Shown: positions 1 to 64,000 of the stretch, piece by piece
Position numbering within the stretch: the first letter of the stretch is position 1
Layout of the letters: the number at the start of each line of letters is the position of its first letter
Sequence record: MH383160
Source: Escherichia phage UB
Length of the DNA: 64,000 nt
Direction: 5' to 3' (one strand)
Made by a program: the position numbers and the translations under genes
The notes under the pieces: generated by a model
Database searches by the model: none
What the model was told of the DNA's origin: nothing
What the model saw: only the letters and a program-made list of their open reading frames with translations

Positions 1-179
1 ATATATTCTGTGCAAAACTTATCTTGATATTGAGTCCCCATAAAGTACAGCAACCATAGCTCATTAACTTTAGCTCGCATTTGGTTCCATGTAAGGCTGG
101 GGTCACCGTAGACTATCCTTGTGATGGGGGTTAGTTTACGAATTATAGTTTCAAATTCATCATCAGTTAAGTGTTTCAT
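1..179 (-). CDS. Family-B small protein paralog, 5' part only (gene runs past window start)
   Basis: ATG at 179 overlaps the stop of the upstream gene (ATGA); N-terminus MKHLTDDEFETII resembles MKHLSNSEKNKII of 176..394. Confidence 0.45.
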   Translation of the reverse strand, partial: MKHLTDDEFETIIRKLTPITRIVYGDPSLTWNQMRAKVNELWLLYFMGTQYQDKFCTEY

Positions 180-394
180 TTACATTTGTCCCTTATTAGA
201 TCAGTGAGGGCAACTATGTGTGCAACAACATACTCTTCCTGAAAGTTCGTCCCCAGTACAGCCATCATGCGTATATCGGTGGTGTTTATCCTGTGTTCCC
301 TTACACATAAACCTTCTGTGTGAGGAAGTGTAAAATATTTGTTTATTGCAGCAACGATAATTTTATTCTTCTCGGAGTTACTTAAATGTTTCAT
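176..394 (-). CDS. Family-B small protein (72 aa)
   Basis: ORF; C-terminal motif LGTNFQE..V...I..L...I shared with neighbours; overlapping stop/start. Confidence 0.55.
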   Translation of the reverse strand: MKHLSNSEKNKIIVAAINKYFTLPHTEGLCVREHRINTTDIRMMAVLGTNFQEEYVVAHIVALTDLIRDKCK

Positions 395-603
395 AGTTTA
401 CTCCTGATATAATTCTGAAGTGCAATTAAGTATTCCCCTACATAATACACCTGAAAGTCTGTATCAAGGAATGCACCCATAAGTAAATCTTTTTCTAATA
501 CCCTTGATAAGTTAAGGTCTGCATTTGAAAGGTATATAAGTAAGATTTCACCCTGTGCGGAATTGAAACGTTTCTTATATTCTTCTGATGTTAAAAAAAT
601 CAT
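391..603 (-). CDS. Family-B small protein (70 aa)
   Basis: ORF; C-terminal ..GAFLDTDFQVYY...L..YIRSKL; ATGA overlap with neighbours. Confidence 0.55.
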   Translation of the reverse strand: MIFLTSEEYKKRFNSAQGEILLIYLSNADLNLSRVLEKDLLMGAFLDTDFQVYYVGEYLIALQNYIRSKL

Positions 604-815
604 AATTTGCTCCTGATATATTTCTCAAGAGATGACAAATACTTTTCCTCATAATACTTCTGATAGTCTGTTCCTAAGAATGCACCCAATAGTATATCAT
701 TTTCCAATACCTCGGCTAAGTTTAAATCAGAAGTCTCTTCGTATATTATGAGGATTTCAAGTTGTCTGGCAGCGATGCGTTCAGTATATTGATATGAGTT
801 TTCTATAATAATCAT
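600..815 (-). CDS. Family-B small protein (71 aa)
   Basis: ORF; close paralog of 391..603 (LLGAFLGTDYQKYY...YIRSKL). Confidence 0.55.
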   Translation of the reverse strand: MIIIENSYQYTERIAARQLEILIIYEETSDLNLAEVLENDILLGAFLGTDYQKYYEEKYLSSLEKYIRSKL

Positions 816-1021
816 AGTTTACTCTTAATATCTTCTATTAAAAATCGAATCCATTCTTCAACATAATCTTCCTGATGGTTTGTGTTCAGTACAGCCAACA
901 TGCGGATCTCTGCTCTTGCAACTTCAATTTCAGTTTTAGGAAGGTCTTTGCTGATATCCACCATTAAGTCCATGTATTTCAAGATAAGACCGTATGATTG
1001 GGTTCGTGTTATAGTTTTCAT
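812..1021 (-). CDS. Family-B small protein (69 aa)
   Basis: ORF; C-terminal LAVLNTNHQEDYV..WIRFLIEDIKSKL. Confidence 0.55.
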   Translation of the reverse strand: MKTITRTQSYGLILKYMDLMVDISKDLPKTEIEVARAEIRMLAVLNTNHQEDYVEEWIRFLIEDIKSKL

Positions 1022-1218
1022 TGTTTCCTCGTGGACAATATTTTATTTTTCAATGTATCCATATATTGAATCACCCATCTTTCCTGATAGTTAGTTCCCA
1101 AAGTAATCAAAAGGTATAACTCCATTCGTTCTACGTGTGTGTCTGTATTATAAATCTTTGTGAAGTTTTTACGTAACAGTGATTGATATTCTTCTTTATT
1201 TAAAATACGCATTTTCAT
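1018..1218 (-). CDS. Family-B small protein (about 64-66 aa; start 1218 or 1212)
   Basis: ORF; LITLGTNYQERWV motif. Confidence 0.5.
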   Translation of the reverse strand: MKMRILNKEEYQSLLRKNFTKIYNTDTHVERMELYLLITLGTNYQERWVIQYMDTLKNKILSTRKQ

Positions 1219-1412
1219 AGTTTACTCGTTATATCTTCAATTAAATACCAAATCCAATCGTTGACATACCTTTCCTGAAAGTTAGTTCCAATGAATAGTG
1301 CCATAATTAATTCACGCTTATAGGCAATACCACGGTCATGGGACTTATACATTATCATAGCCATGTTATTGATAAGTCTTTCGTGGTGCTGTTCTTTAGT
1401 TAAAATACGCAT
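1215..1412 (-). CDS. Family-B small protein (65 aa)
   Basis: ORF; LFIGTNFQERYVNDWIWYLIEDITSKL, paralog of 812..1021. Confidence 0.55.
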   Translation of the reverse strand: MRILTKEQHHERLINNMAMIMYKSHDRGIAYKRELIMALFIGTNFQERYVNDWIWYLIEDITSKL

Positions 1413-1661
1413 AGGGACTCCATTAAAAATAATATCAATCCTATAATATACGATTCGTATAAAAAATCAATAACATTTTATTCGTAATACCCCTTTATCG
1501 AAGTCGCTAAGGTTACCCGCCCTTTAGCCCCCTACGCATTTTGCCATAGTCCAATCCCTTTTATTTCAAAAAAGTCAAGGGATTACCTATGCATTTTTTT
1601 AACGCATAATTTTAAAAACGCCTTGACTTTTTTCTGAATCAGTACTAGATCCCTTTACGCA

Positions 1662-1871
1662 TTAATCCTTCGTTACGCTAACGATTATCTGTGTATCCCC
1701 GTAGTCCTGCCATACTTCCACGCCATCGGTCGCCCTGGTTAGTCGTGCTGTCATCTGCTTAATGGTCTTAGGCTTTAGTGGAACCTGTTGCAGTACTGTA
1801 CGCATAGCATCATTGACGTTATCATGTACGCCTGCAATAGTACCTAGAACGCTGTATACTGTATAGAACAT
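1662..1871 (-). CDS. hypothetical protein (69 aa)
   Basis: ORF with AGGAG SD upstream; GGCCGCT..AGCGGCC hairpin between it and the upstream gene. Confidence 0.5.
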   Translation of the reverse strand: MFYTVYSVLGTIAGVHDNVNDAMRTVLQQVPLKPKTIKQMTARLTRATDGVEVWQDYGDTQIIVSVTKD

Positions 1872-1939
1872 ATGTATGTACTCCTGATATAGTTAAGGCC
1901 GCTAGAGAGCGGCCTATGATGTTTGGTGATGTGTATTGC

Positions 1940-2341
1940 TTACAGCCCTAAGATAGTACGTGCTTCGTTACGTTCCGTACACAGCTGCATGATGTGAGCA
2001 AGTAAGTCCTTGCTAATGTATCCGGTGTTCATAGCTTCACGAATAGATACATCATAAGCACCGAACCCCGTGCGAACGATACGCACATCATTCAGGTTAG
2101 TATTATAGATACCGCCGAGATCAACGGCTTCGAATACTACATCAACAGAATATTCATTGTTGCCATCGTGGAAGTTTTCCAGTGCAATAGTATTGGATAC
2201 CGCCCAACGTTTGCAGTTTCCAATGATGCGGCACTGTTCCGGTTGGATAGTGCCATTACTTACAGCGTACTCCAGTGCATCTTTACCAAAAGTCCGAGCC
2301 AGTACTAAAACGTCAGCGAAGGAAGTGATTGAGAAGGTCAT
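1940..2341 (-). CDS. hypothetical protein (133 aa)
   Basis: Start moved to the ATG at 2341, which has an AAGGAG SD; the track start at 2404 lies inside the promoter/5'-UTR hairpin. Confidence 0.55.
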   Translation of the reverse strand: MTFSITSFADVLVLARTFGKDALEYAVSNGTIQPEQCRIIGNCKRWAVSNTIALENFHDGNNEYSVDVVFEAVDLGGIYNTNLNDVRIVRTGFGAYDVSIREAMNTGYISKDLLAHIMQLCTERNEARTILGL

Positions 2342-2430
2342 GATAAAACTCCTTAATTTAGGAGGGAGAACCATTTCCCCCTCTCTATGTAAAACATTAT
2401 ACATGAATCTAAGTACTATGCAAGTACTTT

Positions 2431-2763
2431 TTACATTTTGATACCTGGATTCAGGTAGCGGTGAGATCCATATTCTGGATCGGTTTCGGTCCAGTACTGT
2501 AAATCAATAGTGCCTTTAGCGTTAATCTTGTCTACCAGCTTATTCATCTTAGCGTATACTACATCGGCATCGATGCGTTTAAAGCCAGTAGCTTTAGTGA
2601 AGTAGTAGTGATTTGCTTCACTATCATTGAGGATATACCGAGCACCGTTTGCAGTCTGTGCGATAATGATTGAGTATTCTACTTCACGATCCAGTCCGTC
2701 GATGAATACAGATGAAACATTGGTACGGATGAAAGCTTTAACGATAGCGATTGAAGTACTCAT
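2431..2763 (-). CDS. hypothetical protein (110 aa)
   Basis: ORF; TTGACA-N16-TATAAT promoter upstream when read on the minus strand. Confidence 0.55.
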   Translation of the reverse strand: MSTSIAIVKAFIRTNVSSVFIDGLDREVEYSIIIAQTANGARYILNDSEANHYYFTKATGFKRIDADVVYAKMNKLVDKINAKGTIDLQYWTETDPEYGSHRYLNPGIKM

Positions 2764-2914
2764 TTTGAATCTCCTAACTTTGTGGGCCGTCGCACCATTG
2801 CCGCCCTACGAGATACATTATCGCAGTACTGATATACTTTGTCAATACTTTTTTATTAATAGTTTTAGTTCCACCAGCAGATAGTTACTCACCGTTATTA
2901 ACTATATATTTTGG

Positions 2915-2997
2915 ATACACCTATGCACCCTGTGGGCTAGTTTTTGTCTATGCGTATATAATAGCAAAGGGACTGACCGGAGTCAATCCTTTTTTTA
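2915..2997 (-). repeat. About 85-bp intergenic repeat, copy 1
   Basis: ATACAC..GCACCCTGTGGGC..TATATAATAGCAAAGGGACTGACCGGAGTCAATCCC plus T run; near-identical copies at 5168..5255, 8439..8521, 12461..12546. Confidence 0.6.
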
Positions 2998-3007
2998 TTC
3001 TTTTTTG

Positions 3008-3208
3008 TTAGATGATTCTCCAATCATCAACGATCATGGTAAGATACCGAACCAGTGATTCGAGTGATTCGTGTTCTCGATAGTCTGCCGCTCCACCAGC
3101 GGTACAAGTACAGCCGATTACGCCGTTTTGTAGTTCCTGGATCTTTACGTCGATCTGGTTGGCTTTAGCTTCTTTCAGTACTTCAACCAGGGCGATAGCG
3201 ATAGACAT
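3008..3208 (-). CDS. hypothetical protein (66 aa)
   Basis: ORF with SD, promoter plus hairpin upstream, hairpin terminator downstream. Confidence 0.55.
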   Translation of the reverse strand: MSIAIALVEVLKEAKANQIDVKIQELQNGVIGCTCTAGGAADYREHESLESLVRYLTMIVDDWRII

Positions 3209-3229
3209 AATGTTTTACTCCAAACTATT

Positions 3230-3292
3230 GGCGGGAGAACTATTCCCCCGCTCTATGTAAAACATTATACATTACTGGTTAGTACTGTCAAA
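3230..3292 (-). promoter_or_regulatory. Early promoter plus 5'-UTR stem-loop cassette (PeSL-like)
   Basis: On the minus strand: -35 TTGACA, 16-17 nt spacer, -10 TATAAT, then hairpin GCGGGGGAAtagTTCTCCCGC and SD of 3008..3208. Confidence 0.6.
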
Positions 3293-3298
3293 TAGTTT

Positions 3299-3556
3299 TT
3301 ATGAAATATCTTCGATGTAGTCGGCCCATTTCATTTTTTCAGTACTGTCAATGGCTACCGGATTATTTGGATCAAACCATTCACCATCCCCGCAATACAT
3401 ACCCACGGCAACGGTTTTATAGCCATCCTGGGCAGTACTCCACGACATAGCACGATAGATATGGCCTTTAACTGGTTGCAGTACTGGTAACGTTTTATGG
3501 TCTTCTACGTAGGCCATAGCTTGAGGATTTACCCGATATTGTGTGAATTGTTCCAT
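3299..3556 (-). CDS. hypothetical protein (85 aa)
   Basis: ORF; TTGACA/TAATGT-like promoter and GGGGAAA SD upstream. Confidence 0.5.
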   Translation of the reverse strand: MEQFTQYRVNPQAMAYVEDHKTLPVLQPVKGHIYRAMSWSTAQDGYKTVAVGMYCGDGEWFDPNNPVAIDSTEKMKWADYIEDIS

Positions 3557-3632
3557 TATGTTTCCCCTTGTTGTTAGTAAAGTTATTACATCAGTACTAT
3601 CAAGCTATGTCAATAGTACTGAAATAAAACTT

Positions 3633-3857
3633 TTAGATTAGATTATTGATGCCGTTGATGGTAGACTCGCTTTCTTCTTTCTCCCATTGGCGGTAGTACT
3701 TCCATGCTTCATGATATGTGGCGATTAGTTCATCTTTTTGATCCTGAGTACATGCCAGTACTGAATCACTGTAAGCGGTGTTATAGATAGAATCAAATGA
3801 TTTCTTATCTGCCGCCAGGTTTACTACTGCCCGGATCAGGTCATCGTGATTAGCCAT
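3633..3857 (-). CDS. hypothetical protein (74 aa)
   Basis: Start moved to MANHDDL (AGGAG SD); the track start lies in the 5'-UTR hairpin. Confidence 0.5.
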   Translation of the reverse strand: MANHDDLIRAVVNLAADKKSFDSIYNTAYSDSVLACTQDQKDELIATYHEAWKYYRQWEKEESESTINGINNLI

Positions 3858-3925
3858 CGTATTACTCCTTATTAGTGGGGGAGGATATCTCCCCCTATGC
3901 AAAACATTATACTTTGTTTTAGTTA

Positions 3926-4189
3926 TTATGCAAGTACTTTTTTCATATAAACATTAAATTCTACACCGCCGTAACCTTCTACGATGATATGTTTTGCGTT
4001 ATCACGTTTGCACATAGTGAAACCGTTGTTGATATGTTCTGCATTTTCCAGGGATACATCACCGATTGCAGCACATACGGCACTAATAACAGTATTCCGC
4101 AAAGTACTGGTATCATTAGCGGTCATAGTAGTTTGCAGTACTACGTTGTCGTATACGTGTGCATTGATAGTGATTTCGATAGTGTTCAT
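3926..4189 (-). CDS. hypothetical protein (87 aa)
   Basis: ORF; promoter plus hairpin cassette and SD upstream. Confidence 0.55.
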   Translation of the reverse strand: MNTIEITINAHVYDNVVLQTTMTANDTSTLRNTVISAVCAAIGDVSLENAEHINNGFTMCKRDNAKHIIVEGYGGVEFNVYMKKVLA

Positions 4190-4275
4190 GGTGTATCTCC
4201 TGGACTAGCGGGAGAACTATTCCCCCGCTCTATGTAAAACATTATACGTTAATCTAACTACAATGCAAGTACTTT

Positions 4276-4467
4276 TTAAATTTTATTTCCGATATAGTCC
4301 GGCCTGTTCTTTTCGGTCATACGCTTAAGCATTTTTTGCATATGGCTTATTGCTTGTAGTGTATCCTCTTCCAGGGATGAATCGAGATAATCAGGATCAT
4401 TCTTTACCTTGCAATGATTATGATAGCGTAGTACTGCCAGTACTTTTTTAACTTCTTCAACTGTCAT
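4276..4467 (-). CDS. hypothetical protein (63 aa)
   Basis: ORF; start overlaps the stop of 4464..4736, so translationally coupled. Confidence 0.5.
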   Translation of the reverse strand: MTVEEVKKVLAVLRYHNHCKVKNDPDYLDSSLEEDTLQAISHMQKMLKRMTEKNRPDYIGNKI

Positions 4468-4736
4468 AATAAGTACTCCACTTCGTTAGCTTTCAGGTTA
4501 GTATCAATCATCAGTGGTTTTTTGTAGTCCACAAAACGATTAGTTTTCTCGATGGCGAATCCCATATAATCCAGCTTACTTACCGTGCATTCATTCTTAA
4601 AAACTTCTTTCGCTGCATTGATGGCTGATTCAATTGATAACCGACCATCTAAGTTAATGTTTCCAAATGATCCACCAGCAGAAGTAGGATTACCGTTCAT
4701 ATCTTTAATGATCATAGTAGCGGAGTAGCTAGACAT
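4464..4736 (-). CDS. hypothetical protein (90 aa)
   Basis: ORF; promoter plus hairpin cassette upstream. Confidence 0.55.
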   Translation of the reverse strand: MSSYSATMIIKDMNGNPTSAGGSFGNINLDGRLSIESAINAAKEVFKNECTVSKLDYMGFAIEKTNRFVDYKKPLMIDTNLKANEVEYLL

Positions 4737-4758
4737 AATTTTGTTTCCTTTTATTGGT

Positions 4759-4817
4759 GGGGAGAACTATTCTCCCCTTGATGTAAACTATTATACAGTA
4801 CTGATATACTTTGTCAA
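4759..4817 (-). promoter_or_regulatory. Early promoter plus 5'-UTR stem-loop cassette (PeSL-like)
   Basis: Minus strand: GTATTGACAAAG, spacer, TATAAT, AGTTTACATCAA, hairpin GGGGAGAAtagTTCTCCCC; same architecture repeats upstream of about 30 genes between 2.3 and 19.6 kb. Confidence 0.6.
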
Positions 4818-4820
4818 TAC

Positions 4821-5042
4821 TTAATTACGTTTAAAATGATATGTGCCTTTATCATCCTGTACGCCCCATACTGATTTACCATCAACACCAGTGAAACCGG
4901 ATTGTAATTCAATATGGAAACCATTATTATCAACTACAAAAACTTTTTTATTTTCATCCCGATAACATTGATATTCTGAATCAACATTAAAGGCCGCATC
5001 ATTCAGAAGATTGGAAGCGTAAATGCAAGTCATTGTAGTCAT
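4821..5042 (-). CDS. hypothetical protein (about 73 aa)
   Basis: Start moved downstream of the 5'-UTR hairpin (MTTMTCIY). Confidence 0.45.
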   Translation of the reverse strand: MTTMTCIYASNLLNDAAFNVDSEYQCYRDENKKVFVVDNNGFHIELQSGFTGVDGKSVWGVQDDKGTYHFKRN

Positions 5043-5167
5043 GATTTTATTCCTTATTGCCAGGGAGAACCATTTCCCCCTCTCGATATAAAACATTATA
5101 CTTGATTCTAAGTACAATGCAAGTACTTTTTAAAAATAGTTTTCAGTACTGAATACTTATATAATAG

Positions 5168-5255
5168 ATACACTTATGCACCCTATGGGTCAGTGAGTTA
5201 TCTCTCAATGGATATATAATATCAAAGGGACTGACCGGAGTCAATCCCTTTTTTA
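5168..5255 (-). repeat. About 85-bp intergenic repeat, copy 2
   Basis: Direct comparison with 2915..2997. Confidence 0.6.
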
Positions 5256-5262
5256 ATCTTTT

Positions 5263-5847
5263 TTATCGTGTTATAGTTACGGCTTTTACATCACGCTTTT
5301 TATAGTACTGATTCCAGATATTGCGGGTTAAACCGTAATCAAGTACTTTAATAAGTCCATTACGATCCTGGCCGATATTCTGTTTTCTGATATCTCTTAT
5401 CGTTAGTGTTGATAATGTATCATCAACGTGTTGTAGTGCATCAGCAAAGCGGTGCTGGCGTTCGATTGCATTACGTTTAATATTGTACTTTAATTCATTG
5501 CACGCGTTTACGTGCTTCACACTGCCTTTGCTTGCAGTACTCAACCGATCCATAACGATAAACATATTATCAGGATCGCATAAATGCATATGCACTTTAG
5601 CAAAATACTGTTTCAACTGAGGGCGGTCATAGTCTAAAAAATTCCATACCTTACATTCAGTTTCATTTTGTTCTACACCCGCATCACAATTAGCGACCTT
5701 AATCACTAACCGATCATTTAAAGCGAATACAATACGGGAAGAACCCGCACCGATGATCTCCAGACCAGCTAACCGACAAGCTGAAAGGATCTCTTTGTTG
5801 GTTTCCATTTCTGACAGGGTACGGATGAATTTAGTATAATTACGCAT
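5263..5847 (-). CDS. putative protein-kinase-like protein (194 aa)
   Basis: IGAGSSRIVF...VIKV resembles a glycine-rich loop plus catalytic Lys; DIRKQNIGQDRNG and VLDYG resemble catalytic and DFG-like motifs; AGGAGAA SD at corrected start. Confidence 0.5.
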   Translation of the reverse strand: MRNYTKFIRTLSEMETNKEILSACRLAGLEIIGAGSSRIVFALNDRLVIKVANCDAGVEQNETECKVWNFLDYDRPQLKQYFAKVHMHLCDPDNMFIVMDRLSTASKGSVKHVNACNELKYNIKRNAIERQHRFADALQHVDDTLSTLTIRDIRKQNIGQDRNGLIKVLDYGLTRNIWNQYYKKRDVKAVTITR

Positions 5848-5878
5848 TGCATGTTCTCCTTGAGTTAATGAAACTATC

Positions 5879-6121
5879 TTACAGTACTTTACTATCAATG
5901 GCAACTACTTTTTTCACACTAACCGCGTGAATCACTTCCTTAGTGTTTTTAGTACTGAATACTTTCGCCGTGCCTTGTTCTACTGCAATACGATAACGAC
6001 CGTTAACATCAACCATATTAATAAAGTCCGGTGTACTAAACCGAGTAGTTTTACATTTCAGTACTGTTAACAGTTCCACCAGTGATGTAGTTTCTTTGAT
6101 ACGTTTTTCTAAAGTAATCAT
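5879..6121 (-). CDS. hypothetical protein (80 aa), paralog of 6179..6397 at DNA level upstream
   Basis: Start moved to MITLEKRIKE; 5' region nearly identical to that of the next gene. Confidence 0.5.
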   Translation of the reverse strand: MITLEKRIKETTSLVELLTVLKCKTTRFSTPDFINMVDVNGRYRIAVEQGTAKVFSTKNTKEVIHAVSVKKVVAIDSKVL

Positions 6122-6178
6122 TTTGTTTTCCCCGTGTTGGTATGTACATATAGTACTAAAACATTTGAGTACTGTCAA

Positions 6179-6397
6179 TTAGATAATATTATATTTCTTA
6201 AAATAAAATGCGTCCTGTGTTGGTTGATACTCAATGCCATTGCCGTTATTGACTTCAACTAATAAACCTTTGTCAATAAGTTTTTTAATAGTACGATACC
6301 CTTGTTGAAAATTGGTAAAATGTGAATCATTACGAAAGGTATAACCGTGCTTAACTGCTTCATCAATAGTTTTCTTTTCGATTTTAGATAATTTCAT
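6179..6397 (-). CDS. hypothetical protein (72 aa)
   Basis: Start moved to MKLSKIEKK; TTGACA promoter and GGGAGAAAC SD upstream. Confidence 0.5.
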   Translation of the reverse strand: MKLSKIEKKTIDEAVKHGYTFRNDSHFTNFQQGYRTIKKLIDKGLLVEVNNGNGIEYQPTQDAFYFKKYNII

Positions 6398-6450
6398 TTT
6401 GTTTCTCCCGTGTTGGTATAGATATATAATACTAAAACATTTGAGTACTG

Positions 6451-6705
6451 TCAACGTGATATTAGTTTTATTTTCTTATTATACTGTTGATGCTCATAAA
6501 GGTTTATCTTTCCAGTATTCTCAATTACTATTCTGTTGTTGGTGTCCACGTCGATTACACGTAGTTTCCCGTTGCTTAACTTCCTAGGCAATAGGTTACC
6601 ATTAATAAACTCATTAGCAAGCTGTACGGCCTTTGTGATGATTCTCTGAGGTGCTTTATAGTGTACCCGTAAGATGTTATCTTTATATAGTTGAACCTTA
6701 ATCAT
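6451..6705 (-). CDS. hypothetical protein (84 aa)
   Basis: ORF; SD-like AGGACAAAC upstream. Confidence 0.5.
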   Translation of the reverse strand: MIKVQLYKDNILRVHYKAPQRIITKAVQLANEFINGNLLPRKLSNGKLRVIDVDTNNRIVIENTGKINLYEHQQYNKKIKLISR

Positions 6706-6716
6706 TTTGTTTGTCC

Positions 6717-6744
6717 TATAAAAAAGGCGGGAACTGATCCCGCC
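6717..6744 (-). terminator. Rho-independent terminator
   Basis: Minus strand GGCGGGAtcagTTCCCGCC followed by a T run, just 3' of gene 6767..7171. Confidence 0.6.
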
Positions 6745-6766
6745 GTGTTGTTAGTACTGCAAGTTA

Positions 6767-7171
6767 TTAGATAACCTGGCGGCGTTTACTGTATACTGTT
6801 ACACGATTACCCTTACGATCATGTCGGATCTCTTTCTGGTTGCGAATCAGTTCACTTGGACGCTTAAGGTTTGCCAGGTGATCCGCGTGAGTCCATGCGG
6901 TGTGGTTTACCTGTACTTTGATATCAGAATCAGCGATAAACTCATCTTGTGCATCAAGTATTGACGCCAGTAAATCCGCTCGTTTTAGTTCTGCTGCTGT
7001 TAGTACTGGCTCCGGTGAATTCACAATATCAGAGATCTCTTTGAACTGTACGGCCCAGCGTTGACCTTTCGGTGCATCTTTGCCCATGTCTTTAAATGTT
7101 TCGCCTTCCTCGCGTGCAACAATACGGGCAGCTTCACGGGTAGCGTAAAATTTAGTAATCATGGTATACAT
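6767..7171 (-). CDS. hypothetical protein, paralog of 18477..18743
   Basis: Shares YFATRE.AR..AR..G.TFKDMG..RWAV and C-terminal HDRKGNRVTVYS with 18477..18743. Confidence 0.55.
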   Translation of the reverse strand: MYTMITKFYATREAARIVAREEGETFKDMGKDAPKGQRWAVQFKEISDIVNSPEPVLTAAELKRADLLASILDAQDEFIADSDIKVQVNHTAWTHADHLANLKRPSELIRNQKEIRHDRKGNRVTVYSKRRQVI

Positions 7172-7257
7172 CCTATTAGTTAAGTTAGTACTACAAGTTA
7201 GAGTCTATTATAAAGTACTATCTGGGCAATGTCAAATAGTACTTTAAATGGATTCTA

Positions 7258-7581
7258 TTACATGTCTTTCTTACGTTTTACATCGTGGTAGCGAACTGTT
7301 ATTTCTTTGTTGATCTCTTCCTCGATGCGGTGAATAACTTTTTCTTTCGGGTTGAAACCTATAACGGTTTCTTTAATGATCTCCAAGCCCGTGTATTCGC
7401 CTTGTGTACCGTAACCGTATGTAAAGGTTTCGTGTCCCAGGTCTTCCCAGCGGTCGCCAATTAACGCAGACACGTAGCAAGAGTGGTAAGTATTGCCGTG
7501 TGAATCAGTCCACCGATTAACATTAATGTCAAAGGAGGTTACAATTTTCAGTTCCACTTTCTGGGCAAGGATCATAGCCAT
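7258..7581 (-). CDS. hypothetical protein (107 aa)
   Basis: Start moved to MAMILAQ; the track start lies in the 5'-UTR hairpin. Confidence 0.5.
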   Translation of the reverse strand: MAMILAQKVELKIVTSFDINVNRWTDSHGNTYHSCYVSALIGDRWEDLGHETFTYGYGTQGEYTGLEIIKETVIGFNPKEKVIHRIEEEINKEITVRYHDVKRKKDM

Positions 7582-7669
7582 TTTTATTTCTCTCTCTTTG
7601 TTAGGAGGGGAACCGTTTCCCCTCACTTGATGTAAACTATTATACAGTACTAAGATACTTTGTCAATAC

Positions 7670-7852
7670 TTATTTTTTGGAAAGTTTACGCATTAATTCT
7701 ACGCTTTCTTGTGAACGTTTTGCTACCTGGCAAGCTGTATGGGTAGTAAACATTTTTGTATAGTCTGACGCTTTGCCACCGAACCGAGCGGCACGTTCAC
7801 GGGCACTTGGAACTAATACTATTTCTTTCTTGCAGATAGTGCACTTAGCCAT
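7670..7852 (-). CDS. hypothetical small basic protein (60 aa)
   Basis: ORF; promoter plus hairpin cassette upstream, near-identical to that of the neighbouring gene. Confidence 0.5.
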   Translation of the reverse strand: MAKCTICKKEIVLVPSARERAARFGGKASDYTKMFTTHTACQVAKRSQESVELMRKLSKK

Positions 7853-7939
7853 TTTTATTTCTCTCTTTTAGTTAGGAGGGGAACCATTCCCCTCGCTTGA
7901 TGTAAACTATTATACAGTACTAAGATACTTTGTCAATAC

Positions 7940-8215
7940 TTAATTATTGTAAATGTCGTGAATAGTGATAAAGTTTTTACGACCGTAAACCTGCAAATCA
8001 GTATCAATAAAGTGCTTATCTAGTACATCCTCGACGCTTAACGCGGTGTCGTGGATATCTTCGTAGAATTGAGGATCTACAATCTTGCTTAAGTCATCCG
8101 GCGTTAACTTATCATTTAACCATTGAACCGCCTGGATATCTGCTTCACGTTTCCAGTCTTCCAGGTTAGTAGTCAGTACTTGCTCGATTTCGTTAGCTGT
8201 CAGTAGAATCCGCAT
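7940..8215 (-). CDS. hypothetical acidic protein (91 aa)
   Basis: ORF; promoter cassette upstream. Confidence 0.5.
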   Translation of the reverse strand: MRILLTANEIEQVLTTNLEDWKREADIQAVQWLNDKLTPDDLSKIVDPQFYEDIHDTALSVEDVLDKHFIDTDLQVYGRKNFITIHDIYNN

Positions 8216-8438
8216 TTTTATGTTTCCTTATCAGTGGTTGATGTAAGTATTATACTCTTTTACTTTCTATTGTCAAACTATTTTATCAGGGGAGGTTTTC
8301 TTATGTCTTACTCCTGGACTACTTAACGGGGTTACTTGTTTCGTTCCCCGTCCTGATGTAAAACATTATACTTGATTCTAAGTACAATGCAAGTACTTTT
8401 TAAAAATAGTTTTCAGTACTAGCCACCAGCATATAATA

Positions 8439-8521
8439 GATACATTTATGCACCCGGTGGGCTGAATTGTTTCTATGCGTATATAATAGCAAAGGGACTG
8501 ACCGGAGTCAATCCCTTTTTC
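8439..8521 (-). repeat. About 85-bp intergenic repeat, copy 3
   Basis: Direct comparison with 2915..2997. Confidence 0.6.
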
Positions 8522-8955
8522 AAATATTTTTAAACTTCTTTCGGGTTGCGATATGTGATAGCGTTCGGGTACATTTGTTTAATGTTATTCCATGCCTGGT
8601 TAACATTGTAACCACTTGAGCGAATCAGTTGGTTACTACCGACACCTTGAAACACTACTTCGAATAAGAATTCTTTCATGCTTTCACCTCGCGATCTGCT
8701 TTACCTTTACGCCAGGACATTACTAATTGTTCGCGTTGCCATAAGTCGAGTGATACAAAAAGTTTTGCGGTATCACTTTTAGGATACTCTCCAGTAGTAC
8801 CTAACCGATAAAACAGATCTTTCAGTACTGATAATTCTACTTGAATCATTTTATTACTCCTGATTGCGTTAATACTTCTACAATTGCATGAATGATCATA
8901 AGTACAGCTAAAACAATAATCATCGGATTCATTTGCATAAGCTGTACTCCTTCTA

Positions 8956-9168
8956 TTAATCTTTCAGCCAATGATCTTGAATGAATTTTTCACAGAATCC
9001 CTGTTTCATGGATTCTAACAGGCGTTCGCGGTGAGCGGCGGCATATTGCTCAGTACTATGCGTTACGCCAGGCTGATAACGTGATACCCCATCCGGTCCG
9101 ATGTATTGTACATCCCACGGTTTTTCGTTAGTATCAGACCATTTACGAACGATTAGTTGACCTTGCAT
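8956..9168 (-). CDS. hypothetical protein (70 aa)
   Basis: ORF; promoter plus hairpin cassette and AGAGGAAAG SD upstream. Confidence 0.55.
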   Translation of the reverse strand: MQGQLIVRKWSDTNEKPWDVQYIGPDGVSRYQPGVTHSTEQYAAAHRERLLESMKQGFCEKFIQDHWLKD

Positions 9169-9251
9169 TTTTCTTTCCTCTCAGTGGGGAGAATCATTTC
9201 TCCCCTTCATGTAAACTATTATACAGTACTGGGTTGCATTGTCAATAGTTT

Positions 9252-9575
9252 TTATTCACCTTGTTTGAATTTAGTTTTCTGCATTGATTCCATGATTGCA
9301 ACCAATACGCCGTGGATCTCGCTTAACGCGGAATCACTAAAAGCATTAATGAATAGTCGATCATTCTCGCGAATATTTTTAATGTACTTTTCAGCAGTAG
9401 TTGCGAATTCATTCAACGGTAGATCAAATGCTTTATCCCATGATGGATGGCGTAATTGTAACAGTACTGGATTATCACGATCACCAGGGGAAAACGTACC
9501 AGTGATGAAACATACGCCCGGAATACTTTCGAACTGGCAACGGACTTCCTTTGTGATAGTAGTATGAATGTACAT
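9252..9575 (-). CDS. hypothetical protein (107 aa)
   Basis: ORF; GAGGATAA SD upstream; co-transcribed with 9603..9791. Confidence 0.5.
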   Translation of the reverse strand: MYIHTTITKEVRCQFESIPGVCFITGTFSPGDRDNPVLLQLRHPSWDKAFDLPLNEFATTAEKYIKNIRENDRLFINAFSDSALSEIHGVLVAIMESMQKTKFKQGE

Positions 9576-9602
9576 TTATTGTTATCCTCTATTAAATTAA
9601 TA

Positions 9603-9791
9603 TTACAGTTTATGAATCAATTCTTTATCTAAGCGATAGCGTACATTATTAATAGTAACGGCATTGTTTTTAATGCTACGCTGTACAGGTCCACCAGCAA
9701 TAACAAATGTTGCTTTATTGCCCCGAACAATGATAGCACTTCCAGGATTACCGAAATCATCTTGTACTAAAATACTTGATAAGTTTTCCAT
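9603..9791 (-). CDS. hypothetical protein (62 aa)
   Basis: ORF; promoter plus hairpin cassette upstream. Confidence 0.5.
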   Translation of the reverse strand: MENLSSILVQDDFGNPGSAIIVRGNKATFVIAGGPVQRSIKNNAVTINNVRYRLDKELIHKL

Positions 9792-9870
9792 TTTTTATTT
9801 CCTCTTAGTAGGGGAAGATGTTTCCCCTTGATGCAAGTACTATAACAGTACTGAAAACTAAATGCAAGTA

Positions 9871-10227
9871 CTATGATAAAATCATGATAGGATATTCACT
9901 ATCGATCAGTACCTCGAATCCGAAACCTTCGTACCATTCTTTAAGATTAAAGGCGTTATCTTCTCCCGTATCGCATTCTAAAATGATACAATCTGAATCA
10001 TCGGCGGCATCAATAAAGGCATTCATTAATTCGTTACCTTCACCATTGCCCCGACTATCAGGATCAACATAAAGAGAATCAATAAACGCTACACGGTCAT
10101 AATCAAGATCCGGTGCAATGATTCCACGTTTAACAAACCAGTACTGCAATTGTGCTACTTTGCCCTGTACTTGATAGCCAGTGATCTCGCCATTGTCAGT
10201 AGTACGCGTGATATGTTGTATTCCCAT
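9871..10227 (-). CDS. putative GNAT-family N-acetyltransferase (118 aa)
   Basis: VDPDSRGNGEGNELMNA resembles the acetyl-CoA-binding motif A (Q/R-x-x-G-x-G/A) of GNAT enzymes; size fits a minimal GNAT fold. Confidence 0.45.
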   Translation of the reverse strand: MGIQHITRTTDNGEITGYQVQGKVAQLQYWFVKRGIIAPDLDYDRVAFIDSLYVDPDSRGNGEGNELMNAFIDAADDSDCIILECDTGEDNAFNLKEWYEGFGFEVLIDSEYPIMILS

Positions 10228-10290
10228 GATTTCAATCCTCAGTTAAGATATAAAATATTATAAACTATCTTTCAGTACTGTCAATACTTT

Positions 10291-10548
10291 TTATCTCATA
10301 GATCTATGCCAACAATTACGCGGATCTCTTTTAAAAGTACTATCATGATCCTCCTGGCAAGTAATACAATACATGCACCCTATAACGGCCTGGCGTCGAT
10401 TCTCAGGAATTTTATCGCCGCAGTCGAGGCAATGTACCAGTGATTCTCTTTGTGCGTTAATTTGCTTTCTAGCGTGGTTAACGGCGGCCTGAATCACTGC
10501 GTTAATCTCGTCTTGTTCGGCCCCATCTTTCGCGAATCCTACAGCCAT
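10291..10548 (-). CDS. DksA/TraR-family C4 zinc-finger protein (85 aa)
   Basis: C-x2-C-x17-C-x2-C (CLDCGDKIPENRRQAVIGCMYCITC) with RRQA, typical of TraR/DksA C4-type fingers. Confidence 0.6.
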   Translation of the reverse strand: MAVGFAKDGAEQDEINAVIQAAVNHARKQINAQRESLVHCLDCGDKIPENRRQAVIGCMYCITCQEDHDSTFKRDPRNCWHRSMR

Positions 10549-10879
10549 TATTTTAACCTCATTATAAAAATACTATAGTACTGTAATGCGACAATAATAT
10601 TACTTGTTCTTACTTTTTCCAATCCACATGATACCACATATTCATCCCCATATGTGCGGAACGATACACCATGAAAATTTTTATACACTTGCACTACTAA
10701 TCATAACCTTTCGTCTAACCAACTGCATAGAATTATACTACTTTACGCAAATTGATCAAGTATTGATCAGATCATTTTTTGATCAATATTATACAGTTAC
10801 ATTTGTGCACCCTATGGGTTAGTGACGTTCTCGTCTTGATGTAAGTATTATGCCAGTACTGGATGATATTGTCAATAGT

Positions 10880-11077
10880 TTATTTTAATTTTTTTCTGTC
10901 ATTGATTAATGCTTTCAGTACTATACTAATGATTTGCAATGATTCATCAATGACTATAAAATTATTTTCTTTCATTAGATGATAGTTACCATTGATTGTA
11001 TATTCTAAGGAGTACTGTTTACGTTTAATTTTTGATAATGTTTCTATTTGTTTTTGTACTGATTTCATGCTAATCAT
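10880..11077 (-). CDS. hypothetical protein (65 aa)
   Basis: ORF; very AT-rich; start context weak. Confidence 0.4.
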   Translation of the reverse strand: MISMKSVQKQIETLSKIKRKQYSLEYTINGNYHLMKENNFIVIDESLQIISIVLKALINDRKKLK

Positions 11078-11688
11078 TGTTAAACGTCCTGTAACGCATT
11101 CTAACGAGATAAACGGTTGAGTACTGGCATTGTATAGGGTAATGAATTAAAGCCCACCAGCGTTAACCAGTGGGCTATAATCTTACATCTTGCGGATAAT
11201 CTTAACAGTATCTTTCACCGATTTACCGTCTTGCTGACATTGCTCGATCATTGCGTATTGTTCTGCGGTCAGATCCTCGCCAGTTTTTGCCAGTACTGCG
11301 TCGATGAATGAATCCAGTGCGATCATTTTGTTTCTCTCTTAGGTTAAGTTAACTACTGTTGATAAAACTTATTATACAGTACTATCAAACTATGTCAATA
11401 ACTTTAATAGTACTGGTAATATATTTTAGCGGTAGTCGTCGTATGCTTTATTCACCTGGCGAATGTAACTTTCAAAGGCTTCGTCTACCGTTTCATACTC
11501 CCGAACATAATCACCATAGGAAACTACATACATACCTTTTTGATCTTCAAACGTCATGATGATAGAATCCAGACCAACGATTTCAGTTTTTGCGATGATA
11601 GCCATTTTTTAATTCCTTAGTAGTGTAGTTGATAAAACTTATTATGCCAGTACTATCAAACTATGTCAATAGCACTGTGATAATATTT

Positions 11689-11901
11689 TTAGTTAATAAT
11701 AGTCAGTGTAAAATTGTAATCCCCTGCCTGGTATAGTACTTTATCGCCGAACGTGCCGACACGTTTCATATTGCAATAGATACCCATAACACTTTTTACA
11801 TCTTTGATATTCCGAACGCCTGTAATATCTTTATTAAAATAATCGTGGTCAGAAAATAAAACTTGTTTTGCATTTTTCAGTACAGTGCGGATATTAGCCA
11901 T
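11689..11901 (-). CDS. hypothetical protein (70 aa)
   Basis: ORF; promoter plus hairpin cassette upstream. Confidence 0.5.
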   Translation of the reverse strand: MANIRTVLKNAKQVLFSDHDYFNKDITGVRNIKDVKSVMGIYCNMKRVGTFGDKVLYQAGDYNFTLTIIN

Positions 11902-11994
11902 TTTGTTTTCTCTCTGTTAGTGGGGAGAACTATTCTCCCCTTGATGTAAACTATTATACAGTACTATAATCTATTGTCAAACTATTTTTTTATA

Positions 11995-12336
11995 TTATTC
12001 GAAATCTTCTGGACCGGACTGATAATCATCTTCACCGTATGCACTTTCTAACCGCTCACCAGTGTAATCATCAGTTAAGCTATCATCCTCATAGTTCACG
12101 TCTACGCCTGTGATGTAAAACTGGCTATCGTCTGGATCATTGAAATTAATTTTTTGGATGTTTACAATAACTGTATTGATGCCCAGGACACCGCCATCAG
12201 CCGTTACAAAGTACTGATAGTTTTCACAACCGCCTGAATTGAAACCGTAATTAATTTCGGCCCGACCATCATTTAAACGCAGTGCCTGGGCAATGATTTC
12301 ATTTTCAAAGTTAGATTGAGCAATTGAGATAGTCAT
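11995..12336 (-). CDS. hypothetical acidic protein (113 aa)
   Basis: ORF; promoter plus hairpin cassette and AAGGAAAC SD upstream. Confidence 0.55.
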   Translation of the reverse strand: MTISIAQSNFENEIIAQALRLNDGRAEINYGFNSGGCENYQYFVTADGGVLGINTVIVNIQKINFNDPDDSQFYITGVDVNYEDDSLTDDYTGERLESAYGEDDYQSGPEDFE

Positions 12337-12460
12337 GATTCGTTTCCTTATTACCAGGGGAAACCGTTTCCCCTTGCGATGTAAAACATTATACGCTTAT
12401 TGAGATAGTTTGCAAGTACTTTTTAAAAATAGTTTTCAGTACTCAAACATTATACAATAG

Positions 12461-12546
12461 ATACACTCCTGCACCCTGTGGGCTAGTGAGCTATCTCTCA
12501 ATGAATATATAATAGCAAACTGGCTGACCGAAGTCAACCACTTTTT
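12461..12546 (-). repeat. About 85-bp intergenic repeat, copy 4 (hairpin variant GGCTGACCGAAGTCAACC)
   Basis: Direct comparison; the hairpin resembles the type found in the 44-59 kb region. Confidence 0.55.
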
Positions 12547-12769
12547 CATTTATTTTTAGCTTTTAGAATCGCCGCCTTTCGCGTCATGCCTTGCTTGATG
12601 TACTCATTTACTTTCGCTTTTTTAGCGTTTACCTTGTCTGCTTTCGTTTTAGGAGTACTGTAAATTATACCGTTAGGATTCATTTAAATCACCATAAAGA
12701 ATAGATAGGTTACTAACAATGCCGCGATCATTGCACCGACCAGGGCCGAACTGTAATAAGCTAATGATT

Positions 12770-12922
12770 TCATTTTTTAGCCTGAAAATAATGTTTAATT
12801 TGAGCGGCGGTCAGTGCACAATTACGCAGGAAGTTTTCTGTATAACTGCGTCGAGTACTGAAAGAAAATTGACCTTTACCGTTCCCGATAGTAACATCAA
12901 ACCGAGCATTATATTGTTTCAT
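12770..12922 (-). CDS. hypothetical small protein (50 aa)
   Basis: Start moved to MKQYNARF (GGAGA SD); the track's first Met is encoded by the hairpin loop. Confidence 0.45.
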   Translation of the reverse strand: MKQYNARFDVTIGNGKGQFSFSTRRSYTENFLRNCALTAAQIKHYFQAKK

Positions 12923-13219
12923 TTTGTTTCTCCTGTTCTTGGGGAGAATCATTTCTCCCCTTCATGTAAACTATTATACAGTACTAAAAACTAATTGCAA
13001 GTATTATTTTTTAGATTTACGTAAACTTTCTACCATCTCAGGAGTAAGCCCCAGCGGGTAGGAAACCACTTCATCCACAAAACGCAAAGGGAATACCCCA
13101 TCTAAAGTTGAACGTGCTTTCTTATTAGTACTCTTTTTTGATGCTTTCATTTCATATTCCTTAATTAGTGGGGAGAACTATTTCTCCACTTCATGTAAAC
13201 TATTATACAGTACTAAAAA

Positions 13220-13429
13220 CTAATTGCAAGTATTATTTTCTAAAAAATGTTTGTATGCTGAATCAACCACTCTTTCGATAACATACGCTAACGGCACGTA
13301 TCCAACTACATGACTACAATAAAAAGGACTACGATTAGAATCATCGTATGCAAATACTTTTTCAGGATCTGCATCAATCACATACATATTAACCTTTAAG
13401 ATGTCGATCTTATCCTGTACAGTAAGCAT
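13220..13429 (-). CDS. hypothetical protein (69 aa)
   Basis: ORF; co-transcribed with 13435..13707. Confidence 0.5.
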   Translation of the reverse strand: MLTVQDKIDILKVNMYVIDADPEKVFAYDDSNRSPFYCSHVVGYVPLAYVIERVVDSAYKHFLENNTCN

Positions 13430-13434
13430 ATTAA

Positions 13435-13707
13435 TTAACCTTTTAAGTACTGGCTTAAGTAGTCTTTTTGATCTTCGGTGATTGCAGTCATCTTCCCTAG
13501 TACTGGGTTGATGATATAATCCCCTGTAACGTCCTGTGACGCATTCTCAGGGTGTTTAACGGCTGGGGTAGCCATAGCCATTGCCTGGACTTGTTCGACG
13601 CTGTAACGCTCATAAAGGCGGCATTCTTCCGGTGTTAACATAGCATCAGTACGCTTCATCGGTTTAATGATGCTTTCGATCTCATTCAGTACTTGATTAA
13701 CGTTCAT
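13435..13707 (-). CDS. hypothetical protein (90 aa)
   Basis: ORF immediately downstream of 13759..14028. Confidence 0.5.
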   Translation of the reverse strand: MNVNQVLNEIESIIKPMKRTDAMLTPEECRLYERYSVEQVQAMAMATPAVKHPENASQDVTGDYIINPVLGKMTAITEDQKDYLSQYLKG

Positions 13708-13758
13708 GGTATAATCCCCAATATAAGCGGCCTAAAACGACCGCTAACGATGTTTTGA

Positions 13759-14028
13759 TTAATAGGTGTAAGGTTGACGCTCAAACAATGATTGCACGTT
13801 GTACGCCCCGCTAATGGGCTTTGCTGGCAAATCGATTTTATATTGTTCACGCTTAAAGATAATAAAACGGCAATTGTTTTTAACATCAAAATTGATTGAA
13901 CGTTCCAGGAGTTTTCCATCGTGCACAAATACAAGATAACCGCTTGGTACTTGTTTTGTAGTACTGGTTGCAACCATAGACCGACGAACATGAGTACCTG
14001 CATCGATTAAAGTACTGATATTTTTCAT
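13759..14028 (-). CDS. hypothetical protein (89 aa)
   Basis: AGGAAA SD and promoter upstream; preferred over the overlapping frame 13704..14003, which has neither. Confidence 0.5.
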   Translation of the reverse strand: MKNISTLIDAGTHVRRSMVATSTTKQVPSGYLVFVHDGKLLERSINFDVKNNCRFIIFKREQYKIDLPAKPISGAYNVQSLFERQPYTY

Positions 14029-14336
14029 TTTAGTTTCCTTAGTTGTCTTGATAAAATCTATTATGCCAGTACTATCAAACTATGTCAATAGTACTGTGAT
14101 AATATTTTTACTTACTTTTTGCTTTCTTAATTGCTTCCACCTGGTCGGCCCATTCTTTACCCCATACTTGTAAATTATAATGGTACTGGCAAAGAGCAAC
14201 GCCCCGCTTTAAACCAGTAATAGATTTTTTACCACATTGACAAGTTTTCATATTAGTTTCCTTGTAGTGGGGAGAATCATTTCTCCCCTTGATGTAATGT
14301 ATTATACTTTATTCGATTTACTTTGCAAGTACTTTT

Positions 14337-14564
14337 TTAATTTAATTCATCCAGGCAAAGGATACGCTCAACGCCCAAATCAGTTAAACTAATGGTCGGC
14401 ACTTGATAGGTTTCAATGTATGCTACAGTTGCCCACTGACCGAACTCATTAACGGCCCAGGTATTCATTGCATTTTGCAATTCCGCACCTGCCTTGTTAG
14501 TAATGACTGCAACTACTTGTTCGTTGCCAGTAGTACCAGATACGCGAGTAATGATAATAGCCAT
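14337..14564 (-). CDS. hypothetical protein (75 aa)
   Basis: Start moved to MAIIITRVSG, downstream of the 5'-UTR hairpin. Confidence 0.5.
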   Translation of the reverse strand: MAIIITRVSGTTGNEQVVAVITNKAGAELQNAMNTWAVNEFGQWATVAYIETYQVPTISLTDLGVERILCLDELN

Positions 14565-14801
14565 TGTTTTGATTCCTTTGATTTGGAAGGAGAACCGTTT
14601 TCCCCTCTCGATGTAAAACATTATACGCTAATCTATTAATCATGCAAGTACTTTTTATTACTTTTTGCAAAATACTTTAAACGCTCTCAATCGCATTCTA
14701 ACGACCTTAACGCCACCAGCTAGGGCGATGTATCAGATAATCAGTTTAATGCGTTAGAATCGATTATAGGCGGTGCTAGTGGACTGGAATACTATAGACA
14801 C

Positions 14802-14828
14802 AAAAAAGCCCACTGTTTAAGGTGGGCT
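14802..14828 (-). terminator. Rho-independent terminator
   Basis: Minus strand AGCCCACCttaaacaGTGGGCT plus TTTTTTG, 3' of 14850..15332; an identical hairpin sits at 15536..15564. Confidence 0.6.
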
Positions 14829-14849
14829 ATTGATTCAGTACTTTAATTG

Positions 14850-15332
14850 TTATGCTTCAACTTTGCGATGAGCTTCGATCCATTCCTCGCGAGTCATACC
14901 GCTTTCTTTGATAGCGTCCAGTACTACCGCAATGCAGTTACCGCGTACAGGAATCAAATGTTCTTCACCGTTATCAAGTACTACAGTAACACGTTCTTGA
15001 ATCCATTTTTTAGGTTTAGATTCTGGCTTATCTTCACCATACTTAACCGCCAGGGCTTTATGTGCCATTTCTACAACTACTTCCAGATCCAATCCAGACA
15101 CTGCCGCCTGGATACTGTCAATTGTTGCTTGCAGTTCGGCTTCACGGGCTTTTTTCTGTTCTTCCAGTTCTGCTACCTTTTTGGCTTGTAATTCTTTCGC
15201 TTCACTGTACGCAATGTTAAAATTGTTGCGTACTGCTTTCATGGTATCGTTATCCAGGTCAGCCAGCAATTCAGCAGCAATAACAGTATCGTTTGAAATC
15301 AGTGCTTTCAGGAATGATTTTACATTAGCCAT
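14850..15332 (-). CDS. hypothetical coiled-coil protein (160 aa)
   Basis: Start at MANVKSF; Ala/Glu/Lys-rich helical middle; hairpin terminator downstream at 14802..14828. Confidence 0.55.
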   Translation of the reverse strand: MANVKSFLKALISNDTVIAAELLADLDNDTMKAVRNNFNIAYSEAKELQAKKVAELEEQKKAREAELQATIDSIQAAVSGLDLEVVVEMAHKALAVKYGEDKPESKPKKWIQERVTVVLDNGEEHLIPVRGNCIAVVLDAIKESGMTREEWIEAHRKVEA

Positions 15333-15535
15333 TTTATAAATCCTCAATTAAAGTTTAGTTTACGTTTATTAGTGTATCAAAGTTTTTTTGACGTGTCCAG
15401 TTTTTCGTTCGACTTACTGGCGGTCTACTTAGTGCTCCCCGTCTTGATGTAATACATTCTACGCCTTTTTGCGGTATTGTCAACTACTTTTTTAAAACTA
15501 TTTTCAAAGTATCTCAGTACTACAATACTACAAAA

Positions 15536-15564
15536 ATAAAAAAGCCCACTGTTTAAGGTGGGCT
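15536..15564 (-). terminator. Rho-independent terminator
   Basis: Same hairpin as 14802..14828, followed by a T run on the minus strand, 3' of 15582..15881. Confidence 0.6.
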
Positions 15565-15581
15565 AGTGATTCAGTACTATA

Positions 15582-15881
15582 TTATAAACAGTTAATTACT
15601 CCGGTGTGCGTTACTTTCTCAGTATCCATAACCGTGACCGATCCACGCTTAGTACTTGCATCATAATAAATTGTTGTGCTACCGTTTTCGTCTTCTTCAT
15701 GGAACGGGCCGTTTTTAAATGCTTCTGGTTGGATCTCTAAATCCTTTAAAACAATCTCGCCCGTACTTTCATTGGTCATCGCAACAGTGCACTGAATGAA
15801 TTTTTCACTACTCACATCTAACGACGCATTAACAGCGAAAGAGGAAACAGATAAAGCCAGGGCGATGATTGCAATTTTCAT
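15582..15881 (-). CDS. putative secreted protein with signal peptide (99 aa)
   Basis: N-terminus MKIAIIALALSVSSFAVNA is a typical Sec signal peptide; terminator downstream. Confidence 0.55.
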   Translation of the reverse strand: MKIAIIALALSVSSFAVNASLDVSSEKFIQCTVAMTNESTGEIVLKDLEIQPEAFKNGPFHEEDENGSTTIYYDASTKRGSVTVMDTEKVTHTGVINCL

Positions 15882-15965
15882 TTGATTATCCTTAGTTACT
15901 AGGGGGAACCTCTCCCCCGTGCTATGTAAAATATTATACAGTACTAAAAACTAATTGCAAGTACT

Positions 15966-16202
15966 TTATGATTTTTTATAAAACATTTCGGCAGTGATAT
16001 TTTTACCCGTTGGTTGTACTTTATCCAGAATTTTTTGATGCCCAGGCCGTCCAAATGAATATGATCCGTAAACCGTAAACCAGTAGTTACCCTCAGTGTT
16101 TACATGTACAGCACAATAGGGAACGCCCCGCGATTCATCACTAGTAAAGTGTGCTACCGTTCCCGTTACATTCGAAGTCGTTGATTTGATTTGTTCAAGC
16201 AT
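15966..16202 (-). CDS. hypothetical protein (78 aa)
   Basis: ORF; promoter plus hairpin cassette upstream. Confidence 0.5.
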   Translation of the reverse strand: MLEQIKSTTSNVTGTVAHFTSDESRGVPYCAVHVNTEGNYWFTVYGSYSFGRPGHQKILDKVQPTGKNITAEMFYKKS

Positions 16203-16445
16203 TTTCTTATTCCTTAGTTACCAGGGGAACCGCTCCCCCTATGCAAAACATTATACGCGTTTAAAAACTAATAGCAAGTATTTTAATAAAAAGTATTTGA
16301 AAAATAATTGTTGACAACTGCATCCAGTACTGGCATAATACTTATATAAAGACGATACAGTCACTAACCCACAGGGTGCCGAGATCCGTCTATTAAATGA
16401 TTCAGTACTGAAAAAGTAACGGGGAGTTATTATCTCCCCGCGTTG

Positions 16446-16667
16446 TTATTTGGTAAGGTATAAACAGAAGTCACCTTTATTTGCTACGCCGCCAGTGTAA
16501 CGCGATGAATAGTTAGAAATATCTTGTACTTCTGCTATTACCAGTGTATCATCATTCATTTCGTCGCAGAAGCAAACGGCTGGATCTTTAACGCCGATAT
16601 TGTCGGCATGTTCCCGCATAGATTTAACCAGTGCTTCCAGTTGAGAAAGAGTAGTGATATTAGCCAT
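16446..16667 (-). CDS. hypothetical protein (73 aa)
   Basis: Start moved to MANITTL, downstream of the hairpin. Confidence 0.5.
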   Translation of the reverse strand: MANITTLSQLEALVKSMREHADNIGVKDPAVCFCDEMNDDTLVIAEVQDISNYSSRYTGGVANKGDFCLYLTK

Positions 16668-16752
16668 TGTATTTTCCTCATTACCAGGGAGAACCATTTC
16701 TCCCCTCTATGTAAAACATTATACAGTACTAAAAACTAATTGCAAGTACTTT

Positions 16753-16941
16753 TTAATTAAATTCCATAAAATCATTCTCAACGTGCACAACAATCTGATT
16801 ATTTTTAAAGTCCGCAGAAAACTCAATACAATCATATACTGCTTTTTCTGTTACCATACTATGAGTACCAATCGGATTAATAGGGGATTGAATTGTTTCA
16901 ATCTCGTTACCTTGTTCATTAACAATTAAAATATTAAACAT
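16753..16941 (-). CDS. hypothetical protein (62 aa)
   Basis: ORF; GGAGTAAAAG SD and TATAAT-containing promoter upstream. Confidence 0.5.
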   Translation of the reverse strand: MFNILIVNEQGNEIETIQSPINPIGTHSMVTEKAVYDCIEFSADFKNNQIVVHVENDFMEFN

Positions 16942-16996
16942 AACTTTTACTCCTGATAGTGTTTACCTGATATAAAGTATTATACGCCTTTATTGC

Positions 16997-17203
16997 TTAG
17001 TGTCCAGTACTTTTTAAAACATAATCAAAGACACTTCTCACATCATTGATCATCGCCTGGCGGTTAGCAGGTAAAGCATCAGGATCACCACTATCCCAAG
17101 CCTGTATGAAGCCTCCAAGCTCTGAATAAACTTTATTACGCAATCCGATTAACTGTAATTCTTTTTCTTCAAGCTCTTTGATACGTTCAATTAAATCACT
17201 CAT
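16997..17203 (-). CDS. hypothetical protein (68 aa)
   Basis: Start moved to MSDLIERIKEL with AAGGA SD. Confidence 0.45.
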   Translation of the reverse strand: MSDLIERIKELEEKELQLIGLRNKVYSELGGFIQAWDSGDPDALPANRQAMINDVRSVFDYVLKSTGH

Positions 17204-17220
17204 TAGATAATCCTTAGTAC

Positions 17221-17508
17221 TTAACTGTAAGATCCGCAACGGTCGCAGTAGTGCCCGTCTTCCTCGTCATCGTCAACGAATTGCCCGACGAAATGATCTA
17301 CTTTCGCTTTCAGGTTATTATAATCGTTTTCTACTTCCTTTAATCGTTCCTGGTAGTATTCCAGTGCCTCAAGATACGCCGCCTCAGCAGTTTTTGCACG
17401 CATAGCTAAATTCATGCCACGCGATTCATCATAAAGCCAATAACCATCAGTGCACTGGCTAATAGATAATGACTTGCTTAATACTGTATAGCTAATTACT
17501 TTGCTCAT
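17221..17508 (-). CDS. hypothetical protein with C-terminal CxxC (95 aa)
   Basis: Start moved to MSKVISY with GAGGAA SD; C-terminal HYCDRCGSYS. Confidence 0.5.
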   Translation of the reverse strand: MSKVISYTVLSKSLSISQCTDGYWLYDESRGMNLAMRAKTAEAAYLEALEYYQERLKEVENDYNNLKAKVDHFVGQFVDDDEEDGHYCDRCGSYS

Positions 17509-17563
17509 TAGATATTCCTCAGTAAAGGCGGGAACCATTCCCCGCCATTATCTCAGTACTAAA

Positions 17564-18175
17564 TTAATATGCGATTGATTCTACTACGCCATCAATAACA
17601 TTGAATTGATACTCGTTACCCTCGATCAGTGCCGTGATGTTCTCAGTAGTGAATTGATCCTCATATGCATTCTCTAAATCACGGTACAACTTGCGGGATA
17701 ATTCACGAATAGTTTCAGTGAGTAGTTCCTCAAGCTCATTAACTAACGTTTCTTGTTTTGCGGTTAAATCAGTGTAAGCCGATTCAATGTACCCGCTTAC
17801 AGTATTCTCATGCGAGTAGTGGGAGTGAGAACGCTTTACACTCATCGGCAAATCATCTTCATTCAGCAGGTGACGGATTGAGCGATACTTAGTTAATGCT
17901 CTTACCTTGCGTAAAAACTTCACTGCGTCAACGTGGTCAGTACTGATTGATGCACCGTCACCTTGCGACCAAAAACCACTGAATCGTAAATCTGCGTCAT
18001 TAATGCCATATTCCGGTAGTACTGTTTCTTTATAGTATTCAATTTCACTTTCAGAAAAATAATCATCGTTTAAGTTTTTTTCACGTTCCCGAACCAGTTC
18101 GATAGCTGACGTTTGTTGTTCTGCGTTCAATTCAGAAAAAGCCATAACATAAGTAGTAGTAGTGATAGTTTTCAT
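17564..18175 (-). CDS. hypothetical acidic protein (203 aa)
   Basis: ORF; promoter upstream; strongly acidic. Confidence 0.55.
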   Translation of the reverse strand: MKTITTTTYVMAFSELNAEQQTSAIELVREREKNLNDDYFSESEIEYYKETVLPEYGINDADLRFSGFWSQGDGASISTDHVDAVKFLRKVRALTKYRSIRHLLNEDDLPMSVKRSHSHYSHENTVSGYIESAYTDLTAKQETLVNELEELLTETIRELSRKLYRDLENAYEDQFTTENITALIEGNEYQFNVIDGVVESIAY

Positions 18176-18476
18176 TTTGTAACCCTCATTCAGTAGTTGA
18201 TGTAAGTATTATACGCTTTTAAAAACAATTGTCAAACTATTTTATCAGGGGAGTTTTTCGTGTGCCTTACTCCTGGGCTACTTAACGGGGAGTTACTTAT
18301 TTCGTCCCCCGTCCTGATGTAAAACATTATACGCCTTTAAACATAGTTTGCAAGTACTTTTTGAAAAATAGTTTTTAATCACTTTTATATAGATACACTC
18401 CCGCACCCTATGGGCTATCGCCTTGTGTCCGGCTTGTAAGTATTATCTCACTAAGCCGGATAATGGTCAAGTACTT

Positions 18477-18743
18477 TTATTCAAGTACTGCTATCTTTTT
18501 AGTACTGTACACAGTAACACGGTTGCCCTTGCGGTCGTGCTTTATTTCTACCACTCGACGCGATACACTATCAGGACTTTTTAACGCCGATAACCAGTAC
18601 TGTAAGGATCTGGCTGTACTTTGCTTTACTACCGCCCAACGTTTACCACGTTCCGATTGCACGCCCATATCTTTAAACGTTGCCCCGTCCTGGCGAGCGG
18701 CGATCCGAGCTTGTTCACGCGTTGCAAAGTATATAATATTCAT
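18477..18743 (-). CDS. hypothetical protein, paralog of 6767..7171 (88 aa)
   Basis: Start moved to MNIIYFATREQ; shares FATRE..AR and HDRKGNRVTVYS with 6767..7171. Confidence 0.5.
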   Translation of the reverse strand: MNIIYFATREQARIAARQDGATFKDMGVQSERGKRWAVVKQSTARSLQYWLSALKSPDSVSRRVVEIKHDRKGNRVTVYSTKKIAVLE

Positions 18744-18825
18744 GCTGTTATCCCATCGTTGATGTATGAATAAAATCCTATTATAAAGTACTATCACCGT
18801 GCAATAGTACTTTAAATAAATTCTA

Positions 18826-19065
18826 TTACATTCCAACCATTGCAGCACGGATCGCCGTAGTGCTATATTTGAATCCGTCCGGCGTTTTATCTTGTCCAGT
18901 CTGTTCTAAAAATAGCATCATATGACGGGCCGCATCATTGCGATTAGTGTTAGCGGCAATAAAGTCCTGGGCCAACCGGTATAATGATTCATCGTTATTA
19001 ATCCAAAGGCTTACATTCCATTGAGTTTTGTTAGCGTGACCTAAGAACATTTTTGATTTAGCCAT
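18826..19065 (-). CDS. hypothetical protein (79 aa)
   Basis: ORF; promoter plus hairpin cassette upstream. Confidence 0.5.
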   Translation of the reverse strand: MAKSKMFLGHANKTQWNVSLWINNDESLYRLAQDFIAANTNRNDAARHMMLFLEQTGQDKTPDGFKYSTTAIRAAMVGM

Positions 19066-19163
19066 TTTTAAATCCTCGTTTGATTTGAGGCGGGAATAGT
19101 TCCCGCTCTCGATGTAAAGTATTATACGCTATTTGTTAGTACTGTCAAACTACTTTTTAAAAC

Positions 19164-19526
19164 TTATTCGTAAATCTTGCCACTGTCAGCCCATACCAGG
19201 AAACGAGGCATATTATCCCATGCATCTTGTTTTAAATTTAAACCGTGTAATACTTCTGTACTTTCCATTCCTGGTACTGGTTTACTATACACCGCGAACA
19301 ATTCACCCATATACTGATAAGCCATCGTTAAATCACTTGCGATCATCTTATGGATCATCGCATCAAGCATCACGGTAGCGGCGTATTGTTCACGCTTAAG
19401 CGGTAACATTGCAATAAGTTCCCGATAAGCTGAAATGTGAATTTTTACCGTTTCTGCCGGAAGATCTTTCATCTCGTCGCGGAAGTTAACCAGGTTAGCA
19501 ATAATTTTATTGATTTGAGTAGCCAT
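19164..19526 (-). CDS. hypothetical protein (120 aa)
   Basis: Start moved to MATQINKII, downstream of the hairpin. Confidence 0.5.
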   Translation of the reverse strand: MATQINKIIANLVNFRDEMKDLPAETVKIHISAYRELIAMLPLKREQYAATVMLDAMIHKMIASDLTMAYQYMGELFAVYSKPVPGMESTEVLHGLNLKQDAWDNMPRFLVWADSGKIYE

Positions 19527-20299
19527 CGTTTTAATCTCTCTTAAAGTGTAGCGGGAAGTGTTCCCGCTCTCGATGTAAAACATTCTACACCTTTCCCAAT
19601 ACTTTGCAAGTACTTTCTACAAATACTTTTAAAATAGTTTTCTTTCTATATAGGAGTACTATCATTCAGTACTGCTACACTAGAATCAATCAACCAAATC
19701 ACTACTATACCCCATAAAACGGCCTCAGACGCATTCTAACGCATTAATACACCTAAGCTATACATTTGCACCGCCACCAGCTAACCAGGGCTTTACGATG
19801 CGTTTAAACGCGTTAAATTATTTTCAATTATTTTGTTTTTTGCTATTGACTCAGTACTAAAAAAGCGTATAATTACTACATAGACGCGAGAAAGCGGATA
19901 TCCCAAGGGGTGCGGAATTGTGCCCAAAATTCAAGATATAAAAAAAAGGATACACTCCCGCACCCTAGCAGGTCAAAGCACTTTCTCAGTACTGAATCAT
20001 AGTACCATAGTACGCCCCAGGATGGCAAGCAAATTAATTAAAACTTTTTTCATCCAGGGTATTGCTTTATTTTTCCAGTACTGTATAATAGTTTCATCAA
20101 GTCGAGAAAGACTATAGCCCACCGGGTGCATAGTTACGCCCAAAATTTCAGTACTAGATTATTTTTTAAAAATATTCATCCAGGCGGTTGACATTGCCCC
20201 CAGTTTATTAGATAATGATTCCAGATTCAGAAAAATCTAACTCCAGATACTGCGGGGAAACTATCCCCACGCGGTAGGGGAACTATTGGAAAAAAACAA

Positions 20300-20470
20300 A
20301 ATAAAATTTTGATTTAGCCGTCTATACTTCCAGACGTGTAACCATCTAGCCGTTTAGCCGTCCAAACGTCTAGCCATACAGCCATCCAGAAATCTAGCCG
20401 TTTAGCCGTCTAGATAGATAGCCATCTTTACTTCCAGACTTCTGGAGGGCTAGACATATCTACGTCCAAA
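20300..20470. repeat. Iteron-like short direct repeats
   Basis: TCTAGCCGTTTAGCCGTC twice, TAGCCAT twice, TACTTCCAGAC twice, CGCCCAAAAT three times, within a 1.9-kb stretch free of ORFs. Confidence 0.5.
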
Positions 20471-21492
20471 ATCCATCCAGGGTAACTACGCCCAAAATCC
20501 GTCAGTACTATACCATAGATCTATCTTTTGAAAGGGAGTATTCAGTACTGCCACAATAGCCCTCACTGTTACTGTAGGAGGATGAAGACTATCATGTAGT
20601 ACTGAATACTGTTAGAGGGAACCCACCAGCTTGTGCTGGTGGCATAATGCTTTAGATTAAAATCAGTACTAATACCATTCTGTTAATATCAGTACTGTTA
20701 TTACGATTTTCATATGAGGTTCAAAAAGATGTACCACCACAGGAGGAACTATCTTTTCTGTACTGTCTCACGACAGGAGGTAGAGTAAATGAATTGTTCG
20801 CAGCAACTCATCTCTCTATGTAGAACATTATACAGTACTGAATCATAATGTCAATAGCTTTCTTTCATTATTCAGTACTGATATTCTTGAGAACTACCCG
20901 ACTACAAACATCATTATATCCCACAAATCATAAACGTCCCAACGTAAATTTCAACTTTCGAAGATCCAACTTTTATTTCATAGGTACTCCAAAATTTTTA
21001 GGATCGAGATTTAGGATGGAGTACTAACCAACTTTTTGCTGGAGCCTCAAGGGGTAATGGAATTTTACCCCGAAGGGTAAAGGGGTAATTGAAATTAAGG
21101 TGAAAGTAATAATTCAGTACTAATCATTGCGTGATTACTTTTGATTACATTTGATGTAATTTGAAAAATGGAAAAGGAGCTTGGAAACTACAAAGTACGG
21201 CAGACTTCCTCTGCCTACTTAGTGGCATATTAGTACTGAATCATTCACACACATTTCCGTGCATTCTTGAGCAATCTTGTCTATACTAATCAGTACTGAA
21301 TCATATATAATCATTCTGTGATTCTACGGTGCTCATATAAATGTTTATATATGATTACTTATGACTACCTATGATTACGGGGTTTAGCCTGGGGAGAATC
21401 CTAGTGATCGCATTTGTCCAGGCTGAATTTTAACAATTCGCCTGTACATAAAGGTTGTTCACTAGGAGCTTCCCCTGTCTACTTGTGTTTAA

Positions 21493-21693
21493 TTACTTCC
21501 TATATATAAGCATTAAGATATAGTAGTACTGATTGTACTGTACATTCTCTTTAATATTATAAGGGTCTATAGCAATCTCGGTACATCTGTTAAATGCATA
21601 TCTATTAAATGCCAGTGGAATTATAGATCTAATCCATACTTGTTCATTTTCTTTTAGTTTACTTATATAGAAGTTTTTATACTCTTTATGCAT
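21493..21693 (-). CDS. Family-A small protein (66 aa)
   Basis: N-terminus MHKEYKNFY and C-terminal YYILMLIYRK as in the neighbouring paralogs. Confidence 0.55.
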   Translation of the reverse strand: MHKEYKNFYISKLKENEQVWIRSIIPLAFNRYAFNRCTEIAIDPYNIKENVQYNQYYYILMLIYRK

Positions 21694-21706
21694 AGTATTA
21701 TGTCTA

Positions 21707-21889
21707 TTAATATGATAGTACTAGTGTTAGTACTGAGCACAATTTTTCTTTATAGTTCTTAGGGTATATAGAATCTTTTATGCACTCATTGAAGTGCCAT
21801 AGGTATAATCTTGGGTCGCATTCTTTATATATTCTTACGGGGACGAATGTTAGTTTTCTTATATAGAATTCTTTATGTTCTTTATTCAT
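21707..21889 (-). CDS. Family-A small protein (60 aa)
   Basis: MNKEHKEFYIRKL; C-terminal hydrophobic tail. Confidence 0.55.
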   Translation of the reverse strand: MNKEHKEFYIRKLTFVPVRIYKECDPRLYLWHFNECIKDSIYPKNYKEKLCSVLTLVLSY

Positions 21890-21890
21890 A

Positions 21891-22079
21891 TTAGTACCTG
21901 AATATAAGTAGGATTATGTTATAGTACTGGTTAGTACTGCAATGATTCTCTATACATCGATTAACAGTTATGGAATAGCTATATCTGGCGTAAGCATTAT
22001 CCAGCGGGATTTTACATTGAGCACTTAGAGAAAGTACAGTAGGTAGTGTATTCAAATAGAAGTCTTTGTAATTATTCAT
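21891..22079 (-). CDS. Family-A small protein (62 aa)
   Basis: MNNYKDFYLNTL ... YYNIILLIFRY. Confidence 0.55.
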   Translation of the reverse strand: MNNYKDFYLNTLPTVLSLSAQCKIPLDNAYARYSYSITVNRCIENHCSTNQYYNIILLIFRY

Positions 22080-22281
22080 ACAGGAATAGTATACCTATGA
22101 TGCCGGAGTACAGGTTAGTACTGTTACCATCTTCATTTGCGTTTAAAGTCATTTGAATACAATTATTGTAGCATACTCTGCCGAAATATGTATTAGTACT
22201 TAAAGGTGGTGTAGTCCTTAGAAACATTTGTTCTGAGGGGCTTATGTATTTGGAGTAGAATTCTTTATGTTCTTTATTCAT
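22072..22281 (-). CDS. Family-A small protein (69 aa), close paralog of 25255..25464
   Basis: MNKEHKEFYSKYISPSEQMFLR ... matches MNTEHKEFYTKYLSNEEQLFLR of 25255..25464. Confidence 0.6.
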   Translation of the reverse strand: MNKEHKEFYSKYISPSEQMFLRTTPPLSTNTYFGRVCYNNCIQMTLNANEDGNSTNLYSGIIGILFLYE

Positions 22282-22286
22282 ATTAG

Positions 22287-22472
22287 TTAGTGTCTGTATA
22301 TAAGTAATAGTAAGAATACGTACTGCACATCTTCATCTTTAGTATTGAGTACTGTACGTATTGCGTCATGGAACAAGAATATAGTACTTGGGTCATGAAA
22401 ATTTAAAGGGGTTCTGGGTACGGCACATTTGTAGTTCCCTTTAACAAATTGTGTGTAGTATTCTCTATGCAT
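22287..22472 (-). CDS. Family-A small protein (61 aa)
   Basis: MHREYYTQF ... LLLLIYRH. Confidence 0.55.
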   Translation of the reverse strand: MHREYYTQFVKGNYKCAVPRTPLNFHDPSTIFLFHDAIRTVLNTKDEDVQYVFLLLLIYRH

Positions 22473-22473
22473 A

Positions 22474-22659
22474 TTAGTACCTATATATTAGGGCGAGAAT
22501 GTAGTACAATTCATATGGAATGTAATTTGGGGTGATCGCACACTGTGTATGGTAAATGAATTGTTCGGTATTTTTCTTATCCTTGATATCTATTGGGATT
22601 TGTGGTATAAGCATTTGGGAGTTTAGATCGAGATGGCTTAAGTAGAATTCTTTATGCAT
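22474..22659 (-). CDS. Family-A small protein (61 aa)
   Basis: MHKEFYLSHL ... YYILALIYRY. Confidence 0.55.
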   Translation of the reverse strand: MHKEFYLSHLDLNSQMLIPQIPIDIKDKKNTEQFIYHTQCAITPNYIPYELYYILALIYRY

Positions 22660-22668
22660 ATTGTTCTC

Positions 22669-22857
22669 TTAGAATACGAAAGCTAGGTACAGGGTATGAT
22701 ACAGTACTCGATGATAGCTGTCAAAATCTAGTATACATGCTTTAGTACACATAGTAAAATACACTTTATCATTTTGTGCATTGATACCGCGAGGTTTATC
22801 TAATAGATTAGTTCTGAGGTACATTGGGAAATATTTTGTGTAGTATTCTTTATGCAT
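22669..22857 (-). CDS. Family-A small protein (about 62 aa)
   Basis: Start moved to the internal MHKEYYTKYF that matches the family N-terminus. Confidence 0.5.
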   Translation of the reverse strand: MHKEYYTKYFPMYLRTNLLDKPRGINAQNDKVYFTMCTKACILDFDSYHRVLYHTLYLAFVF

Positions 22858-22858
22858 G

Positions 22859-23041
22859 TTAGTACCTGAATATAAGTAGGATAGTGTTATATAGCTGGTC
22901 ATAACTACTACTATTTTCTATACTTCGTTCTATGCAGTTATTGAATCCAAGTACTGCCAAATCGTTATCCAGAGGGACTTTATATCTGGCGTAGTGTTCA
23001 AAAATGCTGGGGAGAAATTGTTTGTAGTATTCTTTGTGCAT
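22859..23041 (-). CDS. Family-A small protein (60 aa)
   Basis: MHKEYYKQF ... ILLIFRY. Confidence 0.55.
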   Translation of the reverse strand: MHKEYYKQFLPSIFEHYARYKVPLDNDLAVLGFNNCIERSIENSSSYDQLYNTILLIFRY

Positions 23042-23051
23042 ATTGTTCTCT

Positions 23052-23240
23052 TTAGTACTTGAATATTAGGGCGAGGATGTAATACAGTTTATATGTTCTA
23101 TCCTCGTACATTAGGGTGTACTTAGTACATTCTTGGAACATTGTTTTTGCGTCATCTTTTATGCCCAATGTAACGTTTGGTATAAGGCTTTGTAGATACA
23201 TTGGGAGTTTCTCTATGTAGTATTCTTTATAGTTGTTCAT
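23052..23240 (-). CDS. Family-A small protein (62 aa)
   Basis: MNNYKEYYIEKLPMYLQ ... YYILALIFKY. Confidence 0.55.
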   Translation of the reverse strand: MNNYKEYYIEKLPMYLQSLIPNVTLGIKDDAKTMFQECTKYTLMYEDRTYKLYYILALIFKY

Positions 23241-23248
23241 ATTATGTG

Positions 23249-23428
23249 TTATTTCGTGAAAACAAGGGTTAGTACTGCATAGTACAAGTCATACGTATCT
23301 TTAGGGTTAATAGCACCTTTAATACATTCTTTCATTAATTCATTATAGATAATTTTAGTACTGAAGGTATTGGATGTTACTATATCGGAATTAAGGTACG
23401 ACAAGTAGAATTCTTTATGTTTGTGCAT
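23249..23428 (-). CDS. Family-A small protein (59 aa; absent from the ORF track, below its size cut-off)
   Basis: Hand translation of the minus strand gives MHKHKEFYLSYL...DLYYAVLTLVFTK. Confidence 0.45.
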   Translation of the reverse strand: MHKHKEFYLSYLNSDIVTSNTFSTKIIYNELMKECIKGAINPKDTYDLYYAVLTLVFTK

Positions 23429-23429
23429 A

Positions 23430-23615
23430 TTAGTACTTATATATTAGTAAAAGGATGTGATACAGTACTCGATTATAGTCTTCAATATATATCGAGGATT
23501 TAGTGCACTGAATGAAGTAGTCTTTTTCGTAGTTTTTTTCTATACCCAATGGTTCTGTTGGTAGAAGGTGTTGGAGATACATTGGGAGTTTCTCTATGTA
23601 GTATTCTTTATGCAT
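23430..23615 (-). CDS. Family-A small protein (61 aa)
   Basis: Start moved to MHKEYYIEKLPMYLQ; paralog of 23052..23240. Confidence 0.5.
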   Translation of the reverse strand: MHKEYYIEKLPMYLQHLLPTEPLGIEKNYEKDYFIQCTKSSIYIEDYNRVLYHILLLIYKY

Positions 23616-24273
23616 AGTTTGTAATATACGTAATGAGGTGATGCATTTTCTTATTAGTACTGATAATTTCCTGTACATGTTTTGTCAGATTGTACGCGTT
23701 TTTATAGAGTACTGGATTATCGATTACAGTACTGTACATGAATAGTTCTTCTTCCTGTAGTTCTTTGTGTTCTAGTTCTTTGAGGAATTGCAGTACTGTA
23801 TCAGTTTCGTCAGTAGGTTGTGCTTGCCAGAAGTGCATTTTCTCGTGTACTTTTTCTGATCCTACGTAGTATCCATCACCGATTTGGAATTGAGCACTAC
23901 TGATATCATTTGGTGTATTACAATTCACGAATAGGTATACGTTTCCATAAGAGATATTCAAAACACACGGGATACCATTTAACTGTATAGTTAAGCCGAA
24001 ATATACGTTTTTTATATTTTTAGTACTAGTATTAGTACTCAATACTTTTAAATCAGTATTATAGATATTCGCATAATCAATAGAGATATTATTTTTCTTC
24101 AAGTACGATTTGAGGTTCTTAGATACGAGAACTGTACTGAATTTATCCTTTTTATTTCGTTTCTTTAGTACATTAGGGTGATAAGTATATGAAGATGTAA
24201 CTGATTCTGCTTGAATACTGTTGAGGTACTTAAAGTGCTTAAGGTATTGTTTACTGTGTGCATTAAGTTTCAT
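23608..24273 (-). CDS. hypothetical protein (221 aa) inserted in the Family-A array
   Basis: Long ORF, no family motifs, no recognisable domain. Confidence 0.55.
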   Translation of the reverse strand: MKLNAHSKQYLKHFKYLNSIQAESVTSSYTYHPNVLKKRNKKDKFSTVLVSKNLKSYLKKNNISIDYANIYNTDLKVLSTNTSTKNIKNVYFGLTIQLNGIPCVLNISYGNVYLFVNCNTPNDISSAQFQIGDGYYVGSEKVHEKMHFWQAQPTDETDTVLQFLKELEHKELQEEELFMYSTVIDNPVLYKNAYNLTKHVQEIISTNKKMHHLITYITNYA

Positions 24274-24283
24274 TTGGTTTCCT

Positions 24284-24463
24284 TTATATAGATGCCAGGG
24301 CGAGGATTTCCCTGTAGGGATTATCTTGTGTTAGTACAGAATAAATGCAGCTATTGAGATTAATATTTTTAGTACTTTTTGTTCCTAGTTTGTAGTAATC
24401 AACGAATGTGTCGTACATGAAACGGTCTTTTATGGTTATACGTTCTATATAGAATTGTTGCAT
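24284..24463 (-). CDS. Family-A-like small protein (59 aa; absent from the ORF track)
   Basis: Hand translation MQQFYIERITIKDRFMYDTFVDYYKL... Confidence 0.4.
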   Translation of the reverse strand: MQQFYIERITIKDRFMYDTFVDYYKLGTKSTKNINLNSCIYSVLTQDNPYREILALASI

Positions 24464-24471
24464 AGTATTCC

Positions 24472-24654
24472 TTATATAGAGATTAGTTTCATTACTTCTC
24501 TGTATGTGTACTTTTCGTTTTGTGCATCTCTTGTGACGACATATAGGAAGGTGTGTTTATCTTTTTTGTTCCCGCAATTGTAGAAAATATTGAACTTATT
24601 GAAGTTGAATCTTTCGGCGTGTTGTAGTTTAGTTAAATAGAATTCTATGTTCAT
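24472..24654 (-). CDS. Family-A small protein, subtype KYTYR (60 aa)
   Basis: MNIEFYLTKL ... KYTYREVMKLISI; paralog of 24663..24848. Confidence 0.55.
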   Translation of the reverse strand: MNIEFYLTKLQHAERFNFNKFNIFYNCGNKKDKHTFLYVVTRDAQNEKYTYREVMKLISI

Positions 24655-24662
24655 TTTATTCC

Positions 24663-24848
24663 TTACATTTCAATAAGTTTAAGTACTGCTCGGTACGTGT
24701 ACTTAGTTGTCAGTGCTTCTTTAATAGAAACACAGAAGTAATGTTTTTTGTCTCTTATACTGCCGCGTTTGTAGTACCACACATGGGAGTTGTGACTGTA
24801 CTTGTCTCTGTCGGATAGTTGTTGGTAGTAGTAGCTTATATGATTCAT
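24663..24848 (-). CDS. Family-A small protein, subtype KYTYR (61 aa)
   Basis: MNHISYYYQQL ... KYTYRAVLKLIEM. Confidence 0.55.
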   Translation of the reverse strand: MNHISYYYQQLSDRDKYSHNSHVWYYKRGSIRDKKHYFCVSIKEALTTKYTYRAVLKLIEM

Positions 24849-25057
24849 TATAATGTAATTAGCCTTACTATATTAAAGTACTCGGTTCCTGGTGTACCTT
24901 GTAGTATATTACGCACGACATTTTTTTGGTGCTGGATGATTGCTGAAGGTGCGGTTCTTTTTAGTTTTTTTAAAGTACTGAATTCTTGTTTAAGTATGAA
25001 CTGTACATCTTTAGGGAGAATATCTATGTAGTACTGATGAATGTTTGTAGTTTTCAT
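24848..25057 (-). CDS. Family-A small protein, subtype YYID (69 aa)
   Basis: ..QYYIDILPKDVQ.. paralog of 25466..25669. Confidence 0.55.
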   Translation of the reverse strand: MKTTNIHQYYIDILPKDVQFILKQEFSTLKKLKRTAPSAIIQHQKNVVRNILQGTPGTEYFNIVRLITL

Positions 25058-25067
25058 ATAGCACCTT

Positions 25068-25262
25068 TTAGAACTTAAAGATGAGGTTCAGGATAGAGCG
25101 GTACTTAGTTTCAGGGAACTGATGTTCTATTGCATAACGTGTCGCCATCCTGAAATCGTAATTGTAATATAGATTATCCTTTCTCATAGGTGGTGCTAAA
25201 GAGAATGATAGCTGGTCTTGCTTGTGTAGTTTACTACCATAGAAATCTTTATGATTATTCAT
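25068..25262 (-). CDS. Family-A small protein (64 aa)
   Basis: MNNHKDFYGSKL ... ILNLIFKF. Confidence 0.55.
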   Translation of the reverse strand: MNNHKDFYGSKLHKQDQLSFSLAPPMRKDNLYYNYDFRMATRYAIEHQFPETKYRSILNLIFKF

Positions 25263-25464
25263 AGAAGTAGATTAGTCCTATTAAACCTGAGTACATAATA
25301 TTTTTGTTATTGCATTCGATTGCTTCTAGAGTACTACGTATACAATTATTAAAGCAATCTCTACCGAATTGAGTATTGGTACTTACAGGTGATACACTCC
25401 TTAGAAACAATTGTTCTTCGTTGCTAAGGTATTTGGTGTAGAATTCTTTATGTTCAGTATTCAT
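25255..25464 (-). CDS. Family-A small protein (69 aa), close paralog of 22072..22281
   Basis: Alignable over its full length with 22072..22281. Confidence 0.6.
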   Translation of the reverse strand: MNTEHKEFYTKYLSNEEQLFLRSVSPVSTNTQFGRDCFNNCIRSTLEAIECNNKNIMYSGLIGLIYFYE

Positions 25465-25465
25465 A

Positions 25466-25669
25466 TTAGTACTCGATTAATAGGGTAAGGATGTAATAGT
25501 ATTGCATACATTCTACCCCTTGTAAAGCATTTCTTATGTTATTATTCCTGTACGAGTTCAGGAGTTTAGGGCTACGTTTGAGGTGTTTGAAATTAGTTTG
25601 TGTATGCAGTAGGCTTTCACGTAGACCTTTTGTTGGTAGTGCATCGATGTAGTACTGTTCGATATTCAT
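25466..25669 (-). CDS. Family-A small protein, subtype YYID (67 aa)
   Basis: MNIEQYYIDALPTKGL ... YYILTLLIEY. Confidence 0.55.
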   Translation of the reverse strand: MNIEQYYIDALPTKGLRESLLHTQTNFKHLKRSPKLLNSYRNNNIRNALQGVECMQYYYILTLLIEY

Positions 25670-25893
25670 ATAGATAGCAGTACTAAGATTTTTGATAATT
25701 GTTTATTGCTATCCCCGCAGATGTTGCTGTGTAAAATACTCACAATGAGGGTATCAATTGCATTGTTCATCATAAGGGTGCATCCTGGACTATTATAATT
25801 TTTTAGCTCAATTAGCCACGAACTATCCGAGAGAAATTCCCCGTACTCTAGTTCATTTAGAGTATTGAGGTAGTACTTAAGAGTATTTGTCAT
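25666..25893 (-). CDS. Family-A-like small protein (75 aa), first gene of the array
   Basis: MTNTLKYYLNTL...; AAGGAG SD and TTGACA promoter upstream on the minus strand. Confidence 0.5.
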   Translation of the reverse strand: MTNTLKYYLNTLNELEYGEFLSDSSWLIELKNYNSPGCTLMMNNAIDTLIVSILHSNICGDSNKQLSKILVLLSI

Positions 25894-25995
25894 GTGTAGT
25901 TCTCCTTATATTCCTTCTATAGTACACCAGTACTGAAAGGATGTCAAGGGTTTTCTTTATGGGGTAAATATGATATAATGAATAAGGAGGGAAAT
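25894..25995. promoter_or_regulatory. Divergent promoter region between the Family-A array (-) and the leader-tagged array (+)
   Basis: Minus strand TTGACA...AAGGAG...ATG; plus strand TATAAT (25974..25979), AAGGAGG SD (25984..25990), ATG 25996. Confidence 0.55.
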
Positions 25996-27132
25996 ATGTT
26001 ACCTTTTGCAAGAATGATGAATTATGGGAACGTAGCACCAGATAAACTAAAAATACGTGATATTGTTGCAGGTGCTAATTCATTATTACTAATAACAGAG
26101 GATAATGAATTATGGGTGCGTGGTAATAATGCGTATGGCAAATTAGGTATAGGAACTGATACTATAGTGAATGTAACCGAGTGGACTAAAGTTAGAGATG
26201 ATGTTAAGTTTGCTTGTGCTAGTAATTTAGTATGCGTTGTATTAACTGTAGATAATAAAATTTTATACTGTGGTGATGAATGGTTTGAATCTGGTGGTTC
26301 GACAAGTTCTAAAGTTGTTACATGGAAAGATGTTACGACACAATTTAGTGCAGTGAATCTAAGCACAGTTCGTGAAATGAAAATAACTTATTATTGTGTA
26401 GGATTACTTACAAATGATAATAGATTATATGCTAAAGGATATGATAATAACCAATCATTTGGTGGTTCAACAAGCAAAGTTAATGCTGTATTAGTTGCGT
26501 CAAATGTTTCAAAATTCTACACTTCTCTATCTGGTACTATATATTCTAGTACTACTGGTGGTTACTATCGCTGTGGTATAAGCAATACTGGAGCATTGGG
26601 TACTAGCACAAATTTAACTTCTTATAATTTGTACTCTGCTCCCGAATTTGCATCCGAATGTGCAGTTGGTATGTCAACATTAAACTCTGGTATATTATAT
26701 TATGATACTAATGGTATCACTAGATATGTTATAGCAGGTCAAAATAGAAATTATCAACTAGGTAATTCTTCTTCAAATACCACAAACGTATATTCGTATA
26801 CAGAATTAACCGGATATAGAGGCAGGTTTAGGGATTTGTGGAGTGATATGAATAACTCTGTTCTTTCTTTTGCTATAAGCACAGATGGCAATACTTTATA
26901 TTATGCTGGTACTAACAATACACTATCTTCTGGTGATCCTGGTGTTGAATATTCATCTGCATTCAAAGAAGTACCACACGGGTTTAATGATATAACAAAG
27001 GCGGCATCGTTAGCATATCTATCTATAGTGCAAGATTCAACGGGATGGTATTATTCTGGAAATGCAACTACGTTATATGGTTTGCCATCGAGTGGTGAAT
27101 TTATACCATTACCATTACCAACATTAATTTAA
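25996..27132 (+). CDS. Leader-tagged RCC1-like repeat protein, paralog 1 (378 aa)
   Basis: Start at MLPFARMMNYGN, preceded by AAGGAGG; repeated Y..G.N..GQLG-type motifs (KLGIGTD, YAKGYDNNQSFGGST, NYQLGNSS). Confidence 0.85.
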   Translation: MLPFARMMNYGNVAPDKLKIRDIVAGANSLLLITEDNELWVRGNNAYGKLGIGTDTIVNVTEWTKVRDDVKFACASNLVCVVLTVDNKILYCGDEWFESGGSTSSKVVTWKDVTTQFSAVNLSTVREMKITYYCVGLLTNDNRLYAKGYDNNQSFGGSTSKVNAVLVASNVSKFYTSLSGTIYSSTTGGYYRCGISNTGALGTSTNLTSYNLYSAPEFASECAVGMSTLNSGILYYDTNGITRYVIAGQNRNYQLGNSSSNTTNVYSYTELTGYRGRFRDLWSDMNNSVLSFAISTDGNTLYYAGTNNTLSSGDPGVEYSSAFKEVPHGFNDITKAASLAYLSIVQDSTGWYYSGNATTLYGLPSSGEFIPLPLPTLI

Positions 27133-27138
27133 ATATAG

Positions 27139-27169
27139 GCCAGTACTTGATACTGGCTTTCTTTTTTTT
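27139..27169 (+). terminator. Rho-independent terminator of the cassette
   Basis: GCCAGTACttgaTACTGGC followed by TTTCTTTTTTTT; recurs with near-identical sequence after paralogs 2, 3, 4, 5, 6, 8, 10 and 11. Confidence 0.7.
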
Positions 27170-27170
27170 G

Positions 27171-27204
27171 TATTAAATATAGTATAATGAATAAGGAGGG
27201 ATTT
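27171..27204 (+). promoter_or_regulatory. Cassette promoter (-10 TATAAT) plus SD
   Basis: TATTAAATATAGTATAATGAATAAGGAGG then ATG; no clear TTGACA -35; identical module before most paralogs. Confidence 0.55.
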
Positions 27205-47227: not shown

Positions 47228-47422
47228 CTAATCCTCGCTGAAGACAACAATAAGGAATGACACGAACAATGCCGCATAACAAGGAGCTATCTTCATGTAC
47301 CACGGGACTTCATAATACCATGTACCCAATTCATCCCACGAAAAGAGTATACTCAAACCGAAGCCGATTAGCGATAGTACAATAAAAGAAATCCAGAAAC
47401 GCTTTGAATATACTAATAACAT
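47228..47422 (-). CDS. small membrane protein (64 aa)
   Basis: Two hydrophobic segments. Confidence 0.45.
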   Translation of the reverse strand: MLLVYSKRFWISFIVLSLIGFGLSILFSWDELGTWYYEVPWYMKIAPCYAALFVSFLIVVFSED

Positions 47423-47460
47423 GTTATGTTCCTTTGTGTAACCGAAGTCAACCCTTTCCT

Positions 47461-47976
47461 TTAATAATTATTCATTTCATCTTTGATTTGTTCTTCAATT
47501 TCGTCGAACATATCAGTACTAGATTCGTTCTTACTACTTACGTTCTGCATATCTTTAACGTACTGTGGACATTCAACATCAGTAAACTTATACCACGTAG
47601 GCTTCATCTGGAGCTTCTCAATCAAACGATCACGAGACATTTTAATCTCTGACTCCGTTGGTACGTAGTCATTACAAAACTCAGCAGGGAAGCCGCTAAT
47701 GTCGTTTACTTCAGTGTTTTGAATCTTCATACCACGACGCAGACATTCGTTGACAATATCAATATGACGCTTCTGTAAGTACAATAACTTGTTGTAGAAG
47801 AATGTTACATGACCTGAACCCAACAGGTAAGTACTGTTAATTTTGAAATCACGAACTCGCTTACGTGCTTGAACGTGTTTTTGTACAGCACCAAATACAC
47901 GTGGGAGTTCACGATATTCAGCCATCAGATGTTGGTCAGCAAGTTCTTTAACGTGTACTAAGTTAATGCGTGTCAT
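47461..47976 (-). CDS. denV: Endonuclease V (pyrimidine-dimer DNA glycosylase), T4 DenV homolog with a C-terminal extension (171 aa)
   Basis: N-terminal about 135 aa closely match recalled T4 DenV ([47 protein letters not shown]). Confidence 0.9.
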
Positions 47977-48011
47977 GTATTCATCCTCTCGTTTCGATGA
48001 AATGATTATAG

Positions 48012-48037
48012 CAAAAAGGGCTGACCGTAGTCAACCC
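48012..48037 (-). terminator. Hairpin terminator/promoter cassette
   Basis: GGGCTGACCGTAGTCAACCC; the stop codon of 48031..48444 lies within the hairpin. Confidence 0.5.
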
Positions 48038-48444
48038 TTTTTTCTTTCAATTAAACATAATCTACCAGCATGTACCATGCGATGGTGATTAGAACAAAGA
48101 ATTACACACTTTCGAATTTCATCTTTGATAGATTCTCGACTTTTACTGAACATAGAACTTGGTGTATGTTCTTTGGTATTAGGTTCAAGATGATGAAAGT
48201 CTAAACATTCTGGATACTTCATCATGCAAATACTACAACCATAAAATGATTTAACTCTGGTCATGAAATCTTTATTTTTTCTTTTGATTTCTTCAAGTTT
48301 TTTTACATCAGTTTTTTTATTTCTGGTTTTCTTACTGGTAATATTACTACAACATTTGCATGTATTTCTTTGTTTCCCAGTATCACTTCTTATACCAAAT
48401 TCACTAATGTCTTTTTCAATATTACACGTGATACACTTCTTCAT
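48031..48444 (-). CDS. HNH-family endonuclease (137 aa)
   Basis: N-terminal CITCN..C..CC zinc ribbon; DFHHLEP....N..ILCSNHHRMVH matches the HNH motif. Confidence 0.65.
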   Translation of the reverse strand: MKKCITCNIEKDISEFGIRSDTGKQRNTCKCCSNITSKKTRNKKTDVKKLEEIKRKNKDFMTRVKSFYGCSICMMKYPECLDFHHLEPNTKEHTPSSMFSKSRESIKDEIRKCVILCSNHHRMVHAGRLCLIERKKG

Positions 48445-48746
48445 GGTTTAACCCATTTATTCAACAATTCACCCAACTTCACAATCTCATACCCATCCAG
48501 ATAGCCATAGGAACACTCAGGTGTTTCATAAGTTGAACCATCATGGATACCTTGACATTGGCTTTTGGAACGTTCAAGCAATCGTTGCAGTACTGATACG
48601 TCATCAAGAACGTAATACAAGTTAGCATATGGGTCCGTCACAATACAGTACTTAAACATGCCAAATGTATCAATCGATTTTTCAACCTTAGCAAATTGTT
48701 TCTTTTCTTTATTATACAATGCGTACATATTAATCTCCATAATCAA
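48441..48746 (-). CDS. hypothetical protein (101 aa)
   Basis: ORF; overlapping stop/start with neighbours. Confidence 0.5.
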   Translation of the reverse strand: MIMEINMYALYNKEKKQFAKVEKSIDTFGMFKYCIVTDPYANLYYVLDDVSVLQRLLERSKSQCQGIHDGSTYETPECSYGYLDGYEIVKLGELLNKWVKP

Positions 48747-49101
48747 GTTTAACTAACTTACCATCCAGATACCCAAAGTTTTCTGGCTTCGCATCTGAAT
48801 AGAAGAAGTCAGTACTTAACTCTGAATTCAATGCTAAAGCACACAACTCCACCCAAAATAAACCCCTATGTTGCACTGGCTTACAACGTTTCTGTACAGT
48901 TACTAGTCCAGTACATGATGACCACAATGTAGGACAGATACTACTATCACTACGATTAGAGTACTGCATCCACGAACGTTCATTGAGGTTAGCTATCATT
49001 CCCGTTAAGAATAACTTCCAGCTTTTGAAGGTTGGAATCTTGATAGCGTATTCCCCAATGAGGATAACAGTTCGGGTTGCACCTTTCAAATCTATATTCA
49101 T
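48730..49101 (-). CDS. hypothetical protein (123 aa)
   Basis: ORF. Confidence 0.5.
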   Translation of the reverse strand: MNIDLKGATRTVILIGEYAIKIPTFKSWKLFLTGMIANLNERSWMQYSNRSDSSICPTLWSSCTGLVTVQKRCKPVQHRGLFWVELCALALNSELSTDFFYSDAKPENFGYLDGKLVKLDYGD

Positions 49102-49293
49102 AATATTAGTACGAATCAGATTCCCAGTACTCGATTGCTTCTTTCAGCAATTCTTTAGCACGTTGTTTTGCAATGCGAGCGGGTAACAGATATGTGTACA
49201 TTAACTGACGCTTCACTTCATTCAGTGAAAGCTGTTCATGGTACAGTGCATCCATCAGTCGATTACGAGTACGTAGTTTCATATAAGTTATCC

Positions 49294-49848
49294 TTATTTC
49301 AAAGAATCATAGTAAGCAGTGTCAAAGATTGGAGTCATAATAACATAGTCAATACGGTCAATGTAAGTTGAACTCCACATTTCTGGTTTGTCATATAACT
49401 GACGCTCGCGTTCATTCATACGAGTCAGTACTTCTTCCAATTTACTACGTGAATCCATCAATGTATTACTCGAACCATAAGTGAAGTACTCAGTCCAATG
49501 ATATTCATATTCAGTACTGATAGATTGAATAGTACCATCTTTGAAATGAGCTAAGGCATAACCTTTCTCTACAAAGTTATCAGGTGGAAGAACACCATCT
49601 GGATTAGTTTTCAATGCTTGTGCTAACTTTTCTTTAATTTCAGTTAACGTGCATACTGAACGAATGTTCTTCAGGTTTGATACTTGAAAATCACTGTACT
49701 TTCCAAAGAAAAAGACACGCCAATCTTTAGGTTCATTATCAGATACGGTAGCATCAGGGTGATGGGCGAGTAAACGAAGAAGGCCAGCTTTGTGACCGTT
49801 AATGTAGATTTCATGGATGTGGTTAGCAGTTTTCTTAAAAGTAATCAT
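49294..49848 (-). CDS. hypothetical protein (184 aa)
   Basis: ORF; hairpin GGGGATGAACTTCTCATCCC just upstream. Confidence 0.55.
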   Translation of the reverse strand: MITFKKTANHIHEIYINGHKAGLLRLLAHHPDATVSDNEPKDWRVFFFGKYSDFQVSNLKNIRSVCTLTEIKEKLAQALKTNPDGVLPPDNFVEKGYALAHFKDGTIQSISTEYEYHWTEYFTYGSSNTLMDSRSKLEEVLTRMNERERQLYDKPEMWSSTYIDRIDYVIMTPIFDTAYYDSLK

Positions 49849-49924
49849 GGTAGATCCTCGATTGTAGGGATGAGAAGTTCATCCCCTTGATAAGCATTAT
49901 ACAGTACTGAATGTGTTTGTCAAC

Positions 49925-50305
49925 TCAAAATAAATTCATTTCATGTGCGTATTGTGGTTCAAGATAAGATAAGTTTTTGAAACTGTCTTTCAATTCTGCA
50001 TCATCTACGTACACAGTACCAGGTACATTCCCCATAGTGAAGCCAACCCAAACAGTCATGTTTCCAGTTCCTAAGCGGGGCATTGATAGCGTCCCGTCAG
50101 GTGAAACATCAAACGCTACACTAAAGTCATCCGTTACAACTTCCGAACCATTTTCCAGAATAATACAACCACGTTCTTTAAGCTTCTGAATGTGGATAGC
50201 AGCCTCTACAGCACGTTTAAAGTTATAATAAGACTCTTTATCCTCGAACATTGATTGTTTAACCAGACGCTTGTTTAGCTCGGTTACTTTGTGCATTTGA
50301 CGCAT
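49925..50305 (-). CDS. hypothetical protein (about 126 aa)
   Basis: ORF; start assumed at MRQMHKV adjacent to the upstream stop. Confidence 0.5.
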   Translation of the reverse strand: MRQMHKVTELNKRLVKQSMFEDKESYYNFKRAVEAAIHIQKLKERGCIILENGSEVVTDDFSVAFDVSPDGTLSMPRLGTGNMTVWVGFTMGNVPGTVYVDDAELKDSFKNLSYLEPQYAHEMNLF

Positions 50306-50559
50306 TACTTCAACTCCCACAGTTGTAGAATTTCATAAGAGCCTGGTGGTGCTGGATTGATAATCTCAGGGTATTCAGTACTGTTAGGATTACCACCAGC
50401 ATTGAACTCAGCAAGTAATAATTCGAGTTCATTCCTATCATGAACAACAAACACGCAATATCCAGTTCCTTCTTCAAGAACTGTAGTTGATCCCGCACAA
50501 TCCCATACGGTATCAATACATAATAATTCTTTAGTGTTTTTATTACGCAACGCAAACAT
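50305..50559 (-). CDS. hypothetical protein (84 aa)
   Basis: ORF. Confidence 0.5.
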   Translation of the reverse strand: MFALRNKNTKELLCIDTVWDCAGSTTVLEEGTGYCVFVVHDRNELELLLAEFNAGGNPNSTEYPEIINPAPPGSYEILQLWELK

Positions 50560-50568
50560 ATATGTCTC

Positions 50569-50937
50569 CTATCGATTCGGCATATTCTTTCGTAGTCGCA
50601 AGAGAAATTCAACCACTGACCATGTTGTAATGAAGGCAATATAAGTTGCAAGGAATCCAGTAAGAATGAATGCAACCAGCGTACTACCATTTGGGGAATC
50701 AGTTTTAATGCCGATGACACCATCGGCTACAGTGAAACATGTAGCCATTAATGTGTAACCTACGTACAACACAAAGAAAAACTCATTCTCCATTGAAGGA
50801 TAGAAACGGTTAAACACTTTATAAAATTTAAAGTACAGTAGGATTATACCAACAAAGGCATAGAATGTAAACAGTGTTGTTATAATATATGAGATTAGGT
50901 TCAAATTATACATATCAACGCTCCGGTAGATTATCAC
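50569..50937 (-). CDS. small membrane protein (122 aa), same family as 40907..43687
   Basis: Hydrophobic segments plus C-terminal LRLRKNMPNR tail. Confidence 0.55.
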   Translation of the reverse strand: MIIYRSVDMYNLNLISYIITTLFTFYAFVGIILLYFKFYKVFNRFYPSMENEFFFVLYVGYTLMATCFTVADGVIGIKTDSPNGSTLVAFILTGFLATYIAFITTWSVVEFLLRLRKNMPNR

Positions 50938-51262
50938 GTAATGTTTTAATTCGATGATACATTTTCATACCAATATTACCAAAGATACCATATCCAAGTA
51001 CTAAAATGTATGCAATAAGCATAGTAATAATTACTATAGTGCCAAAACTATAATGTACACTACTGATACCCATTGTAGTTTCAACGATTATTTGAGAAAC
51101 TGAAAGAATCAAAAGTACAACTACAATTGGATGATTTGGGTACATTCGGTTGAACAACGTTTTGTACTTAAAGAAGCACAGTACTCCACCGAATAAGAAG
51201 TAAACAATGTAAATGCAAGCAACAGCATAGGCAAACATGTTAGTGTAATAAATCATTACCAA
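50915..51262 (-). CDS. small membrane protein (about 110 aa)
   Basis: Hydrophobic; C-terminal IKTLRDNLPER. Confidence 0.55.
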   Translation of the reverse strand: MVMIYYTNMFAYAVACIYIVYFLFGGVLCFFKYKTLFNRMYPNHPIVVVLLILSVSQIIVETTMGISSVHYSFGTIVIITMLIAYILVLGYGIFGNIGMKMYHRIKTLRDNLPER

Positions 51263-51265
51263 TCC

Positions 51266-51604
51266 TTACTTTTCAGGGATATTAGAACGCCATATATCAA
51301 TGCGATGAACTAGTCCAAAGAACAACCATACTGGAACGGCAGCTATCATAACAACAAATGAAAACCCAGTCAAGACCGATACCAGATTTAATTCATCAGT
51401 ACTATACCCACATATCAGTACTTCTAATATTCCCCACGTACATGCACAAAACATCAAGAATGAAATTGGGGCATCATAGTAGATACGTTCATATAAAGTA
51501 GTGTATCGGAAGAATGCAATAATGTAGCAAAACATATAATACACCCAAACCAAAGATACTACATAAAATGATACTTTGTTTATTAATTCAAAATATTGTT
51601 CCAT
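51266..51604 (-). CDS. small membrane protein (112 aa)
   Basis: Hydrophobic; C-terminal IDIWRSNIPEK. Confidence 0.55.
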   Translation of the reverse strand: MEQYFELINKVSFYVVSLVWVYYMFCYIIAFFRYTTLYERIYYDAPISFLMFCACTWGILEVLICGYSTDELNLVSVLTGFSFVVMIAAVPVWLFFGLVHRIDIWRSNIPEK

Positions 51605-51606
51605 TT

Positions 51607-51888
51607 TTACCCCAATATATATTCAGAGAGTAATGTATTAGCTTCATCTTTGTTCTTAAGGTAATACATGTAATATAGATTCGGTTCACCATCTTTAGCA
51701 CTCAAATCGAAGTACTTTAAACTATGTACTTTCATAGTAAAAACAAATAATGACTTAAAACCAATTTCACCGTACTTAATAAACAGTTCATCCAAATGAA
51801 TGTAACTTTTTGATTTGGATAATTCTTTAACGTCTGCATCAATTTCAGATAAAAGATGCTTACCTATTAAGTTTTCAAATGAACGCAT
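51607..51888 (-). CDS. hypothetical protein (93 aa)
   Basis: ORF. Confidence 0.5.
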   Translation of the reverse strand: MRSFENLIGKHLLSEIDADVKELSKSKSYIHLDELFIKYGEIGFKSLFVFTMKVHSLKYFDLSAKDGEPNLYYMYYLKNKDEANTLLSEYILG

Positions 51889-51949
51889 GATTTTATCCTT
51901 TACCGCAATTTTTATGGTTTATTAAGAATACACCAGAACATCAGTTCTG

Positions 51950-52591
51950 TCAATAAAAAACTGGATCTTCTTCAGTAATTGGTATTTCTCTACGCACATC
52001 ACACGAAAGAGGATCAGTAATGAATACATTCCCATCTTTATCCATCATCACATTACTTGAATGAATGTCTGGTACAAAACGCCCGTGAAACTCTTTCATG
52101 ATGTTAGCAGCGACCGTTGCAATAGCAATCTCTTCAGAATTTCCACGCATATCATTCACTGAAGTAGCGTACTGACCAGCATGTGCATAAGAATATAAAT
52201 CTCCAATTTTAGTACTAACAAAGTCATCATAATTATTTTTTTGTTTAATTATAGGATAGTACTTGTCCATCTCATACCATCCAAAGTTTCCTTGTTCGTT
52301 TGCACTGTAAATCACTGGAAGAAACTTGGTTCCTGCGTTTTCAATGCAGTACTTTGCATAAGCACGAAAACCATCCCAGCGTGAAGTGGTTACTTTAAAT
52401 GCACGTCCAGGATAGTTTTTATGTTCAACTACTACAGAGTACATCCCCATTCCAAGCAAAGTAAGTCCAGCAGCTTTAACTTGTGGAAAGATTACGCGTT
52501 CAGCATAAGGAATATCAAACTCCATCGCACAACGAGTTTTTGATGGACGCAAAATGTCAATTAAAGTTTTGAATATTTCTTGCTTAGTCAT
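51950..52591 (-). CDS. putative kinase-like protein (213 aa)
   Basis: Start at MTKQEIF; GMGMYSVV...AFKV resembles a nucleotide-binding loop plus Lys; DIHSSNVMMDKDGNVFITDP resembles a kinase catalytic loop. Confidence 0.45.
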   Translation of the reverse strand: MTKQEIFKTLIDILRPSKTRCAMEFDIPYAERVIFPQVKAAGLTLLGMGMYSVVVEHKNYPGRAFKVTTSRWDGFRAYAKYCIENAGTKFLPVIYSANEQGNFGWYEMDKYYPIIKQKNNYDDFVSTKIGDLYSYAHAGQYATSVNDMRGNSEEIAIATVAANIMKEFHGRFVPDIHSSNVMMDKDGNVFITDPLSCDVRREIPITEEDPVFY

Positions 52592-52625
52592 TACTTTATC
52601 CTCTGTAGTTAATATCAACATCATA

Positions 52626-52653
52626 ACAAAAAAGGCTGACCGAAGTCAACCCT
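52626..52653 (-). terminator. Hairpin terminator/promoter cassette
   Basis: AAAAAAGGCTGACCGAAGTCAACCC between 52661..53080 and 51950..52591. Confidence 0.55.
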
Positions 52654-52660
52654 TTTATTA

Positions 52661-53080
52661 TCATTTACAGTTTTCTATAACTATTGCACGTTTTAGTATT
52701 TTACTTTCATAAACATACTTAAGATGACCTTCTTCACGAATACGATTGAACACATATCCTAGTTTATCTTTTAGTACTGAAGCGGTATCAATGTCAAGAT
52801 TAACTTCAACCCCTCCTGTTAATTTAACTTTATATGTAAAGCTAAAAGCATCACCAGATTCAACCAATGGGACTACTTGTTCATACGTATTCAACATAAC
52901 TCGTTCATCATTAACTAAATTATATATTACTATATCACAAGTTTTTACCCCAATTTCCTCTAATGTAGGAGCATTATCTACTATAACATCTTTTACTGTA
53001 TTTGCAACCTGTTTAGCATCTGCTGCATATACATTAAAACTAAAAAGTACTAAAATAATACTTAAAAAAATCTTTTTCAT
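52661..53080 (-). CDS. putative secreted protein with signal peptide (139 aa)
   Basis: MKKIFLSIILVLFSFNVYAADA. Confidence 0.55.
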   Translation of the reverse strand: MKKIFLSIILVLFSFNVYAADAKQVANTVKDVIVDNAPTLEEIGVKTCDIVIYNLVNDERVMLNTYEQVVPLVESGDAFSFTYKVKLTGGVEVNLDIDTASVLKDKLGYVFNRIREEGHLKYVYESKILKRAIVIENCK

Positions 53081-53089
53081 TATATATCC

Positions 53090-53413
53090 TTATTTTATTT
53101 TACATGTCATATCGGGTTGTGCTTGTTTATTATTTTTAAACGGATTAGGTTTTTTATCTTTCTTTTTATCTTTTAAAGGTTTTTTGTCTTCTTTTTTATC
53201 TTTATCTTTGTCTTTTTTATTTTTATCAGGTTCAGAGGGAGTATTACATTGTGCTGGGGGTTGATTAGTTGGAGTACAGCTATTGTCTGATGGGAGTATT
53301 ACTTCTTTACAATTGTAAAATAGTAAACTTTTATTTGTGGTTAAATTATGAAAACGATAGTTACGTTCATTATTATAATAAATTGTTTTAGTACTTTCAA
53401 TGTCATTGCACAT
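53090..53413 (-). CDS. hypothetical Lys-rich protein (107 aa)
   Basis: ORF; C-terminal KDKDKDKK low-complexity region. Confidence 0.45.
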   Translation of the reverse strand: MCNDIESTKTIYYNNERNYRFHNLTTNKSLLFYNCKEVILPSDNSCTPTNQPPAQCNTPSEPDKNKKDKDKDKKEDKKPLKDKKKDKKPNPFKNNKQAQPDMTCKIK

Positions 53414-53423
53414 TGCTACTGAA

Positions 53424-53675
53424 TCACCGGAACTCTTTTTCTATTCCCATTACATCAGTCTTACGCTCAGATAGTATACCTGAAGTATATGAATCTTTGT
53501 TGTCAAACGCATTAAATCCAATAGTTCTGTCGGTGTCGTGTATTATTCCTTTTGTATATGAGGTAGTATAGAACTCCCCATTTCTGAAATCCTGCCTTGC
53601 TACGGAGCAATGATAATCTGCACCATAAGCAGTACTGGAAAATAATACAATTCCAAATATAATATATTTTTTCAT
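53424..53675 (-). CDS. putative secreted protein with signal peptide (about 83 aa)
   Basis: Start moved to MKKYIIFGIVLFSSTAYGADY. Confidence 0.5.
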   Translation of the reverse strand: MKKYIIFGIVLFSSTAYGADYHCSVARQDFRNGEFYTTSYTKGIIHDTDRTIGFNAFDNKDSYTSGILSERKTDVMGIEKEFR

Positions 53676-53711
53676 TGTAATCCCTCTTCTTAATTCCTCT
53701 TTTGTATTTAC

Positions 53712-53737
53712 AAAAAAAGGCTGACCGAAGTCAACCT
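53712..53737 (-). terminator. Hairpin terminator/promoter cassette
   Basis: AAAAAAAGGCTGACCGAAGTCAACC between 53747..55294 and 53424..53675. Confidence 0.55.
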
Positions 53738-53746
53738 TTTGTTTTA

Positions 53747-55294
53747 TCATTTACCGTATTTGCTCATGATGTCCTTTTCCCAAGGAGTTACATTTCCATT
53801 TTCGTAATCACGGAAAGAGTCATCAAGTGTAGTCAATGCATAATCATATGCCTCACCGGATTCAACATCAATATCAACAGCACCATTCACTACATCAGTC
53901 CACGCTTTTTGTAGTTTACGAGCGTTGTTACCAACTTTATCTTTAATCCAACTAAGATTTCGGTTTATACTCTTCTTATCAGCACCAGCTTTTTCACCAA
54001 CATCTGCAACCCATTGCATTAATTTCTGTAGTTCGTTATGGGATTTTTCAGTCATTTGGCGGTCTTGTGACAGTTCAGCTTCCATGTCATCAATTTCTTC
54101 GTCTGAATGAACATCTTTCTGTTCAACTGCACCTTCTTCATCTGCACGCTTTAGATAACCATCTGGTGTTACCTTCTCACCATGTTCAGCTTCATACTTT
54201 TTCATAGTGTTGAATGCAGCATCCATAGCTGTTACGAAGCGGCTTTTCTCACCTTGTACATAAGATTTAAGTACGCTGTTAACAGCGTCAGATACGAGCT
54301 TAACCTTATCGTCTTTACCTTCTAAACGGTTTTCAAGTTTAGCTAGTACATTCTTGACTTGCTGTGCATTAGCACGGTCTGCTTTACCAATACTATCAAA
54401 AGTTTTAAGAATACTTTCCAGATTAACATCATCGTGTGAGTGTTCATCAAACTCAATATCATTATTTTCGTCTTCATCCTTGAGCGTTAATCCCATTGAT
54501 GTGAGGTCATCAGCAGCACTTGACATTGACATACGAACTGCACGAGAATCATTTACATCATCTACATTTTCAATTGCCATATCAATAATGTACAGTGCTT
54601 TCTCTAAGTCTGTATATTGTTTAGCTTGATTGATAATATCGTTCACAAACTTAGCACCTAAGTAATCATTTACTTCACGGAATTCGTCTTCAGACATTCT
54701 TCCACTAGGTTTGCTTGGTTGTTGATCGGTCTTTTGTGGTAAGGATTTCTGTTTACCTTCAAGTGCACGCATGATAGTACTGAATACTTCAGTAGGTTCA
54801 GTACTGGTATTTCCACTCATTGCATCAAGTACAGCTTGTGCTTTGACTTTTAATTCTTCTTTAGGTACAGATTGCAATTCTTTCACAATACCTTGGATAA
54901 GTTGTGGTTTATTAGCAAAAATCTTACCTAACTTATCAGACAGTTCTTTGACAGGGTTAACCGCCTTTGGTGCTTCTTGTTTTGGTTCTTCTTTCGCAGG
55001 AGCAGACTTTTCTTTTTCTTCACGTTCCATATCAGCTAGGCGTTGTTTTTGTGTAGCATTAAGAAGTCCCAATGAATTAACATAACGTAGCTTTTCTAGC
55101 TCAGTCATATTGGAAGTATCAGTGCCTTGTGTTGCTACTGTGTTTGCTTTACCAGCTTCACCAGTCCCCATGTTTCTAGAACCTTTAGAACCTTGACCTG
55201 CCATATGTGAATTAGGTCTGCGATTTTTTTCTGACCACTTCTCGCTGTGTCCAGAAATGGTAGCACCATTTTTTGATTTGAAATTATCTGGCAT
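53747..55294 (-). CDS. large hydrophilic acidic protein (515 aa), function unknown
   Basis: GGAGA SD; Gly/Ser-rich N-terminus; LEKLRYVNSLGLL module shared with 56185..56568. Confidence 0.6.
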   Translation of the reverse strand: MPDNFKSKNGATISGHSEKWSEKNRRPNSHMAGQGSKGSRNMGTGEAGKANTVATQGTDTSNMTELEKLRYVNSLGLLNATQKQRLADMEREEKEKSAPAKEEPKQEAPKAVNPVKELSDKLGKIFANKPQLIQGIVKELQSVPKEELKVKAQAVLDAMSGNTSTEPTEVFSTIMRALEGKQKSLPQKTDQQPSKPSGRMSEDEFREVNDYLGAKFVNDIINQAKQYTDLEKALYIIDMAIENVDDVNDSRAVRMSMSSAADDLTSMGLTLKDEDENNDIEFDEHSHDDVNLESILKTFDSIGKADRANAQQVKNVLAKLENRLEGKDDKVKLVSDAVNSVLKSYVQGEKSRFVTAMDAAFNTMKKYEAEHGEKVTPDGYLKRADEEGAVEQKDVHSDEEIDDMEAELSQDRQMTEKSHNELQKLMQWVADVGEKAGADKKSINRNLSWIKDKVGNNARKLQKAWTDVVNGAVDIDVESGEAYDYALTTLDDSFRDYENGNVTPWEKDIMSKYGK

Positions 55295-55333
55295 ATCTAT
55301 TTCTCCATAAAATAATAATACCTATGATTTTAT

Positions 55334-56107
55334 TTATATATTACCATAGATATCCATCCTAGTCAATCTATATTTGTCATTATCAATGATAGTTAATAAT
55401 CTATCTATATCTTTTACGTCTATTGTTTCTGTATAACCACATTTAAACACTGATTTGTTCAAAAACTTACATTTTATTTCTTTTTTAATTATTTTTTCTA
55501 ATTCATTAATTAAATTTCCGTCATTGGAAAAATAACAAATATAAGGAACTGATCGATATTTGTTGGCATTATATTTTCTAAATCTATTTTTACAATTTCC
55601 TGTAATGCCAAATTTATATGATACTAAATTACCAATAGTATCATAAATTTCATTTATATATAAAAATCCAGGTTTGTTGATATCATAACCAGTCTTACTA
55701 CATGATGGACAATTTGTATTAGTATTAATAAAATGATTATAAGAACATTTCCAAGAAGGATGATCAATTATATCACAGTTCAATTCAAGAATAGTGTTTA
55801 TAGAGCCATTAAAAATATATTCTTTACAAGTATATTTTTTCTCTTTACATTTTTGTATAACTCTATCACGGGCAGTTTGTTCTTTGAGAATGTTTCTCCC
55901 ATTACATTCAGGACACCCAGTTCCTTTGTAAATAAACTTTTTAAAAGAACAATTCCATCGTTCGTGTTCTGGATTGGGGCATTTTAAAATTAGTCTTGTG
56001 TTCGTGTTTATATAAACAAATTCTTCACATTTGTAGTTTTTGTCATTGCATATTTTATATACTTTTTCTTCAGCTTCTTTTTGTGTCAATTTAATACCAC
56101 TAGCCAT
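55334..56107 (-). CDS. Cys-rich protein with possible GIY-YIG-like segment (257 aa)
   Basis: Two CP..E..W.CS...F......CP.C modules; C-terminal GFLYINEIYDTIGNLVSYKFGITG..R loosely resembles GIY..YIG..R. Confidence 0.5.
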   Translation of the reverse strand: MASGIKLTQKEAEEKVYKICNDKNYKCEEFVYINTNTRLILKCPNPEHERWNCSFKKFIYKGTGCPECNGRNILKEQTARDRVIQKCKEKKYTCKEYIFNGSINTILELNCDIIDHPSWKCSYNHFINTNTNCPSCSKTGYDINKPGFLYINEIYDTIGNLVSYKFGITGNCKNRFRKYNANKYRSVPYICYFSNDGNLINELEKIIKKEIKCKFLNKSVFKCGYTETIDVKDIDRLLTIIDNDKYRLTRMDIYGNI

Positions 56108-56152
56108 GAAATATCATCCTTGAATCTTTGTTATTTCATATATTTACTATAT

Positions 56153-56180
56153 AAAAAAAGGTTGACCTTAGTCAACCCTT
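56153..56180 (-). terminator. Hairpin terminator/promoter cassette
   Basis: AAAAAAAGGTTGACcttaGTCAACCC, perfect 7-bp arms. Confidence 0.55.
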
Positions 56181-56184
56181 TTTA

Positions 56185-56568
56185 TTACTTCTTGAACTTA
56201 TGTTTTTCACTTTCGATTGCATTCACGATTTCATCATGAATTTTACGAAGATTGTGAGTTTTCTTTAGAGATTCATGTAATGCACGGAATGCAGAGTGTA
56301 CAGTTGCTTTAAAGTGCTCTTTAGGAGTTACTTTAAGTTTCTCGATAATATCACGTACATAAATTGGGTGATCTTCAAACACACGATTTAGCTCATGGCC
56401 TAGTGATTCTAGACTGAATGCTTTTTCACGTGAAGGGCGATCATGTGCAAGACTTTGGTCCGGTTTTAGAAGACCTAGTGAATCTAGATACTTGTGCTTA
56501 TGTGCATTGTCTAGACCAGAAATATCAACATCATGTGATGGATCTTTCTTATTCCATTTATCAACCAT
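56185..56568 (-). CDS. hypothetical protein (127 aa)
   Basis: ORF; KYLDSLGLL module shared with 53747..55294. Confidence 0.5.
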   Translation of the reverse strand: MVDKWNKKDPSHDVDISGLDNAHKHKYLDSLGLLKPDQSLAHDRPSREKAFSLESLGHELNRVFEDHPIYVRDIIEKLKVTPKEHFKATVHSAFRALHESLKKTHNLRKIHDEIVNAIESEKHKFKK

Positions 56569-56683
56569 TTTTATAACTCCTATAAGAGATAAATTTTACT
56601 ATAATATTTATAGTTCCGTTGTCATTTATATCGAATGACATAAAACATTATATCATAATAAGAATGGTTGTCCCAAAGTTAAA

Positions 56684-64000: not shown

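What the first reader, a model, noticed from the sequence alone, without database searches (positions are those of the whole stretch)
21493..25893. Minus-strand array of about 19 paralogous ~60-aa proteins
Back-to-back genes of 59-77 aa share an N-terminal M-[HN]-K-E-[HY]-x-x-F-Y block and a hydrophobic C-terminal tail (..YYILALIYRY, ..ILLIFRY), with clear sub-families (KYTYR..KLI pair; YYID pair; 22072/25255 pair). There are almost no intergenic gaps, so it is one long transcript from the promoter at about 25.9 kb. A 221-aa unrelated gene is inserted mid-array. Such a dense family suggests a diversified set of small binders or inhibitors.
Basis: seen in the sequence. Interest (0 to 1): 0.7.

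Follow-up and report, generated by a model that had tools for sequence, protein, structure and literature searches.

The report
Tandem small-protein family in jumbo phage
A giant E. coli phage carries about 19 back-to-back copies of one fast-evolving family of tiny helical proteins in what looks like an early operon next to its terminal repeat; they are probably host-takeover or anti-defence binders, but no function has been tested.

Summary
Window 21493-25893 (minus strand) holds 19 small ORFs (59-75 aa) plus one 221-aa ORF, with gaps of -8 to +13 nt. Thirteen form a solid family (PHROG 11711, unknown function). The KYTYR trio and the YYID pair join it by profile-profile comparison (P 3e-8 and 2e-7; shuffles P >= 0.06). 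The first gene is only a probable member.

The window comes from an Asteriusvirus (121Q/PBECO4/G17-like, about 350 kb). The array occurs in every relative examined, always with the 221-224-aa gene in the middle. Copy number is 14-20 and units are gained or lost one at a time.

The genes are under purifying but relaxed selection (pooled pN/pS 0.44). Against phage JNE01 they are 27-61% identical, while flanking genes are 82-95% identical.

An AlphaFold2 model is confident (pLDDT 90) and all-helical, with no transmembrane segment and no structural or sequence relative outside this phage group.

The array starts at a conserved sigma-70-type promoter and ends about 270 bp from the terminal-repeat boundary. 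Its promoter type and codon usage match the repeat's presumed early genes, not the neighbouring RCC1-like genes.

Best reading: an early operon of diversified small binders or inhibitors. Function is inferred, not shown.

The parts
25919..25947 (-). Sigma-70-type promoter of the array: TTGACATCCTTTCAGTACTGGTGTACTAT. It carries the phage-specific CAGTACTG spacer element.
   Evidence: Consensus scans. The -35 box, the -10 box and the downstream TAAGGAGAA ribosome-binding site are conserved in 8 phages.
25666..25893 (-). Gene 1, 75 aa. Probable divergent family member with an insertion of about 11 residues. It has the strongest ribosome-binding site of the array.
   Evidence: hhalign P 1.6e-4 to YYID and 5.6e-4 to the pooled profile, against a best shuffle of 0.048. 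Homologues occur only in Asteriusvirus-type contigs.
25466..25669 (-). Gene 2, 67 aa, YYID sub-family.
   Evidence: phmmer 2e-10 to 24848-25057. Sub-family linked to the core at P 2.1e-7.
25255..25464 (-). Gene 3, 69 aa, core family. Closest paralogue is 22072-22281.
   Evidence: phmmer 4e-29. phrog_11711 E 1.7e-12.
25068..25262 (-). Gene 4, 64 aa, core family.
24848..25057 (-). Gene 5, 69 aa, YYID sub-family.
24663..24848 (-). Gene 6, 61 aa, KYTYR sub-family.
   Evidence: phmmer 1.6e-10 to 24472-24654. Sub-family linked to the core at P 2.8e-8.
24472..24654 (-). Gene 7, 60 aa, KYTYR sub-family.
24284..24463 (-). Gene 8, 59 aa, KYTYR sub-family.
23608..24273 (-). 221-aa gene (phrog_29152, unknown function). 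Conserved mid-array member of the operon, with no detectable relation to the small family.
   Evidence: PHROG hit 1.4e-115. Present in every array examined. Its C-terminal 58 aa score no better than shuffles against the family HMM: 57/500 and 19/500 shuffles reach the real score. The AF2 model is unusable, pLDDT 40.5.
23430..23615 (-). Gene 10, 61 aa, core family. The ORF extends upstream to 23678, and its start overlaps the 221-aa gene's stop by 8 nt. This is the protein used for the structure model.
   Evidence: phrog_11711 E 3.6e-28.
23249..23428 (-). Gene 11, 59 aa, core family.
23052..23240 (-). Gene 12, 62 aa, core family.
22859..23041 (-). Gene 13, 60 aa, core family.
22669..22857 (-). 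Gene 14, 62 aa, core family. The ORF extends upstream to 22902.
22696..22724 (-). Candidate internal promoter inside gene 14: TTGACAGCTATCATCGAGTACTGTATCAT.
   Evidence: It lies in coding sequence (it encodes FDSYHRVLYH), so its conservation cannot be separated from protein constraint.
22474..22659 (-). Gene 15, 61 aa, core family.
22287..22472 (-). Gene 16, 61 aa, core family.
22072..22281 (-). Gene 17, 69 aa, core family.
21891..22079 (-). Gene 18, 62 aa, core family.
21707..21889 (-). Gene 19, 60 aa, core family.
21493..21693 (-). Gene 20, 66 aa, core family. Last cistron of the array.
21180..21492 (-). Gene-free, strongly structured stretch downstream of the array. It ends in a weak terminator-like hairpin at 21215..21199. 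The inner boundary of the terminal repeat maps at about 21219.
   Evidence: RNA fold z-score -4.97, with 0 of 100 shuffles as stable. Hairpin. The end of the G17 record (370,817) aligns to window position 21219.

Best explanation
The array is a polycistronic operon of about 20 tightly packed cistrons in an Asteriusvirus jumbo phage.

**Transcription.** It is probably transcribed early by the host sigma-70 RNA polymerase. Transcription starts at the conserved promoter at 25947..25919 and runs towards the terminal repeat. The close packing suggests the cistrons are translationally coupled.

**Products.** The operon makes a mixture of soluble helical mini-proteins of 7-8 kDa, plus one 221-aa protein of unknown role. 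The small proteins share a hydrophobic core and an N-terminal H-K-E-[FY]-Y motif, but differ on their exposed faces and loops.

**Proposed mechanism (inferred).** The paralogues act as stoichiometric binders or inhibitors of different, or allelic, host or defence proteins. This is the host-takeover or anti-defence way of working. The set is renewed by tandem duplication, loss of single units and rapid divergence as the phages meet different E. coli or Salmonella strains.

**Shown here**
- Paralogy of the small proteins.
- Coding constraint.
- Operon anatomy.
- Promoter conservation.
- Restriction to this phage lineage.
- Turnover of array members between phages.
- The predicted fold.

**Inferred**
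- Early timing.
- Binding or inhibition.
- The identity of any target.
For: **Real proteins**
- ORFs are kept open at the same lengths in 9 phages.
- pN/pS is below 1 for every gene (0.15-0.89; pooled 0.44).
- The invariant Tyr is encoded by both TAC (60 times) and TAT (33 times).
- The AF2 model has pLDDT 90.4 and pTM 0.74, with helices at 3-7, 12-15, 28-43 and 47-60.

**Scaffold with a varied surface**
- Low-entropy columns are H2, K3, E4, Y5, Y6, L10, P22, F34, C37, T38, I42, 51-52, 54-55 and 57-59. They recur every three or four residues along helices 3 and 4, i.e. along one face of each helix (residue burial was not measured). The other columns are highly variable.

**Soluble**
- The highest 19-residue Kyte-Doolittle mean is 1.2 or less. 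pI ranges from 4.7 to 10.

**Early class**
- The promoter has a consensus TTGACA box and the CAGTACTG spacer element. About 20 near-consensus minus-strand promoters share this element, about 16 of them in the terminal-repeat region.
- The promoter is conserved in 8 phages.
- Codon usage (C-ending NNY fraction 0.51, GC3 0.37) matches the repeat genes (0.45, 0.40). It does not match the adjacent RCC1-like genes (0.21, 0.23).
- The RCC1-like genes use a different promoter cassette with no -35 box: TAAATATAGTATAATGAATAAGGAGG.
- Terminal-repeat genes are early and transcribed by host RNA polymerase in the distant relative PA5oct (PMC7318152).

**Not structural**
- The phAPEC6 virion proteome lists RCC1-like gp549 and gp551. 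In the portion of its table seen here no protein is numbered between gp347 and gp549 (PMC7247149).

**Turnover**
- 40 orthogroups (60% identity) across 9 phages, 14-20 small genes per array, gain and loss in whole units.
- Against JNE01 the array proteins are 27-61% identical and the 224-aa gene 44%. Flanking repeat genes are 87-95% identical and the next RCC1-like gene 82%.

**Lineage-restricted**
- 72 clusters at 90% identity, and 31 true representatives (plus one spurious repeat protein) among 1.84 billion sequences. All are about 60 aa, and those traced lie in Asteriusvirus-type arrays.
Against: - No expression, binding or phenotype data exist for any member.
- There is no sign of positive selection among close orthologues. 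pN/pS is 0.46 at conserved columns and 0.58 at variable ones. The divergence could therefore reflect relaxed constraint or recombination rather than an arms race.
- Several cistrons lack a clear ribosome-binding site.
- The promoter assignment rests on consensus and conservation only.
- Early timing is an analogy from distant relatives.
Confidence: 0.45

Rival explanations
1. The small proteins serve the phage itself. They could be DNA-binding or regulatory factors, for example reading the over-represented AGTACT / CAGTACTG motif. Or they could be partners or chaperones of the 11 neighbouring RCC1-like propeller proteins.
For: - The array is transcribed divergently from the RCC1-like array, and the two are adjacent in every relative examined.
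- CAGTACTG occurs 51 times against about 1 expected, and sits in early-type promoters.
- About half of the paralogues are basic, pI 9-10.
- Phage G has roughly 35 copies of a zinc ribbon, proposed as transcription factors or DNA binders (PMC7824862).
Against: - No helix-turn-helix, zinc ribbon or other DNA-binding signature was found in Pfam or NCBIfam.
- Only one Cys is conserved.
- pI ranges from 4.7 to 10.
- The promoter class and codon usage differ from those of the RCC1-like genes.
- No array protein appears in the portion of the phAPEC6 virion table seen, although RCC1-like proteins do.
- One palindromic site would not need about 19 diverged readers.
Confidence: 0.15
2. The array is a dispensable product of repeated unequal recombination. 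The genes are translated but carry little or no specific function and are kept only by weak selection.
For: - Constraint is relaxed: pN/pS 0.44 against 0.13-0.24 in flanking repeat genes.
- Whole units are freely gained and lost.
- There is no signal of positive selection.
Against: - About 9 orthogroups are retained in 7 of the 9 phages.
- The family persists in the very divergent JNE01 and Turkey5 lineage with an entirely different set of members.
- The core and the N-terminal motif stay conserved.
- The promoter and ribosome-binding site stay conserved.
Confidence: 0.15
3. The proteins act on the membrane, as superinfection-exclusion, lysis-timing or toxic peptides, through the hydrophobic C-terminal tail.
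For: The C-terminus is hydrophobic and aromatic (for example ..YYILALIYRY) and the proteins are small.
Against: - No 19-residue stretch reaches a transmembrane-type hydropathy; the maximum is 1.2.
- The tail is the last 14-residue helix of a confidently predicted helical domain.
- It carries conserved positions recurring every three or four residues, as expected for a packing face rather than a membrane span.
Confidence: 0.05
4. The similarity is an artefact of AT-rich composition or of a repeated DNA motif, and the ORFs are not translated.
For: - The sequence is AT-rich, 33-34% GC.
- AGTACT is strongly enriched at the DNA level in all three reading frames. There are 32 copies, against 7.6 +/- 2.4 expected from the protein sequences.
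Against: - Shuffle-controlled profile comparisons.
- pN/pS below 1 in all 19 genes.
- ORF lengths conserved across 9 phages.
- Both synonymous codons used at the invariant Tyr.
- A confident AF2 model.
Confidence: 0.03

Closest known systems
PHROG family phrog_11711 (unknown function)
   Same: The 13 core paralogues match it end to end. The 5 core members scanned gave E from 1.7e-12 to 3.6e-28.
   Different: The PHROG says nothing about function or about tandem organisation. The KYTYR and YYID members scanned, and gene 1, do not hit it at E <= 0.1; they join only by profile-profile comparison.
Early small-gene regions in or next to long terminal repeats: the PA5oct terminal-repeat genes, the suspected early region of phage CBB, and (from my own knowledge) the Bacillus phage SPO1 host-takeover module and the T5 pre-early genes
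   Same: - Many short genes of unknown function.
- Host-type promoters.
- A position in or against the terminal repeat.
- Early timing shown for PA5oct, and early host take-over suspected by the authors for CBB.
   Different: - Those regions hold mostly unrelated genes, each with its own promoter.
- Here a single family is amplified about 19-fold under one main promoter, just outside the repeat.
- There is no sequence homology, and timing has not been measured for any Asteriusvirus.
Anti-CRISPR / anti-defence accessory loci of phages (from my own knowledge)
   Same: - Small soluble proteins with no conserved enzymatic motifs.
- Content differs between closely related phages while the flanks stay conserved.
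- Presumed early expression.
   Different: - No helix-turn-helix regulator of the Aca type is present.
- Such loci usually hold unrelated genes rather than one expanded family.
- No inhibition has been shown.
Lineage-specific expansion of about 35 zinc-ribbon proteins in Bacillus phage G (PMC7824862)
   Same: A jumbo phage carrying tens of copies of one very small protein.
   Different: The fold differs: helical, with no metal-binding Cys or His pattern. Function is unknown in both cases.
Terminal multigene families of large eukaryotic DNA viruses: ASFV MGF families and poxvirus host-range families, the 'genomic accordion' (from my own knowledge)
   Same: - Tandem paralogue arrays close to the genome ends.
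- Copy number varies between isolates.
- Divergence is fast compared with the central genome.
   Different: - A bacterial virus, and much smaller proteins.
- No evidence yet that copy number affects host range.
- This is a resemblance in behaviour only.

Membership tests
phrog_11711 | Significant full-length match to the family HMM | tested here: met
   The 5 core members scanned gave E from 1.7e-12 to 3.6e-28 over the full 62-position profile. The 3 non-core genes scanned (24472, 25466, 25666) had no hit at E <= 0.1.
Single superfamily across the whole array | Profile-profile similarity over the full length, beyond shuffled controls | tested here: met
   Core vs KYTYR P 2.8e-8. Core vs YYID P 2.1e-7. 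Shuffles P >= 0.06.
Single superfamily across the whole array | Gene 1 (25666-25893) belongs to it | tested here: inconclusive
   P 1.6e-4 to YYID (prob 50%) and 5.6e-4 to the pooled profile. Best of 30 shuffles 0.048.
Single superfamily across the whole array | The 221-aa protein contains a family domain | tested here: not met
   hhalign P 0.32. For the C-terminal 58 aa, 57/500 and 19/500 shuffles score at least as well.
Host-RNA-polymerase (sigma-70) early phage operon | Conserved -35 and -10 boxes upstream of the first cistron | tested here: met
   TTGACA-17-TACTAT at 25947..25919. Conserved in 8 phages. Same CAGTACTG spacer element as about 20 near-consensus minus-strand promoters, about 16 of them in the terminal-repeat region.
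Host-RNA-polymerase (sigma-70) early phage operon | Transcripts appear in the first minutes of infection | not testable with these tools
   No Asteriusvirus transcriptome was found. The only support is analogy with PA5oct and CBB.
Anti-defence (Acr-type) locus | Variable content between close relatives, with conserved flanks | tested here: met
   Array proteins 27-61% identical against flanks at 82-95%. Orthogroup matrix.
Anti-defence (Acr-type) locus | Linked helix-turn-helix (Aca-type) regulator | tested here: not met
   No Pfam or NCBIfam domain above the curated cut-off in the 9 array proteins scanned, which included the 221-aa gene.
Anti-defence (Acr-type) locus | Demonstrated inhibition of a defence system | not testable with these tools
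   This needs experiments.
Small membrane proteins (holin, exclusion or toxic peptides) | A transmembrane segment | tested here: not met
   Maximum 19-residue Kyte-Doolittle mean is 1.2 or less. The hydrophobic tail is modelled as the last helix of a confidently predicted helical domain.
DNA-binding or transcription-factor expansion (as with the phage G zinc ribbons) | A recognisable DNA-binding motif | tested here: not met
Virion or internal proteins | Detected in purified particles | not tested
   From the literature only. In the portion of the phAPEC6 virion table seen here, gp549 and gp551 (RCC1-like) are listed and nothing is numbered between gp347 and gp549 (PMC7247149).

The most novel reading that the evidence does not exclude
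Asteriusviruses may carry bacterial-virus counterparts of the terminal multigene families of large eukaryotic DNA viruses.

- Two unrelated tandem families of tiny proteins bracket the roughly 21-kb terminal repeat: the HKEFY family described here and a separate LGTNYQE family.
- They would expand, contract and diverge like a 'genomic accordion'.
- Each paralogue would neutralise a different host defence or host variant.
- Array content would therefore set the phage's host range.
Probability: 0.25. Interest if true: 0.75.

Novelty: new variant of a known kind. Interest (0 to 1): 0.5.

Why it matters
If these proteins are diversified inhibitors, the array is a ready-made library of about 40 sequence types on one small, confidently predicted scaffold. 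Each type may be aimed at a different E. coli or Salmonella target, which makes the array a good place to look for new anti-defence or host-takeover activities. It would also show that phages, like large eukaryotic viruses, use tandem multigene families near their genome ends to adapt to hosts. Asteriusviruses are being proposed for phage therapy, so a locus that may set host range has practical weight.

Tried and rejected
**Fold search with the small-protein model.**
- Foldseek against PDB found nothing at E < 5.
- BFVD returned only family members.
- The afdb50 library was not available.

**Sequence searches.** PDB sequence profiles found nothing. Pfam and NCBIfam found nothing.

**The 221-aa protein.**
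- By eye its N-terminus (HSKQYLKHF) and C-terminus (..EHKEL..HHLITYITNYA) resemble the family. hhalign (P 0.32) and shuffle tests do not support this.
- Its AF2 model failed at pLDDT 40.5, so no fold search was run.

**Positive selection.** Splitting codons into conserved and variable columns gave pN/pS of 0.46 and 0.58, so there is no evidence for it.

**Wider searches.**
- The end of the Cronobacter phage GAP32 record was inspected for an equivalent array. That region is organised differently and I did not pursue it.
- Rfam at gathering threshold found nothing in the window.

**Literature.** Searches found no description of this family, of the array, or of the AGTACT motif.

Full report
**Origin of the window.**
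- A 6-kb stretch around the finding is 92-95% identical to the roughly 350-kb E. coli jumbo phages slurp01, G17, Sharanji, 121Q and relatives of the genus Asteriusvirus.
- All of them annotate the region as runs of 'hypothetical protein'.

**Check of the observation.**
- Between 21493 and 25893 the minus strand carries 19 small ORFs and one 221-aa ORF.
- Two ORFs, listed at 77 and 82 aa, have in-frame upstream ATGs that overlap the preceding gene. The starts that fit the family and the GenBank annotation are 22857 and 23615.
- Gaps between cistrons run from -8 to +13 nt. Many junctions read TAAnATG.

**Is it homology or composition?**
- All-vs-all phmmer resolves four groups:
  - a 13-member core (E from 1e-5 to 7e-29);
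  - a KYTYR trio (24284, 24472, 24663);
  - a YYID pair (24848, 25466);
  - the first gene, 25666-25893, on its own.
- An HMM of the core finds exactly its 13 members among the 321 ORFs of the window. Five of the next six hits are the other array genes.
- I enriched each group with orthologues from eight related phages. hhalign then links the core to KYTYR (prob 95%, P 2.8e-8) and to YYID (94%, P 2.1e-7) over the full length.
- Column-shuffled controls give P >= 0.06. Reversed alignments match only 8-9 columns.
- The first gene aligns colinearly, with a [K]YY-x-x-L start and a hydrophobic ..ILVLLSI end, but only at P 1.6e-4 to 5.6e-4. The best of 30 shuffles was 0.048. I call it a probable member.
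- The 221-aa protein is not detectably related.

**Are they real genes?**
- The ORFs stay open at the same lengths in nine phages.
- Nei-Gojobori comparison with orthologues gives pN/pS below 1 for all 19 genes (0.15-0.89; pooled 0.44).
- The invariant tyrosine is encoded by both TAC and TAT.
- Flanking terminal-repeat genes show tighter constraint, 0.13-0.24. The 221-aa gene (0.47) and the RCC1-like genes (0.29-0.57) resemble the array.

**What the proteins look like.**
- AlphaFold2 with a 52-sequence alignment gives a confident model: pLDDT 90.4 and pTM 0.74, with two short N-terminal helices (3-7, 12-15), a loop, and a helical hairpin (28-43, 47-60).
- Conserved columns are the N-terminal H-K-E-[FY]-Y motif, L10, P22, and positions recurring every three or four residues along helices 3 and 4 (F34, C37/T38, I42; 51-52, 54-55, 57-59). 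This spacing places them along one face of each helix; burial was not measured. The loop and the remaining helix positions are highly variable.
- There is no transmembrane-type segment. pI ranges from 4.7 to 10, and tyrosine makes up 10.6% of residues.
- No informative structural or sequence relative was found.
- The core equals PHROG 11711, of unknown function.

**Distribution and dynamics.**
- A word-indexed search of 5.8 billion proteins found 72 clusters.
- An exhaustive HMM scan of 1.84 billion representatives found 32 hits, one of them a spurious repeat protein. All the others are about 60 aa.
- tblastn finds the family in 35 phage records, all Escherichia or Salmonella phages of 310-386 kb; every one whose record I retrieved is an Asteriusvirus.
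- The most divergent members sit in the same kind of array, with the 224-aa gene and next to RCC1-like genes.
- Across nine phages there are 14-20 small genes per array and 40 orthogroups at 60% identity. About nine orthogroups are shared by seven phages, and differences are whole units.
- JNE01 and Turkey5 carry an entirely different set of members.
- Against JNE01 the array proteins are 27-61% identical and the mid-array gene 44%. The adjacent repeat genes are 87-95% identical and the next RCC1-like gene 82%. The array is therefore a divergence hot spot between conserved flanks.
- I found no evidence of positive selection: pN/pS is 0.46 at conserved columns and 0.58 at variable ones.

**Genomic setting and expression class.**
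- The right end of the G17 record aligns to window position 21219.
- G17 has terminal redundancies of about 20 kb (PMC6563267). fEgEco12 has a 20,993-bp direct terminal repeat confirmed by restriction digests (PMC13070987).
- The array is therefore the first transcription unit inside the unique region. It lies about 270 bp from the repeat boundary and is transcribed towards the repeat.
- Its upstream promoter is TTGACA-17-TACTAT at 25947..25919. The promoter is conserved in eight phages together with the TAAGGAGAA ribosome-binding site.
- The promoter carries a CAGTACTG element in its spacer. About 20 near-consensus minus-strand promoters carry the same element, about 16 of them within the repeat region.
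- The divergent RCC1-like genes instead share a cassette with no -35 box, TAAATATAGTATAATGAATAAGGAGG, usually placed after a terminator hairpin.
- Codon usage groups the array with the repeat genes (C-ending NNY fraction 0.51 and 0.45). It separates both from the RCC1-like genes (0.21) and from the 40-62 kb genes (0.29).
- In the distant relative PA5oct the repeat genes are early and depend on the host polymerase (PMC7318152).
- In CBB, RpoD-like promoters mark a region of short hypothetical genes suspected to be early host-takeover genes, and three of them lie on the terminal repeat (PMC5259590).
- In the portion of the phAPEC6 virion table seen here, two RCC1-like proteins are listed and nothing is numbered between gp347 and gp549 (PMC7247149).
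- No terminator-like site lies on the coding strand within the array.
- A promoter-like site at 22724..22696 lies inside gene 14.
- The 313 nt downstream of the array fold unusually well (z -4.97) and end in a weak hairpin at the repeat boundary.

**Interpretation.**
- Best supported: an early, host-polymerase-driven operon of closely packed, probably translationally coupled cistrons. It delivers a mixture of small soluble helical proteins built on one scaffold with varied surfaces.
- The most likely mode of action is stoichiometric binding or inhibition of host or defence proteins, with the set renewed by duplication, loss and divergence.
- My confidence by step:
  - a real, translated family: about 0.9;
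  - early timing: about 0.65;
  - binder or inhibitor function: about 0.45.
- The rivals are set out in the Rival explanations section with evidence for and against:
  - a phage-internal role in DNA binding or as partners of the RCC1-like proteins;
  - near-neutral amplification;
  - membrane action;
  - artefact.

**Novelty.** The family is catalogued (PHROG 11711, GenBank hypotheticals) but uncharacterised. I found no paper that describes the array. Clusters of small early genes and lineage-specific expansions are known in phages. A tandem family of roughly 19 members under one promoter, turning over between close relatives, is an unusual variant of that theme.

Noticed in passing
whole window; densest at 1.8-21.3 kb; examples 20827-20854, 11371-11398, 9218-9245, 4790-4817, 49896-49923, 61162-61189: The palindromic octamer CAGTACTG occurs 51 times against about 1 expected. 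It sits in the spacer of about 20 near-consensus sigma-70-type promoters on the minus strand, TTGACA-N8-9-AGTACTG-TATAAT. It may be an operator for a phage regulator of the early promoters. No literature was found.
   Followed up: partly
whole window and all related loci (L001-L013): The hexamer AGTACT occurs 275 times in 64 kb, against about 22 expected from base composition. In the array genes there are 32 copies, against 7.6 +/- 2.4 when synonymous codons are resampled, spread over all three reading frames. In the RCC1-like genes there are 35 against 11.0 +/- 3.2. This indicates DNA-level selection for the motif across the genus; the cause is unknown.
   Followed up: partly
window about 176-1500 (ORFs 176-394, 391-603, 600-815); L003 124-4053 (G17 record 346,123-350,052): A second, unrelated tandem array lies on the other side of the terminal repeat and ends about 100 bp before it. 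It has at least 18 paralogous proteins of 52-87 aa with the motif ..LGTNYQE.. and 4-nt overlaps. All-vs-all phmmer gives E from 1e-5 to 1e-21. It is not related to the HKEFY family.
   Followed up: partly
window about 1509-21219: This stretch corresponds to the roughly 20.7-kb direct terminal repeat of G17-type genomes (PMC13070987). It holds dozens of short minus-strand genes, many with their own promoter and terminator. These include a GNAT acetyltransferase (9871-10227, Pfam 4e-9) and a weak, sub-threshold kinase-like match (5263-5904).
   Followed up: partly
window 19600-21492: A gene-free stretch of about 1.9 kb, not annotated in G17 or 121Q. It spans the repeat boundary at about 21219 and is rich in free-standing AGTACT copies and promoter-like sites on both strands (19846-19873 +, 20062-20089 +, 20188-20216 +, 20827-20854 -). 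The part from 21180 to 21495 folds with z -4.97. There is no Rfam match.
   Followed up: partly
window 25996-38998 (+), perhaps to 40222: An array of 11 paralogous RCC1-like (WD40_RLD) propeller genes. Most are preceded by a terminator hairpin and the conserved cassette TAAATATAGTATAATGAATAAGGAGG. Two homologues are virion proteins in phAPEC6. The true start of the first gene is probably 25996 rather than 25978, which is the ATG listed by the ORF listing.
   Followed up: partly
window 22001-26000: The array's coding strand has more C than G (GC skew -0.19), unlike every other gene set in the window (+0.08 to +0.19). The cause is a shortage of GNN codons (Gly, Ala, Val, Asp and Glu total about 18%) together with a preference for TTC and TAC.
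   Followed up: yes
window 12973-13000, 13202-13229, 15933-15960, 16718-16745; also 2958-2986, 5216-5244, 8483-8511, 12509-12537: Identical or near-identical 28-29-nt promoter-like cassettes are repeated inside the terminal repeat. TTGCAATTAGTTTTTAGTACTGTATAAT occurs four times. TTGACTCCGGTCAGTCCCTTTGCTATTAT occurs three to four times, with small variations.
   Followed up: no

What the first reader, a model, noticed from the sequence alone, without database searches (positions are those of the whole stretch)
47461..47976. DenV homolog with about 35 extra C-terminal residues
The first roughly 135 aa match recalled T4 endonuclease V almost motif for motif; this copy continues with an acidic tail (..[38 protein letters not shown]). 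The added tail could mediate an interaction or be a fusion created by cassette shuffling. It also anchors the window to the denV neighbourhood of a T4-type genome.
Basis: partly seen in the sequence, partly recalled or inferred. Interest (0 to 1): 0.4.

Follow-up and report, generated by a model that had tools for sequence, protein, structure and literature searches.

The report
Jumbo-phage DenV with conserved acidic tail
This is a normal UV-damage repair enzyme (T4 endonuclease V type) of a 350-kb E. coli jumbo phage, not of a T4-type phage. It carries a real, conserved, negatively charged C-terminal helix on a flexible linker; the helix's job is unknown, and a docking or regulatory peptide is the likeliest role.

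Summary
The ORF is real: 47461..47976 (-), 171 aa. Residues 1-131 match T4 endonuclease V (E 1e-53, 62% identity, every catalytic and DNA-contact residue kept, model rmsd 1.3 Å to 2END).

The window is not T4-type. It is 98-99% identical to Escherichia phage 121Q (Asteriusvirus, RaK2-like jumbo phage), where the gene is already annotated as endonuclease V.

The tail is not a sequencing error. Seventeen Asteriusvirus genomes carry it in the same frame. Three or four more distant jumbo-phage DenV lineages also end in the same motif, [FY]-[DE]-x-[IV]-E-x-Q-I-K-[DE]-E-M-N-N-Y, encoded with different synonymous codons.

The extension has three parts:
- a short extra helix shared by all RaK2-like DenVs (132-144);
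- a variable, dispensable Ser/Asn linker (145-154), deleted in a 158-aa allele;
- a conserved 17-residue acidic amphipathic helix (155-171).

The tail moves the calculated pI from 9.5 to 6.5. It is found on no other protein. About 12 sibling phages, PBECO4 among them, lack it.

The locus lies in a mosaic early region with promoter/terminator hairpin repeats. Function is inferred only: most likely a tethered binding helix, with cis electrostatic autoinhibition as the main rival. Modest interest.

The parts
47461..47976 (-). denV gene: T4 endonuclease V-type pyrimidine dimer DNA glycosylase/AP lyase, 171 aa plus stop
   Evidence: 99.4% identical to 121Q gp217 and to SP27
47584..47976 (-). catalytic core, residues 1-131, collinear with T4 endonuclease V 1-131
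   Evidence: E 1e-53, no gaps. T2, R3, H16, R22, E23, R26, R117, K121, W128, Y129, K130 invariant. AF2 pLDDT above 90 and rmsd 1.3 Å, TM 0.94 to 2END; pN/pS 0.11.
47545..47583 (-). residues 132-144 ([13 protein letters not shown]): extension common to all RaK2-like jumbo-phage DenVs. It is a 7-residue insertion followed by the equivalent of T4's C-terminus.
   Evidence: alignments. Predicted helix from residue 138, with pLDDT 91-96 in the P0010 model and 86 in the window model.
47515..47544 (-). residues 145-154 ([10 protein letters not shown]): variable Ser/Asn/Thr-rich linker
   Evidence: pN/pS 0.83. Length varies from 0 to about 20 residues between lineages. Residues 144-156 are deleted in the 158-aa alleles P0003/P0004, between two GATATG repeats. 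pLDDT below 50 in the P0010 model.
47464..47514 (-). residues 155-171 ([17 protein letters not shown]): conserved acidic amphipathic C-terminal helix, the core of the finding
   Evidence: Conserved in P0001-4, P0008, P0010/XbC2 and, out of frame, in P0011. Ile164 is encoded by ATC, ATT or ATA in different lineages. Hydrophobic moment exceeded by 1 of 2000 shuffles. Predicted helical.
48005..48037 (-). PeSL-like composite element upstream of denV: terminator-type hairpin (GGGTTGACTACGGTCAGCCC followed by a T run) overlapping a sigma-70 promoter TTGACT-18-TATAAT
   Evidence: 5 copies in the window, 0 expected; 11 of 12 promoter match, with TG; -20.4 kcal/mol, z -5.4
47441..47454 (-). left half only of the same element, directly after the denV stop codon; a recombination junction with no hairpin
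   Evidence: (-1.7 kcal/mol, z +0.6). In BF17, fEgEco12 and ph0011 the full element sits here, followed by different genes.
47228..47422 (-). 64-aa hydrophobic small ORF (121Q gp218) downstream of denV. Absent from PBECO4 and from several tail-bearing phages, so it is not linked to the tail.
   Evidence: no Pfam or PHROG family

Best explanation
Shown: the gene encodes a bona fide T4 endonuclease V-type CPD glycosylase/AP lyase of a 121Q-like Asteriusvirus jumbo phage. It is driven by an early sigma-70-type promoter embedded in a hairpin repeat. Its C-terminus is a three-part appendage: a short helix shared by all RaK2-like DenVs, a variable and dispensable Ser/Asn linker, and a 17-residue acidic amphipathic helix. 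That helix (D-x-[FYL]-[DE]-x-[IV]-E-x-Q-I-K-[DE]-E-M-[NQ]-x-[YE]) is translated and kept by purifying selection in several jumbo-phage lineages.

Inferred: catalysis works as in T4, with the Thr2 alpha-amino nucleophile, Glu23 and the basic DNA-binding face. The tail is a tethered binding helix. A narrow hydrophobic stripe (F157, I160, I164, M168, Y171) with fixed polar residues (Q163, K165, N169) docks in trans onto a still unidentified phage or host protein. This couples or regulates the repair enzyme. As a by-product it cancels the +7 charge on which T4 endonuclease V depends for salt-sensitive sliding on undamaged DNA.

The tail is accessory: about 12 sibling phages carry a tail-less allele, exchanged by recombination in this mosaic region.

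Confidence split: identity and enzymology about 0.9; the tail as a selected, functional module about 0.8; trans-docking specifically about 0.35.
For: Identity:
- (sequence, family and fold matches; catalytic residues invariant).
- The phage is Asteriusvirus.

The tail is real and selected:
- Same ORF in 17 phages.
- Motif shared with Xanthomonas phage XbC2 and with metagenomic P0008 and P0010, whose cores are only 62-76% identical.
- A fourth lineage, P0011, has the motif in the +1 frame after a linker frameshift.
- Amino acids are conserved while codons differ: Ile ATC/ATT/ATA, Glu GAA/GAG, Asp GAT/GAC, Tyr TAT/TAC.

Linker dispensable, helix kept:
- The 158-aa alleles are found on independent contigs.
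- Linker pN/pS is 0.83 against 0.11 for the core.

Sequence-specific, amphipathic and acidic:
-.

Not predicted to pack on the core:
- The P0010 model gives a confident core plus helix 138-155, a disordered stretch 155-166 (pLDDT below 50), then a separate low-confidence helix 164-177.
- The window model gives one protruding helix 138-169 with pLDDT 66-79.

Early expression context:
-.
- In the RaK2-like phage CBB, endonuclease V lies in the presumed early region with RpoD-like promoters (PMC5259590).
Against: - No partner is identified.
- No other protein carries a similar C-terminus, so there is no 'shared docking motif' signature. This covers 838 ORFs, including the phage SSB, UvsX, UvsY, polymerase subunits, primase, helicase and clamp loader.
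- About 190 kb of the 121Q genome was not scanned.
- Only pLDDT and secondary structure were available from the models, not coordinates or PAE, so cis-docking is not excluded.
- The near-exact charge match of tail (-8) and core (+7) fits a cis mechanism equally well.
- About 12 related phages do without the tail, so any function is non-essential.
- Within Asteriusvirus the last 17 codons show no synonymous differences. The sample is small (about 6 synonymous sites per sequence). The pattern could reflect recent gene conversion next to the hairpin repeat rather than selection; the between-lineage comparison is what supports selection on the protein.
Confidence: 0.5

Rival explanations
1. Cis-acting autoinhibitory or DNA-mimic tail. 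The acidic helix folds back on the basic DNA-binding groove of its own core and competes with undamaged DNA. This tunes processivity and specificity, in the way the acidic C-terminal tails of T4 gp32, T7 gp2.5, E. coli SSB or HMGB1 act (comparison from general knowledge).
For: - The tail charge of -8 almost exactly cancels the core charge of +7, and pI falls from 9.5 to 6.5. The same holds for XbC2, at -10 against +5.
- The tail starts next to the WYKF segment, which in T4 endonuclease V belongs to the DNA-binding face (established knowledge).
- The DNA-binding residues of the core are invariant, which would explain why a tail binding them is also conserved.
- No trans partner or shared motif was found.
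Against: - Conservation is residue-specific (Q163, I164, K165, M168, N169 are fixed) rather than compositional.
- AlphaFold does not pack the helix on the core: a disordered linker plus a low-confidence free helix in P0010, and a protruding helix in the window protein. Only about 7 tail-bearing sequences informed these models.
- Linker length ranges from 0 to about 20 residues, which is unusual for a fixed intramolecular docking geometry.
Confidence: 0.25
2. The tail is a homo-oligomerisation helix (short coiled coil) that makes the jumbo-phage enzyme dimeric.
For: A long predicted helix 138-169, and a hydrophobic stripe with 3-4-4-3 spacing and a strong hydrophobic moment.
Against: - Only 17 conserved residues, too short for a stable coiled coil.
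- The upstream segment is a polar, variable linker predicted to be disordered in P0010.
- The helix carries net charge of about -6 with few possible i/i+4 salt bridges between chains.
- T4 endonuclease V works as a monomer (general knowledge).
Confidence: 0.08
3. The tail is functionless baggage that hitch-hikes at a recombination hot spot. It is either a read-through into former intergenic sequence or a fragment captured from another gene by cassette shuffling.
For: - Patchy presence and absence among close relatives.
- The locus is flanked by recombinogenic hairpin/promoter repeats.
- Other accidents occur at this 3' end: an in-frame DenV-gp219 fusion in Salmonella phage SD-2_S15 and a frameshift in P0011.
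Against: - The motif persists across lineages whose cores are only 62-76% identical, with synonymous codon changes and conservative replacements only.
- An allele that deleted the linker kept the helix intact and in frame.
- No donor gene was found anywhere.
Confidence: 0.1
4. Artefact: the stop codon is displaced by a sequencing or assembly error, and the true protein is about 138-144 aa.
For: None found. Short alleles of 144-149 aa do exist in related phages.
Against: - Seventeen independently sequenced genomes have the same frame and stop.
- The short alleles differ in sequence from codon ~135 on, not by a single indel or point mutation.
Confidence: 0.01

Closest known systems
Bacteriophage T4 endonuclease V (DenV, T4-PDG; PDB 2END, 1VAS; Pfam PF03013 Pyr_excise)
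   Same: Residues 1-131 are collinear and 62% identical. The N-terminal Thr2, Glu23, Arg3/22/26/117, Lys121 and the W128-Y129-K130 segment are conserved. The predicted fold superposes at 1.3 Å.
   Different: - T4's protein ends at residue 138 and has no acidic tail; the whole-protein calculated pI is 9.4 against 6.5 here.
- The genomic setting differs: T4-likes have e, nudE and internal-protein genes next to denV. Here denV sits in a jumbo-phage early region with HNH and unknown small ORFs.
DenV of Escherichia phage 121Q (gp217, YP_009101804) and 16 other Asteriusvirus genomes
   Same: Same 171-aa protein at 90-99% identity, including the tail; already annotated 'endonuclease V N-glycosylase UV repair enzyme'.
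   Different: One residue differs from 121Q (N62D). The window also has an HNH endonuclease gene inserted directly upstream that 121Q lacks. No paper in the held library pairs 'DenV' with the RaK2/121Q/PBECO4 phage names, or 'pyrimidine dimer glycosylase' with 'C-terminal extension'.
Short-form DenV of PBECO4 (144 aa), RaK2 (147 aa), CBB and GAP32 (RaK2-like jumbo phages)
   Same: Same clade and the same 132-144 extension relative to T4 (..TDVExPxYYxxM); 66-92% identical cores.
   Different: They stop at the point where the linker begins, so they have no linker and no acidic helix. In PBECO4 the sequence diverges from the window from codon ~135 and lacks about 360 bp, which includes gp218.
Acidic C-terminal tails of phage and bacterial ssDNA-binding proteins (T4 gp32, T7 gp2.5, E. 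coli SSB-Ct); analogy from general knowledge, not tested
   Same: A basic DNA-binding core, a flexible low-complexity linker, and a short conserved acidic C-terminal peptide ending in an aromatic residue. Such tails both compete with DNA in cis and recruit partner proteins in trans.
   Different: Unrelated folds (OB fold against all-alpha glycosylase) and unrelated peptide sequences (DDDIPF and similar). Here the peptide is predicted to be an amphipathic helix. No partner is known.
PeSL (promoter-early stem-loop) cassettes of T4-like phages (Arbiol 2010, PMC2839356; Comeau 2014, PMC4122927)
   Same: Repeated composite terminator-hairpin plus sigma-70 promoter elements flank small early genes in hyperplastic regions and coincide with indel and replacement boundaries.
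   Different: Described for Straboviridae, not for RaK2-like jumbo phages. Here the -35 hexamer lies inside the stem. Whether recombination occurs at these elements is inferred from junctions, not shown.

Membership tests
T4 endonuclease V / pyrimidine dimer DNA glycosylase (Pfam PF03013, PHROG 1183) | Significant match to the family profile above the curated threshold | tested here: met
   PF03013 at 56.4 bits against a cutoff of 23; PHROG 1183 E 1.3e-58 over profile positions 1-137 of 139; 2END E 1.3e-53
T4 endonuclease V / pyrimidine dimer DNA glycosylase (Pfam PF03013, PHROG 1183) | N-terminal Met-Thr-Arg, so that after Met removal the Thr2 alpha-amino group is the Schiff-base nucleophile | tested here: met
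   The sequence starts MTRINL; M1, T2 and R3 are invariant in 65 homologues. Removal of Met and the chemistry itself cannot be tested here.
T4 endonuclease V / pyrimidine dimer DNA glycosylase (Pfam PF03013, PHROG 1183) | Catalytic Glu23 and the basic DNA-contact residues Arg22, Arg26, Arg117, Lys121 | tested here: met
   All are present and invariant in the alignments
T4 endonuclease V / pyrimidine dimer DNA glycosylase (Pfam PF03013, PHROG 1183) | Aromatic C-terminal segment W128-Y129-K130-Y131 needed for dimer-specific binding | tested here: met
   W128-Y129-K130 are conserved; residue 131 is Phe instead of Tyr
T4 endonuclease V / pyrimidine dimer DNA glycosylase (Pfam PF03013, PHROG 1183) | Compact all-alpha fold of 2END | tested here: met
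   AF2 model with mean pLDDT 90; Foldseek to 2END gives rmsd 1.3 Å over 133 columns, target TM 0.94
T4 endonuclease V / pyrimidine dimer DNA glycosylase (Pfam PF03013, PHROG 1183) | CPD-specific glycosylase plus AP-lyase activity | not testable with these tools
   Needs an enzyme assay on UV-irradiated DNA
T4-type (Straboviridae) genome, denV neighbourhood | denV flanked by e (lysozyme), nudE, internal head protein genes and vs genes, in a genome of about 170 kb | tested here: not met
   The window region is 95% covered at 97.7% identity by the 348.5-kb Asteriusvirus 121Q. The neighbours are HNH, unknown ORFs and a CapR-domain endonuclease. The T4-like neighbourhood is shown for comparison.
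SSB-type acidic C-terminal docking tails (functional analogy only) | The same terminal peptide is recognised by partner proteins, or the peptide is shared by several proteins of the same system | tested here: not met
   An HMM of the 17-aa motif found only DenV among 838 ORF C-termini. The 'EMNLF' end of gp211 is not conserved in its RaK2 homologues. No hit in 1.84 billion representatives apart from a spurious one. Partner binding itself cannot be tested here.
PeSL regulatory cassettes | Repeated stable hairpin followed by a T run, overlapping a sigma-70-like -35/-10 pair, located at gene-cassette boundaries | tested here: met
   5 full and 3 partial copies, all on the coding strand, against 0 expected. 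Hairpins of -18.6 and -20.4 kcal/mol with z about -5.5. TTGACT-18-TATAAT matches 11 of 12 positions. The gene downstream of the element differs between phages.

The most novel reading that the evidence does not exclude
The conserved C-terminal helix is a recruitment peptide that tethers the CPD glycosylase to a specific phage or host protein, for example a replisome, recombination or transcription component. If so, some jumbo phages run a coupled, targeted form of UV base-excision repair, unlike the free-scanning T4 enzyme. The long and short alleles would then be a natural on/off polymorphism of that coupling.
Probability: 0.3. Interest if true: 0.5.

Novelty: new variant of a known kind. Interest (0 to 1): 0.3.

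Why it matters
T4 endonuclease V is the textbook minimal DNA glycosylase. It is a single small basic domain that finds UV dimers by electrostatic sliding, and it has been developed for skin-repair applications.

A natural variant that adds a conserved acidic helix on a flexible tether, neutralising the protein's charge, would be a ready-made experiment. It would show how lesion search or recruitment can be regulated in this family. Matched tail-less alleles exist in sibling phages to serve as controls.

The gene itself is already annotated in many genomes, the tail is accessory, and nothing here overturns current understanding. The value is modest and mostly that of a well-defined hypothesis. 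A secondary point is that the window shows PeSL-like promoter/terminator hairpin cassettes, described for T4-like phages, operating in a RaK2-like jumbo phage.

Tried and rejected
1. Shared docking motif.
- ORF 49925..50305 (121Q gp211) ends ..HEMNLF, resembling ..DEMNNY. Its RaK2, Salmonella and Klebsiella homologues align only to residues ~117-118, so the ending is not conserved. The gene is also present in tail-less phages. Treated as chance.
- An HMM of the motif against 838 ORF C-termini (window plus 121Q 1-100 kb) hit only DenV.
- The remaining ~190 kb of 121Q was not scanned.

2. The tail as a module on other proteins.
- Tail-only tblastn found 18 Escherichia phage records plus XbC2, one place each.
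- The tail profile against 1.84 billion representatives gave one hit (P0121, E 6e-4). It is an Arg/Ala/Ser/Pro-rich 3381-aa sequence with no real resemblance.
- Back-translated pattern scans of IMG/VR and JGI metagenomes gave 94 matches. Only two lie on DenV ORFs (121Q and the P0008 contig). Nine others sit within 8 codons of a stop: eight in reading frames of 13-55 aa, and one (L085) near the end of an unrelated 131-aa ORF. None lies on a DenV-like ORF. The remaining matches are more than 8 residues from a stop; the five of these examined are internal matches in unrelated ORFs.

3. T4/RB69-type sliding-clamp peptide.
- 'DMFD' recalled the RB69 polymerase C-terminus (from memory). Position 156 varies (M/E/P/Q) and 157 is F/L/Y.
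- The CBB paper reports no gp45 homologue in that RaK2-like phage.
- Unsupported, but not formally excluded for 121Q.

4. The Pfam DUF6376 hit over residues 104-167 (E 0.006, 17 bits against a cutoff of 27) is below threshold and was ignored.

5. DNA-level function of the tail codons.
- There are no synonymous differences in the last 17 codons among 7 Asteriusvirus genes.
- Between lineages synonymous changes are present.
- The region is adjacent to the conserved hairpin arm, so gene conversion is the simpler reading.

6. Linkage of the tail with the downstream membrane ORF gp218 was rejected. BF17, fEgEco12, ph0011 and the P0003 contig have the tail with other downstream genes.

The search was rerun without them.

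Full report
**1. Observation**

The ORF is exactly as described: 47461..47976 on the minus strand, ATG start, 171 codons, ending ..[38 protein letters not shown].
- Residues 1-131 align without a gap to residues 1-131 of T4 endonuclease V (2END, E 1.3e-53, about 62% identity).
- Pfam PF03013 (Pyr_excise) scores 56 bits against a cutoff of 23.
- PHROG 1183 'endonuclease V N-glycosylase UV repair enzyme' matches residues 1-133 (E 1e-58).
- The N-terminal Thr2, together with Arg3, His16, Arg22, Glu23, Arg26, Arg117, Lys121 and Trp128-Tyr129-Lys130, is invariant against T4 and the jumbo-phage homologues.
- An AlphaFold model (mean pLDDT 90) superposes on 2END at 1.3 Å, target TM 0.94.

The gene is a DenV. 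Plus-strand ORFs overlapping it are mechanical only.

**2. Where the window comes from**

- The protein is 99.4% identical to gp217 of Escherichia phage 121Q and to its counterpart in SP27. It is 90-99% identical to proteins in 15 further Asteriusvirus genomes of about 350-380 kb.
- Region 44000-52000 is 95% covered at 97.7% identity by 121Q.
- The neighbours are an HNH endonuclease, small ORFs without family assignment, and a 487-aa CapR-domain endonuclease.
- In a T4-like genome, denV sits among e, nudE, internal head protein genes and vs genes.
- In the RaK2-like phage CBB, endonuclease V lies in the presumed early region, which is rich in RpoD-like promoters and short unknown ORFs (PMC5259590).

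**3. Anatomy of the extension**

Alignment with T4, PBECO4 (144 aa), RaK2 (147 aa), XbC2 (179 aa) and metagenomic homologues divides the 40 residues after F131 into three parts.
- (a) Residues 132-144, [13 protein letters not shown]. This is a 7-residue insertion followed by the counterpart of T4's own C-terminus. It is shared by all RaK2-like jumbo-phage DenVs, and the short alleles end here. It is predicted to be a confident helix starting at residue 138 (pLDDT 91-96 in the P0010 model).
- (b) Residues 145-154, [10 protein letters not shown]. This linker varies in sequence and length.
  - Length runs from 0 to about 20 residues between lineages.
  - pN/pS is 0.83, against 0.11 for the core.
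  - pLDDT is below 50 in the P0010 model.
- (c) Residues 155-171, [17 protein letters not shown], the conserved unit.

The genuinely added tail is about 27 residues.

**4. Is the tail real, and is it selected?**

- Seventeen Asteriusvirus genomes carry the same frame and stop.
- The short alleles are not one-base variants of the long one. PBECO4 diverges from codon ~135 and lacks about 360 bp. This excludes a misplaced stop.
- The terminal motif recurs in more distant lineages (core identities to the window as printed):
  - Xanthomonas phage XbC2 and P0010 (..DEYE[DN][VI]ERQIKEEMNNY; core 72% identical);
  - P0008 (..PYEDIEQQIKDEMNLE; core 76% identical);
  - the P0011 contig, where ..QYDEIEQQIKDEMQEY* lies in the +1 frame after a frameshift in the linker.
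- Codons differ while amino acids are kept: Ile164 is ATC, ATT or ATA, and there are Glu GAA/GAG, Asp GAT/GAC and Tyr TAT/TAC alternatives.
- Two 158-aa alleles (P0003, P0004), on independent contigs of up to 357 kb, have lost exactly residues 144-156 between two GATATG repeats. They keep the helix in frame.

The helix is therefore the selected unit and the linker is dispensable.

Within Asteriusvirus the last 17 codons show no synonymous change at all. The sample is small. Because the segment abuts a conserved hairpin arm, gene conversion is the simplest reading.

**5. Distribution**

A neighbour-joining tree of the core puts all tail-bearing proteins inside the RaK2-like jumbo-phage clade. 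They fall in three or four subclades, each with tail-less sisters. No T4-like DenV has the tail. About 12 E. coli Asteriusvirus phages (PBECO4, slurp01, phAPEC6 and others) carry short alleles. The tail is thus either ancestral with repeated loss, or exchanged by recombination of 3' ends. Either way it is accessory.

The tail was found on no other protein:
- The tail-only tblastn found one place per record.
- The motif HMM against 838 ORF C-termini, including the phage SSB, UvsX, UvsY, polymerase subunits, primase, helicase and clamp loader, hit only DenV.
- The tail profile against 1.84 billion representatives gave one spurious hit.
- Back-translated pattern scans of IMG/VR and JGI metagenomes gave 94 matches, of which only 121Q and the P0008 contig lie on DenV ORFs.

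There is therefore no evidence that the tail was captured from another gene.

**6. Local genome architecture**

denV is preceded by a composite element at 48005..48037.
- It has a -20.4 kcal/mol hairpin (z -5.4) followed by a T run.
- It overlaps TTGACT-18-TATAAT, with TG before the -10 hexamer.
- The window holds five full and three partial copies, all on the coding strand, against none expected.
- This matches the PeSL concept described for T4-like phages (PMC4122927; PMC2839356).

Directly after the denV stop codon only the left arm remains (47441..47454; no hairpin). It is fused to the 64-aa membrane ORF gp218. In BF17, fEgEco12, ph0011 and the P0003 contig the full element follows the same stop, and different genes come next. 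The tail therefore travels with denV, while the downstream cassette is shuffled at the hairpin. Coverage of this 8-kb region by other Asteriusvirus genomes is only 46-69%, at about 90-98% identity, which confirms a mosaic region.

**7. How it most likely works**

Catalysis should be that of T4 endonuclease V. This is inferred from complete conservation of the active-site and DNA-contact residues.

For the tail the facts are:
- net charge -8 (residues 132-171) against +7 for the core, with pI falling from 9.5 to 6.5;
- a narrow hydrophobic stripe (F157, I160, I164, M168, Y171), with a hydrophobic moment exceeded by 1 of 2000 shuffles;
- residue-specific conservation of Q163, I164, K165, E167, M168 and N169;
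- a tolerant linker;
- AlphaFold models that leave the helix free, with a disordered linker and a low-confidence helix in P0010 and a protruding helix in the window protein.

I read this as a tethered binding helix. Docking in trans to an unidentified phage or host protein is the most likely mode (about 0.35). Cis autoinhibition of the basic DNA-binding face is the main rival (about 0.25), and the two are not mutually exclusive, as with SSB-type tails. Dimerisation (about 0.08) and functionless baggage (about 0.1) follow. Coordinates and PAE were not available, so cis contacts could not be checked directly.

**8. Comparison, novelty and verdict**

The protein is a member of the T4 endonuclease V family; all testable defining features are met. 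The gene is already annotated as such in GenBank. Searches of the held literature for 'DenV' together with the RaK2/121Q/PBECO4 phage names, and for 'pyrimidine dimer glycosylase' with 'C-terminal extension', found no paper on these DenVs or on such an extension. The CBB paper merely lists endonuclease V among the repair genes.

It is best filed as a new variant of a known kind: a canonical glycosylase with a lineage-restricted, conserved acidic C-terminal helix.

Interest is modest (0.3). The function is unknown, the tail is accessory, and nothing here is surprising in principle.

Noticed in passing
window 48031..48444 (-): A 137-aa HNH endonuclease gene lies directly upstream of denV (PHROG 2255, E 2e-31; 96% identical to fEgEco12 g570). 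It is absent at this position in 121Q, the otherwise closest genome, and looks like a free-standing homing-type insertion that brought or used its own hairpin/promoter repeat.
   Followed up: partly
window 44552..44584, 46723..46755, 48005..48037, 52620..52652, 59388..59420 (-), plus partial copies at 12527, 47441 and 53724: A PeSL-like repeat, GGGTTGACTTCGGTCAGCCCTTTTTGCTATAAT, combines a stable terminator hairpin with a near-consensus sigma-70 promoter whose -35 hexamer lies inside the stem. It marks cassette boundaries in this jumbo-phage early region. The same hairpin follows denV on the unrelated metagenomic contig L012. PeSLs have been described for T4-like phages, not, as far as I found, for RaK2-like phages.
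   Followed up: partly
window 47228..47422 (-): A 64-aa strongly hydrophobic ORF (121Q gp218) with no Pfam or PHROG family. It is joined to denV through a half hairpin, so the two are probably co-transcribed. It is present in only some Asteriusvirus genomes.
   Followed up: partly
L016:514-1100 (ENA ERZ27235606 contig, protein P0011): This DenV ORF ends at 164 aa, but the conserved tail (..GEPDQYDEIEQQIKDEMQEY*) continues in the +1 frame. This is either a real frameshift inactivating the tail or an assembly error. It reveals a further lineage with the tail.
   Followed up: partly
P0005 (Salmonella phage SD-2_S15, OR699181.1), 242 aa: DenV residues 1 to about 136 are fused in frame to the homologue of the downstream 119-aa protein (window 46762..47121). 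This is a deletion-generated fusion or an assembly artefact at the same recombination-prone 3' end.
   Followed up: no
window 44950..46413 (-): A 487-aa protein with a CapR homology domain (PF21817, E 2e-23; PHROG 681 'endonuclease'). Its length varies between 121Q (487 aa) and PBECO4 (379 aa).
   Followed up: no
window 49925..50305 (-): The 126-aa ORF (121Q gp211) ends ..QYAHEMNLF, superficially like the DenV ending ..KDEMNNY. The ending is not conserved in RaK2, Klebsiella or Salmonella homologues, so the likeness is probably coincidence.
   Followed up: yes
window 47464..47514 (-) and the same codons in L001, L006-L010: There are no synonymous differences in the last 17 codons of denV among seven Asteriusvirus genomes, although the core has pS 0.16. 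Possible explanations are homogenisation by gene conversion next to the hairpin repeat, or simply too few synonymous sites.
   Followed up: partly
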